Below are positions 1 to 64,000 of a DNA stretch of 64,000 bases, one piece after another (positions within the stretch are counted from its first letter, which is position 1; each line of letters opens with the position of its first letter). The notes beneath the pieces were generated by a model that saw only the letters and a list, made by a program, of their open reading frames with translations, did no database searches and was not told where the DNA came from. The DNA is taken from the IMG/VR virus record IMGVR_UViG_3300045971_000344, positions 124,001 through 188,000 of that record; one strand, written 5' to 3'. A program made the position numbers and the translations under genes.

Positions 1-335
1 TTGTCGTACTCAGCTACGTACTGTTTTCTTTGATCCTCATCAGCCTTATCCCAATCTGACTTGTTAAACAGGGTCTGACTATTTTTCTTAGTAGTAGTAC
101 CAGAATCTGAAGGGGAAGTAGATGGCTTAGACGCAGGTGTATCTGGCTTTTTAGGCGCTTCTGCAGGTTTAGTCGCCTCAGGTTTTTTAGGGGCCTCCGC
201 GGTCTTAGCAGTGGGCTTAATATTTTTCTTATGTTTAGGTGATTGTCCACCAGTCTTTTTGGATTGTCGTTTATTCGACAATTCGGTATTAAGGACATTT
301 CCTTTTATCTTAACAGCAGATAGATTCAATTTCAT
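1..335 (-). CDS. Partial CDS (3' end outside window); Lys/Pro/Ala-rich N-terminus, leader-family protein
   Basis: My translation from ATG at 335: MKLNLSAVKIKGNVLNTELSNKRQSKK...EAPKKPEATKPAEAPKKPD...DWDKADEDQRKQYVAEYD, open to the window edge. It starts 3 nt after the stop of 339..1265 and replaces the 14..298 call. Confidence 0.75.
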   Translation of the reverse strand, partial: MKLNLSAVKIKGNVLNTELSNKRQSKKTGGQSPKHKKNIKPTAKTAEAPKKPEATKPAEAPKKPDTPASKPSTSPSDSGTTTKKNSQTLFNKSDWDKADEDQRKQYVAEYD

Positions 336-338
336 AGA

Positions 339-1265
339 CTAATCCTTTAGCGACTCATATTTTTCTTTTAGAAATTCTAACACTGTAGAAGCGTCTCGTA
401 ACTTATGTCGGCGCATATTAGCGATAAAGTCATCCACAATCATTTTTTCTGCCTTAGACCCAGAACGAGAATTGTGTATATTGTTCTCTATAGAGATTTG
501 AATATCTCTTCTATCAGATCCGTAGTATAATCTTGACCTCAAATCATCTGCGTCTTCTGAAAGAACATCTCCACAGTTTTTCTTAAAAAGCTCATTTATT
601 AGGTCCACGTATCCTCTAGATGAAGTAAATCCTTTTGTTGCCTTGTTTTTGTTCTGCACCATATAAGCGTTGTAATCCTTATAGAAATAAATAGGGATAC
701 CATAGGCGGTTCCATATTCACCTATCTTTCTATACATCTTAGCAAAGTCATAATACTTATCGAATTCTTTGCTTGTCAATTCTCTCTTTTTGTCAATACT
801 TATAACTGCGTACTCACAAAGGTTTATGTGGACCTCAGTTATATACTTATTTAGGGGCTTTATAGTTGGTTCTGTAGAGTAAATGCGATCCTCATTCTCT
901 TGATACCTAAGTGGTGCCTCATCATCTGAAGATCCATTTCGGAATTCTCTACCCCAGTAATCTACGGATTCACCTGAGTATTTCTCTGCGAGCTTATGTC
1001 CGTTAATTACCAAGCAACAAGCCCAATCCGGACTTGCCTGTCGTGCGTATCCTCCAAACTTAACCCTAGACATAGACAAAAAGTAAGGTTTAAACTTCTT
1101 GGACTTATTTGTTCTATCTGAAGATGTACCTAGGTTATTGGTCAAGTGTATGTTATTGTCTTCCATTATATTTACAAGTTTATCCACAGTAGTATTATGG
1201 TACACGATAGGAGATATACCTGCCAGTTCTGTATTAGTGTTAACATGTACTTTATTTATCTTCAT
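339..1265 (-). CDS. Putative ADP-ribosyltransferase-fold protein with N-terminal leader
   Basis: VYHNT...NIMEDNNIHL, YFLSMSR and ENEDRI follow the H...S...ExE order of ART active-site strands. Leader is MKINKVHVNTNTELA. Confidence 0.5.
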   Translation of the reverse strand: MKINKVHVNTNTELAGISPIVYHNTTVDKLVNIMEDNNIHLTNNLGTSSDRTNKSKKFKPYFLSMSRVKFGGYARQASPDWACCLVINGHKLAEKYSGESVDYWGREFRNGSSDDEAPLRYQENEDRIYSTEPTIKPLNKYITEVHINLCEYAVISIDKKRELTSKEFDKYYDFAKMYRKIGEYGTAYGIPIYFYKDYNAYMVQNKNKATKGFTSSRGYVDLINELFKKNCGDVLSEDADDLRSRLYYGSDRRDIQISIENNIHNSRSGSKAEKMIVDDFIANMRRHKLRDASTVLEFLKEKYESLKD

Positions 1266-1531
1266 AAGTTATCCCTAAATTCCCTATCATTTTTGACCCA
1301 CCTGTCTACTTCCTCTTTAGTTACATCTGCAGGTTTGTGTTTACTACATCTAAAACAGAGTAGTTTCTTCCCTGCCTTTGCTTCAGCTTTTTTAACTTCC
1401 TCGTAGTGGTAACACTCTAAAACAACTATATAGAGCGTACCTTTTGGTACTAATTTACTTACTACGTGTATTATTTTTCTTTTTGGAGTGACTGTAGGTT
1501 TCTCATCTACAGCGATAACTGTCTTTCTCAT
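1262..1531 (-). CDS. Small leader-family protein, possible Zn ribbon
   Basis: Likely start MRKTVIA at 1531 after AAGGTGA. Contains LECYH...CFRC. Confidence 0.6.
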   Translation of the reverse strand: MRKTVIAVDEKPTVTPKRKIIHVVSKLVPKGTLYIVVLECYHYEEVKKAEAKAGKKLLCFRCSKHKPADVTKEEVDRWVKNDREFRDNL

Positions 1532-1532
1532 C

Positions 1533-1637
1533 TTAATCACCTTTATTTTTGTATCGGTCCAAACCCCAAGCTATAACTGCACAAATTGCTAGGGCTACAA
1601 GGACCACCCCTATCATTCCATTTTCTGAGAGTGTCAT
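1533..1637 (-). CDS. 34-aa single-pass membrane peptide (not in ORF track)
   Basis: MTLSENGMIGVVLVALAICAVIAWGLDRYKNKGD, preceded by strong SD AGGGAG; fills the gap exactly. Confidence 0.65.
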   Translation of the reverse strand: MTLSENGMIGVVLVALAICAVIAWGLDRYKNKGD

Positions 1638-1666
1638 AGTTGTTCTCCCTTATATAAATTATTGGC

Positions 1667-2161
1667 TTAGTCTAGATGTAATGGAGAGATGTCCTTTGCA
1701 TTTTTAAGGTCCTCTTCAGTAAGGTGCTTACGTTTTAGTCCGATTAAGAACTTGCCTAAACTTTGTTTAACCGGAGGAAGTATACCCACTATTTGGTCAG
1801 GGCTAACAGTACCTTCTTTCATGAGCCATCGACCTAAGCCGTTAGAAGACTCATGGTGTTTGTCTTGAACGTACTGACTTTTATCGTCTTTGAACTTAAT
1901 TATGGACAATACTGTATAGTCCTTTTCTTGATTTATGGCCCAACACGCCTTCATTACCCACGCTACCGCGTCTACCAAGTCTTCAAAGGCATAGACATAC
2001 CCCTTTTTACTCAAACGCCCACCAAATTGATTCTTTGTAAAACCCAGGCTACTCTTATTAGGTATTAATCCTGTTTTAAGTATCTTCTTAGCGTTCTTCG
2101 TATCCGTTACATGGTACAATACGCTGTCTTCTGATGATATTGTTATACGTTTGATCTTCAT
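1667..2161 (-). CDS. ADP-ribosyltransferase-fold protein (Tpt1/KptA- or DarT-like N-terminal motif)
   Basis: LYHVT...AKKILKTGLIP followed by GYVYAF. SD AGGAGGAG. Leader MKIKRITISS. Confidence 0.6.
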   Translation of the reverse strand: MKIKRITISSEDSVLYHVTDTKNAKKILKTGLIPNKSSLGFTKNQFGGRLSKKGYVYAFEDLVDAVAWVMKACWAINQEKDYTVLSIIKFKDDKSQYVQDKHHESSNGLGRWLMKEGTVSPDQIVGILPPVKQSLGKFLIGLKRKHLTEEDLKNAKDISPLHLD

Positions 2162-2205
2162 GAGTTACTCTCCTCCTACTATTTTCTAAAAGTACAAGAT
2201 AATCT

Positions 2206-2841
2206 TTATACAAGCTTTTTGAAATACTGCGCTACAATAGACGCACCAACTCTTGACTTTGTATAAGTATCACTAAGTATTTTCATAAAAATAACCTCGT
2301 CTGGAGAGATCCCTTTCATGCTCTCGCCCCTTTTCTTTCTTCTTTGTTCCTCTATAACCCAAGCCTCTGGGTACTTTTTAGCCGTAAACTTTTCGGCCCT
2401 TATATGTACAGTCTCGTATTTACTTTTTTCGTCCCATCGTGCGGCTGACCCATGAACTATGAACTCTGCTAGAGAAGCAAAGTGTTCATTCGGGTCTTTT
2501 AGGTGCTCTTGTTTGCAAAGATCTAGAAATAGCTTCTTGTCACTTTCACTTACTTTAGTCTTGCCCTTACGATGCCATAAGTGGTGTGCAAGTTCATGTG
2601 TTAATACTTGAACCATTCGTGTACTGTTCTTTACATCAGCCCCTATACATATTGTGTCTTTAGGTTTAAGCCAGTACTCGGATCCCTGTATATTGGAGCA
2701 ACAAATTGAAATAGGTTCAACTATGTTGACCTTTAAGCCTAACTTTGGTTCCAACTTGTTTAAGGCTCTTATTTTAGTTTCTGTTGGACTATAGTAACCA
2801 TCTCTTCTAAATAGACTTTGTATAAAGTTTACCTTGCTCAT
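2206..2841 (-). CDS. Zincin-like metallopeptidase (HExxH)
   Basis: VLTHELAHH with downstream PNEHFA glutamate. Confidence 0.65.
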   Translation of the reverse strand: MSKVNFIQSLFRRDGYYSPTETKIRALNKLEPKLGLKVNIVEPISICCSNIQGSEYWLKPKDTICIGADVKNSTRMVQVLTHELAHHLWHRKGKTKVSESDKKLFLDLCKQEHLKDPNEHFASLAEFIVHGSAARWDEKSKYETVHIRAEKFTAKKYPEAWVIEEQRRKKRGESMKGISPDEVIFMKILSDTYTKSRVGASIVAQYFKKLV

Positions 2842-2856
2842 TATTTACTCCAATAC

Positions 2857-4089
2857 TCATCCGTTATTATTATTCTTAAAAATATTTACAATCTTGTCGC
2901 TTAAGGGTATCTTCTTAGATGAAAGCATATTAAATATACTTGTATCGCCCCAAGTTGCAATAGCTTCAAGCATTTTTTCAGTCAGGTCAACTTTTTTCTG
3001 AAGTAAGAATCTTACAGAATCGTTAATATCCCCGATTATGCAGTTGATAATAACATCTTCTTCTGGAACAATTCCGTTATCTAAAAACGTCCACAAAATA
3101 TCAGGCTTGTACTTACTAGCTTCTAAGCGTAATGCGTGGCAAACAGGGATGTTATTCCTTATCAAGATCGCGATTGAACCTGGATCATTTTTTATGGCCG
3201 CGGCCTTTACTGCCTCACTAGGGATAATTCCTCTTTTAATAATATATTCTATGTCCCAACCCTTTTTCTTAACCTCAGCAAGTTGGACGCTCTCACTTGG
3301 GTTAGAGTGTACTTTTAGTAAACTCGAAGGGCCTGTGTAGTCCTTATTTAAGCACTCTCCTATTACAGTAAATGCCTGTCGCGTCAAAAATACCGCCTGA
3401 AGTGGCTCCGCGTTATGAATAATTCCTCTCTTAGATTTATCTGCAAACCCAGAGTATCCACACTGTCGCAATAGCCAATTCCACTTAGTAGCTTTGGAAA
3501 GAGCGTTTCCATTAGTTAAATCCGAAGCTAGCATCCTACTAAGGTTCCAAAAGATTGATGAAGGATTTTGCTCATGTGCAGAGCTTCTAGCACCTTTCAA
3601 CTTTTCAGCATACGCTTCCTCAAGTAGATTATAAGCATTATCCTTTACTTCTTTTTTAGTTTTACCTGTATAATCTATCTCATGCTCCATTTGTTTCCAA
3701 CACTCATCCATAAAAATCTTTTTTAACTTCTTAAAGTCCTTATCAAACTTATTGGATCCATACTCGGTATATAGATCATTAACAAATGATTGCTTGTCTT
3801 TTACTCTAACTACCCAAATATGTGGCTGAGTAGCAGCAAAAGGTAAACGGGTTAACGTCTTATGTATATCTATTCCATACTCTTCCCAACAGGCCTGAAG
3901 AGGGTAAGTATAAATTCCTACCGGAGTATTATATATCGACTTTGGGTTAATACCAAGCTTGTCAATTGCAGTAAAGCTAATATAAACATCTGGATCGTCT
4001 TTCCACTTAGACAAATATTCATAGGCACTAATCTTTTTGTTTACTTTAAGATTTACGCGTGCCGAGATCTCTACATTAGTTATTTTCAT
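2857..4089 (-). CDS. Paralog family A member (divergent ART-like core) with C-terminal helical repeats
   Basis: VYISFT..DKLGINPKSIYNTPVGIYTYPL...CGYSGFADK...IH.AEPLQAVFLT is shared with 4929..5978 and 10905..12038. C-terminal PSExVxxA repeats. Confidence 0.6.
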   Translation of the reverse strand: MKITNVEISARVNLKVNKKISAYEYLSKWKDDPDVYISFTAIDKLGINPKSIYNTPVGIYTYPLQACWEEYGIDIHKTLTRLPFAATQPHIWVVRVKDKQSFVNDLYTEYGSNKFDKDFKKLKKIFMDECWKQMEHEIDYTGKTKKEVKDNAYNLLEEAYAEKLKGARSSAHEQNPSSIFWNLSRMLASDLTNGNALSKATKWNWLLRQCGYSGFADKSKRGIIHNAEPLQAVFLTRQAFTVIGECLNKDYTGPSSLLKVHSNPSESVQLAEVKKKGWDIEYIIKRGIIPSEAVKAAAIKNDPGSIAILIRNNIPVCHALRLEASKYKPDILWTFLDNGIVPEEDVIINCIIGDINDSVRFLLQKKVDLTEKMLEAIATWGDTSIFNMLSSKKIPLSDKIVNIFKNNNNG

Positions 4090-4092
4090 AGC

Positions 4093-4932
4093 CTACGTTC
4101 TCCAATAAGTTACTTTCAATCTTTTAGCATTTTTTGCCCACCAGTTATGTGCAAGAACGTTTACCGTAGGTATCCAATATTTTTTATAATATTTTGGAGC
4201 CAGTACTTTTAGATTTTCAAGTTTATGAATTTCGTTCCAAATATAGGTCTCTATTTCATCAGTACCACTACCCATTAAGGCGTTTACTCCGGATAAGTTT
4301 TCTCCATAAGCTTTAAGATTCTCTGGACTAGTCGAGAATACCCAAGATATACTTTGTGGAGAACATACTATATTTAAAGGAAACTGATGTAAATAAATCA
4401 TATCCTTTCCGTGCAGGTAACTAAAGCTACAAGGGTCATAGCCCTTTTTTATCTTATTTGGATGATTATGTAAAGTAGCTAATCTAGTAGAGCCATATTT
4501 TTCTATGGTCTTAGCGGAAGCTGGGTCTAGACTTACGGATTTATTAGTCCCACTTGTTGCGTATGCTATAATCTTCCCTGTTTCTAAATCAAAAAAGTAG
4601 ACATGCTCTCTGGATTTATTTCGGATTTCTTCTACCTTAGCTAACACTGACGCTAGTAACTTTGGACTTAATTTCGCAGGGGTTGTCTTTATAGGTTTTG
4701 GAAGACCTTCTTCTATAGCTTTTGGCATTGTAGCATCTAACAATTTAACCGGCTTAGCATAGACCTCTTCAATTACGGTTTCAAAGACTCCATTAAAGGG
4801 TCCATTATTAGCTTTTAGCCACCTTTTAAGTTCAGCAGTAGCTTTTGCTTTATTTAAGCCCTGTTTTTTCCATTCAATTAATAATGGACGAATATCGGCT
4901 TTTGTTACTCTAGCTAATACTATCTTTCTCAT
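4093..4932 (-). CDS. JAB/MPN-like metalloprotease-domain protein with leader
   Basis: REHVYFFD...TLHNHP...SFSYLHGKD fits E...HxH(P)...S..D. True start is MRKIVLAR at 4932, overlapping the upstream stop (ATGA). Confidence 0.55.
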   Translation of the reverse strand: MRKIVLARVTKADIRPLLIEWKKQGLNKAKATAELKRWLKANNGPFNGVFETVIEEVYAKPVKLLDATMPKAIEEGLPKPIKTTPAKLSPKLLASVLAKVEEIRNKSREHVYFFDLETGKIIAYATSGTNKSVSLDPASAKTIEKYGSTRLATLHNHPNKIKKGYDPCSFSYLHGKDMIYLHQFPLNIVCSPQSISWVFSTSPENLKAYGENLSGVNALMGSGTDEIETYIWNEIHKLENLKVLAPKYYKKYWIPTVNVLAHNWWAKNAKRLKVTYWRT

Positions 4933-5978
4933 AACGTGCCCTTTTCTTTTAGGTCTACCAAGATTTCTTTCCAAAGACTTCCTGTTAATCCTTTAGACAC
5001 TAGCTTTTTAGACAGTATACTCAATTGTGAAACAGTTAATTGAGATAAAAATTTCTGTTTATTACCCACGAATTTTATACCAAAAGGCTGAGCCGAGGTT
5101 ACACCTAAAATATAGTGTAAAAGCATTTTTAGTGATCTACCTTTTTCGTACCCATCAAGATCAAGACACTCGTCTTCAGTCTTAAGGAGTTCTATTAGGT
5201 CGACTGGTGATTTAACTAGCTTTGGTGGGTCTTGGTGATTCGCTACATTTTTTATTTTAGTAATAACTGTAAAAGCCTTGGCTGTTAGGAATATTGCCTG
5301 AATAGGTTCACCTTCATGAATAAACGCTTTTCCACTTTTATCTGCGAAGCCATCGTACCCACAAAATCTCAATAAAGTATTCCATTTTGTTATTTTCTTT
5401 ATACCGCTGTCTTCACCGGTTAAAGCTTCGGCTAGGCTCTCAACAAAACTCCAAAAAGCAAACGCAATGGATTTATACTCTTTACTATAACGCTCGATTA
5501 AGTAATCATAATCTTCGTCTACGCTATCAAAAACCTTCTTTTCGTTCTTAATAGCTCTTAAGCAACTCAGTTTCTTTTCTTTACCATTCTCCTTTAATTC
5601 AAGGTAAAAAGATTTGAGCTTTTGAGCATCGGCTTTGAAGTTGTCTAATTTATAACTGGTCTTCATATCGTGAATAAAATTAGCACCAGGCCTTACTTTT
5701 ATTACCCAGATGTACGGACGGTCACCAGCATACGGAATTGCGCTTATGGTCCACGATTCTAATTCATTGTCTTGAAAGATTTGTTTTAAAGGATAAGCGT
5801 AGATACCTAGTGGGGTCTCATAGTCTGCCCGTGGATTAATCCCAATTTTATCTTCATAAGTAAAGCTAATATAGACATTTGGATCATTTTTATACTTCTT
5901 AAGTTCTTCATAAGGGTTTACCTTAGGATTGAGCTTTGGATTAGACCTAGAAGAAACTTCTACCCAGTGTATTCGCAT
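4929..5978 (-). CDS. Paralog family A member (divergent ART-like core)
   Basis: VYISFT, GINP, GIYAYPL, CGYDGFADK and EPIQAIFLT motifs. Leader MRIHWVEVSS. Confidence 0.6.
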   Translation of the reverse strand: MRIHWVEVSSRSNPKLNPKVNPYEELKKYKNDPNVYISFTYEDKIGINPRADYETPLGIYAYPLKQIFQDNELESWTISAIPYAGDRPYIWVIKVRPGANFIHDMKTSYKLDNFKADAQKLKSFYLELKENGKEKKLSCLRAIKNEKKVFDSVDEDYDYLIERYSKEYKSIAFAFWSFVESLAEALTGEDSGIKKITKWNTLLRFCGYDGFADKSGKAFIHEGEPIQAIFLTAKAFTVITKIKNVANHQDPPKLVKSPVDLIELLKTEDECLDLDGYEKGRSLKMLLHYILGVTSAQPFGIKFVGNKQKFLSQLTVSQLSILSKKLVSKGLTGSLWKEILVDLKEKGTL

Positions 5979-5986
5979 ATACTCTC

Positions 5987-6793
5987 CTACTTAGTATATT
6001 TTAACAAATGAGTTAACGCTTTATTTGGATCTTTAAAAACCTTCCCATCTTCTGAAATAGAGTAATCAACTATGTTTTTAGGTGTAACAACCTGTGGCTT
6101 ATTTTTAATAAGTATTTCGTGTTCATTACCCCAGCGCATCCCGTTAGCCATAAAGCTATCAAAGTCCTTCTCGTCTAAGTAATGCCTAAACAGGTCTTCA
6201 ATGTTTAAAAGAACATCAGGACCTTTAAGTTTCTCTTTAAGTATTATCGCAGATTCATTACGGTTCCTAGGTTGCCACCCAGCAAACTTTCTTGCTATAT
6301 ACTGTTCAGGACTCCAACTAGCCAGTTTACAATCTCTAAGAGAAAGAGATCCTTTTTCTAATAAAGATTTAAGAACTTCGTCTTTTAAAACTATACCTCT
6401 ATAACAGGTTTTAGGCGGAGCAGATCTAAAGATAGCTGGAGGGTTTATATTCATAATAAGGTCCACTAACTCTGGGTTATCATTTTTACCAAAGTCAGAC
6501 CATAGAATTGCCGCGTGTAAACATTTAACCTCTTCTTTAGTTGGGTCTGGTAGGACCAAAAATCGCCAAAACTGAGCATCAGCACAATAATCGGCCAACT
6601 TTTGGACTTCTTTGTCTGTCTTTACTTTTTGCTTTGATGAAGACAGTCCTAGTCTGTGCCAAGTTCCTGCCTTTGGTCCACGTACATAAAATCCGGTATC
6701 TCCGTAGCCACACGCTGAAAAGAAAAAATTTATTTTAGTCGTGTCTACTGCTTGAGATTTCTTTTTGACCGCGGCAATAACAATCTTTCTCAT
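5987..6793 (-). CDS. R-S-E clade ADP-ribosyltransferase (VIP2/Alt/Mod-like motif order)
   Basis: CYRG...ASWS...IARKFA...NEHEILI. Leader MRKIVIAA. Confidence 0.7.
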   Translation of the reverse strand: MRKIVIAAVKKKSQAVDTTKINFFFSACGYGDTGFYVRGPKAGTWHRLGLSSSKQKVKTDKEVQKLADYCADAQFWRFLVLPDPTKEEVKCLHAAILWSDFGKNDNPELVDLIMNINPPAIFRSAPPKTCYRGIVLKDEVLKSLLEKGSLSLRDCKLASWSPEQYIARKFAGWQPRNRNESAIILKEKLKGPDVLLNIEDLFRHYLDEKDFDSFMANGMRWGNEHEILIKNKPQVVTPKNIVDYSISEDGKVFKDPNKALTHLLKYTK

Positions 6794-6799
6794 AGCTTA

Positions 6800-7462
6800 C
6801 TACTCCACATGAGGTAGATACCGCAACTGCTGGTAACGACCTTTATTTTGTTTTATGAAATTCTCTGCCTTGACCTTACTAATATTGCGCTTAGTAGTAT
6901 ACCAATCTCCACAGTCATAATACTGGACGTCAAAAGTAGATACTACCTTTATGTAAAACATAGCGCTATAGGACCTATGTGTCCGCCCGTCTTTTGTCTT
7001 CCACGTCCAGATTGGATAGGACCCATCATAAAATCCATCATGTCCTAAGAAAACAACCTTCTCATATTTTCGGTAATCAATACTCGACCTAACATAGACC
7101 TTATCCATTCTAGTTAGGTCCTTAGGATTTGTAGCAATATATTCCTTAGTAGGCTTATAAATCAAATTATGGTCAAACTCTATAAACTTTACATTAGGCT
7201 CATCATAGTAAAAATCTTCAGCATCGGTTCCTTCAAGATCTGTTGTTACTGCCTCGCCTTCACACGGACCAACGCCTACTCCTGTCTGTCCATCGCATTT
7301 TACTATATAGAAATTCAGGTCCTCAAGAGATTCTGCAAAGGTATACTCCGCCTTAAGTAATTTCTTTCTCAGGTCTTCTACGATATGCTTATCTACATCT
7401 TGATACCGTACGTGCTTACATACGATCTTTGACTTAGCTTTAGCTATAATGATCTTTCTCAT
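6800..7462 (-). CDS. Hypothetical leader-family protein
   Basis: 220-aa ORF starting MRKIIIAK; no domain recognised. Confidence 0.6.
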   Translation of the reverse strand: MRKIIIAKAKSKIVCKHVRYQDVDKHIVEDLRKKLLKAEYTFAESLEDLNFYIVKCDGQTGVGVGPCEGEAVTTDLEGTDAEDFYYDEPNVKFIEFDHNLIYKPTKEYIATNPKDLTRMDKVYVRSSIDYRKYEKVVFLGHDGFYDGSYPIWTWKTKDGRTHRSYSAMFYIKVVSTFDVQYYDCGDWYTTKRNISKVKAENFIKQNKGRYQQLRYLPHVE

Positions 7463-8055
7463 ATAATAACCCCTATAGCTTGCTTATACCAGTTTTTAAA
7501 TGTAGTATTCTCTAACAGGTCCAAACAACCCAGTGTAAGTAACTGTGGATAAAATTCATGCTTATGAGTTAGTGCATAATGCTCCTCAGAGGACATCTTT
7601 CCTAGTATAGGCGTAAACCACTGCTTAATTTGATAATGGCTAAGTTGTAAAAAATAATTATTAGAGTAAAAACACTTAAGCCATTCTTCATTCTGAGCGA
7701 GCGGTGAGTCTAACAAAGAATGTAGAAGCTTGTACTCTTTTGAGATCTCATTATCTATGTGGTCATTAAATTTACTATGCAAGAACTCATGCACTATAAC
7801 TAATGCAGGTGTCCAAGGTTTATCCTCAAAAACTTCTATGTTTATAATAATTTGACTTCCTGTCCACTCTCCTTGTGAAGCTCCTAGGTCTTTATACTTT
7901 TTTAGGCAAAAGTTCTTTGAAGAAATTATGTTCTTTATTACGGCCGAAAGTTTCGGATCTTTAATCAGGCCAGGTATTTTAGTAAAAGTTTCTTGTGCTA
8001 AATTAAGGTATTTTTCTCTAATTGCTTCAGGTAAATACCCTACTTTTATCTTCAT
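7459..8055 (-). CDS. Zincin-like metallopeptidase (HExxH)
   Basis: VIVHEFLH plus downstream HEFY; ATGA overlaps on both sides. Confidence 0.6.
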   Translation of the reverse strand: MKIKVGYLPEAIREKYLNLAQETFTKIPGLIKDPKLSAVIKNIISSKNFCLKKYKDLGASQGEWTGSQIIINIEVFEDKPWTPALVIVHEFLHSKFNDHIDNEISKEYKLLHSLLDSPLAQNEEWLKCFYSNNYFLQLSHYQIKQWFTPILGKMSSEEHYALTHKHEFYPQLLTLGCLDLLENTTFKNWYKQAIGVII

Positions 8056-10298
8056 AAGCCAAGTTCCTTTACATACTTAGAGAGGTCTTGCTTTGCCTTG
8101 AATTTAGTTCTTTCCTCTACGGCTGGTCCGTGTGATCCATTAATTCTCTCAACTAAATAAGCATGATGTAGTACGTATTGAATATTTGGATTAGTCAATC
8201 CAATTTCTTGTGTCTGAAATTGCTTAGTAAATGTCCAAGAGCAATCTTCATCTGTATCAGTTTCCCCAGATACCTTAGATAGTGCCTTTCCACTTATAAG
8301 AATATCACCATGAAAAATTATGCCAATATCAGCTTTACGTCCAAAAGATTCTCCTACGTACTGCAAACTCTTATCTATATTAGGAGCTATATAAAGAACA
8401 TCTCCCATAGAGCGACCTGTCTTTTTTGTGCCTCGAAGTTTGAATCCTGACAATAATATAGCCCCTGCGGCTGATACTGCGGTCCCATGAAAACCGTCTT
8501 TAATGACTTTAACTTCAGGGTTTTTTAAGTTATTTCGTAAATAGTTTTCTATTTTTTCAGATCGCTTTATTGTCCATAGTTTCTTTACCTTAAAAGATAC
8601 CCCATGAACGTTCGCCATGAAGGCTTCTAACTTCTGTTCCACTTCATGCGTGTCCTCAACAGCTTGTTCTACCTTTACTTGTTCTTCTCTCTTTATAGTA
8701 AAATACTTTTCAAAGATCTCATCTTCGTTACGCTTTCTGACATTCCACTTCTTAACAATACTTAAAGAGATCCTAGGAATCTCTTCATCAGGTAATGCCA
8801 TTTTAAGATGCTTTTCTTTTACTTCCCCAAAGGGAGAATCATAGGTTAATCTAAATTTTGTTGCCAGTAACGCAGACAATACCGTCTGTTTTACAATCAA
8901 AGAATCCTTTAGGCCACTAAAAGTATATTTAAATAAGTCGTCTATATCTAAGGTCTTAAGGAGCTTTATAACAAGAACATCGTCTAGTCGGACAAATTGG
9001 TCTTCGGTTAGGACTAATTTCTTTAAGTACGCTTGTAGTGATGACCCTGACATACTTGTTATAGCCGTAACTGGGTCGGACTGTTCAACAACCTCCGAAC
9101 TATCTTTATCTATTGCCTTATAGATACTTTTTATTCTAGTTATATCTGTAGTTGATAAATAAGGTATCATCCAAGACTTGGGAGAAAATAGCTTGAAATC
9201 AATTTGCTTTTTATACTGTAGCGCGCGCTCTATGGCTTGTTCAAAAGGATTTGACTTTATTCCATAACTTTTTGCATAGTCATCCGCATTTATTCTAAGG
9301 CTAGGTATTTTCTTAATTGACCTAGCGGAGGTTACAAACCAAGACATAGTCTTATCAAACATAAGGGCGCAGAATATCGCAAGGTCTTTATCTCCGCCCA
9401 CATCTGAAGAAAACTCTGAAAAATGTAAGATAGGGTACAAATAAAATTCGGCCTTTAGCGTGCTATCTAAATTGCTTTTTATCCTTTCATCATAAACTCT
9501 ACTTTGACCATATTTTTTCTTACTCTCGTTAAGCCTATTCTCATAATCCTTGGTTTCTAAAAAAGCCTTTCTTTTATCTAGTAAATATTTGTTCATAAAT
9601 TTTATTATTACATCTTTTACTAAAGTCTTATCTAATTTGTTTGCCTTAAGAGCGACCAAGTCTAAGTCTTTTAGACCCATTGTCTTGGACGAACCTACAT
9701 TTAACTTTACTCCCCTGACTTCTATGTCTTCTTTACTGTCCACATGAAATTTTCTAAAAATAGGAACAACAACCTTTGTCTTTAACTTAGCCTTTGGACC
9801 AAGCATTAAGTATGCAGTAACATCGTGCTTAACATCTTCGGGGGCTTTCAAGAAGGCTTTTGTAAGCTCAGGGAAAAACTTAATAAGGTATTCTGAAATG
9901 CTATAGATACAAAAAATTAAGAAATTAGTGTTCTCATTTATAACCTTAGGATTTACACCCAGGTCTTTTAGACTTTGCTTTACAAGCACGTGGTTATCTT
10001 TAAACGTGTTCTCTATTAAAGAAACTCCGTCACCCTTCTTAAAACTCTTTTTACCTATGATAGAAAGTAATCGCGACCCTGCAAACTTGGTTTCATTCTT
10101 TCGAACCATGGGATGCCCGTTTAGAATAGGCACAAATTTCTTTCCGTCAAGATCAATATATAAGCTCTTTAGATAGCTATGAACCAAAACAACAGGAATA
10201 GAGTGTCCAATCAATCTTTCATTTTTCCAATACTCAATACCTTTTATTTGGTCAAATTGATTGATCTTAGCAGCCAGTGTGTATTTTCTATTAAGCAT
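8052..10298 (-). CDS. Large protein with C-terminal PARP-like (H-Y-E) catalytic domain
   Basis: GFHGT...AILLSGFKL...GRSMGDVLYIAPNIDKSLQY...QEIGL resembles the PARP signature HG[ST]..I...G....G.M.G.G.Y.A....KS..Y...E. Confidence 0.7.
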   Translation of the reverse strand: MLNRKYTLAAKINQFDQIKGIEYWKNERLIGHSIPVVLVHSYLKSLYIDLDGKKFVPILNGHPMVRKNETKFAGSRLLSIIGKKSFKKGDGVSLIENTFKDNHVLVKQSLKDLGVNPKVINENTNFLIFCIYSISEYLIKFFPELTKAFLKAPEDVKHDVTAYLMLGPKAKLKTKVVVPIFRKFHVDSKEDIEVRGVKLNVGSSKTMGLKDLDLVALKANKLDKTLVKDVIIKFMNKYLLDKRKAFLETKDYENRLNESKKKYGQSRVYDERIKSNLDSTLKAEFYLYPILHFSEFSSDVGGDKDLAIFCALMFDKTMSWFVTSARSIKKIPSLRINADDYAKSYGIKSNPFEQAIERALQYKKQIDFKLFSPKSWMIPYLSTTDITRIKSIYKAIDKDSSEVVEQSDPVTAITSMSGSSLQAYLKKLVLTEDQFVRLDDVLVIKLLKTLDIDDLFKYTFSGLKDSLIVKQTVLSALLATKFRLTYDSPFGEVKEKHLKMALPDEEIPRISLSIVKKWNVRKRNEDEIFEKYFTIKREEQVKVEQAVEDTHEVEQKLEAFMANVHGVSFKVKKLWTIKRSEKIENYLRNNLKNPEVKVIKDGFHGTAVSAAGAILLSGFKLRGTKKTGRSMGDVLYIAPNIDKSLQYVGESFGRKADIGIIFHGDILISGKALSKVSGETDTDEDCSWTFTKQFQTQEIGLTNPNIQYVLHHAYLVERINGSHGPAVEERTKFKAKQDLSKYVKELGL

Positions 10299-10316
10299 AA
10301 ACCTTACTCCTTAACA

Positions 10317-10888
10317 CTATCTAAGTTCTTTTTTAGGATCCAATTTGTCTACAGCTATAACCTTTAGTATTTTTGGATCATAGACAATGCAGTGCATATC
10401 TCCCGAATAATCTTCAATAACTAAGGAATCATATCCTAAAGATAAAATAAGCTTTAACCATTCTTTTGCTTCAGTGTTCTTAAATAGATTTTCCCAGACG
10501 TAGCTAAATGCCCAAGCAAGTTCACCCGACCCCATAAGATTTTCTGTGTAAGAAACTCTGGTATGATTAATCGACTTTAGCCTACGGTCTAAATTTGGAA
10601 CTGCATCTAGTAGGAGATCTACAACTTTTTTGGAAACATCTCCAGAGATTTGTTTCTTAGAAGAAATCTTAACAGAGATAACTATCCCCACCTTATTGGA
10701 ATAGTGATTAACCGCATAGGACTTTGCACCATCTAAAGCATCAGTAAAATAAAGTCCAGGTCCATGTTCCATCCAATTTTTTCATCTAGAGAGTAACTAA
10801 TATCAAATTTATCTGAGGTAGTCATTCTACCCTGATACCATATTTTTGTTGCGGAGCTACTAATACTCGAAAGTACAACCTTTCTCAT
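10317..10888 (-). pseudogene. ART-like gene (polyvalent-protein type) split by a 1-nt frameshift in an A6 run
   Basis: ATG at 10888 after SD GAGG gives MRKVVLSS...IWYQGR...KFDISYSLDEK. One extra A at 10777-10782 joins it to NWMEHGPGLYFT...AKSYA...LGYDSLVI...IVYDP (track ORF 10317..10772). Confidence 0.7.
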
Positions 10889-10904
10889 ACTAACCTCGTC
10901 TAAT

Positions 10905-12038
10905 TTAATTGTATGCGCTTTTGCCTGTCTTTGCCCAACAAGCTAGTATAGCCCTATCCATTCGTTTCCACCATTGTCTATCTTTTAGATCTGATCCCGC
11001 GGATACTTGTTTTTGGGCACAGTGAGTGATAAGCATCTGTAAACAATTTTTATTAGCCGATTTCCAGAGCTCTGGAGGAGTATTCTTTACTACAAGACCA
11101 GGTATCTTACTAATAGGTATAGATTGATTCTCAGCCGAGACCAACCACTGCAACAGAGCTTTATCATACTCATATTCTTCGTTATCATAACGCTGGTCAA
11201 CTGTTCCAAGAGCTCTAACAAAGTCAATCATATCCGAGATAGGTAAACGCTTATCAGTATTTTTATACGTCTTATTATAGCATTCACCTATTACGGTGAA
11301 CGCATCTTTTGTTAAGAATACAGCCTGTATAGGTTCAGATGGATGGATTATACCCTTTCCTGTCTTATCTGCAAAACCCGTATAGCCACATTTACGGAGC
11401 AACCAGTTCCATTTAACCGCGCCATTCGTATGTATGCTCTCATCAAATAGTGTAAGCTCCCCCGCTAACAGTCTACTAAGATTCCAAAAACTACTACATG
11501 GATTTTTAATCCTAGCGGTAGTAATTGCCTCAAAAAATAGATATTTCCATTTTGCATTAACATTTTTAGTAAAGATAGTTTTCCAATCACGTATGGCTTT
11601 AGGTGAAGCGCCCCTAAATTTTTCAAGTTGTTTTGCTTTTTCTTTTACCCAATGACCCATGTATATTTGTTCAAGTATTACGGCATCCTTATCAAACTTA
11701 TCTGAACCATAGTCGGTGTGCATGTCTTCAATGAAGGTCTTACCGGTCTTTGCACGGACAACCCAGATATGAGGTGCGTTACCCGCAAAGGGTATTCCTT
11801 CTAAACTTTGATCTCGTCCTATGTTATATTCAAACCAAGCAGTTTTTAACGGATAAGTATAGATACCGATAGGGGTATTGTATTTTGATTGAGGATTTAT
11901 TCCTACTTTATCAATGTGGGTAAAACTAATATAGACATCCGGGTCATCTTTCCACTTCTTAAGGTAGTCATAAGCACTAACCTTTGGATTTAGCTTAGAG
12001 TTTGACCGCGTAGCCAAGACCACTTCTTTAACTTTCAT
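10905..12038 (-). CDS. Paralog family A member (divergent ART-like core)
   Basis: Same motifs as 2857..4089. Leader MKVKEVVLAT. Confidence 0.6.
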   Translation of the reverse strand: MKVKEVVLATRSNSKLNPKVSAYDYLKKWKDDPDVYISFTHIDKVGINPQSKYNTPIGIYTYPLKTAWFEYNIGRDQSLEGIPFAGNAPHIWVVRAKTGKTFIEDMHTDYGSDKFDKDAVILEQIYMGHWVKEKAKQLEKFRGASPKAIRDWKTIFTKNVNAKWKYLFFEAITTARIKNPCSSFWNLSRLLAGELTLFDESIHTNGAVKWNWLLRKCGYTGFADKTGKGIIHPSEPIQAVFLTKDAFTVIGECYNKTYKNTDKRLPISDMIDFVRALGTVDQRYDNEEYEYDKALLQWLVSAENQSIPISKIPGLVVKNTPPELWKSANKNCLQMLITHCAQKQVSAGSDLKDRQWWKRMDRAILACWAKTGKSAYN

Positions 12039-12040
12039 TT

Positions 12041-12466
12041 TTACTCTCCAAAAGTCTCTGCCCAGTCACCTTCAATATCAGAATCGTAGTAATCTATATC
12101 TGAAATATCAAATTTTGATAACCAAGCGTTACTTCGTAAGTATTCTGCTACCTTTGGGTTGTGATGCCATTTCCCTCTTTTAGTAACATCCGTTACAGAC
12201 AATACTAGTTCTCTGCTACCTGCAAAGTAAAGAACTAATCCTACTGCATCTTTTAACTTAAAATGTTCCCAGACGCGATAATGAAGAAGAGACTCAGGGA
12301 AAACATAGACTGTATTTTTGTCTACGACCATTGCTCTACAAACCCTAGATCTATCACAACATTCTTTAACCTCTTTTTTATCTGGGTTTACAAAAACGTC
12401 TTTATAGTCATTGCTAAATCTAGTAGACACTTGGTCAACGAACTTTGCCAGTACGACCTTTCTCAT
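12041..12466 (-). CDS. Hypothetical leader-family protein
   Basis: Starts MRKVVLAK; SD GAGG. Confidence 0.65.
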   Translation of the reverse strand: MRKVVLAKFVDQVSTRFSNDYKDVFVNPDKKEVKECCDRSRVCRAMVVDKNTVYVFPESLLHYRVWEHFKLKDAVGLVLYFAGSRELVLSVTDVTKRGKWHHNPKVAEYLRSNAWLSKFDISDIDYYDSDIEGDWAETFGE

Positions 12467-12475
12467 AAATAACCT

Positions 12476-12541
12476 CTAGCTTTTTGGCTTCTTAGGCTGC
12501 TTTGGTTTCTTTACTTCTTTACGAATATCTTTATTTCCCAT
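12476..12541 (-). CDS. 21-aa highly basic peptide (not in ORF track)
   Basis: MGNKDIRKEVKKPKQPKKPKS; SD AAGAGG upstream; fills the intergenic gap. Confidence 0.5.
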   Translation of the reverse strand: MGNKDIRKEVKKPKQPKKPKS

Positions 12542-12564
12542 GATGGTTTCCTCTTTTATTTATA

Positions 12565-12849
12565 TTAGGTTTGACTAAACCAGTCTTTAGTTATAAAAAG
12601 ATTTATCCTGCTCCTCATTCCTTTTTCAATATCTTTTTTATAGTTCTCATAAACCTCAGGATATTTTTCTTCGTAGCCACTTTGAGCATACATCTTTTCT
12701 ATTTCATTTGGATTCTTTATTGCTTTTGCTTTAAATAAATCAGTTATCTTAACATGGCGCCCTTGAGTTAGGGCCAAATATTTAGCACCTAAATCTACTT
12801 GGCTAGAAGTCAATCCAGATTTATCTTTTGCTATAACGACTTTTCTCAT
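12565..12849 (-). CDS. Hypothetical leader-family protein
   Basis: True start MRKVVIAK at 12849, ATGA overlap with the upstream stop. Confidence 0.6.
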   Translation of the reverse strand: MRKVVIAKDKSGLTSSQVDLGAKYLALTQGRHVKITDLFKAKAIKNPNEIEKMYAQSGYEEKYPEVYENYKKDIEKGMRSRINLFITKDWFSQT

Positions 12850-13217
12850 TTCCAAGCCTCTCTTGTATCAGGGTCACGGTTATTAAAGTTCTGACTGTTT
12901 ATATCAAACCACTCATCTTTAGTGATCTTATACCGTTCATGTATCTTTAGGTTTATAATCAGGTACCACCCGTATTCGTACGCCAATTTTTCCCTAGCGT
13001 TTCGACTCAAACTAGTGTTTTGTTTGTGCTCACAATAGGACATCCAATGTCCGAGCTCATGGGAAAGAATAATCATTTTCTTTCGCGTTGTCTGAACACT
13101 GTCTAAATAAATAGTCTTTGACTGATAATCACAGCGGCCTAGAACAGATAGCGGCTTTTGCTCTATTTGTATTCCGAGGCCGTGTGCTATATGGATTAAT
13201 TCCTCTAGTCCATTCAT
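12846..13217 (-). CDS. ImmA/IrrE-like HExxH metallopeptidase
   Basis: LGIQIE...GRC...IYLD...ILSHELGHW...REKLAYEYG. Likely start MNGLEE after AAAGGA. Confidence 0.7.
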   Translation of the reverse strand: MNGLEELIHIAHGLGIQIEQKPLSVLGRCDYQSKTIYLDSVQTTRKKMIILSHELGHWMSYCEHKQNTSLSRNAREKLAYEYGWYLIINLKIHERYKITKDEWFDINSQNFNNRDPDTREAWK

Positions 13218-13231
13218 GGTAAATCCTTTGG

Positions 13232-14236
13232 TCAACAATTAAGTTCAGCTTCTTTAAAGACCTTTTCAAGTTTGTTCGCAAAGTCAACATACTTCTTTCT
13301 ATACACTTTAGCACTAGGATTGGCCTTAGTGGTCTTAACGTCCTTTACATCTGGTGCTATTGCTTTCTGTAACTTGGTTATAAACGCCAAAGCTAAGTCA
13401 TAAAATTCTTTATACTCAGCATTACTCAGCTCTTTTTCTATTTTTGATCTTTGGGCATCAATTTTCTTTTGTGCTTTCTTAACAAATACATAGTAATAGT
13501 CGCGTATAAATTCCCCGTTATCAGCCGTTTCTTCTTCACCTAGATAGTTACGCTCGTCTATCTCAAATTTCAGATCATACTTATGGAGCGCGCAAACCAT
13601 ATCCTTTAGGTTATACCGTGCTACCTTTTGTATCTGTTCTTCAGATAGGGGCTCATCATGAGTATTCGCAGTAATAACGTCTGTCTTTTTACTAAAAGCT
13701 CCATCATTACCTGTAGCGGACTTTATTTGTTTTGGATCAAAGACATGAAAATTCAAGGCGTTCATATCAAATTTATTTTGGGTTATTATACCATCAAAAC
13801 CCAATGCCTTTAGTTCTTTATGGAAGGGCTCAATATAACCCCAATGCCCTTCTCTAATTCCGCTTAAAGTGTCTTCGTTATTGAACTTACCTAGTTTGGA
13901 CGATAATTTTTGGACGTGCTTTTCGATTCTAAAATCAAAAGGTTTTTGTATACTTAGATAGACTGGCAGTACGCTCCCGTTTGCCCGGTCAGCAAAGCCA
14001 TTGGCTAAGGAAGGCGTAGATGTAAAGGAAAACAATCCTCGGTTACGCGTGTCCCTAAACGTTCCGAAGTCCGCGGCTGTACCATGATACATAACAAGCG
14101 GGGACCCATGTTTGTCAACTGCTTTGGAGCGACCAAACCAAATCCAGAAGTTATCCACGCCTTTAGGGTCAGCGTTAATAGCGTTACCTTTGGAATTCAT
14201 GTTCGTCTTAAAACTCGCGATAACTACATGTCTCAT
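13232..14236 (-). CDS. ADP-ribosyltransferase-like protein of the polyvalent-protein type plus helical C-terminal domain
   Basis: FWIWFGRSKAVD..G.PLVMYHGT..F..F...LFSFTS...A..FA...PVYLSIQKPFD...GFDGII...VFDPKQIKSATGNDGAFS. Leader MRHVVIAS. Confidence 0.75.
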   Translation of the reverse strand: MRHVVIASFKTNMNSKGNAINADPKGVDNFWIWFGRSKAVDKHGSPLVMYHGTAADFGTFRDTRNRGLFSFTSTPSLANGFADRANGSVLPVYLSIQKPFDFRIEKHVQKLSSKLGKFNNEDTLSGIREGHWGYIEPFHKELKALGFDGIITQNKFDMNALNFHVFDPKQIKSATGNDGAFSKKTDVITANTHDEPLSEEQIQKVARYNLKDMVCALHKYDLKFEIDERNYLGEEETADNGEFIRDYYYVFVKKAQKKIDAQRSKIEKELSNAEYKEFYDLALAFITKLQKAIAPDVKDVKTTKANPSAKVYRKKYVDFANKLEKVFKEAELNC

Positions 14237-16656
14237 AGTAATCCCTTAGATTTAAGGAGCGCCAGTACCTCATTTGGACCAATGACTTTTACGCCCAATG
14301 ACTGAGCCTTTACCATTTTAGATGAGCCACTTCCAGGGTCTTTTGCTACCAAATAGGTCAGACCTGCCTTTACTGCTGACCAGACTTGACCACCGTTTGC
14401 CTCAATGACTGCCTCTGCATCATGCTGGCGAACACCCGTCCAGACAAAAGACACTCCGTCTAACTTAGAGCTCTTTCGTTCTTTCTTTTGGACGGCTTTT
14501 ATGTGGACCCTTCCGGCGTTGCGCTTCAAGAAGGCTTTGAAGGGCTTTATACCTTGTGCAAACTGTTTACCTGTATCAAGAGAGAACCCAGAGATCTGAG
14601 AAATTTGTTGCGCGACCTCACCTACAGTGAAACCCGCCCAATCAAACATTTCTTCTCCACGTACTTCATAAATCTTTCTCAAGCGGGTACCCGCAATTAT
14701 CTCTCCAAAGAAAGGCGTGGCTGAAGCCAGCGTAGGTAACTCAATACCATTCAAGGCCGTTATTATTCCGTTATAAATTTTCTCTGCATTACGCTTCTGG
14801 ATTCCATCAATAGACATCAACTCTGGAATTGAGGTATTAATCAGCTTATCAATAGTGTCAATACCTGCATGATAGAATCGCTCAATTAAGCCCCTACCTA
14901 AGTAATCTACCCCAATTTTAGAAAAGAAGCTTGCCATTTGCTTGATCTTTACGGTTTCGTCTTCACTTGCATTGACCAATACCAAATCAACTTCGGTTTC
15001 ATTCCATGCGTATTCTCCAAATACTTTCTTATCAGGCATCTGGGCCTTATTGGCCTTCACTAAGGTCTTCAAGATGTGAGGAATTACATCACCGCTCCTT
15101 GTAAGTAAAACTTTCGCGCCTGGTCCAAGCTTGTTGTCGTAAACAAATGCCGCGTTAAAGGCAGTGGCGAACGTTACGGTTACACCACTTAACTTTACTG
15201 GACTGATCTTTATTCGAGGTTTTAACTTACCATGCTTAGATACTGCCCAGACAACCTCTTGGACATGTGCTTCAACAGCTTCGGTTTCACCGGTCTTAAA
15301 GGCCTTGGCGTAATCGGGTTTAATCGTATTACTAGCGTTACCCATTGCAACTCTGATCTTACAGCTATTTGCTTCGATTACCGCTCCATCTAGTTCAAAA
15401 CCCCCAACCTTCTTTCTTTCGTTTATATAAGAAGTAAGATGATCTTCATTCACCTCAGTGGATTTTAAAACAGAATAGTGAACAACGTGGAGTCCACTTT
15501 CTTTTATAAGTTCAAGTTGCTCTTTCTTATCCAAACGGTCCTCATGACTCATTATGGAATAGGCTATTACATTTATCTTACTCAAGACCTTTACGTTGGG
15601 CTCATTACGGTTTATCATTCCCGCCAAAAGGTTTCTACCGTTTGCGTATTCTTTATCCCCGTAGGCCTTAACGGACTCAAAGTCAGCCTGGGACAGAATT
15701 CCTTCGGCCCTAAAGGTATATTCACCCTTGAACTTCGCACCTATCTTCTTTGGAACTGTAGGAACGTTCTTTATGTGTCTCGTAACGTCTTGACCAATTG
15801 ATCCGTCACCCCTTGTGGTCGCCCTAACAAAGGTCCCGTCTACATACTTAAGGGACAGGCTTAATCCATCTAATTTATCGGACAGTACGTAGAACTTATC
15901 TTTTGTTTCCTTAACAAACTTTGCGGTTGCTACTCCATCGGGCTTTATCTTATTTAACGACCCCATGTCATAATCTAGCTGTACTTTTGACCTTATGTTT
16001 TTTGCAACGGGCGCACCAACCGCGTCAAGAATTGCCGCTCGTTTAGAGTCCAGGGTCTTCAAAAATTCTACAAGGTCATCATATTGGTTATCTGTTATCT
16101 CACTTTCTTTAGAACCAGTATGGTACGCATCTTTAGATGCAAGAGCTAACCCGAATAACCAGGCTACTATATCTTCTTTACCCGCGGTAGCATAGTGTGC
16201 AAAGTCATGGATAAGTTTAGGTGTAGTTAGAACCAGTGCATTTGGTTGCGCCTTTACATCTGCGGACTGGAGTCTAGGTAAATTCCAAAGGAGTGTTCTA
16301 ACCTCAGACATATTTAGAGATTTAGCTGTAAATGTTCTAAAATTTTGAGGGTGTAAATTAGCTGACTTCATTGTACGTTTATCAATGTCGCGCTTAACCA
16401 AAAGCTTTTCAAAGTCAACAGGCGCCAAATATATAGCATACTCGTCTTGAATCCAATATGCGATGATCTGAGGATTCAGGCTAAGAACTACCAGGTAAAA
16501 CTTTTTGACCTTGCCATTAGTCGTAACTACTCCTCGAAGCCTACTTCCTATTTTAAGTTCAAAGCCTGCTACCCTGATATAGTCTTTTTGGTGTTCCTTC
16601 CAGTATTTATCAGCATTTAGGAACAAATCTTTTTTATAATGCTTAAGTAACTGCAT
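14233..16656 (-). CDS. ligA: NAD+-dependent DNA ligase with N-terminal extension and C-terminal BRCT
   Basis: Domain Ia YH...ITDNQYD, MGSLNK, adenylation motif SDKLDGLS, TRGDG..GQDVT, LDGAVI, AFK, OB fold RSGDVIPHI, HhH repeats, BRCT (FVWTG...GG...YLVA...SSKMVKA..LGVKVI). Confidence 0.95.
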   Translation of the reverse strand: MQLLKHYKKDLFLNADKYWKEHQKDYIRVAGFELKIGSRLRGVVTTNGKVKKFYLVVLSLNPQIIAYWIQDEYAIYLAPVDFEKLLVKRDIDKRTMKSANLHPQNFRTFTAKSLNMSEVRTLLWNLPRLQSADVKAQPNALVLTTPKLIHDFAHYATAGKEDIVAWLFGLALASKDAYHTGSKESEITDNQYDDLVEFLKTLDSKRAAILDAVGAPVAKNIRSKVQLDYDMGSLNKIKPDGVATAKFVKETKDKFYVLSDKLDGLSLSLKYVDGTFVRATTRGDGSIGQDVTRHIKNVPTVPKKIGAKFKGEYTFRAEGILSQADFESVKAYGDKEYANGRNLLAGMINRNEPNVKVLSKINVIAYSIMSHEDRLDKKEQLELIKESGLHVVHYSVLKSTEVNEDHLTSYINERKKVGGFELDGAVIEANSCKIRVAMGNASNTIKPDYAKAFKTGETEAVEAHVQEVVWAVSKHGKLKPRIKISPVKLSGVTVTFATAFNAAFVYDNKLGPGAKVLLTRSGDVIPHILKTLVKANKAQMPDKKVFGEYAWNETEVDLVLVNASEDETVKIKQMASFFSKIGVDYLGRGLIERFYHAGIDTIDKLINTSIPELMSIDGIQKRNAEKIYNGIITALNGIELPTLASATPFFGEIIAGTRLRKIYEVRGEEMFDWAGFTVGEVAQQISQISGFSLDTGKQFAQGIKPFKAFLKRNAGRVHIKAVQKKERKSSKLDGVSFVWTGVRQHDAEAVIEANGGQVWSAVKAGLTYLVAKDPGSGSSKMVKAQSLGVKVIGPNEVLALLKSKGLL

Positions 16657-16676
16657 AAGTTGGGTCTCCGTTCTAG

Positions 16677-17342
16677 TTAAAACCAGGATGATGCTACGTC
16701 TTTATATCCTACCTTATATTTTTTAAAAAGCTTGTTCAGACATTCTGTTTGTTTTGGACTAAATCTAGTATTAGGATTAGCCTTTAACTTTATACCTATG
16801 TCTAGAACGAATTTACGCTCCCACTCATTGAATTTTTGATGATTATTTTTCCATAGATAACGACAACGTCCATAAAAGGTAGACTCATCCGAGTTATCAG
16901 AAGTAGGTTTATCATCTCTTTGTTGAGTAACAGCTTCTCTCTTAGGTTGGTCTTTAACCAAAACTGATTTACCACAATACTCTGCGGCAAACAACTCTTG
17001 GACTATACTAGGATTTAACTTAAGTTCTTTTATATGAAACCGCTTAGTTATTGCTTCTTCAAGTTGGTTTTTACTATGGTAGCTACTAGGTGCAAACATA
17101 AACATTTGGTTATAATGGAGCTGGAATTGTTTTAATCTCTCTGGTCTCCAGTCATAACCAGTTCCTTCTATAGAAGACAAGTGAGACCTGGCGTTACTAT
17201 CTTTTGGGTTAGGTACAAAAACAAAGTTAATAAATTCAGATCCGGCTAACCCTCTTATCTTAGGTTTATCCCCTAGATTTAGAATCGTAATTGTACCCAC
17301 AGGTGGAATAACCAATTCTAATATCTGTTCTACGTCTATCAT
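16677..17342 (-). CDS. Hypothetical protein
   Basis: 221-aa ORF with C-terminal helical motif FNEWERKFV...SPKQ..CL. Confidence 0.65.
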   Translation of the reverse strand: MIDVEQILELVIPPVGTITILNLGDKPKIRGLAGSEFINFVFVPNPKDSNARSHLSSIEGTGYDWRPERLKQFQLHYNQMFMFAPSSYHSKNQLEEAITKRFHIKELKLNPSIVQELFAAEYCGKSVLVKDQPKREAVTQQRDDKPTSDNSDESTFYGRCRYLWKNNHQKFNEWERKFVLDIGIKLKANPNTRFSPKQTECLNKLFKKYKVGYKDVASSWF

Positions 17343-17343
17343 A

Positions 17344-17649
17344 TCAAGACCTTTCTTGGGTAGTTATAAAGTATTGCGCTCCAAAGATTAACCAGTATAA
17401 ATCGAAGGAGTTGTATAGACCACAAACCATAACAGTTATCCAAATAGATGTACAGAAACGACATTCTAATAAGTGCAAAAGATTTGGAGGATACGAGTAT
17501 TCTTTAAATAAAAATGAAAGAGGGCTATACAAACTTGGAGTGACCCGTATTATTCTCTGCCTAAGTGGGTCCAGTATAGAGGACACGCAGATAATAAGGG
17601 TAAGTCCATAAACCATAAGTATTTGATTAAATAACTTTAGTGTTTCCAC
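17344..17649 (-). CDS. DUF1360-like membrane protein with CxxC
   Basis: TM helix, ILDPLR...LLECRFCTSIW, second TM helix. Confidence 0.55.
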   Translation of the reverse strand: METLKLFNQILMVYGLTLIICVSSILDPLRQRIIRVTPSLYSPLSFLFKEYSYPPNLLHLLECRFCTSIWITVMVCGLYNSFDLYWLIFGAQYFITTQERS

Positions 17650-17860
17650 AGCAAGACCTCTTTACGGATATAGGAGTAGTATTGAAAGAAGGTGTTCTAC
17701 TATTAGTGGATAGCAAAGAATTAACGGATTCTTTATAGTCAATTAATGCCATCGCCATTACGTTCTTTGCTCTACATTCCTCTATGAACTTACTATAATC
17801 ATAAGGATTTCTCATTGATCTAATAATAGCTATTTGGTCAGAGTCTAAAGTCTGTAGCAT
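17627..17860 (-). CDS. Small protein with C-terminal CCG motif
   Basis: Likely start MLQTLD at 17860, which avoids overlap with the upstream gene; ends KRSCCGNTKVI. Confidence 0.5.
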   Translation of the reverse strand: MLQTLDSDQIAIIRSMRNPYDYSKFIEECRAKNVMAMALIDYKESVNSLLSTNSRTPSFNTTPISVKRSCCGNTKVI

Positions 17861-17864
17861 ACTA

Positions 17865-18299
17865 TTAGGCCAGAACTTCATAAGAAAGTTCGAAATAAAT
17901 ATCATTGGTAGGAATAATCCCGTTAGCATCTATTTGGACATAAAGATTTTTATCAATATCAGGAAGGTGAGTTGCTTGTTGAGTTTCATATCTAGAGTAT
18001 TTACTCCACAATAAGAATAAACCTCTGTCAATCAAAACCTTATTTATATTCAACTTTTGGTATGTAACCATTATACTATTTATGTCAACCACAGGCGTAG
18101 GATAGATATGAAGATTGAAGTTCTCACAATCACACTGAATCTTTACTTCGGCCAGAGCTCCCTTAGTTGATTCAACTGGAATCCCAAAAATTTCAGATGA
18201 CCCGTTAGGAACAGGATCGAACTTAAAACGATTAACGATATAAAAAACATTCATTGCGCCCATAAGGCTCGAATGAAATATTGAAGTTGGGGTTTTCAT
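17865..18299 (-). CDS. Hypothetical beta-rich protein
   Basis: 144-aa ORF with SD AAGGAG. Confidence 0.6.
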   Translation of the reverse strand: MKTPTSIFHSSLMGAMNVFYIVNRFKFDPVPNGSSEIFGIPVESTKGALAEVKIQCDCENFNLHIYPTPVVDINSIMVTYQKLNINKVLIDRGLFLLWSKYSRYETQQATHLPDIDKNLYVQIDANGIIPTNDIYFELSYEVLA

Positions 18300-18317
18300 G
18301 TGATTCTCCTTTTAGTA

Positions 18318-18626
18318 TTAAAGGCTACCGTCTACTAGACGGTCCCTAAGTTGTCTTTTCTTTTCCATTTTTATCTGAACTGATATGGGTAACTCATGGT
18401 ATGCAATTAGTCCTTTATCTAAAAGGAGCTGAATAATATCTTCTATCCAACGAGATGAATTTAAGTCTTCTGAATTAAGCTCATCTATTACTTCTGATCT
18501 AGTTAACTTTGCCACATTTTTCTTTGTTGGTACTTCATTCTTTTTGAAAGAAAAGAACTTTATTGAAAGATAAACTATAAAGGCCATAAGTATTAAAATC
18601 GCTATTAGTATAATAGTAAGAATCAT
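18318..18626 (-). CDS. N-terminally membrane-anchored protein
   Basis: MILTIILIAILILMAFIVYLSI hydrophobic helix; SD GAGG. Confidence 0.65.
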   Translation of the reverse strand: MILTIILIAILILMAFIVYLSIKFFSFKKNEVPTKKNVAKLTRSEVIDELNSEDLNSSRWIEDIIQLLLDKGLIAYHELPISVQIKMEKKRQLRDRLVDGSL

Positions 18627-18638
18627 ATATACTACCTC

Positions 18639-19133
18639 TTAATCTACATCAGAGTGGTCTTCATCAAGAGCTGAAAATTCTTCATCTTTTAGAATAATCT
18701 TTTTACCAATTAATGCTTTCTTTAAGGCAACTAAAAGGTCCTTAGAGACCTTTAGATCATACCCAATAGTAATATGCGGAATATATTCCGCGTAATCCCA
18801 CTGAAGATCATGGGCTTCCATTAGGAGCCTATGTCTCTTTTCCAGGGCAGGACTTTTAAGTATAAGGACATGACAGTCATCATGGGTAGTCCAATGCTCT
18901 ATATCTTTTATCTGGGCAATGTAGTCAGTATTTTCTTCCTTTATGCGGTCCACGTTACCTACTCGACTATAAAGAAGAGTACTATGATATTTATTGGGAT
19001 CAATTATTTTCTTAGTACCAGAACCATCTAAGTACGCACAGATAATATTTGAAATTATCTGTGCGTCTCTTTTAGATGGAGTAACCATTGCGTACACGCC
19101 TTGCGGTTTTTGGTCTTTCATAGTATAACTCAC
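18639..19133 (-). CDS. acb1: 2H phosphoesterase, T4 gp57B/Acb1-like anti-CBASS nuclease
   Basis: GVYA..., YHSTLLYSR and YIPHITIGY (two HxT motifs), LILKSP.L..RH, and an acidic C-terminal lid, all resembling T4 57B. Confidence 0.8.
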   Translation of the reverse strand: MSYTMKDQKPQGVYAMVTPSKRDAQIISNIICAYLDGSGTKKIIDPNKYHSTLLYSRVGNVDRIKEENTDYIAQIKDIEHWTTHDDCHVLILKSPALEKRHRLLMEAHDLQWDYAEYIPHITIGYDLKVSKDLLVALKKALIGKKIILKDEEFSALDEDHSDVD

Positions 19134-19139
19134 CTAAAT

Positions 19140-19796
19140 TTAATTTACTTCAATAAAGGCTTCTGTTCTAAATGAAGCCAAGGAACTTACTGTTCTGTTC
19201 TTTGCCCAGACACCACCAACAGGTCCACCTTTCTTTATTCCACCTGTTTGTTCACGTTGCTGAGAAACGTCATCTACGCCTGTAGTGTTTGCACCAACAG
19301 TATTAAACTTTACATTAGAAGTCTGGACAGACATCAATTCAGCATGACCATCCCAATCATACTTGTCATTACCTGCTCGGTCTAACTTTTTCTTATGTGA
19401 CCATATTGCTAACATAGCAGGTTTTAACTTAATTATTCCATACTCTACTTTTTTTGCATCATGAACGGTAAAAGTATATTTGTCCTTCTTTGCTGTCTTT
19501 AGAAAAGTGGAGCATTTACCAATCTTTGGTACAGGACAGCGTTTACCATTTGCCTCGTAAGTTTTCCCTATTATAAATATACAAAATGAAAGGCAGTATG
19601 AAAGTCCAACAGGAAGTCCCAAGTAAGCTAGGTACCCATCAATTTCAGGACTCTTATTTCCATTTAGCGGATGAAGTTCTCTTACGTATAACTGTGATTC
19701 TGCTCTCTTCATAATCTCAGCGGGATACTGGATAGCTAAAGAATAACTTGTATTAACCAATAGAGATAAAATAACAAGCGTACAAATAAATTTCAT
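19140..19796 (-). CDS. CHAP-family endolysin with N-terminal signal peptide
   Basis: Hydrophobic leader, then AESQLYVRE...NKSPEIDGYL...SYCLSFC...GHAELM...TVGANT (catalytic Cys/His, G.NT). Confidence 0.7.
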   Translation of the reverse strand: MKFICTLVILSLLVNTSYSLAIQYPAEIMKRAESQLYVRELHPLNGNKSPEIDGYLAYLGLPVGLSYCLSFCIFIIGKTYEANGKRCPVPKIGKCSTFLKTAKKDKYTFTVHDAKKVEYGIIKLKPAMLAIWSHKKKLDRAGNDKYDWDGHAELMSVQTSNVKFNTVGANTTGVDDVSQQREQTGGIKKGGPVGGVWAKNRTVSSLASFRTEAFIEVN

Positions 19797-20917
19797 ATAT
19801 CCTCCAAGAATTTCTTTCTCCTTATAGTTTCGGCTCTTTTTAAAGCGGTAGCCTTATTTTGTTCAGGAGTTCTTTTACTCCATGATTCAGAGTGTTTCTG
19901 TTTTCTTTCTTTCTCTTTTTTCTTTGACCTTTTGCTATGAGAAAGAGACATTTTTATACTAGTATGTTCTTTTTCTTCAAGGGTTCTTTTTGAGTGTGCC
20001 TCGGATATTTTCTTTCCAAAAGCTTTTAAGTCTTTACCGTATCTTTCTTCTAATGTTTTTGCTCTTTTACTGTATATCTTCTCTTTTTCTTCTTTTGATA
20101 AATTTTTTCTTACTTTAGATTTATTCTTAAACTGTTTTTTCTTCTCTTTCTCAGATTGATTATTTCTAGTATCTCGTTTTTTCTGTGCAATAGCTTCTTT
20201 TTCTTCTTTTGTTTTATTTTTCCAAGTTTCAGATTGTCTATTTCTAATATCTAAATCAGTCTCTTCCGAAAGATTCTTTCTGGTTTCTTTTTGTTTTTTA
20301 ATTCTTTTATTCTTAACACGTTTAGGAGTATTCTTTAATGTTTCTTTGTGTTTTTTATTAATTGTTTCTTTCTTTTTAGCTGGTCTAATTAAGTGAACCA
20401 GTTTTGTGGACTCTGACTTTTTCTTTTTAGTTTTTTCTTTTTCTTCTTTTGTTTTATTTTCACGAGAGTCTAACATCTTTTTAGAAATTTTAGCTTTTTC
20501 TTTTTTAGTTTTACAATTCCAAGTATTTAATATTTTCTTTCGTACTGATTTACTAGGATTTAATACTCCGTCACCACCATCTGTCAAGTTAGTAAGAGGA
20601 CCTAATTTAAGATCTCTTCTACCTAGTTTAGCTATTAAGACTTTCTCTAATTCCTTTATTTCCTTTACCGAATTCTTTTTACTTTTTACTACCCGTATAC
20701 AATCTTCATAACCTTCCTTTTTTATCTTTGCAATTACATTTGCTTTAAATGGATTAAACTTACAGGTTTCATCATGACCATTCATTCTACCATATTTCTT
20801 TTTAGTATCTGTTCCTATTCCAACATAAAAAGGTTCATGACTAAATTTCCAATGACCATAATAAAATGGTCCTGGCTTACGTGGATCAAGTAAAGCATAA
20901 GCATAATACTTTTTCAT
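19793..20917 (-). mobile_element. Free-standing GIY-YIG family homing endonuclease with long Lys-rich repetitive DNA-binding tail
   Basis: YYAYALLDPR...PFYVGIG...R..GH...ELEKVLI..LGRRDL..GPLTNLTDGGDG, followed by repeated [ST]xEEK helices. Confidence 0.8.
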
Positions 20918-20928
20918 AAATTTACACT

Positions 20929-21013
20929 CCCTCAGAGTTATGCTTTTATTATATCAATAGTGCTATAATGCTGAGGGCATTAAGGGCTGGCCGGCCTTTT
21001 CGCACTATTGATA
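20929..21013 (-). promoter_or_regulatory. Structured RNA leader of the endonuclease gene, with alternative pairing to its SD
   Basis: Perfect 12-bp inverted repeat 20952-20963/21002-21013 encloses two small hairpins. 20971-20977 is complementary to 20929-20935, which overlaps the SD GAGGGAG. Confidence 0.55.
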
Positions 21014-21020
21014 CTTCCTA

Positions 21021-21113
21021 CTAGTATTGGATTGGATACGACTTAGCAGAAGCTACTAAAATAGTTGCAAACATAAAAAAGGTTATTAGAATAACTTTCT
21101 CATAATTTGACAT
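21021..21113 (-). pseudogene. Orphan signal-peptide ORF, probable remnant of the original endolysin 5' end
   Basis: MSNYEKVILITFFMFATILVASAKSYPIQY* compared with the lysin start MKFICTLVILSLLVNTSYSLAIQYP. Confidence 0.45.
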
Positions 21114-21117
21114 GGGT

Positions 21118-21495
21118 CTATCCGTGGATAATCAAGGCCAAACTAAGCCAAGCAAAACCCAGTAATACAGCAATTGCCATGTTATGCTGATCAACTATTT
21201 CTTCATAAAGATTACACTTTAGTCCATTTAAGGCCGCGGCAAATCCAAGAGCAGTTACTAACCACAATGCTACTCCCTGCATAGAAGAGGCTACAATACG
21301 AATTACTGCACCGTAATCCGGACCAGTATCTGCGTTAAAATACCGGAATGCAATTACAATTATCCCAATGGTTGCAATCAAATAAACCCAAGCAAAGTGC
21401 CTCTGGTCAATACCTTTCTTTTCTTCTTCTACTGGTGGGATAACAAAGTTCTCTGTTTCACTACTAAAACCTTTATCCTGATTCTCTTCTGACAT
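21118..21495 (-). CDS. Three-TM membrane protein, DUF350-like, candidate holin
   Basis: Three hydrophobic helices; EEIVDQHNMAIAVLLG; sits upstream of the lysin. Confidence 0.55.
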   Translation of the reverse strand: MSEENQDKGFSSETENFVIPPVEEEKKGIDQRHFAWVYLIATIGIIVIAFRYFNADTGPDYGAVIRIVASSMQGVALWLVTALGFAAALNGLKCNLYEEIVDQHNMAIAVLLGFAWLSLALIIHG

Positions 21496-21553
21496 TGTAC
21501 TGTCCCTCCCTAATTTAGTATATATGCAAGGTTACACCTTACACAATATTAAA

Positions 21554-21985
21554 TTACAAAATATCTAAAGAGGGCCAAATAACTTCACCAACCTTAGTAT
21601 ATTTTTTAGGAAGATCTCTAAGGGACTGGATGTAGCTCAATAACTGCTGATACTGGACACTACTTAAAGTAGTAAGGGCCTCCATATCATGTTCACACCT
21701 ATGCCTTGAAACTAGCCATTCTACATCTTTGATCTTCAAGTCCCGTTCTGATCTAAGTGAGTGCATAAAAGACTCGTACTCACGGATCTCATTTTTATCT
21801 ATGTCTACTAGGGTTCCGTTAGATACGCGTTTTGTGCTCACGACCTTTATTAGTTGGAGATGTTGTTCATCGGTTATTTCAATACTAGGGCTTGGGATAA
21901 CGCTGTGCAGACTCGGGCAGTAAAACCCTCGAATGTTTGAGACAGAATTATCTAGGTTAGACGGGTCATAAACGACATACTTCAT
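21554..21985 (-). CDS. Tail fibre assembly chaperone
   Basis: LRSERDLKI..VEWLVSRH..E...QLLSYIQSLRDLP...V.WP; directly downstream of a fibre gene. Confidence 0.8.
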   Translation of the reverse strand: MKYVVYDPSNLDNSVSNIRGFYCPSLHSVIPSPSIEITDEQHLQLIKVVSTKRVSNGTLVDIDKNEIREYESFMHSLRSERDLKIKDVEWLVSRHRCEHDMEALTTLSSVQYQQLLSYIQSLRDLPKKYTKVGEVIWPSLDIL

Positions 21986-22004
21986 AGTTTCTCCTTTTTA
22001 ATTA

Positions 22005-23909
22005 TTAGTGTCCTATTGCGAGCCAAAATCCATTTATAGCTGATCCTGACCATGAACTGGGATTCCAAGTAAAATTGGCCTGTGTTAGTAACCCAACAGA
22101 TGCCCAGTTAACATTTATTGGGGTTGCGTCTTGATTCATGGTTATCATTACGTTCATGCAGTTAATAGGAAAAGATAAGTTAAACGGAACAGTGTGCTTA
22201 ACGTTAGACATAATAAACGTTCCCCACTGTAAGATTATACCATTTCCTAGGTCTAACCAGCCGGAGGTTGAGCCATCTCCAACTAAGCTTCCAGGTATAT
22301 TTGATTTTAATACCCCCGTAGCGTCAATAGCGAGTCTTGAGGTTGTACCTATTGCTACAAGCCCAGGAACTGTTGGAGTAGCGATAGGTGTAGCAAACTC
22401 AGATAGCTTTTTACCTCCAATCATTTCGGCATTTAGCCCAGTTTGGAGCAGTCCGTTATTTACAGGTATATCTCCGTAAATATCTACGCTATTAACGGTT
22501 CCTATAACCTTATCTGAAGTGTGATGACCGTCAACCATATCAGCATTAATTGTACTAGTATGACCAAGGTCAAGATTTATATTACTAAAGTTATTTACAC
22601 GATCCCAGGATGCCCCGTTCCAAACAATCCAGTCCCCTATAAGATACGCGGTTCCATCTATGGTCCCTCTTACAGAGATTACCCAATAATGTCCTTGTCG
22701 AAGGTTTTCCCAATAGTAAGTAACTGGGTATTGAGGAGGAGCGGTACCGTTTGACGCGTCCCAGGTTCCCCTATATAGTAAATAAGGAAGCTCGGTATTA
22801 TCTACTTTATCCCAAATACCACTTCCCGAGTATACAAGCCAATCCCCCACCTGGTAACAAATACCTTGAATAATTCCTGAGGTCCCTATTACCCAATACT
22901 GACCTCTCAAAGGATTAGGTGGATACCCTTGAGTTGCATCCCAACGAGATTGATAGACGAGTCCGGAGGTATCTTCGAGTCGGACTGCTGTCCAGATCAT
23001 TACCCTTGACGTTGTATCCAGGTTTGTTACTTGAATAGGAATACTTGCGGCAGCGGCTGTATCACAGGCAGAACTTGTGGTAGGACTAGTCGATGAGCTT
23101 ACGGTTACACTAAAATCTTCATAGAGAGTCTCAAATGCCAAGGTCTGTGGGTTATATCCTACTGCTCTACACTGAGTACGCCCGGTACCTTGATATACAT
23201 AGACAAAAGCAAAGTCAATCAACTCAGGTGGAATGTTTGTTACGGGCGCGCCTATGAGCTGAAAGCTATTATTGGCCAGAGGTTTTACGAGCCCATCATA
23301 ATAAAGACTACCATTTAGTAAGCCCCAGGACATTGGACCCGTATCAGTAACAGCGTATCGAGTAAGCATAGAAGGCCGAATCCGACCACCACTAGAAAAT
23401 CCGTGATTTACTATGTAAGCATTATCGCCCGTACGTTCTGGGTTAGGAAGATCTCCATAGTAATTAACTCTAGGCAAGCTCATTGTCCATGTTAAGGTCA
23501 GATCCACGGCTGCACTTATGTAAGGGCTCAGACATATAGCATGGGTTTTAAACCTTACATTTGGTTCCTTAATAAACGGGTTAGGATAGCAACCTAAGGC
23601 TAACAAGACCTCAGTTGATCCGTCCATAAAGTACAAACCTATTTCTCCAATTGCTACCGCGGATAGTCCTAAGTGTTCAGGGCATATACATAAAAAGTCC
23701 AGATGCTCACCGGTAATTGCATCCACATTTGAGATCAAGCCTGACCATAGAGTATTACCGTGTAACCCAGTATCCCCAGCGGTTGGCTTATAACCTGTAC
23801 CGTCCCCAAATTTCACATTAGTAACAGAGAATTTATACCCCTTAGAATGTGCATCTACTATTTTATCGTACCCGATCTTTGTTAGTTGTAATGACGGCAT
23901 GCTAAACAC
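22005..23909 (-). CDS. Tail fibre protein (baseplate-anchor N-terminus, lectin-like C-terminal tip)
   Basis: LTKIG...VKFGDG...IGEIGLY...LLA anchor; two G.W...G.....GDW repeats; GWLDLGNGIILQWG...FP..C...FWLAIGH tip. Confidence 0.8.
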   Translation of the reverse strand: MFSMPSLQLTKIGYDKIVDAHSKGYKFSVTNVKFGDGTGYKPTAGDTGLHGNTLWSGLISNVDAITGEHLDFLCICPEHLGLSAVAIGEIGLYFMDGSTEVLLALGCYPNPFIKEPNVRFKTHAICLSPYISAAVDLTLTWTMSLPRVNYYGDLPNPERTGDNAYIVNHGFSSGGRIRPSMLTRYAVTDTGPMSWGLLNGSLYYDGLVKPLANNSFQLIGAPVTNIPPELIDFAFVYVYQGTGRTQCRAVGYNPQTLAFETLYEDFSVTVSSSTSPTTSSACDTAAAASIPIQVTNLDTTSRVMIWTAVRLEDTSGLVYQSRWDATQGYPPNPLRGQYWVIGTSGIIQGICYQVGDWLVYSGSGIWDKVDNTELPYLLYRGTWDASNGTAPPQYPVTYYWENLRQGHYWVISVRGTIDGTAYLIGDWIVWNGASWDRVNNFSNINLDLGHTSTINADMVDGHHTSDKVIGTVNSVDIYGDIPVNNGLLQTGLNAEMIGGKKLSEFATPIATPTVPGLVAIGTTSRLAIDATGVLKSNIPGSLVGDGSTSGWLDLGNGIILQWGTFIMSNVKHTVPFNLSFPINCMNVMITMNQDATPINVNWASVGLLTQANFTWNPSSWSGSAINGFWLAIGH

Positions 23910-23935
23910 CTCTATTTAGTTATAGAATTAACAGG

Positions 23936-24298
23936 TTACTCAGGTTCAACCATGTCCTTTGGAGCGTTTGTTCTTATATTGTTTATTTTTGCCTTCATTT
24001 CCAAGCCTTTAGGGTCCTGAGGGTCGTTAGCTAATCTCCAAAGAGCTTCTAGCTGGTCCGTAATAGGAGGATATTCCAACACTCTTCGTCTTATATATAC
24101 AGGAGTAGAATTTATAGGCGTAAAGGTGTAAACAACTTTATTGTCCACAACTGAAGCAAAACTTGAGTGTTTACTAAAATACTCATATTCCTCTGGATTT
24201 AAAATAATTTCGTCAGGACCTAACTTAGGTAAGATTTGACTTAGTTCTAAGATCTCAGTCTCTATTCGTCTATCTAAAAATTTTACTAAAAATAACAT
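23936..24298 (-). CDS. Probable tail fibre chaperone
   Basis: RRRVLEYPPITDQLEALW...KINNIR..APK motif; lies between two fibre genes. Confidence 0.6.
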   Translation of the reverse strand: MLFLVKFLDRRIETEILELSQILPKLGPDEIILNPEEYEYFSKHSSFASVVDNKVVYTFTPINSTPVYIRRRVLEYPPITDQLEALWRLANDPQDPKGLEMKAKINNIRTNAPKDMVEPE

Positions 24299-24316
24299 AC
24301 TTTCTCCTATTTTGGA

Positions 24317-26806
24317 TTAATACTCTATTAAGACCGCGCCATCTGCACCATTAGGATTATTTTGAGTAGTATCTCCAGAGTCAATACAGTTACCTGCATT
24401 AGTAGCACCTGTTATCGTTCCACCAGCTACACCTGGTATATAATACCCACCATCTGTACCAACAGTAAGAATAGTATCTGTAGTTACCCTACTATATATT
24501 GAGGAATTAAGATCGTAACTCCCTCCAAAAGGTCCTGTAAGTGTATTATTTAAAACAGGACATAATCCACCAAAGGCAGCTACATCTTCATTAAAACTAG
24601 AGACTTGTCCGGATGTTCCTCTTATAGTACTATTAGGCTGACCTCCGGTTCCACCTGCACCAACAATTACTTTATAGGTTTTACCCGGGATAACTAGATA
24701 TTTAAGTTTTCCTATATAGCCCCCACCTCCACCACCATAGCTATGCCCACGTCCTTGGTTTGATCCATCAATAGTATCATACCAATAAACTTGTCCACCA
24801 CCACCGATTAAAGAGACTATGCAGTAATTTGGGCCATCAATAGGTGCTGTCCAGTAGTAAGTTCCAGCTATTTTATATAAGGTAGATAGTCCTGCTAGTG
24901 CTTGAGTATTAATGTACCAAGTAAACTTAACCCAGCCGTCCTTTAAAGTAAGTCCAGAAAGAGCAGTTAGCCCATCAGGTACATTTACTGCGCTCGGGGT
25001 GTCTAAAATAGCTTTTGTTCCGACCTTACTTGGTCCATCCATATAAGGGTCGTATCCTCGTTCATGTCCACCTACAGTTACACCAGCTTTTCCTAATAAA
25101 GCAAGTCCATTTGTTCCGTAGTGTATTAAACCTACACCTGGTATTCCTGGGTTTGCCGAGCTAGGTAGTTCACCTGAAGTACATTCTAATAGTTCTGTAA
25201 GTTTATAACTAACTTTTGTAGACTCCCCAGGTAAGCCGTAACCAACGTTATTCTTTCCTGCATAACCACCTTGTGTACCACCTTTTCCAACTATCACAGT
25301 CAATTGTTGAAAAAACTCGTAATTAATGGCGTTCAACCCTGTAAAATTAAGGTTCCATATTCCTCCTCCAGGACCGCCAGGTATTGCATAAGTACCATAG
25401 TCATTATCATGTAACCCTCCAGAGCCTCCACCTGCACCTAAAGAATCTATTAATATGGGTTTACTATGATCTATATTTTCAGGTATGGTCCAATTATATG
25501 TACCATTGGTAGACCAAATCATAGTTTCAGTTGTACCTTGATTTAGGAGTCTCAAAATTTCATACCAATGATGATTATCTAGCATATCTGAATTTTCAGA
25601 GTATAAAGCTAAATCGGCTACATCTGAATGGCCTGAGTTTAAAACCTTTGTATTTACAACATCAATCATTATTTCAGCTAAGTGCTTATCATCAAGTAAA
25701 TCCGAGTTTAGATTCGTATTTATTATCCCATTACTAATTGGAATATGGTCAGTATCATTACCGGATTGTCTACCATTTAGCTTTACCGCATCACCTGCAC
25801 TTAGCTTATACCAATTGGTCTGGCCTTGATAAACCATCCAATCGCCTGGATAGTAAAGTGTACCATTAATGGTTGCAGTACCAGTTGATATAAAGTAATC
25901 ACCTTTAACCACAGATAAAACTGGATAAGCATTTGTTATACTTGGATTGTACGTCCCTCTGCTATTCATACCTTCGGAGATTATCGCCGCCTCTGCCCAG
26001 ACGACCACTCTTGAAGTACTGTCCAAAGGAATAGTAAATTCCGAGACAATGTTAAACTCAAGAGTAATTTGATTGAACCAGGTTGCTTTAATCTGTCCCT
26101 CACCTGCTCCTACATAAACATAAACAAAAGCGAAAGCTAGATAGGCAGGGTCCATAGCCCTTATAGGGGCATCAGGCAGATTATACGTAGTAAGTCCTGT
26201 TGACTCAATGGTGCCCTTATAATAGTGAAATCCGTTTACCAAACCCCAGACCATTAATTGTTCTTGTTCTAGAATATAACGTACAACCAAAGTGGGCTTT
26301 ATCTCTGTACCGGCCACATAGTACAAACCTTTGTTTATAATTACTGCGTTATCCCCGGTTGTCTGCGGACTGGGTAGTAATTCATAAGTATCTAGACGAG
26401 GAAGACTCATGCTCCAATTAAGAGTAGTCTGGAGTCCGTTTACAAGCGAACCTGTCTGGCACAAAGCATGCATCTTGAAGCGAATGTCCACGCTCTTTAC
26501 AATTGGATAGGGTAAGCAAGCAATAGCATACAAATGGTCATCGTTTGTATAGAGAGCTATTTCTCCAATTTCAACTGAAGAGGAATCTACATACTGAGGA
26601 TAAACGCAAAGAAAATCCGCTATGGCCTCACTTAAAATATCTAAGTTTGCGATTGGACCACCCCAAAGTATAGAACCACTTAAACCTGTTGTTGCTTGAG
26701 TAGGAACGTAATTTGTTCCAGTTCCAAATTTAACTGTAGTTACGTTTAACTTAGTTCCACTGTCAATCGCATCTTTAGCGTATTGACTTAGTATCATTAG
26801 CGACAT
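24317..26806 (-). CDS. Second tail fibre protein with glycine-rich C-terminal domains
   Basis: First ~370 aa are paralogous to 22005..23909; two GTY.WT.P...GGGG...VIVG.GG.GG modules. Confidence 0.8.
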   Translation of the reverse strand: MSLMILSQYAKDAIDSGTKLNVTTVKFGTGTNYVPTQATTGLSGSILWGGPIANLDILSEAIADFLCVYPQYVDSSSVEIGEIALYTNDDHLYAIACLPYPIVKSVDIRFKMHALCQTGSLVNGLQTTLNWSMSLPRLDTYELLPSPQTTGDNAVIINKGLYYVAGTEIKPTLVVRYILEQEQLMVWGLVNGFHYYKGTIESTGLTTYNLPDAPIRAMDPAYLAFAFVYVYVGAGEGQIKATWFNQITLEFNIVSEFTIPLDSTSRVVVWAEAAIISEGMNSRGTYNPSITNAYPVLSVVKGDYFISTGTATINGTLYYPGDWMVYQGQTNWYKLSAGDAVKLNGRQSGNDTDHIPISNGIINTNLNSDLLDDKHLAEIMIDVVNTKVLNSGHSDVADLALYSENSDMLDNHHWYEILRLLNQGTTETMIWSTNGTYNWTIPENIDHSKPILIDSLGAGGGSGGLHDNDYGTYAIPGGPGGGIWNLNFTGLNAINYEFFQQLTVIVGKGGTQGGYAGKNNVGYGLPGESTKVSYKLTELLECTSGELPSSANPGIPGVGLIHYGTNGLALLGKAGVTVGGHERGYDPYMDGPSKVGTKAILDTPSAVNVPDGLTALSGLTLKDGWVKFTWYINTQALAGLSTLYKIAGTYYWTAPIDGPNYCIVSLIGGGGQVYWYDTIDGSNQGRGHSYGGGGGGYIGKLKYLVIPGKTYKVIVGAGGTGGQPNSTIRGTSGQVSSFNEDVAAFGGLCPVLNNTLTGPFGGSYDLNSSIYSRVTTDTILTVGTDGGYYIPGVAGGTITGATNAGNCIDSGDTTQNNPNGADGAVLIEY

Positions 26807-26819
26807 TTGTCTTCCTTTC

Positions 26820-29183
26820 TTATGCAGGTATTACAGGAATGAATAAGCGTTGAGGGCAGGTAACACAGGTTCCTAAATCAGTGGCAACCCAGTTACCTAT
26901 CTTTACAGGGGTAGGATAATTGATGGTGGAGCCGTCACAGATAAATGGTATTAGCTCGCATTCTTCGATCTCACTTGCCGCTGGTCCGATATCAGCCATA
27001 CGGATCAGACTAAAAGTAAAATCATATTTAACCTCTTTTATATAAATTACATGGTTTGACTGAGCTAAGTCAGTATAAAGTTTTGTTATGTTTCTCCAAT
27101 TAGGAATAACGTCTACCGTATTATTTATATTTACAGTATGTTCTTTCTCTTCTGTCCAATAATTGGTATTGCTAATAGCATTAAGATTATTGCTTATAAG
27201 GGATCTATAAAGACCGGTATTGTATAAAACGGTATCATTGGTATTGTAACTCGTTATATCGCTATAGGCTCCTAAATAAGGGTAGGTAATAGCATCTTCT
27301 AAGTTTGTTCCTATTAGGTCCTTATGGTCCGTCCGGTATAGATACACATGGGTCGTCTTATAATAACCTTTACCTGTAAGGTTATTTATATATAGTAAGG
27401 TACAGTTGTCCAAAGAGGTTCCAAGGTCTTCATCAATTTCCCACATGCTAGAAGCAGAGGTACCAGACTCATACTCATAAACATATAAGGGTCCATCATG
27501 TACCTGAGGGTGACGGACTGTTCTGATTGGTATTGTAGACCCAGATAACGGAATTATATCTGAGTATTCTAATTCCATATCACCCTTTAAGTCAGTGGGC
27601 TTTACTTCCGGACTCATAAGTCTATATCCAGGAACAAACTCCACAGGTTTGTACCAATCCACCTTGAGCCAATTTGAGTTTGTATCCAAAGGTTCATCCA
27701 TTGTTTCGCCCAAAAGGTAGGTCCAAAAGAATGAATTGTGGTAAACAATCTCTCCATGCTTATATTTTGTTCCACTTACCCAAGGTACAAACTCAGCGTT
27801 ATCTATAGTAGACGTAAGAATCCAACTAGGTTCCTCTTTGGATGGTCTATGATTAAGATTAGTATCAGTCAGATTAGTCCAATACCAACCGTCACAGAAA
27901 ACGCTGTCACCTTGCTTATACGAGTTTATTGATTTCCAAACACCTAAATAATTTTGATTTACTGTTCTGTCGTATCTTACGAGCAGCTCTTTATCAGTAA
28001 AAAATTGTATATAGTCATTGGTATAAAGGTATTCTGTTCTCCACGCTATCTTAGAGGTATCTGATACTGAGTATCTCCTAGGGATAGTTGGATCTAGAAA
28101 AACCTGTTTATTTACTATAAAATTCAAAAACTTAAGGTACGTAGGTGTTCCACTGCTTTCAATATACTGGCACAAATAGGGAGTGTAAGTATACAGTCCA
28201 GCAGGGTCAATAAGAGTCTTTCCATATTGTGCGAAGTTAAACCCAAGCATTTCAGCAGACTTTTGAAGCACATCTATGTCTGTCTCTATACTTAGATTTC
28301 TAAGATTTCGGAATTTAACCATAGGCATGTCAATTCGTTCTAACATTACCTCATCAATTGCCGAAATGTAGTCTTCTACAAAAGGTGTCTCAAGAGAAAA
28401 CCCAGGAACAAGTTTTCTTCTAGTTGACTCTACGGTCCATAAGGAAAATTCTGACCAGCGTTCGCTCCACATTTGACCAAAGAAAGGTTCGTACTCATCT
28501 ATAAACTGATTGGAAGACCCATCATAGCTCGAGGTACAGACGTATAACTTATCGGTAATCTGTACAATTTCGTCCTTTAGATAGGACCTACCATTTACCC
28601 ATCTCCGAAGAGCGTTATTTATAACAACACTAGGTTGGTACTCCCAGTAGGTTTCCCAATTTGTGCCATAATCGGGGAGAGTGCTCTGTATGGTTGTCAA
28701 CCCATAGCCTATGGTAGTATCAATAGAATTAGCAACCTTACATTTAAAAACCTTAGACCCGTGGACTACAAGATCATTTACTTGAAATGAAGTAGAAGAA
28801 TAGAATGAGGAAATAGTATTTCCCTTTTCTATGAGTCTGCTCAAGTCTAAGTTAAAGACGTCTATGCTAAGATCTATACTAAATTGCTTATTGTTAGATA
28901 CATGCCCGCACTTACAAATAAATGGTAAGCTTCCATAAGTAATAAGGTCACCTGTAAAATAAGGAACGTTGGGTAACCATCTACTTACTCGAAGATATGA
29001 ATTTCTTACCCAGTTATTTGAAATAAAATCACTTATAAAGGTCGTAGCAAAGTGTGTAGTCCTACACTTATATTGCTGACTCTCATACAGAACTGTCTCA
29101 CCCTCGAAGTATTGAGCATTAACATATAGTCCAGTCAATTCATCTAGGACCTGTGATACCCAAGCTTTTATCATTAGTGTCAC
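26820..29183 (-). CDS. Baseplate wedge subunit (gp7/P2 I-like position) with carbohydrate-binding-module-like repeats
   Basis: Follows the gp6-like gene; LRNL...LQKSAEMLGF...SGT core; about seven W....Y..GD.V.Y....Y.C......W repeats. Confidence 0.65.
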   Translation of the reverse strand: MTLMIKAWVSQVLDELTGLYVNAQYFEGETVLYESQQYKCRTTHFATTFISDFISNNWVRNSYLRVSRWLPNVPYFTGDLITYGSLPFICKCGHVSNNKQFSIDLSIDVFNLDLSRLIEKGNTISSFYSSTSFQVNDLVVHGSKVFKCKVANSIDTTIGYGLTTIQSTLPDYGTNWETYWEYQPSVVINNALRRWVNGRSYLKDEIVQITDKLYVCTSSYDGSSNQFIDEYEPFFGQMWSERWSEFSLWTVESTRRKLVPGFSLETPFVEDYISAIDEVMLERIDMPMVKFRNLRNLSIETDIDVLQKSAEMLGFNFAQYGKTLIDPAGLYTYTPYLCQYIESSGTPTYLKFLNFIVNKQVFLDPTIPRRYSVSDTSKIAWRTEYLYTNDYIQFFTDKELLVRYDRTVNQNYLGVWKSINSYKQGDSVFCDGWYWTNLTDTNLNHRPSKEEPSWILTSTIDNAEFVPWVSGTKYKHGEIVYHNSFFWTYLLGETMDEPLDTNSNWLKVDWYKPVEFVPGYRLMSPEVKPTDLKGDMELEYSDIIPLSGSTIPIRTVRHPQVHDGPLYVYEYESGTSASSMWEIDEDLGTSLDNCTLLYINNLTGKGYYKTTHVYLYRTDHKDLIGTNLEDAITYPYLGAYSDITSYNTNDTVLYNTGLYRSLISNNLNAISNTNYWTEEKEHTVNINNTVDVIPNWRNITKLYTDLAQSNHVIYIKEVKYDFTFSLIRMADIGPAASEIEECELIPFICDGSTINYPTPVKIGNWVATDLGTCVTCPQRLFIPVIPA

Positions 29184-31024
29184 CTATCCGTTATTGAAGT
29201 ATTTATTATCAATAAATTTAAGTATAAGTATTCAGGTGCAACAGGAAATCCGAAGCTATCGATCTTTGCTAAACTAGGTTCAAGATCTGAATCCAATAAA
29301 GGGGTAGTTGTATACGAGTTTCCAGCTATTGAAACCAATTTGAATATTTCACAAGAGTCGTAGTCAGATCCAAGGTTATCAGATAGAGCCTTTGAGATAT
29401 CAGTTACTCTTACCTTTTTACTTAGCATGGGCTTCGTAGTAGCAAAGATAGAATAAATAATTGTCTCCGCACTATTCTTTACGATTGCAGGGTCTGAGTA
29501 TGTACCACACTTAAGGTCAACTTGAATCTCAATTGTTTTCTTAATTGGTTCTTGAACTCTAATAGTACACGCATAAGTACGTTTTACTAACCATGCTGTA
29601 AAGACCTCTTTTTCTTGGGTGTTCCAGGCTAGTCCAGATTCAAGTAGAACAGATATCCAAAGGGTATTATAGAAAGCTGGGTTAGCGTTCTCTATTACTT
29701 CATAGTAATCTTTTCCATTATACACTCCAGCAGAAATCTCATTGTTTATAACGTACTGAGGTTTTTGTATTTTGGTTGTCCTAACCAAGTCCTTTTCATT
29801 TCGGACAAGTACATCAGAAACCCCTGGATAAGATGCAATTATTTTGGCTTGATCTTGAGGCGTTATTGCCTTATTATCTGCCCTCTTTAAGCCGGGACTT
29901 AACAGCTTATAGTATTCTGCTGACTTTTCATTCGTACCTGTTGAAGGAGTAGTTATTTTCCAATTACCTACCTTCAAAACCTTATCAGTAAAAGGTGAAA
30001 CTATAGAAATCGTTGCCACGTTACCTAAGGTACCTATGATAAGGGCTAACCCACCGGTCGAGGACTCAAGCTGGAGCCCTACAAAAGACGTATCCCAGTT
30101 AACATTTAAAGGCAGATAGGCTTGTGTTATTGGAGACATTATATTTGCCAATGTGATGGCTGACAAACTAAGAATACTACTTAAAGTAACTTTTTGTTCT
30201 TTTGTTACAGCCCCTTCTAAGACGTACCCATTTAACTGGATCATAGATGCAACTTGGCTGTTATTGGCGATCAGCGTTTGCTTTGCTCCTAAGGTCTCTA
30301 CGTAGGTAACTACAATTGAAGAGCCTTGGGCTGGAATGTTACCATTCATTCCATTACCAAATTGAATCTCAACATCACCGTTGCCTAGTGTTAAGTCAGA
30401 TACTATATTTTCGAGACCATAATTCCATAAACCATCTTGAATAGTTCTCCATTCAACTCCATCAATAGTTATCTTAAGATCTATATCAGAAATACTCATT
30501 GGGCTCAGCGAAGGTAAAACAAAACGCTGAAAGGCTGTACCATCACTCTTATAGGTCTTACTCATAACCTGACCTTGATAAAGATACACTCCGGTCAATT
30601 CATTGGAATAGTTCAAATAATTTAAAGTCACCCTGTTAAAAAAGGGTATCGCTTCATTTATATAAAACTGAGTATAGGGGCCAACTATTAAGGTCTCGCG
30701 GGCAGGTAAATTTACTTTATTCACCCTGTTTATTTTACAGAGCTGTATACCTGGGATTTTTCTAGAGATTCTAATTCCTAGCATAGCTGCTGCCGCATAG
30801 ATCGAGCTATCATTGTGCGCACTTATAGGAAAAGCTTCTTTGAAAAGTCGTTCTAATGTCCATTGGTCAAACGTAGATACCGCAGAGTTGAAATGAATTA
30901 AAGTTTCTCCCCCTGAATCAGAATAAATATCTTTCCAGCTCGATCTATTCCTTAGATTGTCTTCTAGTTGTCGCGCTATTGACTCAAAATCTGGTTTAAC
31001 GTTTGAAAGCATAGGAATATTCAT
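29180..31024 (-). CDS. Baseplate wedge protein (T4 gp6/P2 J-like)
   Basis: PDFESI...L...W.D, SSIYAAAAMLG, IQFGNG..G.IP, AITPQD...YPGV; adjacent to gp25. Confidence 0.85.
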   Translation of the reverse strand: MNIPMLSNVKPDFESIARQLEDNLRNRSSWKDIYSDSGGETLIHFNSAVSTFDQWTLERLFKEAFPISAHNDSSIYAAAAMLGIRISRKIPGIQLCKINRVNKVNLPARETLIVGPYTQFYINEAIPFFNRVTLNYLNYSNELTGVYLYQGQVMSKTYKSDGTAFQRFVLPSLSPMSISDIDLKITIDGVEWRTIQDGLWNYGLENIVSDLTLGNGDVEIQFGNGMNGNIPAQGSSIVVTYVETLGAKQTLIANNSQVASMIQLNGYVLEGAVTKEQKVTLSSILSLSAITLANIMSPITQAYLPLNVNWDTSFVGLQLESSTGGLALIIGTLGNVATISIVSPFTDKVLKVGNWKITTPSTGTNEKSAEYYKLLSPGLKRADNKAITPQDQAKIIASYPGVSDVLVRNEKDLVRTTKIQKPQYVINNEISAGVYNGKDYYEVIENANPAFYNTLWISVLLESGLAWNTQEKEVFTAWLVKRTYACTIRVQEPIKKTIEIQVDLKCGTYSDPAIVKNSAETIIYSIFATTKPMLSKKVRVTDISKALSDNLGSDYDSCEIFKLVSIAGNSYTTTPLLDSDLEPSLAKIDSFGFPVAPEYLYLNLLIINTSITDR

Positions 31025-31029
31025 TTTTA

Positions 31030-31419
31030 TTATCCTCTGGATAGACTTAAAAAGCTTGTTATTATTTTTCCATTAAAACCATTTATTAATACCAAACGTA
31101 CATCAAAACATTGTGCCAAAAGATTGGCAGTTATAGTTGTGTTCTCAAAGTCAAAGGTGCATCTATTTGCTTGTTTAGCGATATCAGCCAATGCGAGCTT
31201 TATCTGAAATGCGGTAATTGCGTCCAAAGGATCTTGAAGAAGTCTCTGTAAAGAAGAGCCTATATTAGGACGAAACGGACGTTCACCTATATTATCCGCG
31301 TCCTTTAAAGTATTTAGAATATTAAGAAATCCTGCCAATACTGCATCTTCATCGGTTATAATAAAAGTTGTATCTTCTAAACTTTCATAGTATAAATTTA
31401 TATCGGTATAAATATTCAT
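31030..31419 (-). CDS. Baseplate gp25-like sheath initiator
   Basis: YTDINL...D.DAV...NILNT...GERPFRPNIGSSL..LLQDP. Confidence 0.9.
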   Translation of the reverse strand: MNIYTDINLYYESLEDTTFIITDEDAVLAGFLNILNTLKDADNIGERPFRPNIGSSLQRLLQDPLDAITAFQIKLALADIAKQANRCTFDFENTTITANLLAQCFDVRLVLINGFNGKIITSFLSLSRG

Positions 31420-31441
31420 CGCTACTACCCCTGTTGTTTAT

Positions 31442-33961
31442 CTATGTTAGGTTTATTGTAACTGTAGCTAATTCTGATACTGCATAAGTGTCACGTGCCT
31501 TATAAGTAAAGACATCGGTTACAGGAACAACCACTCCAGAATACGGTATATAAACTAAGTTAGGAGCTGTTCCGGATAATGTACCATAGTTTGGATCGTT
31601 AACTAAGAAGTATTCTATAGGGGTATTATTACTATGTCGAGAGGTTAAAACAATTGGAAGTACCGAAGTTTTAGTTATATCAAAGCGCAAGTTACTACAA
31701 ACTGGTGCATTAAGGACCTCTACCTTTGGCAACAGCGTGGGAGAAATTATGGCTGTTATTGTCTGTCCATTACTCAATTTCAGCCGTAAGTTTACATTAG
31801 CGATAAAGGTAACGAGACCCTCAATTGAGTGTCTGTCTGCTGAAATACTTAATTCATAAGAGTCACCAAGTATTTCAGTTATGGTATAGACGCTAGAAAT
31901 AAGAACATTACATTCTGTATTATTCATAACTTTATGGATCAGATTATCTGCAACAGTATGCTGTCCAGTATTACTGCTTAAAAACGATTCTGTTTCAGAT
32001 AGAATTTGATACTGAGTTCTAACGCTATTTGCTGAATTTATATAGATAACAGGAAGAATACCTGGAGGTAAGTTTAACACAAAAGAATCAGTTAGACTAA
32101 AGATTAATCCAGCTGATTGTCCCCAATTTTTGGCGGCCCAAACAAAATTAAAAGTTTCTCCTGGATTGGCTATAAAAAATACTTTTCTGTATCCATTTGG
32201 TATTTGATATGTAGCCAGAAAACGGTTATCATAAGGATACCAACCCGTATCAGTATCAGTTAGTATTCCATTTATATAAAAAACAGAGCTATTGTCTGTC
32301 ATGTAGATCATTACCAAAGATAAAGGAGAATTTGTATTATTCTTCCAGGAGGCTTCAAATCTAATTTCTTTATTAGCAATAGCCGTCTGGTCAGCCATAA
32401 CTTCATTCCAAATCCACCATGCGGTAGTATCTGGAAAATTAGATACTGTTCCCCACGGGTCTGAACCATATTGACCAATCTTATTAGCCGTGGCGATAAT
32501 TATCTGAGCATTTGATTCCAAAGGAATAACTGCACCGGAGGGATCTAAATTTCCTGCATCAAAATCTGCTATCTGAGCATAAGAGTTTGTAGTAGGAGTA
32601 TCAGCTTCGTCTGGAGGAATTATTGTAACAACTGATACAGGGCAACTTTCGGGTTTTACACCTACTGCAACACCAGCATCTACTAAAACTGTCCCACCAT
32701 CATCCAAAGCAGTACCTTGACCTGCGTCAATACAAGTCTCTGGGTCACCTATACCGATGTTATACGTTGGAACATAAGGTAATACCCCAAGAGTGGGACT
32801 ATAGTCTATACTTCCCAAGAAAGTTATTATCTTATATAAGTTTGTTCTGGTACGTCTCTCTACAGATTGCCCTAGAACAGCATAATGTCTTATTATTGTA
32901 TTTGTTTTACTTACATATATAGGAGAAGTATAAATTTTTCTATTTGGGTCAACCCTAGGGTCTAAGCCATTTATAGTATAGTAAATAGTTGCTTGTTCTT
33001 CATTACAAGTCAGAACAACATAAAGTTCTTTCTGGTAACAACCCGTTGGAGGAGTAGCCCAAGATTTGAGCTTTAGATGGACGATATTAGGAAATCCTGG
33101 AGGATACTGATCCATATTTTGGTCAAATATGGAACACAATTCTTGATATTTCTCTTCACATTGCCCAAAATCAGGGGCATAAAAACAAGCACAAAAGCCT
33201 ACGGTATAATAAGACACACCTGTAGGTGGTGCTCCTACTTCCGAAGTAAGCCTACTAATTATGCCTTGTTTCTTTGGAGGTAGCATAACCGCGTATGCAC
33301 CTGTACCAGAGAGCTCATTTATCAATCCCTTAGCCGCAGATGTAAATTTATTTGTGGCAGAAGTCATACTAGTTAGCGTATTTATATTGTGCTTCAAGTT
33401 TGCAATAAAGGTATTACCAGATTCGCACAAGCCTTTCGCCATTCCAAGAGGACCCGGGATTATATCCCCTAGTGTAGCTTTTTTCCAAACATCTTTAACC
33501 TGAGGAATAGTCGCTACTTTTGGGGTTGAATTAGGCGGAGTATTCTTAACCCTAAGGGGCTTAAAAGAGGAAGGTGCTGTCTTCAACTGATCCATGGCTG
33601 AAGTAAAAGAGGAAAGAGATGCATCTAAGGTAGGGGCACACATTATAACACAGATGCCAGTAGTACAATAATAAGGATCTTCTGGAGGAGCGTTTGGTGC
33701 GAGCCTCATTCGGTTGGCCCAACTACCTTTGGACGGACTAAGAACAATAGCATAAAATCCAGATGAAGTAAGGGCCTTTATCATGTTCTGCAAAAAGTTT
33801 ATTTTGTCCAAAAGGTTATTCAAGCACGACACTAATAGGTTTCGTAACATACCTATTAGGTTACCTAATGCTCGAGCCTTTGAGTCAATCATATTTATTA
33901 AGGACGAAACTGGTCCTAAGATCATTCCTAAGGATAAGCTATTCCATGCCATATAGATCAA
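31442..33961 (-). CDS. Virion/baseplate-associated protein with duplicated N-terminal module and Ig-like/lectin-like domains
   Basis: Two G.YA..L.P...R....APP...Y...G.C...AP repeats; ATIYYTINGLDP (Fn3-associated/chitobiase-like); AWWIW...DN lectin-like region; C-terminal P..GTLSGTAPNLVY.P...DVFTY Ig-like domain. Confidence 0.6.
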   Translation of the reverse strand: MIYMAWNSLSLGMILGPVSSLINMIDSKARALGNLIGMLRNLLVSCLNNLLDKINFLQNMIKALTSSGFYAIVLSPSKGSWANRMRLAPNAPPEDPYYCTTGICVIMCAPTLDASLSSFTSAMDQLKTAPSSFKPLRVKNTPPNSTPKVATIPQVKDVWKKATLGDIIPGPLGMAKGLCESGNTFIANLKHNINTLTSMTSATNKFTSAAKGLINELSGTGAYAVMLPPKKQGIISRLTSEVGAPPTGVSYYTVGFCACFYAPDFGQCEEKYQELCSIFDQNMDQYPPGFPNIVHLKLKSWATPPTGCYQKELYVVLTCNEEQATIYYTINGLDPRVDPNRKIYTSPIYVSKTNTIIRHYAVLGQSVERRTRTNLYKIITFLGSIDYSPTLGVLPYVPTYNIGIGDPETCIDAGQGTALDDGGTVLVDAGVAVGVKPESCPVSVVTIIPPDEADTPTTNSYAQIADFDAGNLDPSGAVIPLESNAQIIIATANKIGQYGSDPWGTVSNFPDTTAWWIWNEVMADQTAIANKEIRFEASWKNNTNSPLSLVMIYMTDNSSVFYINGILTDTDTGWYPYDNRFLATYQIPNGYRKVFFIANPGETFNFVWAAKNWGQSAGLIFSLTDSFVLNLPPGILPVIYINSANSVRTQYQILSETESFLSSNTGQHTVADNLIHKVMNNTECNVLISSVYTITEILGDSYELSISADRHSIEGLVTFIANVNLRLKLSNGQTITAIISPTLLPKVEVLNAPVCSNLRFDITKTSVLPIVLTSRHSNNTPIEYFLVNDPNYGTLSGTAPNLVYIPYSGVVVPVTDVFTYKARDTYAVSELATVTINLT

Positions 33962-33966
33962 TCCTT

Positions 33967-34275
33967 TTAACTCAAATATCCTGCTATTATACCTGCACCG
34001 GCCGAACCTTTATCTGTAGCCCCTGGGGCCGCCGTTAAATTTGAATGACTTTTTATTTCAAGTATAACTTCATTAGCAATAGCGTAAGATAGACAATCCA
34101 CAAAAGAGTATAACGCGGATAATCCATCTGGGGTTACACCAAACAACGCGCTTTCTGAAGCTAAGATTGAAGACATAGCGGTCTCACGAATATTATTATA
34201 TAGCCTGTCTACCTGTAACCCACCCATACCAGAGGGGCTTACTAAGACAGTTTTAGAAGTTCTTGGAGCGGTCAT
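33967..34275 (-). CDS. Small baseplate/spike-associated protein
   Basis: 102-aa ORF translationally coupled to the spike gene. Confidence 0.5.
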   Translation of the reverse strand: MTAPRTSKTVLVSPSGMGGLQVDRLYNNIRETAMSSILASESALFGVTPDGLSALYSFVDCLSYAIANEVILEIKSHSNLTAAPGATDKGSAGAGIIAGYLS

Positions 34276-35039
34276 GGTTTTGTACCTCCAGTTGTTGCAA
34301 AGACCTCATTACTGTAGTCCCCGTGACACTGATGAGTAAACGCGCAGATAGATGCGCCTGTAACTACTCCTGCAAGATCAGTTGAACCGGATTTACCTTG
34401 AAGATTTATTATACCACCTGCGGATACATTTACATCTTTTGAGGCCTTTACTATAACGTTATCCGATTTAGCTTCAACTATTACTTGCTTAGTATTAGCA
34501 GTTACTTGAATATCCCCAGTTAGAGATGTTGCTACAATGTTACCTCCTACTATTAAATTACATGCGCCATCGATCTCAATACTGCAACTGCCTCTTACGG
34601 TGAGTCGCATATCACCTGGATTAAAGATATCCATATAGTTATCTTTTTCATCAATAACTAGATAGCATCCATTTGATAAGGCAAAGATCTTTCGGTCAGG
34701 ATAATTAACCTGAGACTTATCCATTACTACTGTCTTAAAGATTGTAGTAGGATGATACTGTGGATGATAAACGGACCCATCTAAGAAAATAATGTCTACG
34801 TAGGCTCCAATACGTGGCACATTGAACGTACCTACGTTCTTCATAGACCCATCTGCATCATTGCTCGAAGGTATCGCCCAAGGGCTAACGTCCAAAGAGA
34901 ACTCAAAAAACTTCTCTATCTTGAATTTTATTCTTCCCAATTGCTTAGGGTCTTTGTTCTCAATAACTTGAGCTCGGTGGCGAGTAGTCCCGTTTATTCC
35001 TATTCTAGAGATATCTCTAGTTGAATTTATTAAACTCAT
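34272..35039 (-). CDS. Baseplate central spike (gp5/gpV-like, no lysozyme domain)
   Basis: OB fold VIENKDPKQLGRIK...PWA.P...VPRIGAYV.I.F.DG...P.Y, beta-helix repeats, and Cys/His tip CAFTHQCH. Confidence 0.85.
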   Translation of the reverse strand: MSLINSTRDISRIGINGTTRHRAQVIENKDPKQLGRIKFKIEKFFEFSLDVSPWAIPSSNDADGSMKNVGTFNVPRIGAYVDIIFLDGSVYHPQYHPTTIFKTVVMDKSQVNYPDRKIFALSNGCYLVIDEKDNYMDIFNPGDMRLTVRGSCSIEIDGACNLIVGGNIVATSLTGDIQVTANTKQVIVEAKSDNVIVKASKDVNVSAGGIINLQGKSGSTDLAGVVTGASICAFTHQCHGDYSNEVFATTGGTKP

Positions 35040-35052
35040 AAGATTGATCCAC

Positions 35053-38000
35053 CTATAGTAATTTACTGTCTATTGTTAGCATGTAACCACTGGTTGAACC
35101 ATCGGCAGTCATTACTTTCTTAACGACCTGTCCAGAAGTTGAGGGCACTACGTTAGTTATTGCTCCTGCCGTGGTCGGACTTATATAGTAGTCCGCCCCA
35201 TCTACAAGTCCCGACAAACCTGTTACATATCCTCCAGTACGGAGAGTAAAAATGCTTGTACTTATTACCGCAGTTACTACCCCTATCGCATTTGCCGTGC
35301 CTAAGGCATTGGCCTGTGCTTTATAGTAAGCACCAGAACCACGGTACACCCAAGTTCCAACAGTGAATCCGTGGGTGGCCTGTGTAATATCTCTTAACTG
35401 ACCTGATACATCAGCAATTTTTTTATTACCTGACGGAAGACCTACATAGAGCTCTGTAGTATCTGTAGTTATATATAGTTCCCCTTGTCCAAGACTTGCA
35501 GGAAGAGCGGCTTTAGTTCCTCTATTTATGTCTAGTGTGTAGTTTACAGCAGCGTCTATTATCCTGCGTACCGTATAAACATCATAGGTCATTGATAAAT
35601 CCAAAAGATATGGGGAGGTTATTGCGGTCGACCCACAGTTGAGGACTACAACCATCTTCCAATACTCATAGTAATCGCTGATTTTACCGAACAGGTTCTC
35701 CGTGCCACCGCTTGTTATACTCGATACACCTTGCTGATAGTAGGTAGTAGCTGATGGGTACACTGTGTATGTGCCCGCTGTGAACGCAGCAGTGGAGCTA
35801 CCTATCAACTGGAACTTGGGGTACGCATTTCCACTAACCAGACTCCAGTTGGCAGTAAAGCTCTTTGGCTTTATGAACACAGATGCAGCGATTCTAAACG
35901 CCGCTGACGTCCACTGTTGGTCAAGAGTTGAGTAGGTGGACGGAGCAAACACTACCTTGGAATAGTCAATCTGTGGAGTAGAAATACCTAGGTTAATAAT
36001 ATTATACTTATAATAGAATTGCCCATTTGAACCCCAACCCAAGTTAATTGTGTTAATCCCATAAGGTATAGCATACTCGCTCGTCCAGTTAATATTATCC
36101 TGTGAGAACTGTGCAGTTATAGTAACACCTGCGGGATACTGAACTACGTTGGACACAAATGAAGTTACTGTCGTACTTACTTTACCAGATAAGAGATTAG
36201 TAGATACTGCTGTTGCAGCAGTTGCATAGGTTCCAACCATAACGTACTTTGGAGTAGCTACCGATGCTCCAATAGTATTAAGGTTAAACTGTGTAGCGGT
36301 ACCTATGGTTGCCCCGCTAAAAGACTGGTACTGAACAACTACATAGCCACAAGAACCATCACCAGATTGTCCATAGTTACCATAGCCGCCACAGCCACGT
36401 CCTCCAGAACAATCGAAGTAACAAGTTCCAGAAGTAATAGAACTAGCTTTTATCAAAATTGAACCACCAGCAGCTCCACCACTAAACGCTCTAGTATCAA
36501 TAGGGTAGTATAACCCTCCACCAGAAGATTTAACCGAGCCATTGAAAATAAAGGTACTTGCATAGATAGCAACTATACCACCACCGGCGCCCCCCGTTGC
36601 AGGAGAACTTCCTTGAGCAGAAGCTGCGCCAAAGGTTAGGGTCTTTAAGTCCGGATCCCCATAAGGAGCACCTGCTTGACTGGCAGGTCCATTTGACCCC
36701 CAACCTGCATGTCCCGCACCAGCACCACCAGATACAGAAGAGCCACCTGCAGAACCACCACCACCAGTGTAATCTATACAGGACTGACCATAGATGCCTT
36801 CACCATAAGGTGGACTTGCTGCACCTCTGAATCTATATCCCGCAGACGCTGCGCTTACTGATCCATTATTTGTAAATGTTCCAGACACACGAAAACAAAT
36901 AATACCATTAGTAGTACCATTCCAACCGCTAACATTTATTGCTCCAGCAGTAGTTATAGTAAGGTTATTAAAATTTGGGACTCTCTGTAGTATAACCTTT
37001 TGATTAGTAGCTGCTATCCCTATATTAAAATCTGTATCTACTGCATCGCCATAAAATTTTGTTTTATTAGATGTAAAAGTAACTACGTTATTTGTTCCGC
37101 CTGAAGAGCTTATCGCTGCTATCCTAACGAACTCAAAGACCCCTACGTTAGGAGCTAATGTAGTTGAACCTTGGACGTTTAATAGTAATAATTCTTCCCC
37201 TACTTCCCAGCCATCTAATACCGCATTAGTGTTAATTATTGCTTGATTTGGTAATAAAGATAACACAGCACTACAATAAGCTCTATATTTATTTTTACCA
37301 TCAGAAGTAACCTGAGTATTACCTGTCAGATTTATTGTTGAACCTATAGTAAAGTCACCATCCGCGCCATTTCCAAAGTCTGCAATAGCCGAACCTACTA
37401 CTAGATTACCAGATATTGTAGTTACGTTTGAGCTAAGAGTAGAATTGATTAAACTTTGGTCGTTATATGAATCCTGTACTTCGCCAACTGTTACCTTTAG
37501 TCCAAGTTGATTTCCTGTGGCGGGGCTATCCATACCAGAGGCGAACACCGCGCCTGTTGTGTTGAAGTCAGCGTTAGACGTCCATGTAACAGTACCACCC
37601 TGTACAACATCTCCTATCTGGATTGTAGTAGCATTATTAGCTGGATCATCCGTAGCTATTATGTTACCTGTGAAATTCAGCTTTGCCCTTTGTGGGAAAG
37701 CTGCGAGATTTCCGTCAATCTCATGACCTGCTTGTGACTCGGCCTTCCAGTACCTAGCATTTAGCTTTGTGGAGGCCAATACATACCCATCATTGGCTGG
37801 AGTACCTAAACTATTCTCCTTCAAGGCCAGTGCTGTATTAACCTCCGTCTTGGTGAAAGCGTCGGTAATACCGTATCCTGCAACTGTAGTAGCCTTACTT
37901 GCCTTGTTAGCATCTATTTCTGTTTTAGTGTACGCATCGGTAATTCCGTATCCAGTAAGCGTAGTGGCCTTTGTTGCCTTTAAAGCTAATGAAGTATCAA

Positions 38001-39117
38001 CTTGCGTCTTTGTATACGCGTCTATTATTCCATATCCCGCTAGAGTGGTAGCTGGAGATATTTTACCAGCTAATGCTGCGTCTATTTCAGTCTTTGTATA
38101 GACCGCAGACTTATCAGCCTTTAGTGATAACGCGGTAAAAAACGCAGTTAAATTTGCTTGGTCTGCTATTATTGCATCAGCTATTTCTTTTAAGGTATCT
38201 AAAGCTAGTGGGGCACCAGCAGTTAAATAAGTAAATTTTCCATCTATATCCGTCTTTGTATACGCATCTGTTATTCCATATCCTGCAAGTGTCGTAGCAG
38301 GAGACAACTTTTCAGATAGGGCAGTATCTACTTCGGTCTTTGTATAAGCATTTTCTATATTAAATGAAGATAAAGTATTGTGGGCTGTTACTGATAATAC
38401 AGTTGTGTCAATAGAGTCAGAAAATATAAGTGGACCCGCTAACTTTAATATGTCTCTTTGTGTAAGAACAGTTCCATCACTGTTCTTAAGCACATGACCA
38501 CCAGACATTTTTATCCAAGATCTAACTCCAGAGGCGCTAGAACTAAGAATATACCCGTCAACTGGAGGACTTCCAAGCGCATCCGCAACCGAGTCTACTG
38601 TAGTTGTATTTCCCACAGTAGAGATAATCATGTTAGCCCCAAAATCTATATTACGAGGCTGTATTGGTAACACAACACCCTTATCTTTTAGAATAAAAAA
38701 TGGTTCGTTAGCAATATCGAAATCAGTTAGTACATGATAGCTAGAATTTAATATAAATCCAGAAGTTTCAGAATCAGCTACAAGTATAGGATAAATTACT
38801 GACCCTACAGTAGTAGGAATATCAACTGAAATTGTTCCTGGCTCAATACCTAAAAAGTACGTAGACCCATCAGATAAACCTAAAAAGCTACTTACTTTAC
38901 CGGATGAAACTATAGTAAAAACATCTGCATCTTTCACATAATCCACAATGCCAACAACAATGGATGTACTCTCTGTGGCTGCAGAAGTAAGCGCATAAAA
39001 TCCAGATGCTCTATATAACCACTGTCCTACTGAAAATCCATGATTGACCTGGGTTACTGTAGTAATACCAGAACTACCTAAAATAGAGTAGTCTATTCTT
39101 ATTGCACTATTTGACAT
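35053..39117 (-). CDS. Long fibre protein (1354 aa), paralog of 39152..43372
   Basis: TTLAGYGITDAYTKT shaft repeats, Gly-rich domain, RGT...L.QGELYITTDT.ELYVG module. Confidence 0.8.
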   Translation of the reverse strand: MSNSAIRIDYSILGSSGITTVTQVNHGFSVGQWLYRASGFYALTSAATESTSIVVGIVDYVKDADVFTIVSSGKVSSFLGLSDGSTYFLGIEPGTISVDIPTTVGSVIYPILVADSETSGFILNSSYHVLTDFDIANEPFFILKDKGVVLPIQPRNIDFGANMIISTVGNTTTVDSVADALGSPPVDGYILSSSASGVRSWIKMSGGHVLKNSDGTVLTQRDILKLAGPLIFSDSIDTTVLSVTAHNTLSSFNIENAYTKTEVDTALSEKLSPATTLAGYGITDAYTKTDIDGKFTYLTAGAPLALDTLKEIADAIIADQANLTAFFTALSLKADKSAVYTKTEIDAALAGKISPATTLAGYGIIDAYTKTQVDTSLALKATKATTLTGYGITDAYTKTEIDANKASKATTVAGYGITDAFTKTEVNTALALKENSLGTPANDGYVLASTKLNARYWKAESQAGHEIDGNLAAFPQRAKLNFTGNIIATDDPANNATTIQIGDVVQGGTVTWTSNADFNTTGAVFASGMDSPATGNQLGLKVTVGEVQDSYNDQSLINSTLSSNVTTISGNLVVGSAIADFGNGADGDFTIGSTINLTGNTQVTSDGKNKYRAYCSAVLSLLPNQAIINTNAVLDGWEVGEELLLLNVQGSTTLAPNVGVFEFVRIAAISSSGGTNNVVTFTSNKTKFYGDAVDTDFNIGIAATNQKVILQRVPNFNNLTITTAGAINVSGWNGTTNGIICFRVSGTFTNNGSVSAASAGYRFRGAASPPYGEGIYGQSCIDYTGGGGSAGGSSVSGGAGAGHAGWGSNGPASQAGAPYGDPDLKTLTFGAASAQGSSPATGGAGGGIVAIYASTFIFNGSVKSSGGGLYYPIDTRAFSGGAAGGSILIKASSITSGTCYFDCSGGRGCGGYGNYGQSGDGSCGYVVVQYQSFSGATIGTATQFNLNTIGASVATPKYVMVGTYATAATAVSTNLLSGKVSTTVTSFVSNVVQYPAGVTITAQFSQDNINWTSEYAIPYGINTINLGWGSNGQFYYKYNIINLGISTPQIDYSKVVFAPSTYSTLDQQWTSAAFRIAASVFIKPKSFTANWSLVSGNAYPKFQLIGSSTAAFTAGTYTVYPSATTYYQQGVSSITSGGTENLFGKISDYYEYWKMVVVLNCGSTAITSPYLLDLSMTYDVYTVRRIIDAAVNYTLDINRGTKAALPASLGQGELYITTDTTELYVGLPSGNKKIADVSGQLRDITQATHGFTVGTWVYRGSGAYYKAQANALGTANAIGVVTAVISTSIFTLRTGGYVTGLSGLVDGADYYISPTTAGAITNVVPSTSGQVVKKVMTADGSTSGYMLTIDSKLL

Positions 39118-39151
39118 GCTACCCTCACTTAGCCTAAATATTATTGTACTA

Positions 39152-42100
39152 CTACATATTCTGACCGATTATCTGTCCAAACCAAGTAGTTCCTCCGTCG
39201 TAGGTTAAAAACTCAAAAATATCTATCTTATTAACCGATGCCGTAGGTGTTGGGATAGCACTGTTGTTCCACCTTATTGTACCCCAGTTTATTGTTCTCT
39301 GTGTACCGTCCGAAACTAAGATAAGTGTCATACGGTAAGATCTAGTTGAGGGTACGTTAGTCCTTAAGATTGAAGTTATATTAGCATTAAGAGTTGTTTT
39401 GAAGATATTATATAATGAGCAATCTAAGGTTATGCTACCAGAGGTAATAGAAACAGTAACCTGTGGAGCTGTAGTTATTGTTGGGGTACTATATATTTCT
39501 ACCCACTGTAAAGACTGAGTATTCCAAAATTTTATTATCTTAGTAGTAGGATTTACCCAGACAAGATTTGCTATTCCAGTTGGAGTAGTAGTTTGAACAG
39601 CTATATCTGATACCTTTGATGCAGCGATACTAACACCGTTACCTATGTATAGCTCTTTAGTATCTAATGCAATATAAGGTTCACCTTGTTGTAAGCTAGT
39701 TGGTAATGAAGATTTCGTACCACGCTTTAGTTCCAGCGTATAAATTGAAGCGGCATCAAGAATTTTTTGAACTTCCGAAACGTAGGTAAAGCTAAAATCT
39801 TGTACTGAAGGTGAAACTAACTGGTTACCACCTGCGTTTAACACTACAACAAGTTTCCAATAATTGAAAAAGGCGTTTACTTGAGTTTCAATATTAAGCT
39901 CTGTTCCAGATACGATACTATTTCCAGATCCACCTTGATAATAGGTAGTCTGAGTTGGGAAATAACTAGGTGCTGAAAAGTTTGAGGTAACACTACCTAT
40001 TAACTGAAATTTTGGCTGTGCGTTACCCGCCGCTGTTGTCCAGCGGCTTATAACTGTTTTTGGTCTAATAGCCACACCAGATGCCACGCTAAAGGGTGAA
40101 GACACCCAAGTCTGATCTGTTAGAGAAAAAACTTTTGGGGCAAAATTTACGGCCACACTAGAAACTTCTGGAGTTGTAGTTGCACAGGTAAAGTATAGTC
40201 TATAATAGAAATTATTAGTGGTCCACCCAAACCACTCAATATCCAAAGTATTATTTCCGTACACAAGAGCTGTTGTTGACCCATTAGCTCCAGCTACGTT
40301 ATAGAATGTTGTTCCATCTGTACTGAATTGTATACCTAAAGTACCATCTATAGGAATTACAGTTACATTAACAAGTACGCTCTTAATTGAAGTTACCGTC
40401 TTTCCAACCAACATATTAGTAGAACTAAGTAAACCTGAAGATGCCACAGAAGATACTAGATTATAGAATGGTGTTGCAGTAGCATTTATTGTTGGATTTC
40501 CTGTCTTATATTGATAGGTTAATATAACCTTACCTACACCGCCAAACCGTATAGCTCCTGTGATAGCTCCAGCTACAGTTATCGAGTTTGTTCCGTAGTT
40601 TACGGTATTAGCTGCCAACAGTATCGTACCGCCAGCTCCACTACCTGTATAATTTCCGCTACTAGCGTTTAAACCCCCGGCAGTGCCAGCTGCGGATAGG
40701 GTACCTGTGATATTAGCTAAGTCTGAGAAAATAGCAATAATACCACCGCCTACTCCTCCGTAAGTATTACGAGTAATGTAATCGTCCGAACCACCAGAAC
40801 CCCCAAAATATAGCTTGCTAAGGTCGTTATAAACATCATATACTGGAGTTGTAGAATTATTACCTGTACCTGTTCCAACATGACTTCCGCTTCCACTGCC
40901 AGCGTTACCGGCTCCACCTATCTGTGCAGTACCTGCAATTCCAAGACCGGGAGATTGGACACCGCCATAAAGGTATGAATAGTACCCCCTACCTAGAGCT
41001 CGTATCGTACCATAATTATTTAATGTCTTACACCTAAAACAGATTATGCCGGTCAATACGCTTGTAGCTGTGGAGATAAAGCCTGAACAATCCAAGATAC
41101 TCGTAGAAGCATTTAGGGTAACAATATTCCAGTTTGGAACTCTTTGAACAAATACTATCTGATTAGTTGCCCTTGTTATACCTATATTTGCGTCTGAACC
41201 TGCAGTATTTCCGTAACACCGTACCTTATTAGTAGTAAAAGTTATTTTGTTTAAAGTAGTATTTACCGAAGCCACTCTTACAAACTCATAATTACCAACA
41301 TTAGAATAGTAAGTTGATGTTCCCATAACATTTATAATAAGTAGCTCATCCCCAACGGCATAAGTTATGCCTGTACCAACATTTGTCACTATTGCATAAT
41401 TTATGCCTAAAGCCGTACAGGTATATGAATTTGAAAACGTATTACCAGTAGTTGCATTTCCCGTACTAAAGACTATAGTAGTAGCAGCAGGGATAGTAAA
41501 GTCACCATCTGCACCAGTACCAGAATCAATTCCTATTCCTACCTTAGCAACACCTCCAGCAACAACTACATCGTGACTGGCAGCGGCGTCAACTAAATAG
41601 GTATCAACAAATTCATCTACTAAAACTCCGCTAGATGCTGCTAATGATAGTTCATTATTAGCAGCAGGCACCAAAAGTCCACTTGTAAAGGTAGCACCAT
41701 TAGCATTAAAGTCTGCATCGGTACTCCATAAGGCCGTACCATTTTGTGGGATATCTACAGCTACAGTAGTAGTATCAGTTAAAACAGGATCATCATAGGC
41801 CTGCATACCACCTATAAAATTAAGATTTGATCTTTGTGTTAGTGAGACCCCATTTATTTGTAGAGTATGTCCGAGCTTTCCCTCTGTCCAATACCGTGAA
41901 CCTGAGGTTGTAGACCTTAAAATTGCACCCTCAATAGCGGGATTACCCAAGCTATTTTCTTTTGCTAAGAACTTAGTATCTATTTGTGTAATAGTATAAG
42001 TATCTGTAATTCCATATCCCGCCAGTGTGGTGGACTTACTTGCCTTTGTAGCCAGATTGGTGTCTATTTGAGTAATAGTATATGCATCTGTAATACCATA

Positions 42101-43372
42101 ACCCAATAAAGTTGTGGCCTTGGTTGCCTTTGTTCCTATTATAGTATCTACTTCTGTCTTTGTGTAAGCATTAGTAATTCCATAACCTAATAACGTAGTT
42201 GCAGTATTGGACTTACCATTAAGTAAGCTATCTACTTCTGTCTTTGTATAGACATTAGTTGACGGCGCTAAGTTATTTAATAGTGTATCTACTTCTGTTT
42301 TTGTATATACGTTATCCGAAGGCGCTAAATTATCTAATATGGTATTTATTTCAGCCTTTGTATAAGCATTTGTTATGCCGTATCCAGCTATAGAGGATGC
42401 CTTTGTTGCCATATTAGGCATAGTATCCATAAGATACCTTGCGATATCTGTAACACTCTTTAAGTTAGGCCATAAACTAACTACGGGATTAGTTGTGTAT
42501 AACCCCGTACCATAAATATCTTGAAGTTTAAGGTCTATATCAGTCTTTTTATATACCTGAGATAACACTGTACTCATTGTTAGTCCAGATAATGTTGAGT
42601 TTACTGAACCAGGAACTACCTCAGTTGAAACAGATAATCCCTCCCCGATACTAAAAACTGTTGGCTGTGGGTCAAGTATAGTTGCGCCTACAGCTACCTC
42701 AAAGTTATTACCCTTACCGCCTCCCCCTATAGTATCCCCTGTTGCAGTTAATACATATCCTCGATAGTTTATTACATATCCACCGTTAGAGGATACCGCA
42801 GCAAATACTGGTTTATTAACTGCACCTATACGAGTAGGGACATCTTTAGTCATTTCACCAGGTACATTGCTAAGAAAATAGGTTGCACCATCAGTAAGAT
42901 TTGAGAGTCCGTCTAAGTAGCCTCCAGTTAATAACATAAAAGCATTTGGACCCTTAACCTCTGCAACTACTCCAATAACGTCTGCTTCTGTCTCAGAAGA
43001 AGACGAAGCTAAAGCATAACTGCCGGGAATTCTTCTTAACCAAGTACCAACTGAAAATCCATGATTTAGCTGCTCAATATCTATTGCATTTCCTGAACCT
43101 CCACCGATATTAAGCCAAGTGTTTGTCTGGATATCATACCGATACATCTTATTGCTCTCTGCAACAGTAGCAGTCCAACCTTCGAGGGGTACTGGGTAGG
43201 CAACTTGTAAGGCAGCCTCATCTGTAGTATTCATCCCTCGGGTTACTACTGGTTTCCAGATTATTTCTTTTGTTATTGCATCAGATATTTTAGCATCTAC
43301 TTCAACCTTGTTATAGTATAATCTTAACTTGTTCTTCAGAAAAGTCAGAACTACTGGTAAAGATACTCCCAT
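39152..43372 (-). CDS. Long fibre protein (1406 aa)
   Basis: Same modular layout with YGITNAYTKTEVD repeats; different C-terminal domain ending DIFEFLTYDGGTTWFG. Confidence 0.8.
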   Translation of the reverse strand: MGVSLPVVLTFLKNKLRLYYNKVEVDAKISDAITKEIIWKPVVTRGMNTTDEAALQVAYPVPLEGWTATVAESNKMYRYDIQTNTWLNIGGGSGNAIDIEQLNHGFSVGTWLRRIPGSYALASSSSETEADVIGVVAEVKGPNAFMLLTGGYLDGLSNLTDGATYFLSNVPGEMTKDVPTRIGAVNKPVFAAVSSNGGYVINYRGYVLTATGDTIGGGGKGNNFEVAVGATILDPQPTVFSIGEGLSVSTEVVPGSVNSTLSGLTMSTVLSQVYKKTDIDLKLQDIYGTGLYTTNPVVSLWPNLKSVTDIARYLMDTMPNMATKASSIAGYGITNAYTKAEINTILDNLAPSDNVYTKTEVDTLLNNLAPSTNVYTKTEVDSLLNGKSNTATTLLGYGITNAYTKTEVDTIIGTKATKATTLLGYGITDAYTITQIDTNLATKASKSTTLAGYGITDTYTITQIDTKFLAKENSLGNPAIEGAILRSTTSGSRYWTEGKLGHTLQINGVSLTQRSNLNFIGGMQAYDDPVLTDTTTVAVDIPQNGTALWSTDADFNANGATFTSGLLVPAANNELSLAASSGVLVDEFVDTYLVDAAASHDVVVAGGVAKVGIGIDSGTGADGDFTIPAATTIVFSTGNATTGNTFSNSYTCTALGINYAIVTNVGTGITYAVGDELLIINVMGTSTYYSNVGNYEFVRVASVNTTLNKITFTTNKVRCYGNTAGSDANIGITRATNQIVFVQRVPNWNIVTLNASTSILDCSGFISTATSVLTGIICFRCKTLNNYGTIRALGRGYYSYLYGGVQSPGLGIAGTAQIGGAGNAGSGSGSHVGTGTGNNSTTPVYDVYNDLSKLYFGGSGGSDDYITRNTYGGVGGGIIAIFSDLANITGTLSAAGTAGGLNASSGNYTGSGAGGTILLAANTVNYGTNSITVAGAITGAIRFGGVGKVILTYQYKTGNPTINATATPFYNLVSSVASSGLLSSTNMLVGKTVTSIKSVLVNVTVIPIDGTLGIQFSTDGTTFYNVAGANGSTTALVYGNNTLDIEWFGWTTNNFYYRLYFTCATTTPEVSSVAVNFAPKVFSLTDQTWVSSPFSVASGVAIRPKTVISRWTTAAGNAQPKFQLIGSVTSNFSAPSYFPTQTTYYQGGSGNSIVSGTELNIETQVNAFFNYWKLVVVLNAGGNQLVSPSVQDFSFTYVSEVQKILDAASIYTLELKRGTKSSLPTSLQQGEPYIALDTKELYIGNGVSIAASKVSDIAVQTTTPTGIANLVWVNPTTKIIKFWNTQSLQWVEIYSTPTITTAPQVTVSITSGSITLDCSLYNIFKTTLNANITSILRTNVPSTRSYRMTLILVSDGTQRTINWGTIRWNNSAIPTPTASVNKIDIFEFLTYDGGTTWFGQIIGQNM

Positions 43373-43386
43373 ATTATACTCCTACA

Positions 43387-44508
43387 CTATACAATTAAAG
43401 ACCTAGAGGAAGTTTTAATCTCTATTATATTACTTGCACTATCATAAATATAATCTTCTGTTGTTTCTATCAGTTCTAGTTCAGAAATTGTTTTAACTAT
43501 ATCTCCTACTAGGTTATACTGATATTCTGTAGTTCTTTTTAGACTTCCTGGAAAAGTTTCTATAGACCCAACTATGTTTCCATTAGGATCATAGCTAAAA
43601 GTTGTATCTATCGGAGTTCCATCCAAGAATTGAAGATTATAATAGGTATTTGTAAAATTTAGTTTTGTCTGTGGAATAGCTAGTTGAATATTAGCCTCAA
43701 GAAAATAAATATTTCCCGATATTTGTGAAAGACCAGACCAGACTTTAAGGGCCACATAGACTGGAGTATCCGAAGGGTTGTTTAAAACATTTAGTAGACC
43801 TTTGGTCTGTATTATACTATTATTATCAGTATCTAGAACAGTTCTTGCCATAAGCGTAGTATTATCGCTATCGGATAAAGGTAATTCCAGAACAGTTAAT
43901 CTGGCTAAGTCTAATGACCAGGAAACAGTATCACCGGGAGTATTAGAAGACCACAGAACGTTTAACTTTAGACGACCTCCTATTGAAGGAACGACATTTA
44001 ATAAAATAGAGGTATAAGCAATAGGTACAGGCTTATCCAAAATCAAGGAATTTTCTGTAATAGCATTTACGGTATACTCTATTCCAGAGATACGTATTTT
44101 ATCCATTGAATAAATTTCTTCTATTGGATTATAGTCTAATAATACTTCATCTGAACCTGCAGTAGTATTAGCATACCCAGAGGATACAAAAGGTCTTATT
44201 TGTTTGGTATAATCTGAAAACTCAGATTGAGAAATATACCAGTAAACTTCCGTGTCTAACTGTTGTGGAGTAAAGACCAAGCAATCTAAATTAAGTTCAC
44301 TGTGTTTAGAAAGTTGAGGGTAGTCTGGATCAGAAAGGTTGATCCTATTTGTAGGCAGAAGGGAGATTTTGGTCCTTCCGTAAGCATTGAAAGAACCAAG
44401 ATAGGTGTCTAAAATTATTTTGTTCTCTCGCTCTTCAATTCCCCATGGACGCTCACCAATAAGAATATTCTTCAACCCTATATTTGGAGTCAAGTCGTAA
44501 TTTGCCAT
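43387..44508 (-). CDS. Probable virion structural protein
   Basis: TPNIGL N-terminus; C-terminal YD-like repeats (YDPNGNI, YNLVGDI, YDSASNI); located in the tail cluster. Confidence 0.5.
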   Translation of the reverse strand: MANYDLTPNIGLKNILIGERPWGIEERENKIILDTYLGSFNAYGRTKISLLPTNRINLSDPDYPQLSKHSELNLDCLVFTPQQLDTEVYWYISQSEFSDYTKQIRPFVSSGYANTTAGSDEVLLDYNPIEEIYSMDKIRISGIEYTVNAITENSLILDKPVPIAYTSILLNVVPSIGGRLKLNVLWSSNTPGDTVSWSLDLARLTVLELPLSDSDNTTLMARTVLDTDNNSIIQTKGLLNVLNNPSDTPVYVALKVWSGLSQISGNIYFLEANIQLAIPQTKLNFTNTYYNLQFLDGTPIDTTFSYDPNGNIVGSIETFPGSLKRTTEYQYNLVGDIVKTISELELIETTEDYIYDSASNIIEIKTSSRSLIV

Positions 44509-44512
44509 AATA

Positions 44513-46786
44513 TTAAGGTCCTTTATACGGTCTACACGTTATTACTATTTTCTTACAAGGAATTCTATTGTAAGTTGCTACTTCCTTTTTATTAGGTTTA
44601 GTAAACTTTATAATCTTTGCTCTAACCGTAGGATCAAAACCTGACAGTATAGTTACGTTTATTTTGGTGGGGTCTAATAGCTTCAAACCTAGTAGACGCA
44701 TTTGTTTTCTACTATCTGTATTTATAGATAAGGTACTAGAAATAAAAGTATTTCTAGATAAGGATCCTTGTTTTTTATTTGATAGAATAGTTTGTCTAAG
44801 GGTATCAGGTATTCTATTACCAAGGATAAACCTATGACGTACTTCGTTATAAGGGTTGCCAAGGATAAATCTATGTCTAGATTCGGCTAAAGGTAAAACA
44901 GGAACAATACGGTGTCTTGAAATACCATATACAGAGTCTAACAGACTCCAGAATACCTGCATTTCTTTTCTTTCCCTAACTTCATAGTTATCCCAAGATA
45001 CTACTATCTCTTTCTTCTCTTTAGTATTAGAGGACAGCCAATCTACTACTATCTCTTTCTTCTCTTTAGTATTAGAGGACAGCCAATCTACTACTATATC
45101 TTTTTTCGCACTAACCTCATAATTTATCCAATCCGTTATTTTTTCTTTGTCACCTTGAGCAATAAAGCTTTCCCAATTAAAAATTGTTAGCTGTTTATCA
45201 AGGGTAAGAGTATTCCAAGAGGTTTCAGCAATGTCCTTATTAAAGATAAAAGGTATATCCCAAAATTGGTCAGTAAGCTTTTTATCTACTAAGTAAGAGG
45301 TCCAAATTCTATCTGAGACATGCTTATTTATAATTATGTTGTCGTTCCATGTAGTATCTAAGGTTTTATGCTTATTTAATATTGGATAGCTATCCCAATA
45401 TCTAATAGACATTATTTTACTAAAAAGAGGCCTATCTATATAGTTATATTCTACAGCTTTATTTTTACCACTTATTGGAAAATTGATCCAAGTATTTACT
45501 GCTGCCGGGTGTAAACCGTAGTTAATACTAGGGACATAGATATTAGGTGAAACAGTGTGGTACCCAGTTAAACTAGTACTACAACAACTAGAAGTAGTTA
45601 TTGTCTTACTTAGCAATATATGTTCTTTAAAGATCAAACTTTGAGAAAATATACTATTATTAGTTTGGACCATAAAGTCCACGAGATTCATAGCCACATC
45701 TGTAGTTGGATTAGAGCTATAGTTATTTTCAAAGGCGCTTATTACAGAGCTGTTAATCATAGGTGTATAAGTTATATCTGAATATTTAGATAACTGGTAT
45801 ATTGTAGAACAAAAAGTATCTGATATTTTAGGTATAGGATAAATATTTGAGCAATATACAATAGGTTTTGTAAGATACCTAGAATGAGTTATAACAGAGT
45901 AACTAAAAGAAGAAGAACTTTTGCTAAAGGTCTGTACAGTAAACGGTATCTCGTTCTTTACTAAGCTAGTAGAAACTACATCTATAAACTTAGTACTATC
46001 CGGAGCTAAATTACTTTCACAGCCTAGCGTGGCTGAACAACTATACTCAACACCATTTTTGTTCTCTATGAACTTTATAACACCTAAGGTCTCTGCAAGT
46101 TTATAGTTACAGTGTAGATACTTTTGCATAAAGATTGAAGCATGAGATAAGTCTGATAAAAATAGAGCTTCATCATAAAAATTTACTTGATCTAAAAATC
46201 CAATAAAATATCCTACCTTAGGAAGTCCAAAAAAGCAAGATGCAGTAATGGTCTTAATAGGAGCCGTAATAGCTATATTGCTTAAAGTAACCATGTCATA
46301 AATAGAATCTAGTACTATATATAAAGTACGGTCTTTACAAGTAATTAATAGCCTATGCCATTTATTGATCTTTATGTTGGATATTATTGTAACTACCTCT
46401 GGATATTCAGTACCGTTACCTACAAGCAATACTAAGTCACAATCAGTAGGAACTGAACCGTAATCATGTAATCCATAATAACCTTGACCATAAGGTTCTC
46501 CTGCAAGTAAGCCCACACCTATACCTGTAAGTATATCTCCCCAAAAAGCTAAGGGACATAATCCTATATTATCTCTAAGAGCAAAAAAGTAAAGGTCTAT
46601 TGTGAAGTCCTGAATAAATGAAGGTGTACTATTACACCAAAGAGTTTGTTTATATATAGAATACGTACTATAGCCTTTTACTGATCTTGTAGAGAACAAT
46701 GGATTGACTAAACTATTAAAGACATTATCGTAAGTAGAGTCATCCTTTAAATTGTTATCCAGTGCAAGACTTAGTACGAGTGACAT
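44513..46786 (-). CDS. Virion protein with N-terminal LamG/ConA-like domain and Trp-spaced repeats
   Basis: DFTIDLYF...INKWHRL.I...FIGFLDQVNFYD.AL. Likely start MSLVL at 46786 (TAATG overlap). Confidence 0.6.
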   Translation of the reverse strand: MSLVLSLALDNNLKDDSTYDNVFNSLVNPLFSTRSVKGYSTYSIYKQTLWCNSTPSFIQDFTIDLYFFALRDNIGLCPLAFWGDILTGIGVGLLAGEPYGQGYYGLHDYGSVPTDCDLVLLVGNGTEYPEVVTIISNIKINKWHRLLITCKDRTLYIVLDSIYDMVTLSNIAITAPIKTITASCFFGLPKVGYFIGFLDQVNFYDEALFLSDLSHASIFMQKYLHCNYKLAETLGVIKFIENKNGVEYSCSATLGCESNLAPDSTKFIDVVSTSLVKNEIPFTVQTFSKSSSSFSYSVITHSRYLTKPIVYCSNIYPIPKISDTFCSTIYQLSKYSDITYTPMINSSVISAFENNYSSNPTTDVAMNLVDFMVQTNNSIFSQSLIFKEHILLSKTITTSSCCSTSLTGYHTVSPNIYVPSINYGLHPAAVNTWINFPISGKNKAVEYNYIDRPLFSKIMSIRYWDSYPILNKHKTLDTTWNDNIIINKHVSDRIWTSYLVDKKLTDQFWDIPFIFNKDIAETSWNTLTLDKQLTIFNWESFIAQGDKEKITDWINYEVSAKKDIVVDWLSSNTKEKKEIVVDWLSSNTKEKKEIVVSWDNYEVRERKEMQVFWSLLDSVYGISRHRIVPVLPLAESRHRFILGNPYNEVRHRFILGNRIPDTLRQTILSNKKQGSLSRNTFISSTLSINTDSRKQMRLLGLKLLDPTKINVTILSGFDPTVRAKIIKFTKPNKKEVATYNRIPCKKIVITCRPYKGP
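45001..45097. repeat. Exact 45-bp tandem duplication, in frame (15-aa unit IVVDWLSSNTKEKKE)
   Basis: 45001-45045 is identical to 45046-45090, and the first 7 nt recur at 45091. Confidence 0.95.
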
Positions 46787-48063
46787 TACGCTATTCCACC
46801 ATCGTCCGATAAGATAAGGCACCGAACGCCTTCACTGTCGTTTATGTTAGCATTACCGCCTCGGTAAGTTCTATAAGTCAACTGCGAACTTACCGTTCCT
46901 ACTACCGAAATAGTAACGTCCAGATTGTTTGCGATAGTTGTAAGGGTCTCAAATTGACCTTCTAGTGAATGAACAAAAAATGTACCAGCAGCATCTGAAG
47001 TTGTCCAGTCTCCGCTTTCTAAAACTATCTTTAATATAATTGCGCGGGCCCCATTAGACCCAGTAATTACATCTCCAAGTAATGGAGCAATAGACCCACC
47101 TGTAAACTTAATTGTTCCTTGCTTATAGACATTTACTACAGCGTCATTTCCAGAAGCTAGAACACCCGCAGAAGTATAGGCGATTAAATCCATTTCTTCA
47201 TTATACAAATGTCGATGTGTATTAAACCCTGATGGAAAGATAATATAGTATTTAGAGGTATCAGTAAGTACAATCTGCTTCTCTATGTTTATTACCTGCC
47301 CATTGTACTCCGTATACTTAGAAGTAATCCAAGAAAGAGTAGGTGCGATAATTTGTGATTCCCTAACAATTATTTTCCATGCTGTCTTAGTACTATCCAT
47401 GCTATAAAGGGCTACAACAGGGGAGTTATTCTTAACGTAGGTCTCACCACTAATTGGATCAACAAGTCGTTGTACGCATACCCAGCTAAAATTTCTAGAC
47501 GTAGGAAAAGTAATAATTGGATCAAATGGTACGCCATCCGCTAAAGGCACGGGATAAGGTCTTTCTGGTACAGGTGTTAAGACAGATACACCTTGCCAAA
47601 ATTCTACTGAAAAGCCCCTATTTGCCACGCATAACCTATAAGAATAGGGAGTGGCTGGACTAATAAAGGTATCTGGTGTTACACCTACGTCCCCAGTATT
47701 TGCATGACCTATTAATCCACAAATATCTTTATTAATAGCGGTACTATTTGCAGGTATCAGCACTCCGTTTGGAAATGTAGCAAGTTGTCCATCGTCTTTT
47801 ATCTGTAGATGCGTAGCAGCCACGAGCTGACCACCACTAACCGTTCCGTCAATACAAATTCTCCAGGGTTGAGTGTTTGCTAAAGGATCTACTACAGTAG
47901 TAGCATTAAGTACAGCCTTTGTTGCCACTATAGACCCAGGTAAATCAGTTATTGCACCGTTATTAACCCAGACTAACTCAAAACCTGAGTCTACAAAGTC
48001 CGAAATTAACTGTGAGTACAAAACGTCTTTATCAATGTAACCAAACCGCTCTATCAATTTCAT
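46786..48063 (-). CDS. Virion structural protein, paralog family B
   Basis: DPL..TQPWRI.ID, VQRLVD, IIVRES, FPSGFNTHRH, DLIAYTSA and EG.R motifs shared with the next two genes. Confidence 0.65.
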   Translation of the reverse strand: MKLIERFGYIDKDVLYSQLISDFVDSGFELVWVNNGAITDLPGSIVATKAVLNATTVVDPLANTQPWRICIDGTVSGGQLVAATHLQIKDDGQLATFPNGVLIPANSTAINKDICGLIGHANTGDVGVTPDTFISPATPYSYRLCVANRGFSVEFWQGVSVLTPVPERPYPVPLADGVPFDPIITFPTSRNFSWVCVQRLVDPISGETYVKNNSPVVALYSMDSTKTAWKIIVRESQIIAPTLSWITSKYTEYNGQVINIEKQIVLTDTSKYYIIFPSGFNTHRHLYNEEMDLIAYTSAGVLASGNDAVVNVYKQGTIKFTGGSIAPLLGDVITGSNGARAIILKIVLESGDWTTSDAAGTFFVHSLEGQFETLTTIANNLDVTISVVGTVSSQLTYRTYRGGNANINDSEGVRCLILSDDGGIA

Positions 48064-48067
48064 GATC

Positions 48068-50569
48068 TTAAATTCCTCCCTTATCAGTAAGTAACAGAAG
48101 CCGCATACCTTCTTGATATCCTATTGTAGCATTCTGGGCGGTATAGGTCCGCATTATTTTATTTCCAAGTTCATCTCGCTCATCATGAAGATTAACCTTA
48201 GCAACATTTTGTGAAGCCAATAATAAGGCCGAGCAAAATGCAATCATATCCGGACGTTTATTATGCCACAAATGTCTATTGGTTGTTAGACCATCTGGAA
48301 TGGTTATAATATAAGATCCATCTTCAGCAATAGATATTTGCTTATGTGCGTTAAACCCAGCACCAACGTATTCAGAGAATTTTTGAATTTCTTTAGGAGC
48401 ACTAGGAGCCATAACGTCAGATTCACGAACAACTATTTGATAAATCTTTGTCATTCCTTCTTTAAAATAACGTGTAAATTTATCCGCAAGCTCTCCAACT
48501 TTATAAATATAGTTACGTTCTATCTGACTGAATATACAAAATACTGGGCTCTTTCTATCCAATAATAATTCACCAGTTACTGCGTCTACGAGTCTTTGTA
48601 CTGCAAAGAATCTACCATTTGACCCAATGGGGTGTGCCTCGTTATTAATGGACACGGCAATTCCGTGATCTGAAACACACACCTGATAGCTATTGGGGAC
48701 TCCAGGGTTTATTTCAAGTTGAGATATAATTGGAGAAATCTCTCCAATGGCAATCTGCCCTAAGAATCCACCATCAGAAAATCTTGGAGTAGTTGTACCA
48801 CCCAAAGTATCTTTAAAAGTTTCAAATTTATTCTCAGCATTTAACAATTGACCTACATTTATTTTTTGTTTAGTCTGGTCACCAGATTGTAAATAAGCCA
48901 GAAATTCATTTAGGTTGGTCTCATAGTATCGCTTATAATAGTCCTCATACTTTGCAAGTGGAAAACTTGGATAGTACAATACTTCACCGGTATCTAATAA
49001 CTGATATGGAGTTCCAACAACTATTCTACCATACTCCAAGATTGTTTCTAAGGAATTATTCAATGTAGTATCAGCCAGTTCAACATGAGAATTAAATTTA
49101 AGTTCATAAGCGCTATCAATATGGATCCTCCAGGGTTGAGTATCCCATAAAGGGTCAATTAACTTAGAAGCTTCAAAAGTCCATTTAGTGCCGAATAATC
49201 TTGAGGCAATTGAAAATCTAGTATTTACGCTGTTACGATCTCCAATAAGGATTGCCCCAGCTACATGAGTATCTTTATTTAAAGGTCTATAGTAATAGTC
49301 TACAAAGAGCGTACTTCCTGTGACTGGAACATAATCTGCGTCAAATACTATTTTTGCAGTACCAGAAGGGTTAAGGGTAGCAACATACATAGTACCTTCT
49401 TCCTGTACCGTTGTAGTTGTACCGTCTACTCCTGTTACTCTAACTACAATTGTAGAAGTATCTTCTATTTTTAGATTTTTTGGATTAGTAAAAAAGGTAT
49501 CGTTATAGCCATCCTTAGGACCTACAAGTGATTTTTTAACGTATTTGTTAATCATATGACTTTCTATATTTAGAATAGTCGAATAGTATCTTGGGTTAGT
49601 AGTAGACCAAGGTTGTGCTGGGTCTAAAAGAGACGATCCAGTACCATTAGTAATAGCAAAGATAAATACATCTAAGACTGTGCCAGTTAGACCCGAAACG
49701 TTTGTTAAATTATAAGTACAGGTTATTTTACCGGAGGAGTTTACCACAGAGGTAGTAGTAGGGGCAGGTAAAGTTAAAACTTTATTGACCGTTGCATACC
49801 CAGGATTCCAATAAGTAAGTTGTATATCTACTACGTTATCAATAATATTTATAAAACTACCGCCGTTACTATTATAAGAAAGAAATGACTCAAATTTTGT
49901 TATGGTTAATATCTTAGTTTGAACGTCATAGGTAATATCCGGAAGAAACCTAGATTTACCCATAATATTTATACCAAATAAGTTATGATTACCGTCTACA
50001 GTATAATCCGCGGTAATGTTAAATGTACTCTTTGGTATATTATTTGGGTCAATAGTAAACTGTGCCCTTTTTGAACTGTTTAAAATAACAGTATATTTTT
50101 CTTGTGGTACAACAATGTCATTTATGTATAAAACTATTGAAGCTAAATTTACAGAGGCATCTGAGGAAGTAAAGACCGTAGGTACGCTTTTAACCTTACC
50201 AACTAAAGGTTCGTTTTCCACAAGTACTGGGTCCATCATAAAATCAAAGTCAACAAAAAGTTGTGCCGATAACGCCGGTTGTACTGATAATATCGCTAAG
50301 ATTTCTTGTGAGAACACAATAACGCCAATACTATTTGTCTCAAAAGTAGGGTTATCTAATGTCCAATTTTCTGATCCAGTTAAACTGTCTATACGAGGTA
50401 TTTCTACTGTACCATAATAGACTTTAACTGTATCAAGGATTATAGATATATCTGCAGGTGGAAGATCCGAAGCAATAAGTGTCATTCCGCCATCGTATAA
50501 ATCTTGTGCTATCGCCTTAAACAGCTTTTGTGGATCGGTAAACCCATGTTTCAGTGCAGTAAAACCCAT
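48068..50569 (-). CDS. Virion structural protein, paralog family B, with large inserted beta-repeat region
   Basis: Family-B N-terminus and C-terminal half are separated by about 400 aa with repeated VDY/ADY modules. Confidence 0.65.
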   Translation of the reverse strand: MGFTALKHGFTDPQKLFKAIAQDLYDGGMTLIASDLPPADISIILDTVKVYYGTVEIPRIDSLTGSENWTLDNPTFETNSIGVIVFSQEILAILSVQPALSAQLFVDFDFMMDPVLVENEPLVGKVKSVPTVFTSSDASVNLASIVLYINDIVVPQEKYTVILNSSKRAQFTIDPNNIPKSTFNITADYTVDGNHNLFGINIMGKSRFLPDITYDVQTKILTITKFESFLSYNSNGGSFINIIDNVVDIQLTYWNPGYATVNKVLTLPAPTTTSVVNSSGKITCTYNLTNVSGLTGTVLDVFIFAITNGTGSSLLDPAQPWSTTNPRYYSTILNIESHMINKYVKKSLVGPKDGYNDTFFTNPKNLKIEDTSTIVVRVTGVDGTTTTVQEEGTMYVATLNPSGTAKIVFDADYVPVTGSTLFVDYYYRPLNKDTHVAGAILIGDRNSVNTRFSIASRLFGTKWTFEASKLIDPLWDTQPWRIHIDSAYELKFNSHVELADTTLNNSLETILEYGRIVVGTPYQLLDTGEVLYYPSFPLAKYEDYYKRYYETNLNEFLAYLQSGDQTKQKINVGQLLNAENKFETFKDTLGGTTTPRFSDGGFLGQIAIGEISPIISQLEINPGVPNSYQVCVSDHGIAVSINNEAHPIGSNGRFFAVQRLVDAVTGELLLDRKSPVFCIFSQIERNYIYKVGELADKFTRYFKEGMTKIYQIVVRESDVMAPSAPKEIQKFSEYVGAGFNAHKQISIAEDGSYIITIPDGLTTNRHLWHNKRPDMIAFCSALLLASQNVAKVNLHDERDELGNKIMRTYTAQNATIGYQEGMRLLLLTDKGGI

Positions 50570-50621
50570 AGGAGTTTCTCCTTAATGTGTTGTGTATCAT
50601 ATATAAATTATGATTATTAAT

Positions 50622-52487
50622 CTATATATCTAGTAAAGTTATTTTAATCACTTTCTTACTATTATTTTGAACATCTTCAGTATGGATCTGTTGCTTATAA
50701 GCCTTTCCATTAGAAGAAAGTACATATTTATCTGGGGTTCGGAGTACTAGATTTCCAAAAGGAACATTCTTAAAAAGTATTTTACCTAGAGAATTTGAAA
50801 CCAGTTCATTCCAGCTTATTTTAGATAGTAATACTGATGCTGTAGAAGTAATTCCAGGTACAGGACTATCAGTAGAATCTACTATAGTAACCTCAAGATC
50901 ATAAGTATCCACAATTATAAAGGAGATTAAACCTTCGGCAGACTGCTTACCATCTATAGCTGTAACCGTATAAGTTATCTTATCTGTACCTATAAAATTT
51001 TCAACAGGCTTGTACTTTATTTGTCCATAAAGGTCGATCTCACAAGTATGAGAATGAGCAGAACCATCCGTAGTCCTTGTATATCTAATATTTTGTTGAG
51101 TATCATTCTTCAAGTCATAAAGGAATAGTTTATTCTTAGGTAAAGTTAGATACAAAGGATCAGGTACAGTAACCTGCTTAGATGTGCGCTTTGAAGAACA
51201 CATAGTCCAATAACGAAAGCCTTCTATGCAACCAGTATTACTCATTGTTCCTTTATATTTATTAAGAACAACACTGTTATCTGTCTGAATATCTGCCATT
51301 TTTACATCAATTATATTTGATTGGGCTGCCACACCTGCAGAAGTTAAGCCTAGCATATCCATCCATTGTGTTCCATAAGCATGAGTTGTTGTTGTAAGCC
51401 CAATTGGAAACTGGAGATAAACATAGTCATTTGCACTAATAGAAATTTGCTTAGATAGCGAAAATGAACTTGTAGAGTACTCTGAGTCTCTTGTTATATT
51501 CTTAGGCATAGTAGGTAACCCTAGAATACCTTCTCTTACTACTATTTGGTATAGCTGATTAAACCCTGTAGGTTCATATTTTAAATAACCAGCAGCAATT
51601 TTATTCGGATCTACTATTAAGAATTTATCTAGGTTATTTGCTTTATACGGGCGGTTCAATCCACTGAATAAACAAAACACTGGGTCTGTAAGCTCTAAGT
51701 TAATCTTATTTGTCTTGCACTCAGTTAGTCGTTGTGCGGCAATTACTCTCCCCGGAAGATTGTAGGGACTACGCTGACTATTTATACACAAAACAAACCC
51801 TTGGGGAGCTAAACTTAATTGGTAATTCATGTAGAATACACTGTCGGTAAGTTCAAACCCACTTATCAAGGGATAAATCTCCCCAGGGATATATCGTGTT
51901 AAATTACCGAAGGAATCAAAGCGAGTACTATTGTACTCTCCATTTACCCTAGGCCCTGCTGTAGCTAGTTGAGGATCATATTCTCTATACTCAGGATAAC
52001 GAGTGTTACCTTGACCAGAAGTATACCCGTTTTGTAAGAACGCATGAATATTTACATCATAGTTATTATCAGGAAATACTGTAGTAAGAGTGTCTAAGGT
52101 CTGTATAGTAAAGATGTCCCCAACTATAGTCTGGTCTGTACCAATTATTATTCGTCCGTATTCTTTAATTACTTCATCTTCAAGTACAGGATCACTTGGT
52201 ACACCATTGCCTGCAATTGTAGTTATCTCAACTTTATTTATAAATTCAAGTTCATAATCCGGGTCAAATAGTACAATCCAGTTAGGTACATCCAATTGGA
52301 TTGGGTCTAATAACTGAGGGCACACTAAAGCAACTGGAAATTCAAGTGCGGCGATATCATTTGTGTTATTAGAAAAGGTCCACCCGAAATCTAACATGTC
52401 TTTTACTATCTGAGTAAACATTGACCTAAGGTTAGTAAATTTTTCACCGTGAGTAAATACACAGTTTTCACCTACAGGATAGTCCAT
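50622..52487 (-). CDS. Virion structural protein, paralog family B, with C-terminal Ig-like domains
   Basis: Family-B motifs followed by IKYKPVENFIGTDKITYTVT. Confidence 0.65.
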   Translation of the reverse strand: MDYPVGENCVFTHGEKFTNLRSMFTQIVKDMLDFGWTFSNNTNDIAALEFPVALVCPQLLDPIQLDVPNWIVLFDPDYELEFINKVEITTIAGNGVPSDPVLEDEVIKEYGRIIIGTDQTIVGDIFTIQTLDTLTTVFPDNNYDVNIHAFLQNGYTSGQGNTRYPEYREYDPQLATAGPRVNGEYNSTRFDSFGNLTRYIPGEIYPLISGFELTDSVFYMNYQLSLAPQGFVLCINSQRSPYNLPGRVIAAQRLTECKTNKINLELTDPVFCLFSGLNRPYKANNLDKFLIVDPNKIAAGYLKYEPTGFNQLYQIVVREGILGLPTMPKNITRDSEYSTSSFSLSKQISISANDYVYLQFPIGLTTTTHAYGTQWMDMLGLTSAGVAAQSNIIDVKMADIQTDNSVVLNKYKGTMSNTGCIEGFRYWTMCSSKRTSKQVTVPDPLYLTLPKNKLFLYDLKNDTQQNIRYTRTTDGSAHSHTCEIDLYGQIKYKPVENFIGTDKITYTVTAIDGKQSAEGLISFIIVDTYDLEVTIVDSTDSPVPGITSTASVLLSKISWNELVSNSLGKILFKNVPFGNLVLRTPDKYVLSSNGKAYKQQIHTEDVQNNSKKVIKITLLDI

Positions 52488-52516
52488 AATAACCTCATTT
52501 AATCCTTAATATAAAC

Positions 52517-53404
52517 TTACACTGTTTGCTTTGCTACCAAGGTCCAACCGCAATTACCAAAGGTAGGATCACCACTAACATCTGTAGCAAAAATATCTAA
52601 TTCATCTCCAGGGTTGAATAGAACTTCATTTGAACGAAATGATCCAAAATTTATAGCTGGTGCAAAAATCATCACCCCAAATTGAATTCCATTTTTATAT
52701 AGTCCAAAGTTTACAAAACTTAAAGGACGAGCCTTACAGCGGGCTTGTGAGGCAATAAGATTTTTTGGAAAAGTTATAGGTGTGGCACAAATGAATCTCA
52801 TAAGTAGATCGTTCTGAATAGCTGGCCCAAAGACAGTTCCTGAAATTTCGTACTCAGTATTATTTATACCGACCAACCCACCTATGTTTCCTGTATAAGT
52901 ATACCCCTCAAGATAAATCTTCTCAAGAGAAGTATCTGTCATTGACAGCACTCTAGGAGGTACGCAGTTTACAAAAGTCAATGTTCCAGAGGAATAATCA
53001 AAAATCCATTCATAGTTTGTTGCAAGCGGGTTTAACTTTTGTCCAGTTGTAGGACTGTCTAAGTATAAACGGACCAAATAGTCCTGACCCATACTTGGAG
53101 GTATCCAATTAGTTATTCGGGACCCTAAAGAATCAACTACATACCATCCACGATTTCCAACAACTGTAGTATCTCTCTTTAAGGTAACTGCTTTGGTTCC
53201 TGTTAAGACACCTACAGCTCCAAAAGACTCTGGAGGAGGTACTCTAGGAATTTTATTTGAATCCGCCCATACCTGTTGTCCAAGTAAGATAATACCACTG
53301 TCTGTAGTCTCATTCATTCCATCTTTATTTATGGGGTCTGTATCAGAGGCTACATAAAACAGTTTCTTCCAAAGTATGTCTACTTTCTTGGCATCGCTTA
53401 ACAT
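52517..53404 (-). CDS. Probable virion structural protein
   Basis: 295-aa ORF with EWIFDYSSGTLTF; in the tail cluster. Confidence 0.55.
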   Translation of the reverse strand: MLSDAKKVDILWKKLFYVASDTDPINKDGMNETTDSGIILLGQQVWADSNKIPRVPPPESFGAVGVLTGTKAVTLKRDTTVVGNRGWYVVDSLGSRITNWIPPSMGQDYLVRLYLDSPTTGQKLNPLATNYEWIFDYSSGTLTFVNCVPPRVLSMTDTSLEKIYLEGYTYTGNIGGLVGINNTEYEISGTVFGPAIQNDLLMRFICATPITFPKNLIASQARCKARPLSFVNFGLYKNGIQFGVMIFAPAINFGSFRSNEVLFNPGDELDIFATDVSGDPTFGNCGWTLVAKQTV

Positions 53405-53410
53405 AGACTA

Positions 53411-53956
53411 TCACCATAAGTTCTGTGGATTTAATATCATTCCTTGTATAGTAAATGCTTTTATAATATCTGTTCCTGTCATCTTTACTCTAACTATTAT
53501 ATTATTATTAGTTGCATTAGTACTGCTTAGTTCTCCAAAAGTACAAATATATGATCCTGACTTACCTTCCATGGCTGTACCTACGGCACATCCGTTTATA
53601 TTCCTACCAGTTGCGGGTGTACCGTAGCCATCATAAAGTTTACCCATATCGAGCCACCCATAATCGGTATTGTTCAACAAATGGTCGAGTCCAACGAGCT
53701 TAACAAATGTCCCGCTATAGGTTCCCTCTACTATTATCTTCAACTGAGACACAGCTGACCTACGAATTAACCACGTTATATAGCTCACACCATTTAGAGA
53801 AGCCGCATTAGCTCTAACACACCCAGAAAGAATCTTACAGTCCCATGGTTGTGCCAAATTTTGGTTCCAATCAGATCTAAGTAAAGGCGAAAAATCATCA
53901 GGTGGAAAATCACCATCTGTAGTATGGATTCTATACGCATAGTCAACATAACTCAT
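53411..53956 (-). CDS. Probable virion structural protein
   Basis: 181-aa beta-rich ORF coupled to the hub gene. Confidence 0.5.
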   Translation of the reverse strand: MSYVDYAYRIHTTDGDFPPDDFSPLLRSDWNQNLAQPWDCKILSGCVRANAASLNGVSYITWLIRRSAVSQLKIIVEGTYSGTFVKLVGLDHLLNNTDYGWLDMGKLYDGYGTPATGRNINGCAVGTAMEGKSGSYICTFGELSSTNATNNNIIVRVKMTGTDIIKAFTIQGMILNPQNLW

Positions 53957-55404
53957 ACAGGATCTCCGAGGTCAACAACTTTAACTTTAAATGTACTACT
54001 ATCGCTAGACGCCGTACTACCTGAACCTGTGGTACTATTAATAACTGTAGGTCCAGTTGTACTTGAAGGACTAGTACCAAGAATAGTCTCAGCCGTAGGA
54101 GCATACGTTTTCTCTACAGGAGTTACCACAACTGTTGCTTTATTTGTACCAGCCGTAGGATCTGGAGCTGTTGTAGTTAATACTGGAACATCTTCCAAAC
54201 TATTTTTATTTCTATCAAGGTTTCTAACGCCTTCTGGAGGAGCGTCATTTGACAAATTTAAGGACCCTTGCTTTGGATAGGTATTTCTATATACCTCAAA
54301 AATCTCTGCGTACTTGGTACCCTTAATTATTGTCTTTTTGGCACCTACAATATACTTACCGCTAAAGGCTGTTGGGTTACCTGTGGTTACGTTCAAAATC
54401 CTCAAACTTATTACGTCCAACGGTTCTACATTTGTTACTCTATCAACTAAAAAGACAAATCTCTGACTGAATAAACTTAAAATACGTAGGTTGTGATGAT
54501 AAGCTTTCCAATAATAAGGGTGCGTATTACCTGCGTCCTGAATGGTATACTCTTTACGTGAGGTCTTTATTGAGCTACAAACATCTTTATTTATTACCGC
54601 AGATCCCCCGCAGGAAGATGTTAAGGTAGTTGAACTATAGCTTTCAGTAGAACCGTTCAAGAAGTCTTCTATAATGGTGTACCCATAGTTAAGCCAAGCG
54701 TTCATGAAACCCGCGCTACTGCTTGGTGCGTATTCTCTTAATAAATAAACGGTCTCAAACCCAGAAGTAGGGCTATCATCATGAGAGTTGAACTCGGCTA
54801 CGGCTTCACCGTTTAAGGCTCCTATTATATCTTTATATATCAAGTTACCATTTGCTGAAAGAGCTAAACACATACAGCCATTTTGATAATAACTATGCTG
54901 TACTACCTTCTTTGCGAAGATGGCTAGGTTATCATTTAGATTAAGCCACGTCTGATTGTCCAAACAATTTTGGGTCCCTATGAAGTCCAACCCACAGTGA
55001 TTTGCTATCTGTGATAAGACGTAAGTGCTATTTCCTTTATAGGCCTTTGCTGTAATAGCCGTAGTATACTTTGGGTTATCGTACATAGCATTTATTTTGT
55101 ACTTAAAGCCATTCTGGAATTGATTTGCTGCCCAGTTAAATAATCGGAAATCAAAACTACAATTTTCCTTTAGGTCTTGCATTGAGGTTCCTACAGATAT
55201 AGTAAACCTATTTGAATCTGTAAGAGGAAACTCATCGCATAAGATAGCGTGTTCATCATTCAGGACGGCCGACATAACAGGTATACCAGCTACGTTCTCT
55301 ATTATAGTCAACTCGGACACAAAATTAGGAATGTTGGCCGGAATATTTTTTCCATCTATTTTTATGTCCGCATAAAGTTGTGAATCCAAAGATATTATAG
55401 ACAT
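53953..55404 (-). CDS. Baseplate hub protein (gp27/Mu gp44-like) with Thr/Ser/Pro-rich tail
   Basis: Position after the LysM-like gene; LTIIENV...P...L.D, SQIA..CGL, SGKYIV motifs. Confidence 0.65.
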   Translation of the reverse strand: MSIISLDSQLYADIKIDGKNIPANIPNFVSELTIIENVAGIPVMSAVLNDEHAILCDEFPLTDSNRFTISVGTSMQDLKENCSFDFRLFNWAANQFQNGFKYKINAMYDNPKYTTAITAKAYKGNSTYVLSQIANHCGLDFIGTQNCLDNQTWLNLNDNLAIFAKKVVQHSYYQNGCMCLALSANGNLIYKDIIGALNGEAVAEFNSHDDSPTSGFETVYLLREYAPSSSAGFMNAWLNYGYTIIEDFLNGSTESYSSTTLTSSCGGSAVINKDVCSSIKTSRKEYTIQDAGNTHPYYWKAYHHNLRILSLFSQRFVFLVDRVTNVEPLDVISLRILNVTTGNPTAFSGKYIVGAKKTIIKGTKYAEIFEVYRNTYPKQGSLNLSNDAPPEGVRNLDRNKNSLEDVPVLTTTAPDPTAGTNKATVVVTPVEKTYAPTAETILGTSPSSTTGPTVINSTTGSGSTASSDSSTFKVKVVDLGDPV

Positions 55405-55412
55405 AGTGTTTC

Positions 55413-55748
55413 CTAAGGTAAGAACAAGGTCTTTGTTGAGACCGTTGTAGTTGAATCAGTTAAGAGCGCATTTAGGTCTCTAAGTACAGGAATCTTTATG
55501 GTTGTCCCTCCAACTAAATCCATTGGACTCAAGAGTTTATTGTAGTCCAATACCACCCAGTACAGCTCAGAGGTACCAAAAAAGATTGCAGACACTTTAT
55601 CTGGCCTATACGCATTATAATTTGGAACAACATAAGTTGTAAACATCGGTAGTTTAGTCAATTTATCTATTAACTTATCGGATAGAGGGTCATTACCTTT
55701 ATTGTAGATCAAGTAAGTATTTCTATCATGAAGAGTTGACGTAATCAT
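55413..55748 (-). CDS. Baseplate gp53/LysM-like (tail X) protein
   Basis: YRPDKVS..FFG..ELYWVVL.YN.L..P.DL..G..IKIP. Confidence 0.85.
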   Translation of the reverse strand: MITSTLHDRNTYLIYNKGNDPLSDKLIDKLTKLPMFTTYVVPNYNAYRPDKVSAIFFGTSELYWVVLDYNKLLSPMDLVGGTTIKIPVLRDLNALLTDSTTTVSTKTLFLP

Positions 55749-56482
55749 TTTGGTTTACCTGCCTCAATATTTCTATCAGTAAGCTGAAACATCGGGTCAA
55801 CATCTTCAACTGTAACTGCATAGACCGAACGGACCGAGACGTCCACCTTTGCAGACAGGGGCTTTCCATTGGCGTCAAACATAGAGTCATAGGTCTTGCT
55901 CACGGACATTATAACACAACGCTCGAGCCGAAAGAAGTTTCCAAACTGTACTGTTACCGGGCTATTAATTTGTGCTGCCGTTTTAGGACTACCGGTCAAT
56001 CCATTTCCATTATCACCAAAAAACAAGGGTGGACTATAAGGCGCTGACATTCCGACACCAAAACCCATGGCTGTTGTTTCACTAGGTAAGGCCCATTTCA
56101 TTATGTTTCTAATAGGTTTTAGTAATTCAGAATTTACATCGCGTTCAACCTTAAAAACAAAAGGAATAGTTACATCCATTGGACTAGTACCTTGCCAAAT
56201 ATTAGCACTCAATGTTTTATTTTGAGGCCGATAACCCATGGCTGATCCAATGTTAGCTATTTTTTCACCTATACTTCCTGTCATGTCCTGAAACAGGTTA
56301 GCAAATTGAGGGCTCCAGTCAACTGAAAGATTTATATTCCAGTTGTCAGGCATAGGCGTACTTATTGCATTTTCCCATTCACCTTTATACATCCAAATTC
56401 TATAGTACGGGTTAGTTACCCCGTCATTGGTTGATGAAGGGTCTGATAACCATTCAGCTCTTCCGCTCCAGGTTAATGCCAT
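55745..56482 (-). CDS. Tail tube initiator/baseplate-tube junction protein (gp48/gp54-like)
   Basis: W.GTSP...IPF, P.TVQFG.FF....CVI.SVS..YD...G.PLSA.V.V tube-like fold; lies after the tape-measure-like gene. Confidence 0.7.
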   Translation of the reverse strand: MALTWSGRAEWLSDPSSTNDGVTNPYYRIWMYKGEWENAISTPMPDNWNINLSVDWSPQFANLFQDMTGSIGEKIANIGSAMGYRPQNKTLSANIWQGTSPMDVTIPFVFKVERDVNSELLKPIRNIMKWALPSETTAMGFGVGMSAPYSPPLFFGDNGNGLTGSPKTAAQINSPVTVQFGNFFRLERCVIMSVSKTYDSMFDANGKPLSAKVDVSVRSVYAVTVEDVDPMFQLTDRNIEAGKPK

Positions 56483-56484
56483 GA

Positions 56485-59196
56485 CTATACTACCCCCAAG
56501 ATTACTAAATTCAAGCCCGCATCATCCATCATGAAGATTCCATCCGTGGATAGCCTAGGCTGTTGTGCAACCTGAGAATTGCCTTCGCTACCTTTAGACT
56601 CAGCTTTTTCAGCAGGTACCGATCTCTGGTCCTGATAAACAGGGTCCAAGGGTGTTCTATTAACTATAGGTCCAGTATCGGCCACCCTCTTAGCGGAAGT
56701 AAAGGTATTTTTTATTGAATTAGATACGTTTCCTACTACTTCGCGTCCGCTATCCAATACGCTTCCACCAAAGGTCTTTGCGTTATCCAATAACGAGTTG
56801 AACACATTGGTCGGTCGTTGTATTCCAGGCAAGGAAGCAATTGGAGAGGCCTTACTTGAAGTACCTTGTTGACGTGCAACCATAGTATTAGCTTCAGGAA
56901 TAGCAGAGGTCTTTGTGGATCCTGCAGAAGAAACTGGTACGGCAGAAGCTAAATCTGGAGTAGTGACTGCCTGTTGTCCTAGGGTAGGAGTACTGGCCGT
57001 AGGTATCGACTCTTTATTATTTACAGTTAATCCTTGTGAAGCAACCACTGAGGTAGCTGTTTCTTTTTTATCTTCAGCTGTCTTGGTTGCAACAATAGGC
57101 GACGAAGATGCAGAAGAAGCTTGTGCGCTAGCCGCTTCACTCTTTTTTATTTCAGTCGCAGCAACATTTGCTCCAGAAGGAACTCCACTGGAAGTTTTTT
57201 CTTCGTCCTTGTTTAACTTAGCAAGCTCTGTCTGAGTTTTCTTTGGGTCTCCCCCGGAGCCTAACATCGCTGCAGCTACCTTTTTGCTATCTTCAGCTCC
57301 ACCTGCACCTCGTCCACCACCAACAAAGGTCTTTTGGTGATAAGGGTCATCAGCCGGATACACACCAGAAGGACGTTTAGTACTTCCGGTATGAAACATT
57401 TTTACTTTTCCATCCTTAGGATCCTTACCTAAGAATAAACCTACGTGAGTTATATACCTCCCAGTTCCTTTCTTTCCTTTTTTCCCGCCCGTTACATCTG
57501 GATCATGAAAAAACATAAGGTCGCCGGGCTGTAAAGATTTATAAGGGATATGCTTTCCACCACTTATCTTTTGGGTTTGGTCAAATTGCTGTTGCGCGGT
57601 ACCACTAACGCCTTTTATTCCTGCTTCTTGATAGACCTTAGTGGTCAATGAGCTACAATCAAGCGCACCTTTTTCTTTATCACCCTGATTTTGTGAGTAC
57701 GCGCGTCCGCTATACTTATCAATGGCCCCACCTCCTCCACTAAATCCAGAAGCAGGAGCACCAGATTGGAGCATAGTAGGACTAACATGCGCTTGTAACA
57801 TTGGTGGAGAACCACCACCTCCAGGTGTATCTGTTGCGCCCGGAGTGGTGGTACCAGAAGGAGTTTGTCCTGGCGCAGGTGCGGGTTGTTGACCTTTATC
57901 CCCAAACCCAAAGAATTTCTTTATGGATCCTGCTAAATTTGAGAACAGACGAGAGAACAACCCAGAAGGTGAGTATGCGGTCTCGGTTGTCTTGTTCAGT
58001 TTCTTTATATCTTCGGCTTGCCTTTCAGCTATAGACCTATCATCTTCAGCTGCTTCTCTTTGCTCTTTTTGCCAATCAATTTCGTTAGAAGACTTAACGT
58101 TATGACTAGGTAAAGCCAAAGGAGTGGTCGCCCCAACAGAGGCTTTTACGATTCCTTTGTTCTCAATAACAGGAACACTAGGTACACTGGCTTGTACCGT
58201 GCTTTTAGCAACCACAGGTATAGCTGGAACAGAAGTATTTGTTTCAATTTCTTTTACAGACCCTTTTTGTTCTACTAGTGTACTAACAGGGGGAGTAATG
58301 GTTGCTTGCTTTTTAGCTTCATTCTTTGCTCTTAATTCGGCAAGTTTCTTAGCGTTCGCTTCATCGCGTACCTTAGCTTCCTTAGCGGAAATTCCTCCAG
58401 AAAACATAGTGGAAGCATTGGCGGCAACTTCCATTGTATCGTCTATACCTTTACCTGCCCATTTAAGCGGGTTCCAATTAGACCTTGAATCAGTACCATT
58501 TTCTATGTCTTCTTTTGACTTTACTAGGCCGAGCCTTCGAGCTAAATCGTTTTGGTGAGACCTTCCTTCGGTAACAGCTTTGTATGTTCCGTGTAAGCCA
58601 TACCCTGCGGCAGCACCAGCACCCAGTGTTGCTGCTCCAAGTACTGCACCTCCTCCTGACAAACCACCCAGAGTAGAAAGCCCTGCATTAGCTAAACCTA
58701 GTCCTGCCCGACCATAACCTAATATGGATTTACCAAGCCCTCTAGCTCCTTTTGCTAGTTTACCCCCAAGTCCATGACCTATTGCTTCACCAGCGATTTC
58801 AGTACCAAGTCCACCACCGCCATTAAGACTAATCTTCTTAATGACCTTGATTAATTTATCGAGCTTTTCATTGGTGAAGCGTTGTTGCTTAATCATTTTA
58901 CTAAAGCCCGTATCCATTGTTTCTTGGGACTTGACTCGTGCTTCCTTTTCTCTTCCCTTTTCGGTCTTTGCTTCTTTATCTTTGTTTGCCTGAGTACGGC
59001 GTGCCCATTCAGCTTCTCCCAGCATCTTCGCCAAGTAACGGCGTGTATCGGACTTTCCATAAGCTGAAGGAAGGACCTTGGCTAAGCCATGACTTTTTTC
59101 AAGAATACTATCCTTAACATCGGACTTTACTTCCTTAAATTTCTTAAAAGCATGGCCCTTTACATCAGACAAAATGTTTGAGAACAGCTTATTCAT
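56485..59196 (-). CDS. Tape-measure-like/tail-associated protein with NlpC/P60 peptidoglycan hydrolase domain
   Basis: Helical and Gly/Ala-rich N-terminus; LDCSSL...GTAQQQF...LQPGDLMFF...ITHVGLF...FHTGS catalytic C-H-H. Confidence 0.8.
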   Translation of the reverse strand: MNKLFSNILSDVKGHAFKKFKEVKSDVKDSILEKSHGLAKVLPSAYGKSDTRRYLAKMLGEAEWARRTQANKDKEAKTEKGREKEARVKSQETMDTGFSKMIKQQRFTNEKLDKLIKVIKKISLNGGGGLGTEIAGEAIGHGLGGKLAKGARGLGKSILGYGRAGLGLANAGLSTLGGLSGGGAVLGAATLGAGAAAGYGLHGTYKAVTEGRSHQNDLARRLGLVKSKEDIENGTDSRSNWNPLKWAGKGIDDTMEVAANASTMFSGGISAKEAKVRDEANAKKLAELRAKNEAKKQATITPPVSTLVEQKGSVKEIETNTSVPAIPVVAKSTVQASVPSVPVIENKGIVKASVGATTPLALPSHNVKSSNEIDWQKEQREAAEDDRSIAERQAEDIKKLNKTTETAYSPSGLFSRLFSNLAGSIKKFFGFGDKGQQPAPAPGQTPSGTTTPGATDTPGGGGSPPMLQAHVSPTMLQSGAPASGFSGGGGAIDKYSGRAYSQNQGDKEKGALDCSSLTTKVYQEAGIKGVSGTAQQQFDQTQKISGGKHIPYKSLQPGDLMFFHDPDVTGGKKGKKGTGRYITHVGLFLGKDPKDGKVKMFHTGSTKRPSGVYPADDPYHQKTFVGGGRGAGGAEDSKKVAAAMLGSGGDPKKTQTELAKLNKDEEKTSSGVPSGANVAATEIKKSEAASAQASSASSSPIVATKTAEDKKETATSVVASQGLTVNNKESIPTASTPTLGQQAVTTPDLASAVPVSSAGSTKTSAIPEANTMVARQQGTSSKASPIASLPGIQRPTNVFNSLLDNAKTFGGSVLDSGREVVGNVSNSIKNTFTSAKRVADTGPIVNRTPLDPVYQDQRSVPAEKAESKGSEGNSQVAQQPRLSTDGIFMMDDAGLNLVILGVV

Positions 59197-59205
59197 GGCT
59201 CAACC

Positions 59206-59334
59206 TCACCGCATCAATCTATTACCGGAAGTGTCTTCTCTATACTTACTATGAAAATAGAGTATCTTCATAAGACTCATATTATCATCTGGGGGCATCC
59301 CACCCTTAATAGCCAAGTTCCATTGAATGTCCAT
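59206..59334 (-). CDS. Small tail chaperone partner ORF (42 aa), possibly made as a +1 frameshift extension of 59354..60250
   Basis: MDIQWNLAIKGGMPPDDNMSLMKILYFHSKYREDTSGNRLMR. The frame is open upstream through the TAG of the preceding gene, and there is no clear SD. Confidence 0.6.
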   Translation of the reverse strand: MDIQWNLAIKGGMPPDDNMSLMKILYFHSKYREDTSGNRLMR

Positions 59335-59353
59335 TAGCTGTTGTACGCTCAAG

Positions 59354-60250
59354 CTAGGGAAAGAAGGTTAGATAATCTACTCTTAACCTTCTTTTTGTTA
59401 CACCTCCGCACTCCTCGCATTGAACATCTAGCGATTCTGATACACCAAAATCTGGTATTTCATCAATTGCAGCCTCAAGTTTTTCCTGAAAAGCCAAATC
59501 ACTACTATCTTTTAAGATCTGCAATTTCTCTTGAGCGGTTAATCCCTGGTCTATCCATTGTGCAATATTCATCAAGTAAATATCACCCAAAATATCATCC
59601 CTAGATTGCTCATAATTGAGGTCATTCTCGTCCAACCCTTCAAGAGCTTTCTTTAAGGACCAAACTTCGTTAAAGATTCCCATGGTAGGAAAAGTCATCC
59701 CTTTTGGGACTTTGTAGTTTTGGTCTAGATAGACAACGTTCATATTTGAACGATTTATGACTGTAATATTTTCTTTCATACAACTACCCGAAGGTGTTTC
59801 AATGTCTTCATACTCAAGAGCATTATCACAAGTCCAAGTTACGCTAAAAGGCTTAGAAGGATAGCTATTCAGACGTAACCAATAAAGGATGAACTCGAAA
59901 TCCTCAATTATTAGTCGGGAAATAGGTTGACTAAGACACGCGTCTATAGCTGACACTAGGTACATTAAGTTTCCACTTACGCGAGCCATGTGGAGCAATC
60001 GAGCTTCATTTGGTGTAAATGGACGAACCCAGAGTTCCTTAAAGTCATAAAAACTATAGTTAGACGGAATATCAGACATTAAGACATAACGCCCGTCATT
60101 GGTAAAGTTCTTTACTTCAACTTGAGTGATAACAGGTTGTTGTAAGTGTACCTCTTCAGTTTTACTTTGTTCTTCTTGAGGGGCATCCACAAATCCGGAT
60201 ACTCTCTGTTTTGGGCGAAGCTGTGTCTTGGTGGGCTTTATTACATTCAT
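59354..60250 (-). CDS. Baseplate hub/tail assembly chaperone (T4 gp26-like)
   Basis: VRPFT..E..LL, DFEFILYWLRLNSY, WTC...C, CEECG...LTFFP. Confidence 0.75.
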   Translation of the reverse strand: MNVIKPTKTQLRPKQRVSGFVDAPQEEQSKTEEVHLQQPVITQVEVKNFTNDGRYVLMSDIPSNYSFYDFKELWVRPFTPNEARLLHMARVSGNLMYLVSAIDACLSQPISRLIIEDFEFILYWLRLNSYPSKPFSVTWTCDNALEYEDIETPSGSCMKENITVINRSNMNVVYLDQNYKVPKGMTFPTMGIFNEVWSLKKALEGLDENDLNYEQSRDDILGDIYLMNIAQWIDQGLTAQEKLQILKDSSDLAFQEKLEAAIDEIPDFGVSESLDVQCEECGGVTKRRLRVDYLTFFP

Positions 60251-60281
60251 CTTTACTCCCTCTCAATGGTCTCACGGTTAT

Positions 60282-60839
60282 TTACATCCACGTCCAATCA
60301 ACTTTATTTACAGAAAATGATACTTGTAATACCGTCCTACTTACTTCTCCACCACTCATAGTTAGATTCGTTACTTGTGTAGGAAATACTCCACTAAAAG
60401 TACCTTTACCATGAGGTTCATTTTGCTGGTCCAACAAGTGAACCTCAAAGGTGGTCTGATAGTCCGCGGCAGGACTATAAGCACCTATCAATTCTCCTTT
60501 AGTAATAACAATCAACTCTTGCCATGCCATAAATCCCTTTATGGCATTACAATACTGGTCTTCATAAAAGTTAGCATTGAAACTGTTAAAGGTTCCAAAG
60601 CCGGCATAATACCGGTTTGTTGCCATAATATGGCGACTCTCAACGTTAAATGTCTTAAAGGGGATATCAAGGGATTCAGTTCTATTTTGGAAGAAGTTTT
60701 CGGGGAATAGTGTACTTATATTGGTGAGTTTTGTTGTACCTACAGAACCTACTGACTGGATCACGTAGTTATGTGACATGAGTGGTTCTGGTAATCCAAG
60801 AACAGTATCTAAATTAGGTCTCAATGATGCCATACGCAT
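60282..60839 (-). CDS. Tail tube-fold protein (second copy)
   Basis: F.ANFYED...F..WQ...Y......LLDQ......FSGVFPT.V......V.FS. Confidence 0.75.
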   Translation of the reverse strand: MRMASLRPNLDTVLGLPEPLMSHNYVIQSVGSVGTTKLTNISTLFPENFFQNRTESLDIPFKTFNVESRHIMATNRYYAGFGTFNSFNANFYEDQYCNAIKGFMAWQELIVITKGELIGAYSPAADYQTTFEVHLLDQQNEPHGKGTFSGVFPTQVTNLTMSGGEVSRTVLQVSFSVNKVDWTWM

Positions 60840-60854
60840 GACCTCGGAAGTATT

Positions 60855-60888
60855 GTAGGCTGGTAGTACAAGTTACCTACCAGCCTAC
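60855..60888. promoter_or_regulatory. 12-bp perfect intergenic hairpin after the major tube gene
   Basis: GTAGGCTGGTAG (60855-60866) pairs with CTACCAGCCTAC (60877-60888); no U-tract on the minus strand. Confidence 0.6.
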
Positions 60889-60901
60889 TAACTAGTTACT
60901 A

Positions 60902-61453
60902 CTAAAACTGTGATGACCCAGTAGAGCTGTCTTGCTCATCTGCAAAGTCATATCTAAAGGTTGCACTTATCTCTGTAATGTTAGCACTGGAGCCGTCCAT
61001 GTTTACATCTTGTACTTCCGCACAGAACGTATTCCAAAGATAAATAGTCCCTGCAGGTGCACCTGTTTCATCATAAACAATGAACTGTCCCTTGGTAGCA
61101 TAATTTGCTCTACCTACGGACTTTTGTGTTCTAAAATCTCGTACAGCATTAACCCAGTTCTTAAGTGTTCTCTGAATATTCAGGGTTCTGGTCTCAATGA
61201 ACATAACGCTTAAGGTTCCTGGAAAGACCGTACGTCCAGCGGCATTGATCTTAAATCCGTGTATGGTCAAGTCCTGTGCTTCATTGGAAATCCCAGGGAT
61301 AGACGCGCTCTTACACTGTACGCGAAGTCCTTTTGAGTCCTTTGTTCCTGTTATTCCACTAGGGAGGGTTGGAAAATACAATTCAAAGTTATCCCCGTAA
61401 AGAGGGTCTTGAATATTTAGTACATCAAGTAGGTTTGTTCTTTCGATTGTCAT
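60902..61453 (-). CDS. Tail tube protein (T4 gp19-like)
   Basis: NFEL.FP, CKSASIPG, AGR..FPGTLSV.F.ET, W, EISATFRYD; directly after the sheath gene. Confidence 0.88.
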   Translation of the reverse strand: MTIERTNLLDVLNIQDPLYGDNFELYFPTLPSGITGTKDSKGLRVQCKSASIPGISNEAQDLTIHGFKINAAGRTVFPGTLSVMFIETRTLNIQRTLKNWVNAVRDFRTQKSVGRANYATKGQFIVYDETGAPAGTIYLWNTFCAEVQDVNMDGSSANITEISATFRYDFADEQDSSTGSSQF

Positions 61454-61465
61454 TTAATTCCTCCC

Positions 61466-63358
61466 TTATCCCAAAGTCGTTGCTGAGCCCAAAGAGACCC
61501 CAGCTTTATTTACAATCAGTTTTACGTTTATACGTTTTGCCGGGATCGTAGGCTCGAGATAAACATCTACATTCAGGTCACCCAGTGCAATATCATCATA
61601 AGTATTGTTTGCATTAGGCTCACCTGGGCCAGCGCAGACAACGTTGTAATTATACAGACCTCGTCCAAGTTTAATTGGTTCCAGAATATCGTTCAACCGC
61701 TGTACTATTTCTGCCCTCAGATAAGCATCATTCGGATCAAAGACGTTATACATTAACTGAGTATCAATGTTCCTGCTCAAGAACAGAATTAAGCGTACTA
61801 CGTTTACGTTAGACATAGCGCTTTCCATGCGCTGTAAAGTAGTTGCTCCCCAAAGAGCAGTACCAAGGTTTTCAAATACTCTGGTACAGTTGATTTGGTT
61901 GACTTCAAAGATGTCTCTGGAGTTTTGATGATAAATCATCTTTGTCCCAACAAAATTGGGGTCAATAGCATCCAGAAGGGCTCGTTTAAGACCCGCAGGT
62001 GCAAACCACGTTGCCCAGTTAGTGTCGGTAGCACAGTAAACTGCGGCGACATGACCTGATGGAGGAACAGTATTTACTTTACCTGTAAAGTTATCTACAA
62101 TATCAATCCATGGAGTGTAGATAGCTCCATAAGGAGTATCAACTGCGAGTCCACCATACTTGTTATCTCTATAGTCTACCGCATCCGTAGTAGGATCAAA
62201 ACGATTACCTTGCTTATCAAAAGGCATGTCCAGAATAACAAAGCAGTCTCCTCTCTTAATGGCGATATCCAGCATGCGCTTCTGTACTGAAGGGAAAGTA
62301 ATACCAGCATTAATCAGTAGGTCGAACTTAACTTCTTCACGCTCATAATACAGCTGAAGACCGCTGTTCTTAACAGGCGTAGGTGGATTAGCTATCTGTG
62401 AAGGGAATGCGTCTGTACCGTTGTAAATAATAGGCAGATCGGTCATACTAATAGGCGACCCATCTTCCATAGTTGTTCCACTTTCACCATTAGACAGATA
62501 AGCCAGGGATGCAGGATCTGTTCCTACAGGCGGTAAATACAGTAAGATATTATCTGAAGGAATCAATGAAGGGACAATTTTATCAGTATTTAGCGCGTTA
62601 TTAGCTACCCTGATATACTTGGACTTTCCGTTTATTACTGTCTCCAGAAATTGCTGACGACCATAGCCATCTACCTGCTGGTCACGACTTACTGTCCAAG
62701 TCTCTACAGGCCTAGAATTGGCCGCGCTATTTTTAGAGTAAACCAAAATCTGGAAAGTATTTGGATTAGACTTATCCGTGCTGTCTTTTATATTGGCAAC
62801 TGCTACCCGATAATTTCCATTATACTTATTAGGATCTGCCCCGTAAATATAAAAGAAGTCTGCGTATTTATCTGGGATCATTATAGGGTGTCCGCCTGCG
62901 TCAACCATAGGAACACCACCTGCATCAGTCTGCTGCTTCAAGGTATTGGTCAGACTAAAATCTGTATCGGCAGAGTCCAAGTAAAACATATTTGGATCAT
63001 ACGCGTCTACGTCTTTAGGTGTTGCCCATTGCTTGAATCCCATACCGCCCGAACCTTTGGTTACTGAGATCCCACCAAAACGTGCTCTGTGATGAACCCT
63101 GGTAATCAGGATCTCCTGCATATACAGTAAAGCGGTTAAGACAGTTTGATGCCCAAAACCTAGACTAGCGTCTGGAGTACCAAACAAAGACAGAAACTGA
63201 TTGGGACCATTTGTTATCTTAACAATTTGGTCAACAGGACCTTGATTAGATAACAATACGACCACGCCTTTACTTACTTGTTTTTGGTGTGAAGCAACCC
63301 GAGACCTATCTTCTACCTCGATGTATACTCCAGCTGATGCTTTAACAACTGATGCCAT
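61466..63358 (-). CDS. Contractile tail sheath protein (T4 gp18-like)
   Basis: AGVYIEVEDRS, GP, FG.P, RGDCFVILD, YTPW, VPPSGHVAA, WFAPAGLKR, WGATTL, NVVRL, FDPND, P..PAK.I. Confidence 0.95.
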   Translation of the reverse strand: MASVVKASAGVYIEVEDRSRVASHQKQVSKGVVVLLSNQGPVDQIVKITNGPNQFLSLFGTPDASLGFGHQTVLTALLYMQEILITRVHHRARFGGISVTKGSGGMGFKQWATPKDVDAYDPNMFYLDSADTDFSLTNTLKQQTDAGGVPMVDAGGHPIMIPDKYADFFYIYGADPNKYNGNYRVAVANIKDSTDKSNPNTFQILVYSKNSAANSRPVETWTVSRDQQVDGYGRQQFLETVINGKSKYIRVANNALNTDKIVPSLIPSDNILLYLPPVGTDPASLAYLSNGESGTTMEDGSPISMTDLPIIYNGTDAFPSQIANPPTPVKNSGLQLYYEREEVKFDLLINAGITFPSVQKRMLDIAIKRGDCFVILDMPFDKQGNRFDPTTDAVDYRDNKYGGLAVDTPYGAIYTPWIDIVDNFTGKVNTVPPSGHVAAVYCATDTNWATWFAPAGLKRALLDAIDPNFVGTKMIYHQNSRDIFEVNQINCTRVFENLGTALWGATTLQRMESAMSNVNVVRLILFLSRNIDTQLMYNVFDPNDAYLRAEIVQRLNDILEPIKLGRGLYNYNVVCAGPGEPNANNTYDDIALGDLNVDVYLEPTIPAKRINVKLIVNKAGVSLGSATTLG

Positions 63359-63373
63359 AGAAGCTCCTTTCTA

Positions 63374-63700
63374 TTAGATATTATCTTGTTGTACATCTGT
63401 ACTAGAAGTGTTTGGTACATCTTGTGAACCACTCGTCTTACTTTTCTTATTACCGTAAAAAGTAGACGCGGCTGGTGACGCAGCTGGAGCAGAGGTCTCG
63501 ACCTTAGCTACTACGGGTCCATCTTTTAAGATCTTTAGACCTTTCTTAGTAAGGTCAGCCGCAGGGGTAAGAATTGTATCTTCATCAATTGATATTTGCT
63601 GACGACTTAATACTGTTGCGGAATCATGGTCTCCTTGCCGGTTAATAAATTCAATCCTCTGTGCGGTCTGGCCAAAATTTACTACTTTTACATTCGCCAT
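63374..63700 (-). CDS. Small protein upstream of the sheath gene
   Basis: Likely start MANVKVV at 63700 after SD AAGGAG. Confidence 0.65.
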   Translation of the reverse strand: MANVKVVNFGQTAQRIEFINRQGDHDSATVLSRQQISIDEDTILTPAADLTKKGLKILKDGPVVAKVETSAPAASPAASTFYGNKKSKTSGSQDVPNTSSTDVQQDNI

Positions 63701-63716
63701 AATACGGGTTCTCCTT

Positions 63717-64000
63717 TTAGGGTAGTGAAAGTACAGGCAATCCTTTTGTCTCACCTTTTCTTGTGTATACTAAAATATTTGTATCTATTTTATCCAAGGG
63801 TATAAAGGTAGCACCATTTTCTACAGGTACTCCCATCTCTACCCCACTTAAATTCTTAAGTTTGACCTTATGTTTTTTCCTGTTTAACTGGGTTACGTTT
63901 ATATAGAGGCCTTGATTAAGGATCTTATCGTCTGTACTATACCAAACGGTCGTTATTACGGGTAGTTCTGTTATGGGTACTTTAAGCCAGACACGACCCA
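63717..64000 (-). CDS. 3' end of a CDS entering from outside the window (position typical of a tail terminator/neck gene)
   Basis: Open frame GRVWLKVPITELP...GLPVLSLP, TAA at 63717-63719. Confidence 0.6.
   Translation of the reverse strand, partial: GRVWLKVPITELPVITTVWYSTDDKILNQGLYINVTQLNRKKHKVKLKNLSGVEMGVPVENGATFIPLDKIDTNILVYTRKGETKGLPVLSLP

Follow-up and report, generated by a model that had tools for sequence, protein, structure and literature searches.

The window analysed here, a stretch of 64 kb, comes from an uncultured 294-kb jumbo phage that is PaBG-like rather than T4-like. It raises the question of why some 15 mostly unrelated enzymes, encoded in one module (positions 1-14236), begin with the same kind of 7-15-residue peptide, typically MRKVVIA. 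These leaders combine a basic start, three to four beta-branched or hydrophobic residues and a terminal Ala or Ser. The original prediction took them for a portable capsid-targeting and processing tag on an injected set of proteins, and comparison with homologues supported it through the junctions, a genome-specific leader class, disorder and polyvalent cargo. We consider it likely that the leader does for this lineage what the capsid-targeting sequence (CTS) does for T4, as a propeptide tag with an Ala/Ser junction. To our knowledge, experimental evidence for capsid-targeting tags is limited to T4 and to a single protein of P1.

Enrichment of the leader in the module is far above chance. The strict motif, M-[RK]-[KHN]-[VIT]-[VIT]-[ILV]-[AS], occurs in 8 of 19 module genes and in 0 of the 38 other genes of the window (Fisher p = 4.6e-5). 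A loose form is found in 15/19 and 1/38 genes, respectively (p = 2.6e-9); the sole match outside the module is a signal-peptide-like protein. Without its Met, the core hexapeptide appears eight times in the 20,812 aa of the window, each time at residue 2 of a module protein (0.001 expected at N-termini), and nowhere else in the six-frame translation of the 64 kb. No strict match was present in approximately 0.95 Mb of control loci (PaBG, T4 and 37 PaBG-like terminase regions). All 15 N-termini quoted in the prediction were recovered at their minus-strand starts, and the tail, lysis and ligase genes indeed lack the motif despite similar start overlaps. A Sec or lipoprotein signal peptide was rejected, in line with the prediction's view that the leader is too short for one: it has only 3-4 hydrophobic residues, against a hydrophobic core of about 7-15 ahead of the signal-peptidase site in such signals, and is often 7 aa overall.

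The module, with all of its genes on the minus strand, lies at the end of the co-directional structural/lysis block, and a strong hairpin closes the module; a promoter/terminator scan within it performed no better than shuffles. Its conserved upstream boundary is a leaderless NAD-dependent DNA ligase (14233..16656, minus strand), a gene order shared by L009 and the P0008 contig. Adjoining the ligase is g14236 (13232..14236, 334 aa, leader MRHVVIA), an ART-PolyVal ADP-ribosyltransferase (domain at residues 41-181, E = 1.9e-25). In g10298 (8052..10298, 748 aa, leader MLNRKYTLA) there is a PARP catalytic domain at residues 548-654 (PF00644, E = 5e-9). Other tagged genes are g12849 (12565..12849, 94 aa, MRKVVIA), g12466 (12041..12466, 141 aa, MRKVVLA), g7462 (6800..7462, 220 aa, MRKIIIA), g6793 (5987..6793, 268 aa, MRKIVIA), g4932 (4093..4932, 279 aa, MRKIVLA, with an ATGA overlap of start and upstream stop) and g1531 (1262..1531, 89 aa, MRKTVIA). 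The leader of g2161 (1667..2161, 164 aa) is MKIKRITIS; its weak RNA 2'-phosphotransferase-like match (E = 0.0075) falls below the cut-off. The leader of g1265 (339..1265, 308 aa), of the 'YHxT' family, is MKINKVHVNTNTELA, and its mature start reads G-I-S-P-I-V-Y-H. Of the last module gene, which encodes 944 aa, the window holds only the 5' part (1..335), the rest lying beyond its start; a basic low-complexity stretch and a hydrophobic segment mark the protein. Its leader, given as a 20-aa variant in the prediction, is probably the 7-aa MKLNLSA, judging from the L009 orthologue (583 aa, E = 7e-19), which starts MKLTIAA and aligns from residue 1.

Searches of PHROGs, Pfam and NCBIfam returned nothing for most module proteins, and the module DNA had no match among cultured phages. 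BLASTP among the module proteins found one paralogue trio only, in the RRNP-YISFT family: g4089 (2857..4089, 410 aa, MKITNVEIS), g5978 (4929..5978, 349 aa, MRIHWVEVS) and g12038 (10905..12038, 377 aa, MKVKEVVLA). Because these three are paralogous over ~300 aa, they are not unrelated to one another, and the earlier description of the tagged proteins as unrelated holds for most members but not for the trio. The leader could be a remnant of common ancestry, the N-terminus alone having been kept by diverged paralogues; the trio speaks for this, as does the N-terminal YHxT start that g2161 shares with the g1265 family (hhalign probability 90.5%). We regard it as the least probable reading of all, since the remaining members are alike in the leader only, have different Pfam domains, and belong to families that bear other leaders elsewhere.

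In codons 4-7 of the leader the third positions differ but the encoded residues do not change in kind, and the DNA upstream of the starts is not conserved. Codons 1-3, in contrast, are near invariant as ATG AGA AAG, with AGA in 8/8 leaders against 40% usage (p = 6e-4) and AAG in 6/7, so some nucleotide-level or initiation constraint coexists with the predicted peptide-level conservation of codons 4-7. An ATGA overlap with the upstream stop is present at 4/8 strict-motif starts. Taken alone, the invariant triplets and the overlaps would fit a nucleotide-level or initiation artefact, in which a conserved start cassette, the overlaps or a recombination joint accounts for the leader and the peptide has no function. 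This seems extremely improbable to us given the synonymous variation in codons 4-7 and the tail, lysis and ligase genes whose similar overlaps come without a leader; moreover, other codons (CGG, CGA, AAA) specify this peptide in relatives, and the DNA pattern is matched by the window phage only.

The assigned starts agree well with independent JGI gene calls, which chose the leader ATG in 12/13 genes; the public call of the ART gene begins at an internal ATG, and the mechanical ORF list offers GTG/TTG codons farther upstream, at 1540, 4974 and 12855, as alternatives. One leader gene had been predicted to be hidden by a frameshift, and the shift is real. In the gene at 10317..10888 (minus strand), 10733-10888 continues into 10317-10772, which lies in the -1 frame, with the shift at an A6 run (10775-10783), and the split is identical in two assemblies (L003, L004). 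Its two pieces, searched separately, are a 51-aa piece with leader MRKVVLS and a 151-aa ART-PolyVal-like piece.

In three unrelated families (RRNP-YISFT, g1265 'YHxT' and ART-PolyVal), homology begins exactly after the leader. At that junction, homologues in other phages have another leader, mostly of the T4 type ending hydrophobic-x-Glu (E-type), as do homologues from T4-like phages. Immediately ahead of the conserved mature start stands Glu in 87/100 and Ala/Ser in 10/100 members of the RRNP family, and Glu in 77/107 and Ala/Ser in 21/107 members of the g1265 family, so that the choice of residue is close to binary. Two positions before it, a hydrophobic residue is present in ~85-90% of members of both families, and modal leader length is 9-10 aa. 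When g1265 is aligned by BLASTP with the T4-like homologue, the match begins at residues 17 and 12, directly after both leaders. ART-PolyVal homologues, too scattered for junction statistics, bear E-type leaders in L112 and on P0133. For the RRNP family, tblastn against cultured phages gave no match. In the T4 record, ipII and ipIII have a common 10-residue N-terminal pattern ending I-A-E, and from their sequences the E-type leaders on metagenomic homologues may well be CTSs themselves. Leader class was also compared by locus, replacing a test of ungapped N-terminal identity that proved too blunt. The loci examined held 24 E-type arrays, 2 A/S-type arrays and 0 mixed arrays. Neighbouring genes that are unrelated share the E-type in L010 and the A/S-type in L009 and L012. 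Orthologous leaders differ in their letters but retain the pattern.

Structure models place the leader outside the fold. Residues 1-21 are coil in the AF2 model of g12038 (pLDDT 89) and residues 1-19 in that of g1265, with low pLDDT over these residues in both. By these models the leader is a disordered extension beyond the fold, and, as with the T4 CTS, it precedes a fixed junction at which homology starts. The coil prediction ruled out that the leader forms part of a Rossmann-like first strand. Fold matches of the RRNP model were weak and were not relied on (best PDB match a cyanophage A4 pre-ejectosome chain, E = 2.4e-3, TM 0.28). For g1265 we suspect a putative H-Y-E ART fold.

The junction also bears on whether the leader could be an N-terminal degradation or turnover tag, for instance for a ClpXP-type unfoldase, that shortens the lifetime of toxic enzymes. 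One N-terminal ClpX recognition class from E. coli work resembles Met-basic-hydrophobic x3, and by analogy the leader could belong with it; ADP-ribosyltransferase cargo could harm the producing cell. We nevertheless think this very unlikely. A binary junction (Glu or Ala/Ser) followed by a conserved mature start fits cleavage and not processive degradation, the alternative leader class is a proven T4 packaging signal, and no data call for such a tag.

Cleavage without capsid targeting deserves somewhat more weight, because the three independent leaderless module genes are exactly those encoding HExxH zincins (chance ~1 in 816). These are g2841 (2206..2841, minus strand, 211 aa; HELAH at residue 82, weakly M78/IrrE-like), g8055 (7459..8055, minus strand, 198 aa; HEFLH at residue 89) and g13217 (12846..13217, minus strand, 123 aa; HELGH at residue 53, weakly DUF6782-like). 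The g13217 orthologue that accompanies the module in L009 is leaderless too, and zincin 'MPTase' domains have been proposed as processors of polyvalent proteins (PMC5512222). The leader could accordingly serve as a propeptide or recognition tag for these zincins, in pro-enzyme control or the maturation of toxic enzymes. This is unlikely in our view. L012 has at least eight leader genes and no HExxH ORF within 21 kb, a disordered 7-residue peptide would hardly inhibit many different folds, and such a role would not explain why homologues have a capsid-targeting leader of the T4 type at this junction.

Returning to capsid targeting, we envisage that a short disordered N-terminal propeptide would direct late-made proteins into the assembling prohead, and that the Ala/Ser junction would most likely mark its removal by the prohead protease, with cleavage after Ala/Ser or one residue before it. 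The cargo, a set of enzymes that would modify the host (ADP-ribosyltransferases, one PARP-like enzyme and members of several uncharacterised families), would be ejected along with the DNA.

As a correction to the prediction, the motif is not limited to positions 1-14236: two small proteins adjoining the head genes bear it, and the N-terminus of the lineage's MCP is motif-like, with Ala where relatives have Lys/Arg. Coincidence may explain the MCP match, given that about 20% of the mass of the PaBG MCP is lost (PMC7412058). In PaBG, which is the closest relative in culture, 150 kb of annotated genes showed no shared leader, and the motif is therefore not a general trait of the PaBG group. The ~104 kb of phage sequence examined yielded neither a prohead protease nor a scaffold. 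Walking upstream for portal, protease and scaffold reached only giant fibre-like genes, terminase-based locus searches and a portal protein search did not recover the window phage's contig, and no protease turned up in PHROG/Pfam scans of the genes that lie between the portal and MCP of PaBG. We found no literature record of Ala/Ser specificity among gp21-type proteases; known ones cut after Glu.

The T4 CTS, found on IPI-III and Alt, is experimentally sufficient for packaging, with residues 4 and 7 important for targeting and 8 and 10 for processing (PMC9026906, PMC5694885). Both systems place a short N-terminal peptide outside the fold on unrelated proteins of one phage (here 15 genes, 7-15 aa), both have ADP-ribosyltransferase cargo and gene arrays, and homologous cargo families carry the T4-type leader at an identical junction. 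They differ in that the T4 peptide is aromatic-rich and ends in the gp21 site (L/I)-x-Glu, whereas the window leaders are basic and beta-branched, ending [ILV]-[AS]; the window phage is PaBG-like, with about 15-17 tagged genes in one 14-kb module, and its system is known from genes alone. The jumbo phages phiKZ, 201phi2-1 and SPN3US likewise package many proteins. Their head and ejection proteins have N-terminal propeptides that a gp21-type protease cuts off, and N-termini that stay conserved among diverged paralogues have been read as targeting signals (PMC5694885). Those propeptides, however, are mostly >100 residues and cut after A/S/G-x-Glu, unlike a leader of 7-15 residues with no obligatory Glu. 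In P1 DarB, an anti-defence effector, an N-terminal signal of <30 residues suffices to load a reporter into the capsid (PMC9024508), but it belongs to one protein, with no many-gene consensus and no common cleavage junction known.

The leader type occurs in several uncultured lineages, with the T4 type in its place on homologues. We see an even chance that there are at least two interchangeable capsid 'address label' systems, the T4 label cut after Glu and an undescribed one whose junction is Ala/Ser or sometimes Gly, and that cargo families have exchanged one label for the other on moving between phage lineages. Prohead proteases or scaffolds with new specificity would then be expected, and non-T4 jumbo phages would offer a portable 7-residue tag for protein delivery. 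If the leader does target the capsid, N-terminal effector labelling would be a general modular strategy of large phages; it would also provide a sequence rule by which a genome alone could reveal the injected proteome, and a compact handle for packaging foreign proteins.

The cargo resembles the domain repertoire of phage polyvalent proteins (Iyer et al. 2017), for which packaging and injection have been proposed (PMC5512222): ART-PolyVal, HExxH zincins and the g1265 domain are all in the module. Elsewhere, giant proteins of 1,376-2,566 aa combine the g1265 domain with ART-PolyVal, NUDIX and GNAT, whereas here the domains are unbundled into separate genes (89-944 aa) with their own leaders. 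Two very large uncharacterised cargo families (230 homologues among the matches listed; 1,219 cluster representatives for the g1265 family) stand out as probable injected proteins.

Encapsulin cargo-loading peptides provide a further parallel, being short disordered terminal peptides that bring diverse cargo into an HK97-fold shell, although they are usually C-terminal and unremoved, and no DNA or ejection is involved. A ferritin-like protein with a motif-like N-terminus adjoins the head genes.

All N-termini quoted in the original prediction, which had proposed a capsid-targeting or processing tag on about 15 module proteins, are present in the window. The hexapeptide [RK][KHN][VIT][VIT][ILV][AS] occurs eight times in 20,812 residues, always at residue 2 of a module protein, with about 0.001 N-terminal occurrences expected, and a six-frame scan of the window returned no others. 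A looser form of the motif is on 15 of the 19 module genes compared to 1 of 38 others. The motif was absent from control loci totaling ~0.95 Mb (PaBG, T4, a T4-like phage, and 37 PaBG-like terminase regions). As predicted, conservation lies at the peptide level: codons 4–7 are kept at positions 1 and 2 and free at position 3. Given these free third positions, the lack of conservation in the DNA upstream of leader genes, and the different codons that relatives use for the same leader peptide, selection acts on the peptide. Codons 1–3 vary less than codon usage would predict, and half of the leader starts share bases with the preceding stop codon; peptide selection is accompanied by a minor constraint of initiation or coupling. 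Arg at residue 2 is AGA in 8/8 cases (starts 1531, 4932, 6793, 7462, 10888, 12466, 12849, and 14236) against 40% usage, and Lys is mostly AAG, which suggests either recent spread of a leader-coding segment or an initiation preference. The public call of the ART-PolyVal gene begins at an internal ATG (14200 instead of 14236), giving 322 aa without the leader, which shows how automated gene calling can mask the motif.

The strongest evidence for the function of the leader comes from homologous families in which the residues behind it are conserved. Homologues of g12038, named like other module genes by its start coordinate, form family 1 (RRNP; 230 with E ≤ 0.001), with a conserved mature start, [AS]-R-R-N-P...Y-I-S-F-T. 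In the closest relatives, window-type leaders (MRKVILA, MRKTTIA, MRKVSIA, MRNVIIA) abut this start, while most other members carry a stereotyped leader of ~10 residues ending hydrophobic-x-Glu. The residue before the mature start is Glu in 87 of 100 and Ala/Ser in 10 of 100. According to the T4 record, ipII and ipIII start with the same pattern as these Glu leaders, and ipI with a similar one. The 10–19-residue T4 propeptides are capsid targeting sequences (CTS), in which residues 4 and 7 serve targeting and residues 8 and 10 processing, with gp21 cleaving after Glu (PMC9026906, PMC5694885). In family 2, g1265 and a 335-aa protein of a T4-like phage align from residues 17 and 12, right behind each leader. 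The family 2 mature start is G-[ILV]-S-P-[IV]-[LV]-Y-H-x-T; within the best 150 of the family's 1,219 cluster representatives, Glu stands before it in 77 of 107 cases and Ala/Ser in 21. In both families the modal leader length is 9–10, and ~85–90% of members have a hydrophobic residue two positions before the junction residue. Two homologues in family 3 (ART-PolyVal; the L112 protein and P0133) have Glu-ending leaders before the same mature start as the one behind the window's MRHVVIA. Four RRNP-family paralogues in another lineage, L073, start M-K-Y-[TV]-K-x-[SP]-[VL]-x-[SG], then A-R-[KR]-N, an additional class of leader whose junction is Ser/Gly.

AlphaFold models of g12038 (pLDDT 89) and g1265 (pLDDT 88.6) place residues 1–21 and 1–19, respectively, in low-confidence coil, so the leader is predicted to be an appendage outside the fold; a reading of it as the opening, Rossmann-like strand was rejected on this coil prediction.

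The class of leader tracks the genome. At L010, a T4-like locus, the leader of two family members recurs on an unrelated protein, and at L009 (a close relative, MCP 88% identical) and L012, Ala/Ser-ending leaders stand on unrelated neighbor genes. Across 79 loci around family 1 genes (1,354 non-redundant ORFs), at least two Glu-ending leaders were found in 24, some in arrays of 6–12 genes, and at least two Ala/Ser-ending leaders in two; none of the 79 had at least two of both. Background loci held 23 Glu-ending and one Ala/Ser-ending leader in 831 ORFs. The comparisons and models show the leader to be a portable, disordered, lineage-specific N-terminal label. Its junction is fixed, and on homologous cargo this label and the T4 CTS are interchangeable. 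Four uncultured phage contigs (L088, L063, L074, and L116) each carry 6–12 neighboring genes that all have a T4-type CTS-like leader, far larger arrays than the three internal-protein genes in the T4 stretch compared.

The tagged proteins had been described as unrelated, which stands for most members; g4089, g5978, and g12038 are the exception, as the sole set linked by BLASTP. A common N-terminal motif is also found in g2161 and the g1265 family. Pfam identified ART-PolyVal in g14236 and a PARP domain in g10298, and matched ART-PolyVal weakly in a frameshifted minus-strand gene (10317–10888; −1 shift at a six-A run, 10775–10783). The same split was called in two independent assemblies, with the pieces searched separately, and could reflect a pseudogene, a homopolymer error, or programmed slippage. 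The protein g1265 is itself a putative ADP-ribosyltransferase, and its domain also occurs within proteins of 1,376–2,566 aa that include ART-PolyVal, NUDIX, and GNAT domains. Such architectures are those of polyvalent proteins, which Iyer et al. argue are packaged and injected (PMC5512222). Given this shared domain, the module is the same polyvalent repertoire unbundled, with one tag per gene.

The concept of such labels is already known from the T4 CTS, P1 DarB, and phiKZ-type propeptides, and our literature search returned only Glu-directed cleavage sites. New here are a second class of label, not of the Glu type, the number of genes that carry it (15–17), the relabeling of common cargo families across lineages, and the unbundled form of the polyvalent repertoire.

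Tagged, late-made enzymes would bind the prohead core via the basic-hydrophobic leader, the prohead protease would cleave at the Ala/Ser junction (exact bond ± one residue), and the mature enzymes would leave with the DNA and then ADP-ribosylate or otherwise modify host targets. No prohead protease or scaffold gene of the window phage was found in ~104 kb of sequence; a gp21-type protease has been reported for this jumbo-phage group by Iyer et al. (PMC7824862). The main rival reading is that leader processing may involve the three independent leaderless module genes, which are exactly the module's three HExxH zincins, all on the minus strand: HELAH (2206–2841), HEFLH (7459–8055), and HELGH (12846–13217), the last leaderless in L009 as well. 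No HExxH ORF lies within 21 kb in L012, where Ala/Ser-ending leaders occur. Alternatively, the leaderless zincins may stay in the cytoplasm.

Immediately upstream of the head genes lie two small proteins that also carry the motif (MKIKAVTIA and MKIIKFVIVA); their close-relative orthologues keep the pattern in other letters ahead of a conserved mature start. In the window lineage, the MCP N-terminus has a basic stretch, then F-T-L-A before S-G (L001, upstream of the window, 6429–7523; L130, L133; L006, L127, and L128 compared); the residue that corresponds to this Ala in the MCPs of PaBG, Sen-NF, and Alexandra is Lys/Arg (L-K before D-G, or T-L-R before [DN]-G). This resemblance is suggestive, but we give it little weight because it comes from a single lineage and the PaBG MCP sheds ~20% of its mass during maturation (PMC7412058). 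A ferritin-like protein adjoining the head genes (L001 3060–3602; Pfam E = 2e-16, domain from residue 32) may be packaged Dps/ferritin-type cargo; its N-terminal extension ends L-N-V-L-T-A before S-G.

The window belongs to a 293,540-bp metagenomic contig, Ga0485187_0000007 of JGI 3300045970, with a near-identical 294,944-bp contig in IMG/VR. The phage's major head protein is ~46% identical to counterparts in PaBG, Lu11-type, and Erwinia Alexandra-type jumbo myophages, and no DNA-level relative was found among cultured phages. All window genes lie on the minus strand. Along the contig the order is head genes, sheath, tube, baseplate and fibers, lysis genes, NAD-dependent ligase, and leader module. 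The module's last gene encodes a 944-aa protein, beyond which lie a strong hairpin and a switch of strand. This GC-rich, 14-bp hairpin (L004 13772–13806), between the convergent module end and opposite-strand genes, is probably a bidirectional terminator. L009 and the contig of P0008 keep this layout, with the ligase, the module, and then the change of strand ahead of a LigD_N gene; an ART-PolyVal gene is present on the P0008 contig too. The N-terminal region of the 944-aa protein (window 1–335, L004 10931–13765) is strongly basic and rich in Pro/Lys/Ala; the protein shares with its 583-aa orthologue a conserved hydrophobic segment that is reminiscent of membrane-active ejection proteins. Large tail-fiber-like genes of the window are paralogous in pairs or triplets, at 35053–43372 (1,354 and 1,406 aa, 36% identity), 22005–26806 (631 and 829 aa), and 46786–52487 (425, 833, and 621 aa).

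Follow-up and report, generated by a model that had tools for sequence, protein, structure and literature searches.

A leader-tagged island of ADP-ribosyltransferase-fold genes next to the DNA ligase gene of an uncultured jumbo phage

A dense island of genes with ADP-ribosyltransferase (ART) folds lies directly downstream of the NAD+-dependent DNA ligase gene in IMGVR_UViG_3300045971_000344, the genome of an uncultured myovirus (a jumbo phage of 294,944 bp). In about 14 kb, 17 packed genes on the minus strand comprise nine ART-fold genes, three HExxH peptidases and five small proteins with no assigned function; nearly all of them start with a related N-terminal leader. We put it at somewhat better than an even chance that these genes form an island of capsid-targeted, injected effectors, placed where phage T4 has its ligase and alt genes.

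The ART-fold set falls into six families: ART-PolyVal and ART-PolyVal-like, PARP-like, R-S-ExE, DarT-like, a minimal H-type, and a trio of His-less ART-PolyVal-like paralogues. A preliminary description of the same DNA had proposed such a dense set of several clades, and this is supported, with evidence that ranges by gene from firm through good and moderate to lead only. All nine ORFs that it listed are present on the minus strand (Table 1), one of them (10317-10888) as two overlapping ORFs.

Genomic context

The window, that is, the whole stretch of DNA that was analysed, is 64,000 nucleotides long. The closest cultured kin of the phage are distant, with the tail sheath of Pseudomonas phage PaBG at 31% identity. 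Tail genes, ligase and ART island follow one another in the same orientation, and the start of the first island gene overlaps the stop of the ligase gene as ATGA. An Acb1-like anti-CBASS gene was seen 2 kb upstream of the ligase. Scans for promoters, terminators and the T4 late-promoter motif gave results at chance level.

Table 1. Features of the ART island and its flanks (positions in the window)
Position	Strand	Feature	Leader	Basis
1..335	-	First part of a 944-aa ORF that leaves the window (L013 10931-13765)		Final gene before strand switch
339..1265	-	DarT-like ART-fold protein, 308 aa	MKINKVHVN (loose)	AF2 model, PDB matches
1262..1531	-	89-aa ORF	MRKTVIAV (strict)	Leader scan, gene call
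1667..2161	-	Minimal ART-fold candidate, 164 aa	MKIKRITISS (loose)	LYHVT with H17; YVYAF
2206..2841	-	HELAH zincin/M78-like peptidase	none	Pfam M78 0.0043; phrog_87 0.0018
2857..4089	-	Paralogue A, 410 aa		Sequence comparison among paralogues
4093..4932	-	279-aa ORF	MRKIVLAR (strict)	Independent gene call also 279 aa; no PDB match
4929..5978	-	Paralogue B, 349 aa		Sequence comparison among paralogues
5987..6793	-	R-S-ExE type ART candidate, 268 aa	MRKIVIAA (strict)	R132, S159-W-S161, E224-H-E226
6800..7462	-	220-aa ORF	MRKIIIAK (strict)	N-domain homologue in L014
7459..8055	-	HEFLH protein, putative zincin peptidase	none	Motif only; ATGA overlap with PARP-like gene
8052..10298	-	748-aa protein with C-terminal PARP-type catalytic domain	MLNRKYTLAAK (shifted variant)	Pfam PARP 5.2e-9; phrog_18612
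10317..10888	-	ART-PolyVal-like broken gene (ORFs 10733-10888 and 10317-10772)	MRKVVLSS (strict, on N piece)
10905..12038	-	Paralogue C, 377 aa		N-domain of ~260 aa, ART-PolyVal-like fold, 100-aa helical insert
12041..12466	-	141-aa ORF	MRKVVLAK (strict)	N-domain related to L018 3897-4805
12565..12849	-	94-aa ORF, function not assigned	MRKVVIAK (strict)	No family match
12846..13238	-	Zincin-type peptidase, HELGH	none	phrog_87 metallo-protease 6.6e-7; weak Pfam DUF6782/M78
13232..14236	-	ART-PolyVal protein, 334 aa	MRHVVIAS (strict)	Pfam PF18760 1.9e-25
14233..16656	-	NAD+-dependent DNA ligase (context)		Pfam DNA_ligase_aden 1.7e-35, OB, HHH, BRCT

Each of the three HExxH peptidase genes sits just after an ART-type gene: that at 12846-13238 overlaps the ART-PolyVal stop, and that at 2206-2841 is directly downstream of paralogue A. 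No family match was obtained for the peptidase candidate at 7459-8055 or for the 944-aa ORF at the window's edge. In the ORF at 4093-4932 an HNHP motif was spotted by eye, making it a queried JAB/RadC-like candidate.

The ART-fold proteins

Evidence is firm for two of the genes. The protein encoded next to the ligase (13232-14236) scores 90.7 bits against Pfam ART-PolyVal (gathering cut-off 31.2), a family that is itself a computational assignment. PF18760 is found in 31 out of 31 homologues, and the motifs are intact (H51 in YHGT, GFDGI and QIKSA). The polyvalent-protein type had been the one first proposed for it. The PARP-like protein reaches 36.3 bits against PF00644 (gathering cut-off 26.7) over residues 548-654. 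Its FHGT and LYIAP motifs (H604, Y636) align with PARP3, and two members of the proposed H-Y-E triad thus stand; for the third, E698 (TQEIG) is a by-eye candidate that lies beyond the end of the alignments.

The polyvalent label had also been given to 10317-10888, where it holds in part. The ORF at 10317-10772 is ART-PolyVal-like, with a match to the Pfam model below the cut-off (19.9 bits) and one to phrog_25279 at 2.5e-10. However, a -1 shift at an A6 run (10777-10782), the same in three assemblies, splits the gene into its two pieces; WYQGR replaces YHGT (His to Gln), ILKV replaces QIKS, and further conserved positions are altered.

Sequence conservation gives good grounds for regarding 5987-6793 as a putative ART of the R-S-ExE type. 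In ten homologues R132, W160 and E226 are invariant and S159 and E224 nearly so; the R-S-E motif noted earlier is therefore confirmed as R, S-W-S and E-x-E, conserved in that order. The best PDB profile matches, Vis toxin (E 0.1) and SdeC (E 0.49), are both ARTs aligned at the motifs and are non-significant, and the Atlas structural neighbours belong to the ART families PF03496 and PF01129 (TM 0.42-0.51). The protein has no Pfam or PHROG match, and no family model or solved R-S-E ART is matched significantly.

There is good evidence from modelling that 339-1265 adopts a DarT-like ART fold. In a structure search with its AF2 model (pLDDT 75.7), a check that the preliminary description had suggested, DarT structures take all of the best six places among the PDB matches (E 5e-3 to 1e-2, prob 0.96-1.0, TM (target) 0.35-0.40), and the next match is only at E 0.5. 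DarT, AbiGi and DUF2971 relatives are among its structural neighbours. The residues H23, S64 and E123-x-E125-D-R127 were noted in the protein; against DarT sequence models (PF14487) it gave no Pfam and no PADLOC match. The Tpt1/DarT-like label had been attached to 1667-2161 instead, and the labels are to be swapped. For 1667-2161 the ART fold is a lead only, from an Atlas comparison (TM 0.62 to a DarT/PARP cluster). Its match to the Tpt1 structure 8tfz covers the YHxT motif only and is non-significant (E 1.3), and searches yielded no Pfam match and no significant Tpt1/KptA match.

The three proteins described at first as divergent ART paralogues (2857-4089, 4929-5978 and 10905-12038) are mutually related at E 1e-60 to 1e-85, and an ART-PolyVal-like fold is moderately supported. 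A Foldseek search of BFVD with an AF2 model (pLDDT 84) found an ART-PolyVal-like phage protein at E 1.6e-4; in the PDB no solved ART was matched, and the best match is a pre-ejectosome chain of cyanophage A4. None of the three has a Pfam ART-PolyVal match, and hhalign gives weak values against that family: the whole domain reaches 6% (not significant) and the C-terminal half 52%, and leaving out the insert yields a co-linear 15%. The kinship proposed earlier thus stands, but the NAD-binding histidine is absent: paralogue C has S38 at the expected position, and Ser or Thr is found there across the family alignment. Around the ART beta4-beta5 position, D224, E235 and Q238 are invariant and H232 is almost so; this conservation of polar residues suggests an active site. 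In L005 the family occurs as nine tandem copies with variable C-termini.

A leader shared across the island

The strict leader, M-R-K-[IV]-V-[IL]-A, is present on eight of the 404 ORFs that start with ATG and have 40 aa or more (six frames), and all eight lie within 1262-14236. A looser pattern (basic residues followed by a beta-strand), which was defined after the data were seen, is found in 14 of the 17 island genes and in none of 33 genes outside. The three island genes without a leader are the HExxH peptidases. It had been claimed that every ART candidate carries the leader; three of the nine have the strict form and the others a looser relative, but the strict form is also found on five non-ART ORFs. 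The leader therefore marks the island except for the three peptidases, and not ARTs as such.

Leader codons 4-7 differ at their third positions, which points to selection on the leader peptide. In both AF2 models the leader region is disordered (residues 1-13 and 1-14). The window leaders lack the [LI]-x-E cleavage site found in T4-type tags, and no prohead protease gene was recognised among the 84 kb of phage sequence read.

In other phages the cargo stays homologous while the leader is phage-specific. The capsid-targeting sequence (CTS) of T4, MKTYQEFIAE, is an N-terminal tag of about ten residues common to unrelated cargo proteins (PMC9026906; PMC3012670). The leaders of the homologues are mostly similar to it, and most have an [LI]-x-E site. 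Ten ORFs of a T4-like contig (L007) start with MK[FL]KEYLKE, and the leaders elsewhere are MIKIRKFIEE (L018), MLSYKEYL.E (L002) and MKSFKQFILEE (P0003). Among named phages, the DarT-like protein of Vibrio phage K566 starts with MKKFNEFANE, and the cultured Alishewanella phage Slickus01 has nine tandem genes that start with MKIDxLYESLLEE, five of them DarT-like.

Leader-tagged ORFs elsewhere also carry polyvalent-protein domains. The N-domain of 12041-12466 recurs (blastp 2.8e-4) in the tagged protein L018 3897-4805, which carries InPase (PF18823, 3.9e-42). In L014 9272-10873, an N-domain of the 6800-7462 type is fused to a DarT-like domain, and in L014 the DarT-like domain is joined to a homologue of a window-phage protein from the head genes. 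The head-module gene for that protein immediately precedes the genes for the ATPase, virion protein and major capsid protein. In L015, an HExxH segment was seen by eye in one ORF with a DarT-like domain.

Possible roles of the island

If these genes encode capsid-targeted, injected effectors, the leader would act like the T4 capsid-targeting sequence: the proteins would dock into the assembling head and be delivered along with the phage DNA at infection. Those with intact motifs (13232-14236, 8052-10298, 5987-6793 and 339-1265) might then draw on host NAD+ for the ADP-ribosylation of proteins or nucleic acids of the host, in the service of host takeover or counter-defence; the preliminary description had also suggested a hypothetical role as an NAD+/signal sink. 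The leaderless peptidases could serve in cargo processing or be effectors themselves.

It is rather unlikely, in our estimate, that the proteins are instead unpackaged takeover enzymes made in the cytoplasm after infection, like ModA and ModB of T4, with a leader that serves as a propeptide holding toxic enzymes in check until the neighbouring HExxH peptidase cuts it off, as a degron that shortens their lifetime or as a translation-initiation feature. Such a role would fit the three leaderless peptidases directly after ART-type genes, the absence of the T4-type cleavage motif from the window leader, the AGA-AAG-rich starts, which could aid initiation, and the K566 homologue, whose gene is located among early-type genes (RNA ligase, rIIA/B). 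However, the leader is conserved as a peptide and its codons vary freely at synonymous sites, which argues against a purely nucleotide-level role. The homologues in T4-like phages have leaders close to the proven capsid-targeting sequence of T4, the island is co-oriented with the tail genes and ligase and directly follows both, like T4 alt, and the L014 fusion joins a DarT-like domain to a head-module protein. A defence or superinfection-exclusion island, or toxin-antitoxin-like pairs of ART toxin and peptidase antidote acting against competing phages, is very improbable. It could draw on the three ART-peptidase gene pairs and on the DarT, AbiGi and DUF2971 relatives found as structural neighbours of 339-1265, but PADLOC models match none of ten island proteins, a DarG-type macrodomain partner was not seen, and both the common leader and the T4-type leaders of the homologues are foreign to toxin-antitoxin systems.

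At least four of the nine ART-fold genes look non-canonical or dead, namely the three His-less paralogues and the frameshifted 10317-10888. A narrower reading, compatible with injected effectors and with a probability a little short of even, is that no more than some four to six of the nine encode functional NAD+-using enzymes. The paralogues would then be internal head or ejection proteins on an ART-like scaffold, non-enzymatic or differently enzymatic, and 10317-10888 a pseudogene. Ser/Thr in place of His, the pre-ejectosome chain as best PDB match and the tandem copies with variable C-termini in L005 point in this direction for the paralogues, as do the frameshift, the His to Gln change and the other altered conserved sites for 10317-10888. 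On the other hand, the paralogue family keeps its invariant D224, E235 and Q238 (and nearly H232) and matches an ART-PolyVal-like protein in BFVD, and the A-run could permit programmed or transcriptional slippage.

More broadly, and tentatively, large myoviruses far beyond the T-evens may load effector arrays into the head by means of short, phage-specific, exchangeable capsid-targeting tags, with arrays dominated by ART-fold enzymes that include unstudied DarT-like and His-less ART-PolyVal-like families. Injected effectors could in that case be read off the genomes of uncultured phages from their tag alone, and the switch of this phage to a tag of the MRKVVIA type would imply a changed docking partner.

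Comparison with known systems

The closest parallel is T4, where 30 (ligase), alt.1 and alt share a strand next to baseplate genes. The analogy with Alt, drawn already in the preliminary description, is supported by the ATGA overlap with the ligase, as in 30 > alt, and by a shared tag that behaves like a capsid-targeting sequence: in both phages an ART is encoded directly downstream of ligase (packaged Alt in T4), and a short N-terminal tag is common to otherwise unrelated proteins of one phage. Homologues of the window proteins in T4-like phages bear tags like the T4 sequence, whereas the window tag is MRK[IV]V[IL]A and lacks [LI]-x-E. Fourteen tagged genes are gathered in one island here, in contrast to a few scattered genes in T4. 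No island ART is detectably related to Alt, and packaging, established in T4, is a prediction here. The ligase is NAD+-dependent here and ATP-dependent in T4.

Polyvalent proteins occur in phages and conjugative elements and are predicted to enter the host together with the DNA; MPTase and ART domains are hub partners in them (Iyer et al. 2017, PMC5512222). The island likewise has ART-PolyVal with zincin MPTase partners, and InPase is found in a tagged relative. In domain content it amounts to a polyvalent protein divided among individual genes, which have their own starts and mostly their own leaders, in contrast to one giant polypeptide; of the helicase, methylase, ParB and vRNAP modules none was seen in the island. 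The 339-1265 model matches the fold of DarT, the ssDNA thymidine ADP-ribosyltransferase of DarTG, but the protein is phage-encoded and leader-tagged, has an extra helical C-terminal half and is without a DarG partner.

Jumbo phages with several ARTs are already known. ARTs have been found in more than 40% of jumbo phages, with at least ten in Bacillus phage G (PMC9503650). As in phage G, many ARTs of several clades are encoded in one large myovirus genome; here, in contrast, nine ART-fold genes are found within 14 kb and have a leader in common with their neighbours.

Genome Setting of the Island

The island of ADP-ribosyltransferase (ART) genes lies on a viral contig of 294,944 bp (IMGVR_UViG_3300045971_000344), and the same phage is represented by two further assemblies, one from JGI (293,540 bp) and one from Logan, the latter matching the window at 100% identity across 20.3 kb. 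Genes for the tail sheath, tube, baseplate and fibres occupy window positions 22-64 kb, and the major capsid gene lies just past the right edge. By tail-sheath comparison, the closest cultured relatives are Pseudomonas phage PaBG (31% identity), phage NCTB and the Erwinia/Dickeya jumbo phages; a near-identity nucleotide search of cultured phages with 17 kb gave no match.

All genes in the first 17 kb are on the minus strand, in the order tail genes, NAD+-dependent DNA ligase and ART island, and the first island gene overlaps the ligase stop codon in an ATGA. No tRNAs or tandem repeats were found, and scans for promoters, terminators and the T4 late-promoter motif TATAAATA stayed at chance level. 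The ORF at 14-298 was rejected as a gene, being of low complexity and out of frame within a 944-aa ORF; PDB sequence and profile searches with the latter returned only chance-level or sub-significant matches.

Outside the island, a 160-aa gene 2 kb upstream of the ligase has a precomputed Pfam match to Acb1 (PF23474), an anti-CBASS cyclic-nucleotide phosphodiesterase. The N-terminus of another gene, MKKYYAYALLDPRKPGPFYYG, resembles a GIY-YIG homing endonuclease by eye only. Three successive large proteins (425, 833 and 621 aa) match the tail-sheath-annotated phrog_12249, and the canonical tail sheath is encoded by a separate gene.

Coordinates of the features discussed; island genes are named in the text by their lower window coordinate
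Feature	Location	Coordinates	Strand
DarT-like gene	window	339-1265	-
Minimal ART candidate	window	1667-2161	-
HExxH peptidase	window	2206-2841	-
His-less paralogue A	window	2857-4089	-
Leader-tagged gene, 279 aa	window	4093-4932	-
His-less paralogue B	window	4929-5978	-
R-S-ExE candidate	window	5987-6793	-
Gene with N-domain shared with fusion ORF	window	6800-7462	-
HExxH peptidase	window	7459-8055	-
PARP-like gene	window	8052-10298	-
Broken ART-PolyVal-like region	window	10317-10888	-
His-less paralogue C	window	10905-12038	-
Gene matched by InPase protein N-domain	window	12041-12466	-
HExxH peptidase	window	12846-13238	-
ART-PolyVal gene	window	13232-14236	-
NAD+-dependent DNA ligase, adjoining island	window	14233-16656	-
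Acb1 match	window	18639-19121	-
GIY-YIG-like N-terminus	window	19793-20917	-
Three phrog_12249 matches	window	46786-52487	-
Canonical tail sheath	window	61466-63358	
Nine tandem paralogue-family copies	L005	8591-19403	
Fusion ORF	L014	9272-10873	
Fusion ORF	L015	9155-10852	
Small ORFs near head genes	L023	1395-1601, 1703-2101	
Nine tandem tagged genes	L029 (Slickus01)	3552-10154	

ART-Fold Genes

All nine ORFs that the preliminary description had put forward as ART-fold genes are present. Judged by sequence, gene 13232 is a clear ART-PolyVal gene: its Pfam ART-PolyVal score is 90.7 bits, the cut-off being 31.2, PF18760 occurs in 31 of 31 homologues found, and the His of YHGT (H51), GFDGI and QIKSA are all kept. 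Among public gene calls, one starts at Met13 (322 aa, protein P0004) and so omits the leader, while another gives 334 aa; the overlapping ATGA at the ligase stop speaks for the long form. A second ART-PolyVal-type region, 10317, exists as described, but not as a single ORF: it consists of two overlapping ORFs between which the frame changes by -1 at a run of six A (A6, 10777-10782), and this break is identical in three assemblies. The C-terminal piece has a sub-threshold ART-PolyVal match and a match to phrog_25279 at 2.5e-10, while the N-terminal piece has WYQGR at the position of the family's YHGT. The frame break might mark either a decaying copy (pseudogene) or a slippage site.

The PARP-like gene 8052 has a PARP catalytic-domain match above threshold (residues 548-654). 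The H and Y of PARP3 are matched by its FHGT and LYIAP, and the alignments end short of the catalytic Glu.

The DarT-like gene 339 has relatives in nine viral contigs and obtained nothing from Pfam, PHROGs or PADLOC. An AF2 model built from the alignment of these relatives (pLDDT 75.7) finds DarT in all of its best six PDB matches (E 5e-3 to 1e-2, prob 0.96-1.0), the next match having an E of 0.5, and its structural neighbours in Atlas include DarT, DUF2971 and AbiGi clusters. All family members keep H23, S64 and E123-x-E125-D-R127.

Gene 5987 is accepted as a putative R-S-ExE ART, without a formal family match. Pfam, PHROGs and PADLOC gave nothing, and a word-indexed protein search returned only the query itself. 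Exhaustive searching found nine distant homologues, none with a Pfam ART domain; in their alignment, the YRG Arg, the S-W-S Trp and the second E-x-E Glu never vary, and the Ser and first Glu are almost invariant. The best PDB matches of the alignment profile are the mono-ARTs Vis toxin (E 0.1) and SdeC (E 0.49), non-significant but aligned exactly at the motifs. Atlas neighbours belong to DRAT, ADPrib_exo_Tox, ART and Mod_ADP_RT clusters, and hhalign found no similarity between the family and T4 Alt.

Genes 2857, 4929 and 10905 are true paralogues (E 1e-60 to 1e-85) whose family extends to eleven other viral contigs. One of these (L005, IMGVR_UViG_3300045988_167296) has nine tandem copies with conserved N-domains, variable C-termini and flanking radical-SAM genes. 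Searches of the paralogues against Pfam, PHROGs and PADLOC gave nothing, Pfam found no informative domain in the C-terminal regions of ten family members, and tblastn of two members against cultured phages gave no match. The conserved N-domain is modelled (AF2, pLDDT 84) as six strands in ART order with a 100-residue helical insert. Against the PDB, the model matched no solved ART, the sole significant match being a pre-ejectosome chain of cyanophage A4; in BFVD, it matched an ART-PolyVal-like protein of Yersinia phage fHe-Yen9-03 (E 1.6e-4) and, more weakly, several polyvalent-protein ARTs. Profile comparison with the ART-PolyVal alignment gave 6% for the whole domain (not significant) and 52% for the C-terminal half, and the profiles are co-linear once the insert is removed. 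Ser or Thr stands at the His position, D224, E235 and Q238 are invariant, and H232 is nearly so. The paralogues are read as having an ART-PolyVal-like scaffold of uncertain chemistry.

The weakest ART-fold case among the nine is 1667. Pfam, PHROGs and PADLOC gave nothing, PDB sequence and profile matches were at chance level or sub-significant, and a word-indexed protein search found one homologue. In Atlas it reaches a TM of 0.62 to a DarT/PARP-annotated phage cluster, alongside Arr, DUF952 and Scabin-like clusters. Its YHxT motif coincides with a non-significant match to Tpt1 (E 1.3) and with a weak profile match to the 339 family.

A Shared N-Terminal Leader

The strict leader, M-[RK]-[KHR]-[IVTL]-[IV]-[ILV]-[AS], begins eight of the 404 ATG ORFs of at least 40 aa in the six frames of the 64-kb window; all eight lie within 1262-14236, and the strict form is absent from the other loci compared, L002-L022. 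The third positions of the leader codons vary freely; therefore, it is the peptide that is conserved. An independent gene caller used the leader starts for four of the ORFs checked. In a back-translated scan of the collection, among the matches listed, multiple matches occur only in this contig and single ones in others, the latter probably being ordinary MRK-hydrophobic starts.

The leader had been described as present on every ART candidate. In its strict form it is found on only three (5987, 10733/10317 and 13232), but the remaining candidates carry looser relatives, such as MKVKEVVLAT, MKIKRITISS and MLNRKYTLAAK. The other five strict-leader ORFs encode small proteins without assigned function; the small leader ORFs obtained nothing from Pfam, PHROGs or PADLOC, and PDB sequence and profile matches for ORFs A2, A4, A6 and 4093 were chance-level or sub-significant only. 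A looser pattern, written post hoc, covers 14 of the 17 cluster genes and none of 33 genes outside. The leaderless genes are exactly the three HExxH peptidases, each directly after an ART-type gene (12846 after 13232, 7459 after 8052, 2206 after 2857).

The first 13-14 residues are disordered in both AF2 models. A signal peptide was considered and rejected, as the hydrophobic run is only four residues long and is followed by charged residues. The leader-tagged protein of gene 4093 contains HNHP...S, a motif that recalls JAB/RadC peptidases; the protein has no family or PDB match. To the right of the window (locus L023), small ORFs near the head genes begin with the loose-leader-like MKIKAVTIANRS and MKIIKFVIVADAR and have orthologues in L014; these could be core or scaffold-associated proteins.

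Tags and Fusions in Other Phages

Homologues in other phages have different leaders, each common to non-homologous neighbours in its own phage.

N-terminal tags of homologues in other phages and viral contigs
Source	Tag	Carried by
L007 (T4-like contig)	MK[FL]KEYLKE	ten ORFs
L018 (locus)	MIKIRKFIEE	four ORFs; one InPase protein, N-domain matching 12041-12466
L002 (locus)	MLSYKEYL.E	DarT-like and paralogue-family genes
P0003 (protein)	MKSFKQFILEE	sole homologue of 1667
Vibrio phage K566 (cultured, KVP40-like)	MKKFNEFANE	DarT-like protein
Alishewanella phage Slickus01 (cultured)	MKIDxLYESLLEE	nine tandem genes; five DarT-like, one ART-PolyVal-like by eye

In vB_AspM_Slickus01 (OQ508957, 141.6 kb), the nine genes, which begin MKI[DE]xLYESLLEE, are all annotated as hypothetical, and a WYHGS motif occurs in one protein of 170 aa.

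Fusions also occur. One ORF in L014 has three parts, namely a region homologous to a 141-aa protein encoded in the head neighbourhood of the window phage, the 6800-7462 N-domain and a DarT-like domain, and lies just upstream of ATPase, virion-protein and major-capsid genes. In L015, an HELGH segment (motif identified by eye) precedes a DarT-like domain in one ORF.

Possible Packaging of the Tagged Proteins

Folds, tags, synteny and fusions are features of the sequences themselves; for packaging, timing, NAD+ use and targets, we infer the following course. The leader would dock proteins into the assembling head, and the tagged proteins would enter the cell with the DNA. Motif-intact copies would then use NAD+ to ADP-ribosylate host protein or nucleic acid, and the leaderless peptidases might process the cargo or act as effectors themselves. 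A narrower reading, in which only four to six of the nine genes would encode working enzymes that use NAD+, is compatible with this proposal.

The chief alternative is a set of cytoplasmic enzymes that are not packaged and whose leader would be a propeptide or a degron on which the peptidases act. Counting against packaging, the window leader is without a cleavage motif, the K566 homologue lies among early-type genes, the promoter scans stay at chance level, and no prohead protease was located within the 84 kb read. On the side of packaging, the homologues' leaders are close to the T4 capsid-targeting sequence (CTS), MKTYQEFIAE, which is necessary and sufficient for prohead-core loading and is removed after [LI]-x-E (PMC9026906). 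Since the tags of these homologues are CTS-like and phage-specific, the window phage is read as having the same architecture with a different tag, one that differs from the T4 CTS in having no Glu cleavage motif.

Should the tag have no packaging role, the island would be a dense but otherwise expected jumbo-phage ART collection. Should it have one, the island would list about 14 proteins delivered at the very start of infection, at least four of them apparently, from their motifs, intact NAD+-using enzymes of different clades. A simple rule, an N-terminal tag common within a phage, would then find injected effectors in metagenomes. Cultured phages of the same architecture make the idea testable, namely Slickus01 with its tandem tagged array and KVP40-like Vibrio phages with a tagged homologue.

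Comparison with T4 and Polyvalent Proteins

In T4, the gene for the packaged ART Alt directly follows the DNA ligase gene on one strand, next to baseplate genes, which is the same relative position as that of the island. The internal proteins of T-even phages have been described as diverse anti-defence proteins with the tag as their only common feature (PMC3012670). Polyvalent proteins, for which injection together with the DNA has been suggested, have ART and zincin MPTase domains as hub partners (PMC5512222), and the island reads as a polyvalent-protein domain set split into single genes. Were the tag a packaging signal, the T4 Alt/CTS principle would extend to distant jumbo phages and be linked to this domain set.

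Multi-ART jumbo phages and the T4 CTS principle are already known; ARTs occur in over 40% of jumbo phages, with at least 10 in phage G (PMC9503650). What is new is the density, with 14 kb holding nine ART-fold genes from six families, the two uncharacterised but widely distributed families (DarT-like and His-less ART-PolyVal-like), the divergent tag, and the finding that arrays of this kind carry phage-specific tags in distant large myoviruses, cultured ones included.

Follow-up and report, generated by a model that had tools for sequence, protein, structure and literature searches.

Three paralogous genes of a pond phage belong to a large phage protein family with a predicted ADP-ribosyltransferase-like core and exchangeable tails

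Three paralogous genes on a 64,000-nt stretch of DNA (in the following, the window) from a 294,944-bp pond phage genome encode proteins that share a core with the predicted split-sheet fold of ADP-ribosyltransferases (ARTs), followed by mutually unrelated C-terminal tails. They are members of a protein family that is very large, has no name yet and is essentially confined to phages. Judged from structural models, we regard it with moderate confidence as a new and divergent family of ARTs that would serve as host-targeting effectors, with fast-changing tails that would choose the targets.

The genome requires no alternative genetic code. In a preliminary description of the window, three coordinate pairs had been proposed to be dispersed paralogs; they coincide exactly with three complete minus-strand ORFs (Table 1), and pairwise BLASTP of the deduced proteins P0001, P0002 and P0003 bore out the paralogy with 38–45% identity over 288–321 aa. 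The E values of 1e-56 to 1e-90 exclude a chance similarity, and the three proteins are true paralogs. The motifs named there, YISFT-x3-K.GINP-x3-Y.TP.GIY.YPL, P.IWV, FW, KWN.LLR.CGY.GFADK and IH..EP.QA.FLT..AFTVI, are present in all three proteins. The shared core comprises ~255 aa with a variable helical middle, and the C-termini are unrelated; as proposed, the least conserved part (~aa 120–175) is modelled as two long helices, and the three tails have no detectable similarity to each other. No further paralog was found among the other window genes, and the whole genome holds just these three copies. The longest exact DNA word common to any two of the genes measures only 16 nt, so the duplications must be old. 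P0002 lies on a long branch of the core tree, and P0001 scores 317.6 bits with profile A2 over aa 3–254. Positions 2800–8700 recur free of differences in one 115,914-bp contig from two pond-metagenome runs, possibly the source data; these were the only runs found to contain the stretch, both of them DNA.

Table 1. Coordinates of the three paralogs, their parts and the neighbouring ART and ligase genes in the window
Feature	Position (nt)	Strand	Length or residues	Basis or remark
Paralog 1, P0001	2857..4089	-	410 aa	complete ORF with translation
P0001 core	3325-4089	-	aa 1-255	predicted ART fold
P0001 tail	2860-3324	-	aa 256-410	predicted alpha-solenoid
Paralog 2, P0002	4929..5978	-	349 aa	complete ORF; most divergent of the three
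P0002 core	5217-5978	-	aa 1-254	
P0002 tail		-	95 aa	orphan
Paralog 3, P0003	10905..12038	-	377 aa	complete ORF
P0003 core	11244-12038	-	aa 1-265	
P0003 helical sub-domain	11391..11723	-	aa 106-216	model secondary structure
P0003 tail		-	aa 266-377	common only to closest orthologues
Protein with PARP-type catalytic domain (aa 548-654)	8052..10298	-	748 aa	PF00644
Small ART-PolyVal-like protein	10317..10772	-	151 aa	PF18760 E 1.4e-3, below Pfam cut-off
Canonical ART-PolyVal protein	13232..14236	-	334 aa	PF18760 E 1.9e-25, 90.7 bits
NAD+-dependent DNA ligase	14233..16656	-		PF01653, PF03120, BRCT, phrog_3869 E 2.8e-132

For the P0003 core, an AlphaFold2 model with a pLDDT of 93.2 and a pTM of 0.88 was obtained, which contains six strands of at least three residues, a two-residue strand (102–103) and a helical insert. 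Judged by its structural neighbours, the core in this model has the split-sheet fold of ARTs, which comprises two three-stranded halves and flanking helices. The helical sub-domain is inserted between the N-terminal strands, which extend to aa 104, and strand 221–224; its first two helices, the long ones at 112–141 and 146–173, represent the variable 'insert' of the family. Individual cores measure 221 to 397 aa (about 230–260 aa in general), a spread due to the region of this sub-domain. Foldseek searches against BFVD gave unnamed viral proteins as top matches (E 1.6e-8 to 1.8e-7), followed by 'PolyVal ADP-ribosyltransferase', 'ART-PolyVal-like' and large polyvalent proteins (E 7e-4 to 1e-2; probability 0.95–1.0). 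Shape neighbours in the ESM Atlas carried PF18760 ART-PolyVal, PF26151 AcrIF11_ADP_ribosyl, PF13151 DUF3990 and PF23847, and language-model features were nearest to the 'RES domain' (0.93) and ART-PolyVal (0.92) clusters. The named structural neighbours of the core are ART-PolyVal domains, AcrIF11, RES/MbcT toxins and PARP1. Matches to the ART superfamily in BFVD, in the ESM Atlas by shape and in the PDB with two aligners span model residues ~33–260, with TM-scores by target of up to 0.54–0.65 for small stand-alone ARTs. Best among the solved structures was an unannotated domain of a cyanophage A4 ejection protein. Structure prediction of the core, as suggested in the preliminary description, led to the ART fold and not to a fold unrelated to ARTs.

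At the sequence level, the cores of the three proteins had no match in Pfam, PHROGs, NCBIfam or PADLOC, and ART-superfamily Pfam models gave none with 119 cores at E ≤ 10, just scattered chance hits to other models being obtained. Searched against PDB sequences, the family profile found nothing below E 0.27. When it was aligned by hhalign (whole, as halves or with the insert removed) to a profile of 29 ART-PolyVal sequences, the probability was just 5–16%, so that sequence homology to ART-PolyVal is not established; the sole aligned part was a short GYxGF...PxQ segment (P 0.002–0.008), and residue 220, which hhalign pairs with the ART-PolyVal Asp, is not conserved (S56/T23/D10). As far as the models show, the link to ART-PolyVal is structural only. 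The earlier parallel to polyvalent-type ARTs is supported for the fold, in which these and AcrIF11 are the named neighbours; at the level of sequence, no HMM match was obtained. Searches by tblastn with P0003, P0059 and P0024 against 50,697 phage records and a megablast of the region had no match other than a marginal one to Alishewanella phage Slicko01, in which a divergent hypothetical protein of 265 aa reaches 44.8 bits with the family profile; on inspection of its sequence, this protein apparently has no E-P-x-Q motif.

Residue conservation was counted on 119 cores at ~40% identity. K44, G46, P56, W210, D224, E235, Q238 and F241 are invariant, while R11, Y60, Y62 and H232 are retained in at least 116 cores; besides the eight invariant positions, more than 25 are near-invariant, and polar residues (K, D, E, Q, H, R, N, S, T) are numerous among both. 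R11 (118/119) belongs to the N-terminal arm, for which no strand is modelled. Strand 1 reads V-Y-I-S38-F-T40, with Ser at position 38 in 109, Thr in nine and His in one of the cores, in agreement with the reported lack of the first His: neither the canonical strand-1 His of the H-Y-[EDQ] and H-H-h clades nor the Arg of the R-S-E clade is present. Strand 2 (G58-I-Y60-T-Y62-P) provides with Y60 (117/119) and Y62 (116/119) the aromatic residue (Y-x-x) which, or else an S-x-S motif, is expected there in ARTs; comparable to the strand-2 Tyr is the Y-F-A motif of PARPs (PMC7955679). D224 ends the modelled strand 221–224, and E235 and Q238 lie at or just before strand 238–241. By an end-anchored count in the structural alignments, assuming no net indels, PARP1 E988 corresponds to about residue 238 and AcrIF11 D115 to about 236, and the position of the canonical catalytic Glu of ARTs may here be taken by Gln. 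With respect to the ART-like motif order claimed previously, the strand-2 Tyr could be recovered; the equivalence motif by motif is uncertain, and the putative catalytic position is E235–Q238 instead of GY.GFAD. The invariance of K44, D224, E235 and Q238 and the near-invariance of R11, Y60, Y62 and H232 suggest that the core is an enzyme.

A profile of the core was built and searched against metagenomes, by which 3,329 representative clusters (50% identity) were recovered. The family is almost wholly viral; the GenBank phage records collected in INPHARED hardly contain it. Of 204 members, 201 consist of an N-terminal core with a variable tail behind it. Tandem arrays comprise up to nine copies, and in one array the cores are 60–64% identical compared to 21–31% for the tails. 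The core is also present once or twice inside polyvalent-type giant proteins: P0166, P0179 and P0180 contain two cores each, and P0217 (2,058 aa) combines two cores with PBECR5, SLT and NUDIX in a polyvalent-protein architecture. In one neighbour cluster from the ESM Atlas, a fusion occurs with NADAR, which has been connected with the processing of ADP-ribose derivatives (PMC9503650).

The tails are highly diverse, 96 of them forming 52 clusters. Similar cores carry different tails, and one tail type occurs on four separate core clades; together with the arrays with divergent tails, this fits the earlier proposal of a diversified family with exchangeable tails. Ankyrin tails (P0219, E 2.5e-39) and DUF4116/HEAT-like repeat tails (models PF13475 and PF02985) exist in the family. 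The P0001 tail was modelled by AlphaFold2 as 5.5 helix-hairpin repeats of ~26 residues (pLDDT 79), and since its self-similarity (z ~2.9) agrees with this, the helical repeats previously noted in this protein hold. It aligns with tails of ~25-aa repeats ('NP[ST]ExVQxxAVKxxPxxIxxI'), among them that of P0093, which matches DUF4116 above the cut-off (28.5 bits) and also HEAT. The P0001 tail has no Pfam match of its own, a word search with it alone found no relative, and Foldseek of its model against the PDB gave only generic designed PPR/armadillo solenoids (E ≥ 0.05). The P0002 tail is a singleton cluster with no Pfam match, and the P0003 tail belongs to cluster T2 together with those of P0004, P0005, P0008 and P0010.

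The only Pfam-detectable ARTs of the genome, two ART-PolyVal-like and one PARP-like, are located within the same 12 kb as the paralogs, beside the gene of the NAD+-dependent DNA ligase, which bounds this ART gene cluster upstream. The smaller ART-PolyVal-like protein reaches 24.4 bits with an ART-PolyVal profile built in this analysis and matches phrog_25279 (E 2.5e-10), and the PARP-type domain lies above the Pfam cut-off (E 5.2e-9, 36.3 bits). The order of ligase and then family gene is also found in the related phages L004 and L005. Among 77 other phage loci, an ART-PolyVal gene is situated at most 10 kb away in seven and directly adjacent in three. A module for tail, baseplate and fibre precedes the three paralogs in the window and shares their strand. 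No macro domain is present in the genome. The flanking genes of the paralogs have no Pfam match save a weak one to Peptidase_M78, and no conserved partner gene of the family was found in other phages. A toxin-antitoxin-like pairing was rejected, as the genes immediately upstream of the paralogs are mutually unrelated. Scanning positions 1–17,500 for promoters and terminators was uninformative because the signals were not above shuffled expectation.

The nearest named structural neighbour, ART-PolyVal (PF18760; Tox-ART-HYD2 clade), occurs in polyvalent proteins of phages and conjugative elements. Both groups are of phage origin, occur solo or in single or multiple copies inside giant multidomain proteins and have a sheet interrupted by a helical region, and their genes adjoin each other here and in other phages. 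Unlike ART-PolyVal, the family has no HMM match at any threshold, consists mostly of an N-terminal core and a variable tail, and possesses a conserved N-terminal arm (R11, N17), a K44-G-I-N-P loop and a much larger helical insert (~110 aa). The active site of ART-PolyVal combines a strand-1 H, a strand-2 Y and a strand-5 D (PMC5512222), whereas the family has Ser38, Tyr60/62 and the invariant D224, E235 and Q238. Among the modifying domains of injected polyvalent proteins, ARTs are the most frequent (PMC5512222); polyvalent proteins are giant multidomain proteins with unrelated effector domains and often also lytic or virion-associated ones (Iyer et al. 2017), in contrast to the three window proteins with only core and tail. 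AcrIF11 (PDB 6KYF; PF26151), the target of which is Cas8f N250, has no sequence match to the family; it retains the strand-1 His and lacks a C-terminal tail, and arrays of it are not known. Its helical region is its most variable part and was proposed to serve target recognition (bioRxiv 10.1101/2024.08.26.609590). Alt, ModA and ModB of phage T4 (R-S-E ARTs), several paralogous ARTs of one myovirus with different targets, are a parallel to the putative effectors of the window, but belong to a different ART clade and have no sequence or top structural match to the family. In T4, the ART genes occur in association with baseplate and late genes, comparable to the position of the three paralogs described above, and Alt is a packaged protein that is injected (PMC5512222). 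The RES-domain toxins (MbcT, NatT, Xre-RES) are NAD+ degraders with no targeting tails.

For a family of host-targeting ARTs, we infer, rather than demonstrate, NAD+ use, transferase activity, an effector role, targets, and delivery and its timing. NAD+ would be bound in a core cleft lined by strand 1 (Y36-I-S38-F-T40), the invariant K44/N48 loop, strand 2 (G58-I-Y60-T-Y62), D224, H232 and the edge of the strand that follows (E235-P-x-Q238), and the core would pass ADP-ribose to a host macromolecule. Targets would be selected by the repeat-type tails, perhaps also by the variable helical insert, and each paralog would have a host factor of its own to disable or redirect, probably one concerned with defence or takeover. 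Alternatively, the ART-fold enzyme could act on a nucleic acid or small molecule instead of a protein, as in DarT-like DNA ADP-ribosylation, Tpt1/KptA-like RNA 2'-phosphate chemistry or CmdT-like RNA modification, the tails docking to a complex or the virion. The non-canonical site (E-P-x-Q, and Ser instead of His) admits more than one chemistry, and the NADAR fusion of an ESM Atlas neighbour cluster (PMC9503650), the NAD+ ligase gene adjacent here as well as in L004 and L005, and the giant fusion of the core with the RNase-type PBECR5 and NUDIX speak for such substrates. We consider this unlikely, since protein modification prevails among the nearest named folds (ART-PolyVal, AcrIF11, PARP; PMC5512222), and tails of the ankyrin, HEAT and solenoid types are modules that typically bind proteins.

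Activity might be missing altogether if the core were a catalytically dead ART-fold scaffold whose role in the virion or ejection apparatus is that of a module for binding or structure. The model for this is A4 gp27, of which residues 1419–1610 (PDB 9K3A chain B) match the core with 10–12% sequence identity; they are one domain of a protein of >1,700 aa that makes up the outer layer of the pre-ejectosome, a structural ejection protein to which its paper assigns no ART or enzymatic role (PMC12002296). Eight invariant and more than 25 near-invariant positions across 119 members, however, constitute a conserved polar pattern typical of an active site, and injected proteins can be enzymes, as in the case of T4 Alt and ART-PolyVal, both packaged and enzymatic (PMC5512222), so that a dead scaffold appears quite improbable. 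We give still less credence to an NAD+-degrading RES/MbcT-like NADase or phosphorylase that transfers no ADP-ribose to a target: the family has no Pfam RES match and no Xre-type antitoxin neighbour, draining NAD+ would be of little use to a lytic phage carrying an NAD+-dependent ligase, and hypervariable repeat tails and arrays of up to nine copies are ill-suited to one small-molecule substrate. That structure prediction or a widespread alpha/beta arrangement has created a false resemblance to ARTs, and that the family has an unrelated function, is very improbable, because BFVD, ESM Atlas shape, both PDB aligners and sequence-feature embeddings all lead to the ART superfamily with the TM-scores given above, and because the model plays no part in the association with recognisable ARTs in the genome.

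A bolder version of the host-targeting reading, which we hold to be rather doubtful, sees the family as a phage counterpart of polymorphic toxins, with a virion-delivered ART-fold 'warhead' and swapped repeat 'aiming' modules directed against host defences by new chemistry. A Ser/Lys/Asp/His/Glu/Gln constellation would then replace the classical His/Glu pair and might perform an undescribed ART chemistry with a new acceptor or a non-NAD+ donor. Delivery would proceed from the virion, with the warhead on its own or as a part of polyvalent or ejection proteins, and many different host defence proteins would be knocked out; the arrays of up to nine copies would be the record of an arms race.

If the family indeed consists of host-targeting ARTs, more than 3,000 clusters of phage 'hypothetical proteins' would gain a fold and a testable activity, and a large, structurally divergent ART branch with Ser for His in strand 1 and an invariant D...H..E-P-x-Q signature would be added. 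Its members would also represent a natural library of one catalytic core combined with dozens of repeat-protein tails for studying target choice of phage ARTs, an open question according to the authors of the AcrIF11 study (bioRxiv 10.1101/2024.08.26.609590). The match to A4 gp27 suggests furthermore that this solved ejection protein contains an unrecognised ART-like domain.

The three paralogs that had been described preliminarily correspond exactly to three complete minus-strand ORFs, termed P0001, P0002, and P0003 (see the table), and every motif quoted for them was found in all three proteins. A greedy set of non-overlapping ORFs in the window lay on the minus strand throughout, with the exception of two small ones of 52 and 60 aa. 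The alignment of the paralogs covers approximately the first 255 residues, with 36–45% identity to the first sequence, and BLASTP among them gave E values of 1e-56 to 1e-90. No further similar protein was detected in the window by BLASTP, and only three family copies are present in the source virus record, a genome of 294,944 bp judged to be complete. The duplications are old, since exact DNA words common to the paralogs do not exceed 16 nt. Two pond-metagenome runs, possibly those from which the record was derived, contain window positions 2800–8700 unchanged on a single contig of 115,914 bp. In the following, the shared N-terminal part is called the core and the C-terminal part beyond it the tail.

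Coordinates of the paralogs, of neighboring genes in the window, and of family members at other phage loci
Feature	Location	Strand	Description
P0001	2857-4089	minus	complete ORF, 410 aa
P0002	4929-5978	minus	complete ORF, 349 aa
P0003	10905-12038	minus	complete ORF, 377 aa
PARP-domain protein	8052-10298	minus	Pfam-detectable; in ART block
Small ART-PolyVal-like protein	10317-10772	minus	sub-threshold; in ART block
Canonical ART-PolyVal protein	13232-14236	minus	Pfam-detectable; in ART block
NAD+-dependent ligase	14233-16656	minus	just upstream of 12-kb ART block
L030 array	L030:8567-19403 (IMGVR_UViG_3300045988_167296)		nine consecutive genes, full core each, 11 kb
L009	L009:8991-14346		groundwater phage contig; two family members alternating with three tail-tube (Phage_TTP_2) paralogs
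WGH49616.1, Alishewanella phage vB_AspM_Slicko01	L010:5788-6585		265-aa hypothetical protein; 44.8 bits with family profile

The core of the three paralogs matched no model of Pfam, PHROGs, NCBIfam, or PADLOC. A word-based search yielded 230 or more relatives; with the exception of two automatic source labels, they carried no name or were annotated as 'hypothetical protein'. With a profile made from an alignment of 119 family cores, 3,329 proteins (E ≤ 1e-3) were detected among 1.84 billion cluster representatives, 1,217 of them with E ≤ 1e-30. In IMG/VR, 218 stretches matched, and many of these are located on contigs of 100–560 kb. Only two MAG contigs matched when 185,579 species genomes were scanned with a single peptide pattern, and the 50,697 GenBank phage records of INPHARED gave a single match, to a divergent Alishewanella phage Slicko01 protein. 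Based on these counts, the family is large and stems essentially from uncultivated phages. When the Slicko01 sequence was read by eye, Y-A-S-F-S of strand 1 and G-Y-S-G-I-G-D were retained; the E-P-x-Q motif appears to be lost.

The core very probably adopts an ADP-ribosyltransferase (ART) fold, as judged from structural models. An AlphaFold2 model of P0003 residues 1–265, for which the alignment of 119 cores was used as input, was confident (pLDDT 93.2, pTM 0.88) and contains strands at residues 35–40, 59–63, 90–96, 102–103 (short), 221–224, 238–241, and 247–254 as well as a helical sub-domain at residues 106–216. The top matches in a BFVD structure search were unnamed viral proteins (E 1e-8 to 1e-7), followed by 'PolyVal ADP-ribosyltransferase', 'ART-PolyVal-like', and large polyvalent proteins with probabilities of 0.95–1.0. 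Neighboring clusters by shape in the ESM Atlas bear ART-PolyVal, AcrIF11_ADP_ribosyl, DUF3990, and DUF7211, and further ones are fusions to NADAR or LPD23. The clusters indicated by language-model features of the core were those of 'RES domain' and ART-PolyVal. Among solved structures, the best match was residues 1419–1610 of the cyanophage A4 ejection protein gp27 (PDB 9K3A chain B), a domain given no ART-like name in its publication (PMC12002296). Cyanopodophage ejection proteins may hold an unrecognised ART-fold domain; the giant protein Pf-WMP3_26, which is related to A4 gp27, likewise matched the core structurally.

ART clades are set by residues of strands 1, 2, and 5, namely H-H-h, H-Y-[EDQ], and R-S-E (PMC7955679). 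Every canonical clade has a His or Arg in strand 1, whereas the family has neither. Strand 1 of the core reads V-Y-I-S38-F-T40 (P0003 numbering), with Ser at position 38 in 109, Thr in nine, and His in one of the 119 cores, and strand 2 reads G-I-Y60-T-Y62. Invariant or near-invariant polar residues are R11, K44, N48, D224, H232, E235, and Q238. In structural alignments counted back from their ends, PARP1 E988 falls at about residue 238 and AcrIF11 D115 at about residue 236 (numbering from established knowledge and bioRxiv 10.1101/2024.08.26.609590); these placements suggest a catalytic position at the E235-P-x-Q238 edge. ART-PolyVal has been described as H-Y-D with the Asp on strand 5 (PMC5512222). 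In a weak hhalign pairing of its G-[FY]-D-G with G-Y-x-G-F of the family, this Asp is placed on residue 220, which is unconserved (S56/T23/D10) and lies four residues ahead of the invariant D224. The absence of the first His, noticed in the preliminary description, holds under either active-site reading, position 38 being mostly Ser.

Core lengths in the family range from 221 to 397 aa due to variable first helices of the insert. Of 204 members, 201 have the core at the N-terminus. Among the 119 members, 96 possess a tail of 50 aa or more, and these tails formed 52 BLAST clusters; the other 23 members are core-only. In the core tree, close relatives bear different tails, tail labels change 24 times versus a minimum of 11, and the P0001 tail type occurs on four separate clades. 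The P0003 tail is common to its nearest orthologues only, and the P0002 tail was an orphan in tail clustering. For the P0001 tail, the big word search gave no relative; it aligns with three tails of ~25-residue repeats, and one of these tails scores above cut-off with DUF4116 and HEAT. Its AlphaFold2 model shows 5.5 helical hairpins (pLDDT 79), with which Foldseek found generic solenoids only. Other family members carry ankyrin repeats as tails.

Two or more family copies occur at 17 of 77 IMG/VR loci. In the largest array seen (L030), cores are 25–46% identical, seven tails of 164–237 aa are divergent, and two genes are tail-less. Four tandem copies at locus L069 share 60–64% identity in their cores versus 21–31% in their tails, and locus L006 combines four copies with an ART-PolyVal gene. 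The family members at L009 are located near baseplate and sheath genes, an arrangement that may hint at virion or tail association. Four giant proteins possess two cores; one of them (2,058 aa) also bears PBECR5, lytic transglycosylase, and NUDIX, which makes this a polyvalent-protein architecture (PMC5512222).

Upstream of the paralogs, a long myovirus tail module with sheath, baseplate hub and wedge, and several fibre genes extends on the minus strand from 63.4 kb down to ~22 kb. In the direction of transcription it is followed by the NAD+-dependent ligase gene and a 12-kb block of six ART-fold genes, comprising the three paralogs (predicted) and the ART-PolyVal, ART-PolyVal-like, and PARP-domain genes. 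Scans of the 295-kb genome revealed no Pfam-detectable ART outside this block and no Macro domain in the whole genome. The order of ligase and P0003 orthologue is retained in related phages; comparison of the window with related-phage loci gave no conserved small partner gene beside the paralogs.

For this huge viral family, in which paralogs combine conserved polar residues with hypervariable tails, form arrays and polyvalent-type fusions, and cluster with recognisable ARTs, we propose that the core would bind NAD+ and ADP-ribosylate a host macromolecule. The target would be picked by the tails and perhaps also by the variable helical insert; in AcrIF11, a similar role has been suggested for the helical region that varies (bioRxiv 10.1101/2024.08.26.609590). 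Individual paralogs would strike distinct targets, either in counter-defence or in taking over the host. The full statement, with host macromolecules as acceptors and tails choosing them, we consider moderately probable, less so than the fold. Alternatively, the acceptor could be a nucleic acid or a small molecule, or the core could act as an NADase. It could also be a dead scaffold; the high residue conservation argues for an enzyme instead. Finally, the fold match could be spurious. A link between core and ARTs at the sequence level was undetectable by PDB-sequence profile search, by Pfam on the 119 cores, and by hhalign against ART-PolyVal. The case for the ART fold does not rest on one score, because several libraries and methods agree.

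Delivery of the proteins from the virion is possible, because the genes follow baseplate and fibre genes, the core matches the A4 ejection protein, and polyvalent fusions occur; T4 Alt is a parallel for this gene position (PMC5512222). Phage ARTs of the ART-PolyVal, AcrIF11, and T4 Alt/Mod kind are similar to the family in both their architecture and their evolution. Nevertheless, it lies outside PF18760 (ART-PolyVal), PF26151 (AcrIF11), and RES, since the defining HMM matches and the H-Y-D or R-E-S residues are missing. Many fast-evolving ARTs have already been reported in jumbo myoviruses (PMC9503650). The theme is thus not new and further ARTs in a jumbo phage will not surprise specialists, but this family, with its variant of the active site, was not known. 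Worth pursuing are the size of the unannotated family, the non-canonical catalytic signature, and the arrays of one core with many tails.

Several other genes were conspicuous. For the small proteins encoded at 10317–10772 and at L006:18205–18753, the match to the ART-PolyVal profile is confined to its C-terminal two thirds (positions ~50–157), and they thus lack the Y-H-G-T strand part; they may represent an additional ART subfamily, divergent or truncated, that travels with the studied one. For the gene at 2206–2841, directly downstream of P0001, two weak similarities fell below any cut-off: PADLOC RmrA models gave E 1e-4, and the Peptidase_M78/IrrE N-terminal domain gave E 4e-3. Besides the canonical sheath gene (61466–63358), three consecutive genes at 46786–52487 (425, 833, and 621 aa) match a tail-sheath PHROG and one another. 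Two adjacent giant paralogs (35053–39117 and 39152–43372; 1,354 and 1,406 aa) share 36% identity over ~1,280 aa and have C-terminal parts of tail-fibre type, and there is a further match between the C-terminus of the former and the N-terminal part of the latter. Fibre-like paralogs at 22005–23909 and 24317–26806 are 37% identical over 356 aa, one with a gp53-like C-terminus and the other with a glycine-rich domain, and the genes beside them contain CBM_5_12 and chitobiase-type domains.

Follow-up and report, generated by a model that had tools for sequence, protein, structure and literature searches.

The gp26-like tail-assembly gene of a giant phage ends in a slippery site, UUC UUU CCC followed by a stop codon, which is strictly conserved in all 12 independent lineages that we retrieved by protein similarity. 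Some ribosomes most likely slip one base forward here and add a 49-residue tail. One gene would then give a short and a long form of a probable chaperone, as phage lambda does with a backward slip and as PaBG-like phages, and probably T4 with gp26 and gp51, do with two separate genes. No fusion protein has been observed and the frameshift remains an inference, although a strong one, from sequence. The locus lies on the minus strand of the window, the 64,000-nucleotide stretch of DNA analysed here, and its features are collected in Table 1.

Table 1. Features of the tail module in the window, with their coordinates and the evidence for each.
Feature	Coordinates	Strand	Product and description	Basis
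Tail sheath gene	61466..63358	-	630 aa; start of the sheath - tube - tube - gp26-like - tape measure module	phrog_23, E 2.8e-56
Two tail tube paralogs (60902-61453, 183 aa; 60282-60839, 185 aa)	60282..61453	-	Directly upstream of the gp26-like gene	phrog_45 'tail tube', E 1e-21 and 3e-11; PF23849 Phage_TTP_2 in relatives
gp26-like gene, 0-frame product (short form)	59354..60250	-	298 aa; N-terminal TAC-like domain (about residues 47-146), alpha/beta middle part, C-terminal CxxC...CxxC zinc-ribbon-like hairpin; ends ..VDYLTFFP + TAG	PF12322 T4_baseplate, E 4.2e-9, 36.9 bits against a cut-off of 24.5, profile positions 15-205 of 219; phrog_13792 and phrog_150 'baseplate hub'; fourteen relatives all end at FFP
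Proposed +1 shift site	59354..59365	-	TTC = 59365-59363, TTT = 59362-59360, CCC = 59359-57, TAG = 59356-54	Invariant in 12 of 12 lineages
+1-frame extension	59206..59355	-	49 codons (SLSV...RLMR) plus TGA (59208-59206); predicted to form two helices	Conserved peptide and +1-frame codon periodicity; alignment to in-frame homologs
Whole coding region of the predicted frameshift product (long form)	59206..60250	-	347 aa	Written with a four-letter step at the single in-frame CCCT (P298), as a device only and not as a claim about the genetic code
Tape-measure-like gene	56485..59196	-	903 aa; internal NlpC/P60 peptidase domain; own strong SD (GGTGAGG); ATG at 59196, 9 nt after the stop of the extension	Same position in relatives annotated as tape measure, VgrG-like or endolysin
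PmgG-like (T4 gp48-like) tube initiator / baseplate-tube junction protein	55745..56482	-	Downstream of the tape-measure gene	phrog_1114, E 3.2e-30; PaBG pmgG at the same position; P1 PmgG resembles T4 gp48 (PMC9024508)

The first-pass annotation had proposed a +1 shift at this site, and the junction peptide that it gave is correct. Skipping the T at 59356 and reading from 59355 gives SLSVQQLMDIQWNL... for the length of the extension. The +1 frame opens only 4 codons before the TAG, after a TAA, so that any shift must happen inside CCT TCT TTC CCT AG. A 49-codon open frame is by itself weak evidence, since we estimate its probability by chance at about 0.04 at 39% GC, and it is conservation that lifts the observation far above chance. 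The 12 lineages have 39–55% protein identity, and in every one of them TTC TTT CCC is followed by TAG (9 lineages) or TAA (3 lineages) and by a homologous extension in the +1 phase, whilst the neighbouring D, Y, L and T/S codons vary synonymously. Among 68 invariant, codon-degenerate amino-acid columns in the 11 lineages tested, the only three frozen to a single codon are these three, although CCC accounts for 13% of Pro codons and TTC for 26% of Phe codons in this genome. The Phe-Phe motif is conserved as protein across the wider family and part of the conservation is therefore at the protein level, but this does not explain the frozen third positions. A scan of metagenomes only re-found one locus (L009), and megablast against annotated phages found nothing.

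The +1 frame is coding from its first codon. The entropy by codon position is 0.39/0.31/0.87, and Leu and Gln codons change synonymously. The extension has no conserved start: its codon 2 is TTG in 6 lineages, TTA in 4, CTG in 1 and GTA in 1, and the ATG at codon 8 is replaced by CTA in one lineage (L012) and by CTC in another (L027). The absence of a clear SD, noted in the first-pass annotation, is confirmed quantitatively, with an SD duplex energy of +0.4 to +2.0 kcal/mol (−3.1 in the window) compared with a median of −7.9 at 38 called starts and −2.7 for background. Public gene callers left the interval uncalled in all but one locus. Seven PaBG-like loci encode the core and the extension as one ORF and align to the modelled fusion without a gap at the junction, showing that the two parts belong to one polypeptide. 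In the model of one such natural long form (L029) the extension forms helices 273–288 and 298–327, the first of which starts 5 residues before the position of the window's Met at codon 8; this position is Leu or Phe in the single-ORF homologs.

The explanation that best fits these data is that the gene is decoded in two ways. Most ribosomes would terminate at UAG and release the short form ending Phe-Phe-Pro, whilst a fraction would shift +1 on UUU_CCC_UAG. With peptidyl-tRNA-Pro on CCC in the P site and a slowly decoded stop in the A site, the tRNA re-pairs with CCU, the next codon read is AGC, and the two-helix extension is added. The stimulator is most likely the nascent Phe-Phe-Pro end and its codons, as in E. 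coli pheL, rather than a 3′ RNA structure or an upstream SD. No conserved 3′ structure was found (the alignment consensus is −1.3 kcal/mol and the window's fold has z = +1.5 against shuffles), and the 20 nt before +1 codon 2 show no anti-SD pairing (+0.7 to +2.0 kcal/mol in all 11 loci). There is no sign of a phage-encoded helper tRNA; the genome holds only tRNA-Leu(taa), Met and Gln plus a tmRNA, with no tRNA-Pro and no suppressor. Nor is there any sign of stop-codon reassignment; TAA, TGA and TAG all end long ORFs. Readthrough and a −1 shift were also considered and rejected, since by our reading the 0 frame runs only 15 non-conserved codons past the TAG and the −1 frame closes within 10 codons.

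The label of tail assembly chaperone (TAC) used in the first-pass annotation gains support from the position of the gene between the tube and tape-measure genes, an order that is the same in all relatives with enough flank, and from the predicted structure of its N-terminal domain. The four best of 48,161 structural matches for residues 47–146 are 3FGX (Z 5.9, 85 aa), 2OB9 (Z 5.2, 76 aa), 3KLU (Z 5.0, 79 aa) and 5IR0 (Z 4.2, 77 aa), all of them TACs (PMC9603447, PMC12987554), and the next match falls to Z 3.3. The Z values are low, below the stated noise level for single hits, and although the top Foldseek hit is also 2OB9 its E of 1.4 is not significant, and the evidence for the TAC fold is inconclusive. 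Sequence-profile searches found no link from the N-terminal domain to solved TACs or to Pfam TAC families. A Foldseek search of the whole long form against the PDB found nothing, and the extension alone resembles generic helix-loop-helix pairs, which is uninformative. We infer that the two forms may act like lambda gpG and gpGT, with a common TAC-fold part handling the tape measure or hub and the extension acting as an adaptor present on only a subset of molecules.

The alternative that survives best, although we consider it unlikely, is that the extension is translated on its own as a peptide of about 42–48 aa, by termination-reinitiation at the TTG 2 nt after the stop or at the ATG 22 nt downstream. 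In phiRSL1 (ORF206) and BcepSauron (BcepSauron_257) a separate 50-aa ORF is annotated with an AAGGA-type SD and an ATG start, and these starts align with the window's Met at +1 codon 8. Ten of the 12 lineages keep that ATG, and post-termination ribosomes may be able to reinitiate nearby without an SD, so that some reinitiation giving a free 42-aa peptide cannot be excluded. However, the peptide stays conserved from codon 1, with synonymous changes, even where the ATG is absent or codon 2 is TTA, CTG or GTA; there is no SD; and reinitiation does not explain why TTC TTT CCC is frozen at third positions against codon bias. In the single-ORF homologs, moreover, the residues before the Met position belong to the first helix.

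[quoted passage not shown] The high-level CCC_UGA shifting of pheL was concluded to be incidental, with a warning about over-interpretation (PMC3082878), and the conservation of the FF motif as protein in the wider family also speaks for this reading. Unlike pheL, where the +1 peptide is not conserved in sequence or length, the +1 peptide here is conserved across 12 lineages with coding periodicity and is homologous to the in-frame tail of PaBG-like proteins (47–76 bits with an HMM of the extension). An artefact or decay of a single ORF like PaBG_00072 by a one-base error or insertion in the T3C3 run, which would fuse the frames if removed and might arise from a homopolymer error, or restoration of the frame by RNA polymerase slippage, is very unlikely, since the arrangement recurs in 12 independently assembled lineages from different samples with saturated synonymous divergence elsewhere in the gene, independently built contigs from two pond-metagenome runs (possibly the source sample) are identical at about 25x depth with no indel, and runs of three bases are probably far too short for transcriptional slippage.

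Programmed frameshifting in the chaperone gene before the tape-measure gene is one of the most conserved recoding events in phages, whilst T4 gp26 and gp51 have been essential hub-assembly factors of unclear function for fifty years. The locus offers a model of gp26/gp51 as the G and GT equivalents, and adds a clean natural example of a pheL-type Phe-CCC-stop +1 site that appears to be used for gene expression. In the literature that we could search, which did not include subscription-only papers, we found no paper that links gp26/gp51 to G/GT or reports this frameshift, and jumbo-phage annotations call these genes 'hypothetical' or 'baseplate hub'. A broader reading, which is possible but which we put forward only tentatively, is that the PF12322 proteins are the long-sought counterparts of lambda G/GT in T4-type and jumbo myoviruses, TAC-fold chaperones needed in a short and a C-terminally extended form. 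This requirement would be so basic that evolution has met it in three interchangeable ways within one family: a +1 frameshift at UUU_CCC_stop in this clade, duplication into a short and a long paralog (PaBG, Lu11, and T4 as gp26 and gp51), and a split-off extension gene (phiRSL1, BcepSauron). It would remove the standing of T4 as the exception to the conserved tail-chaperone frameshift and give the so-called catalytic role of gp51 a concrete model.

The proposal in the first-pass annotation that a +1 shift in a T4-like gp26/gp51 arrangement would link the two chaperone systems is partly borne out, although the window has one gp26-like gene and not a pair. T4 gp26 and gp51 belong to the same Pfam family as the window protein, scoring 215.6 and 177.5 bits, respectively. 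T4 has a short member (gp26, 208 aa, ending just after a CxxC hairpin and ..EFFELL) and a long member (gp51, 249 aa) with about 48 residues beyond the family profile; both are listed as hub assembly chaperones and gp51 is stated to be absent from the particle (PMC3004832). T4, however, uses two genes on opposite strands with no frameshift. Comparison of the clade alignment with the single T4 gp26 and gp51 sequences by hhalign is insignificant (E 0.016 and 0.054, with low probability), so that membership rests on the Pfam and PHROG profiles. The extension HMM does not detect the tail of gp51, and the equivalence of the tails is an analogy of size and position only. Relatives with both forms are PaBG_00073/00072, Lu11_0058/0057 and their HRDY3 and NCTB counterparts, homologs with 20–30% identity in the same sheath - tube - tube - X - tape measure module. 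Their long paralog carries the same extension, but the two forms are encoded by adjacent paralogous genes, the extension is in frame 0 and no frameshift is needed; all are annotated only as hypothetical proteins.

With the lambda gpG/gpGT system and the conserved frameshift of long-tailed phages (Levin 1993; Xu, Hendrix and Duda 2004, 2013, 2014, as summarised in PMC5009743) the locus shares the position of the gene immediately before the tape-measure gene and after the tube gene, and two products, here predicted, with a common N-terminal part, the longer made by a frameshift near the 3′ end. It differs in direction, being +1 at a shifty stop and not −1 on an XXXYYYZ heptamer, although +1 has been proposed for this gene position in at least one other virus, HSTV-2 (PMC5009743). 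The protein is also much larger, with an extra alpha/beta part and a zinc ribbon, the extension is only 49 aa, and the family is PF12322 rather than a classical TAC family. The site itself matches that of E. coli pheL, where UUC_CCC_UGA and UUU_CCC_UGA give 15% +1 shifting, the penultimate Phe is crucial, three 5′ codons suffice and the 3′ sequence is irrelevant (PMC3082878). The last residues are ..T-F-P there and ..T-F-F-P here, but the stop here is UAG or UAA and never UGA. The same combination of CCC in the P site and a stop in the A site is used to make C-terminally extended products of tail-module genes in Listeria phages PSA, A118 and A500 (tsh, CCC_UGA) and in Bacillus phage SPP1 and Lactobacillus phage Q54 (CCC_UAA) (PMC3082878, PMC5009743). 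The SPP1 and Listeria cases appear to extend structural proteins (major tail or capsid protein) with decoration domains, whereas the gene here is an assembly-chaperone-type gene of a different family in jumbo myoviruses, and the preceding codons are Phe-Phe rather than AAA as in tsh. In prfB (RF2) the P-site tRNA likewise slips +1 next to a stop codon in the A site, but that shift probably depends on an SD-like element 3 nt upstream, of which there is no counterpart here, and there is no sign of autoregulation by a release factor.

The virus record to which the window belongs is 294,944 bp long (IMG/VR, 39% GC, judged complete) and represents a jumbo myovirus from a pond metagenome. Its tail module runs on the minus strand, with a gp26-like gene lying between two tube paralogs and a tape-measure-like gene, from which it is separated by a 147-nt interval. 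The gp26-like protein (298 aa) passes the curated threshold of Pfam PF12322, 'T4_baseplate' (36.9 bits against 24.5). The first-pass annotation had reported that this gene ends TTC TTT CCC TAG and that the +1 frame continues for 49 more residues, ending just before the tape-measure-like gene, and this observation holds. The 49 codons (SLSVQQLMDIQWNL...) are followed by a TGA that lies 9 nt before the tape-measure ATG, which has a strong SD. The +1 frame opens only four codons before the TAG, so any shift must occur within those few codons. The tape-measure-like proteins carry different internal cell-wall-degrading domains in different lineages, NlpC/P60 in the window and in the contigs P0012 and L012, and SLT (PF01464) in the relative L011, suggesting swapping of the lytic domain inside an otherwise syntenic gene.

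Coordinates of the features discussed in the window, elsewhere in its genome and in the loci of relatives (L numbers)
Feature	Sequence	Coordinates	Strand
Tail sheath gene	window	61466-63358	-
Tube paralogs	window	60902-61453 and 60282-60839	-
gp26-like gene	window	59354-60250	-
Basic patch after the second CxxC (also at the same place in L005-L014)	window	59378-59395	-
Proposed shift site, TTC TTT CCC TAG	window	59365-59354	-
Stop codon at the shift site	window	59354-59356	-
Start of the +1 reading	window	59355	-
Tape-measure-like gene, 903 aa, NlpC/P60 domain	window	56485-59196	-
PmgG/gp48-like tube initiator	window	55745-56482	-
tmRNA	own genome, outside the window	C1:85845-86257	
tRNA-Leu(taa), tRNA-Met(cat) and tRNA-Gln(ttg)	own genome	54186-54272, 83570-83643, 83815-83889	
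Tape-measure-like proteins compared with that of the window for their lytic domains	relatives	L011:3051-4906; L005:4130-6952	
66-aa ORF called in the interval	relative	L010:2797-2997	
Adjacent short and long gp26-like genes, PaBG_00073/00072	PaBG	L001:4195-5924	
Adjacent short and long gp26-like genes, Lu11_0058/0057	Lu11	L015:2986-4749	
Adjacent short and long gp26-like genes	HRDY3	L016:2177-3930	
Adjacent short and long gp26-like genes	NCTB	L019:2192-3906	
CCC and +1 extension region	BcepSauron	L003:5905-5960	
CCC and +1 extension region	Motura	L017:3690-3720	
CCC and +1 extension region	BCSR5	L018:3770-3840	
CCC and +1 extension region	phiRSL1	L002:5720-5760	
CCC and +1 extension region	distant relative	L041:3140-3210	
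CCC and +1 extension region	distant relative	L043:3189-3240	

Retrieval of relatives by protein similarity, which does not select for the motif, gave 14 relatives, all ending ..YL[T/S]FFP. DNA was obtained for ten of them plus the locus L027, making 12 independent lineages at 39-55% identity counting the window. All 12 have TTC TTT CCC followed by TAG (9 lineages) or TAA (3), and all have a homologous +1 extension of 43-55 codons ending 3-30 nt before the tape-measure start. The D, Y, L and T/S codons just upstream vary synonymously, whilst across 68 invariant, codon-degenerate columns in 11 genes exactly three use a single codon in every sequence, and they are these last three. This is against codon bias, since CCC is 13% of Pro codons and TTC 26% of Phe codons in this genome. 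The TAG at 9 of 12 contrasts with 19% TAG among the genome's long ORFs, although the lineages are related and we therefore attach no probability to it. TGA, which ends 27% of the genome's long ORFs, is never found at this position; it would make the first +1 codon GAY (Asp), the residue found there in the single-ORF homologs, and its absence may therefore reflect release-factor choice rather than protein constraint. The basic patch after the second CxxC (KRR or RRR) uses the Arg codons AGA AGG next to each other in every lineage, 27-30 nt upstream of CCC. The codon choice is striking, but the distance is not fixed and we did not count it as a stimulator.

The +1 frame is very probably translated, and not from a start of its own. 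Substitution entropy downstream follows the +1 codon phase from the first codon (0.39/0.31/0.87). The second +1 codon is TTG, TTA, CTG or GTA, and the ATG at codon 8 is CTA in the relative L012 and CTC in L027, yet the peptide is conserved through these positions. Anti-SD pairing before either candidate start is +0.4 to +2.0 kcal/mol (-3.1 in the window), compared with a median of -7.9 at 38 called gene starts in the same loci and -2.7 at random positions. Public gene calls leave the interval empty except for one in the relative L010, a 66-aa ORF that overlaps the end of the gp26-like gene by 56 nt because the +1 frame is open 22 codons upstream there; it is probably a mis-call of the frameshift extension.

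In PaBG and six other PaBG-like loci the homolog is a single ORF whose C-terminal ~58 residues match the extension (HMM 47-76 bits, frame 0). The modelled +1 product, written with a four-letter step at the only in-frame CCCT as a notational device and not as a genetic-code claim, aligns to these without a gap at the junction: ..LTFFP-SLSVQQLMDIQW.. against ..MTFFA-DNSEKDILDIQY... A confident model of a natural long form (pLDDT 85, pTM 0.77) shows the extension as two helices, the first of which begins five residues before the position of the window's Met. This position is Leu or Phe in the single-ORF proteins, and the ATG is therefore best read as a hydrophobic helix position, not a start.

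The site has the E, P and A-site arrangement of E. coli pheL, where UUC_CCC_UGA (or UUU_CCC_UGA) gives 15% +1 shifting against no more than 2% for CCC_UGA in general; the penultimate Phe is crucial, three 5' codons suffice and the 3' sequence is irrelevant (PMC3082878). The efficiency here cannot be estimated from sequence, because the stop is UAG or UAA and the host is unknown. CCC_UAA and CCC_UGA +1 shifts are used in tail genes of SPP1, Q54 and Listeria phages. Consistent with a 5' peptide-type stimulator, we found no conserved 3' structure and no upstream SD-like element. The phage encodes no tRNA-Pro or suppressor tRNA; ARAGORN finds only a tmRNA (tag peptide ADNYGFEARLAA) and the tRNAs for Leu, Met and Gln. 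The pheL paper reports that a C-terminal Pro-stop end is also a tmRNA-tagging site, so a phage tmRNA could matter for ribosomes stalled at CCC-UAG, but that connection is pure speculation.

We thus conclude, from sequence evidence and without expression or protein data, that this is a real, conserved and very probably utilised +1 programmed frameshift. Of the alternatives, reinitiation giving a free peptide remains possible as a minor route, though unlikely. Incidental shifting, as argued for pheL, is contradicted by the conserved +1 peptide. Error or decay is excluded by the 12 assemblies and by identical contigs at about 25x depth, and runs of three bases would appear too short for transcriptional slippage.

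In the distant relatives at 20-30% identity (BcepSauron, Motura, BCSR5, phiRSL1 and the loci L041 and L043) the extension ORF is again always in the +1 phase and the +1 frame is open across the end of the upstream gene. A CCC lies 1-3 codons before the stop (Sauron TTC TTT CCC TCT TAA; Motura CTT CCC AGT TAA; L041 TTT TTT CCC TTC AAT TTC TGA; L043 TTT TTT CCC CTT GAT TTC TGA). In phiRSL1 and BcepSauron the extension is a separate 50-aa ORF with its own SD and ATG, whereas Motura, BCSR5 and L043 have no canonical start where these two start, and the extension HMM matches upstream of the annotated ATG of BCSR5. Shifting by +1 at CCC followed by a sense codon may be older and wider in the family, and several GenBank start annotations look doubtful.

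The structural comparison bears on what the gene encodes. For the N-terminal domain of the window protein (residues 47-146, pLDDT 84), the four best of 48,161 representative chains were 3FGX (Z 5.9, 85 aligned residues), 2OB9 (Z 5.2, 76), 3KLU (Z 5.0, 79) and 5IR0 (Z 4.2, 77), with the next hit at Z 3.3. The first three are identified in the literature as phage tail assembly chaperones and 5IR0 as the TAC of V. cholerae PLE1 (PMC9603447, PMC12987554). Foldseek independently ranks 2OB9 first, without significance. The Z values are low, as they are among TACs themselves (Z of about 4.5 in PMC9603447), and no sequence profile links the families; we therefore regard the TAC fold as likely, not shown.

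PaBG, Lu11, HRDY3 and NCTB carry two adjacent genes before the tape measure, a short one (~260 aa) and a long one (313-324 aa) with the extension. In PaBG and Lu11 the two are demonstrable paralogs (BLASTP 6e-27 and 1e-16), and the short one ends at the zinc-ribbon/SFF motif. All are annotated 'hypothetical protein' and could be re-annotated as a gp26/gp51-like chaperone pair. T4 gp26 (208 aa) and gp51 (249 aa) both match PF12322 (8.8e-64 and 3.9e-52), and gp51 extends about 48 residues past the profile. Both are listed as hub assembly chaperones, and gp51 is stated to be absent from the particle (PMC3004832). The extension HMM does not detect the tail of gp51, so that part of the parallel is one of size and position only. 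The G/GT-like functional reading and the link to T4 gp26/gp51 are plausible, although either is about as likely as not. Both the tail-chaperone frameshift and the CCC-stop +1 site are already known, but we found no open-access paper that reports this frameshift or links gp26/gp51 to G/GT; the stop is UAG or UAA where pheL has UGA. One family thus seems to supply a short and an extended form by frameshift, by duplication or by splitting, and this resembles the lambda G/GT logic, which the recoding review (PMC5009743) describes as conserved in long-tailed phages 'except T4'.
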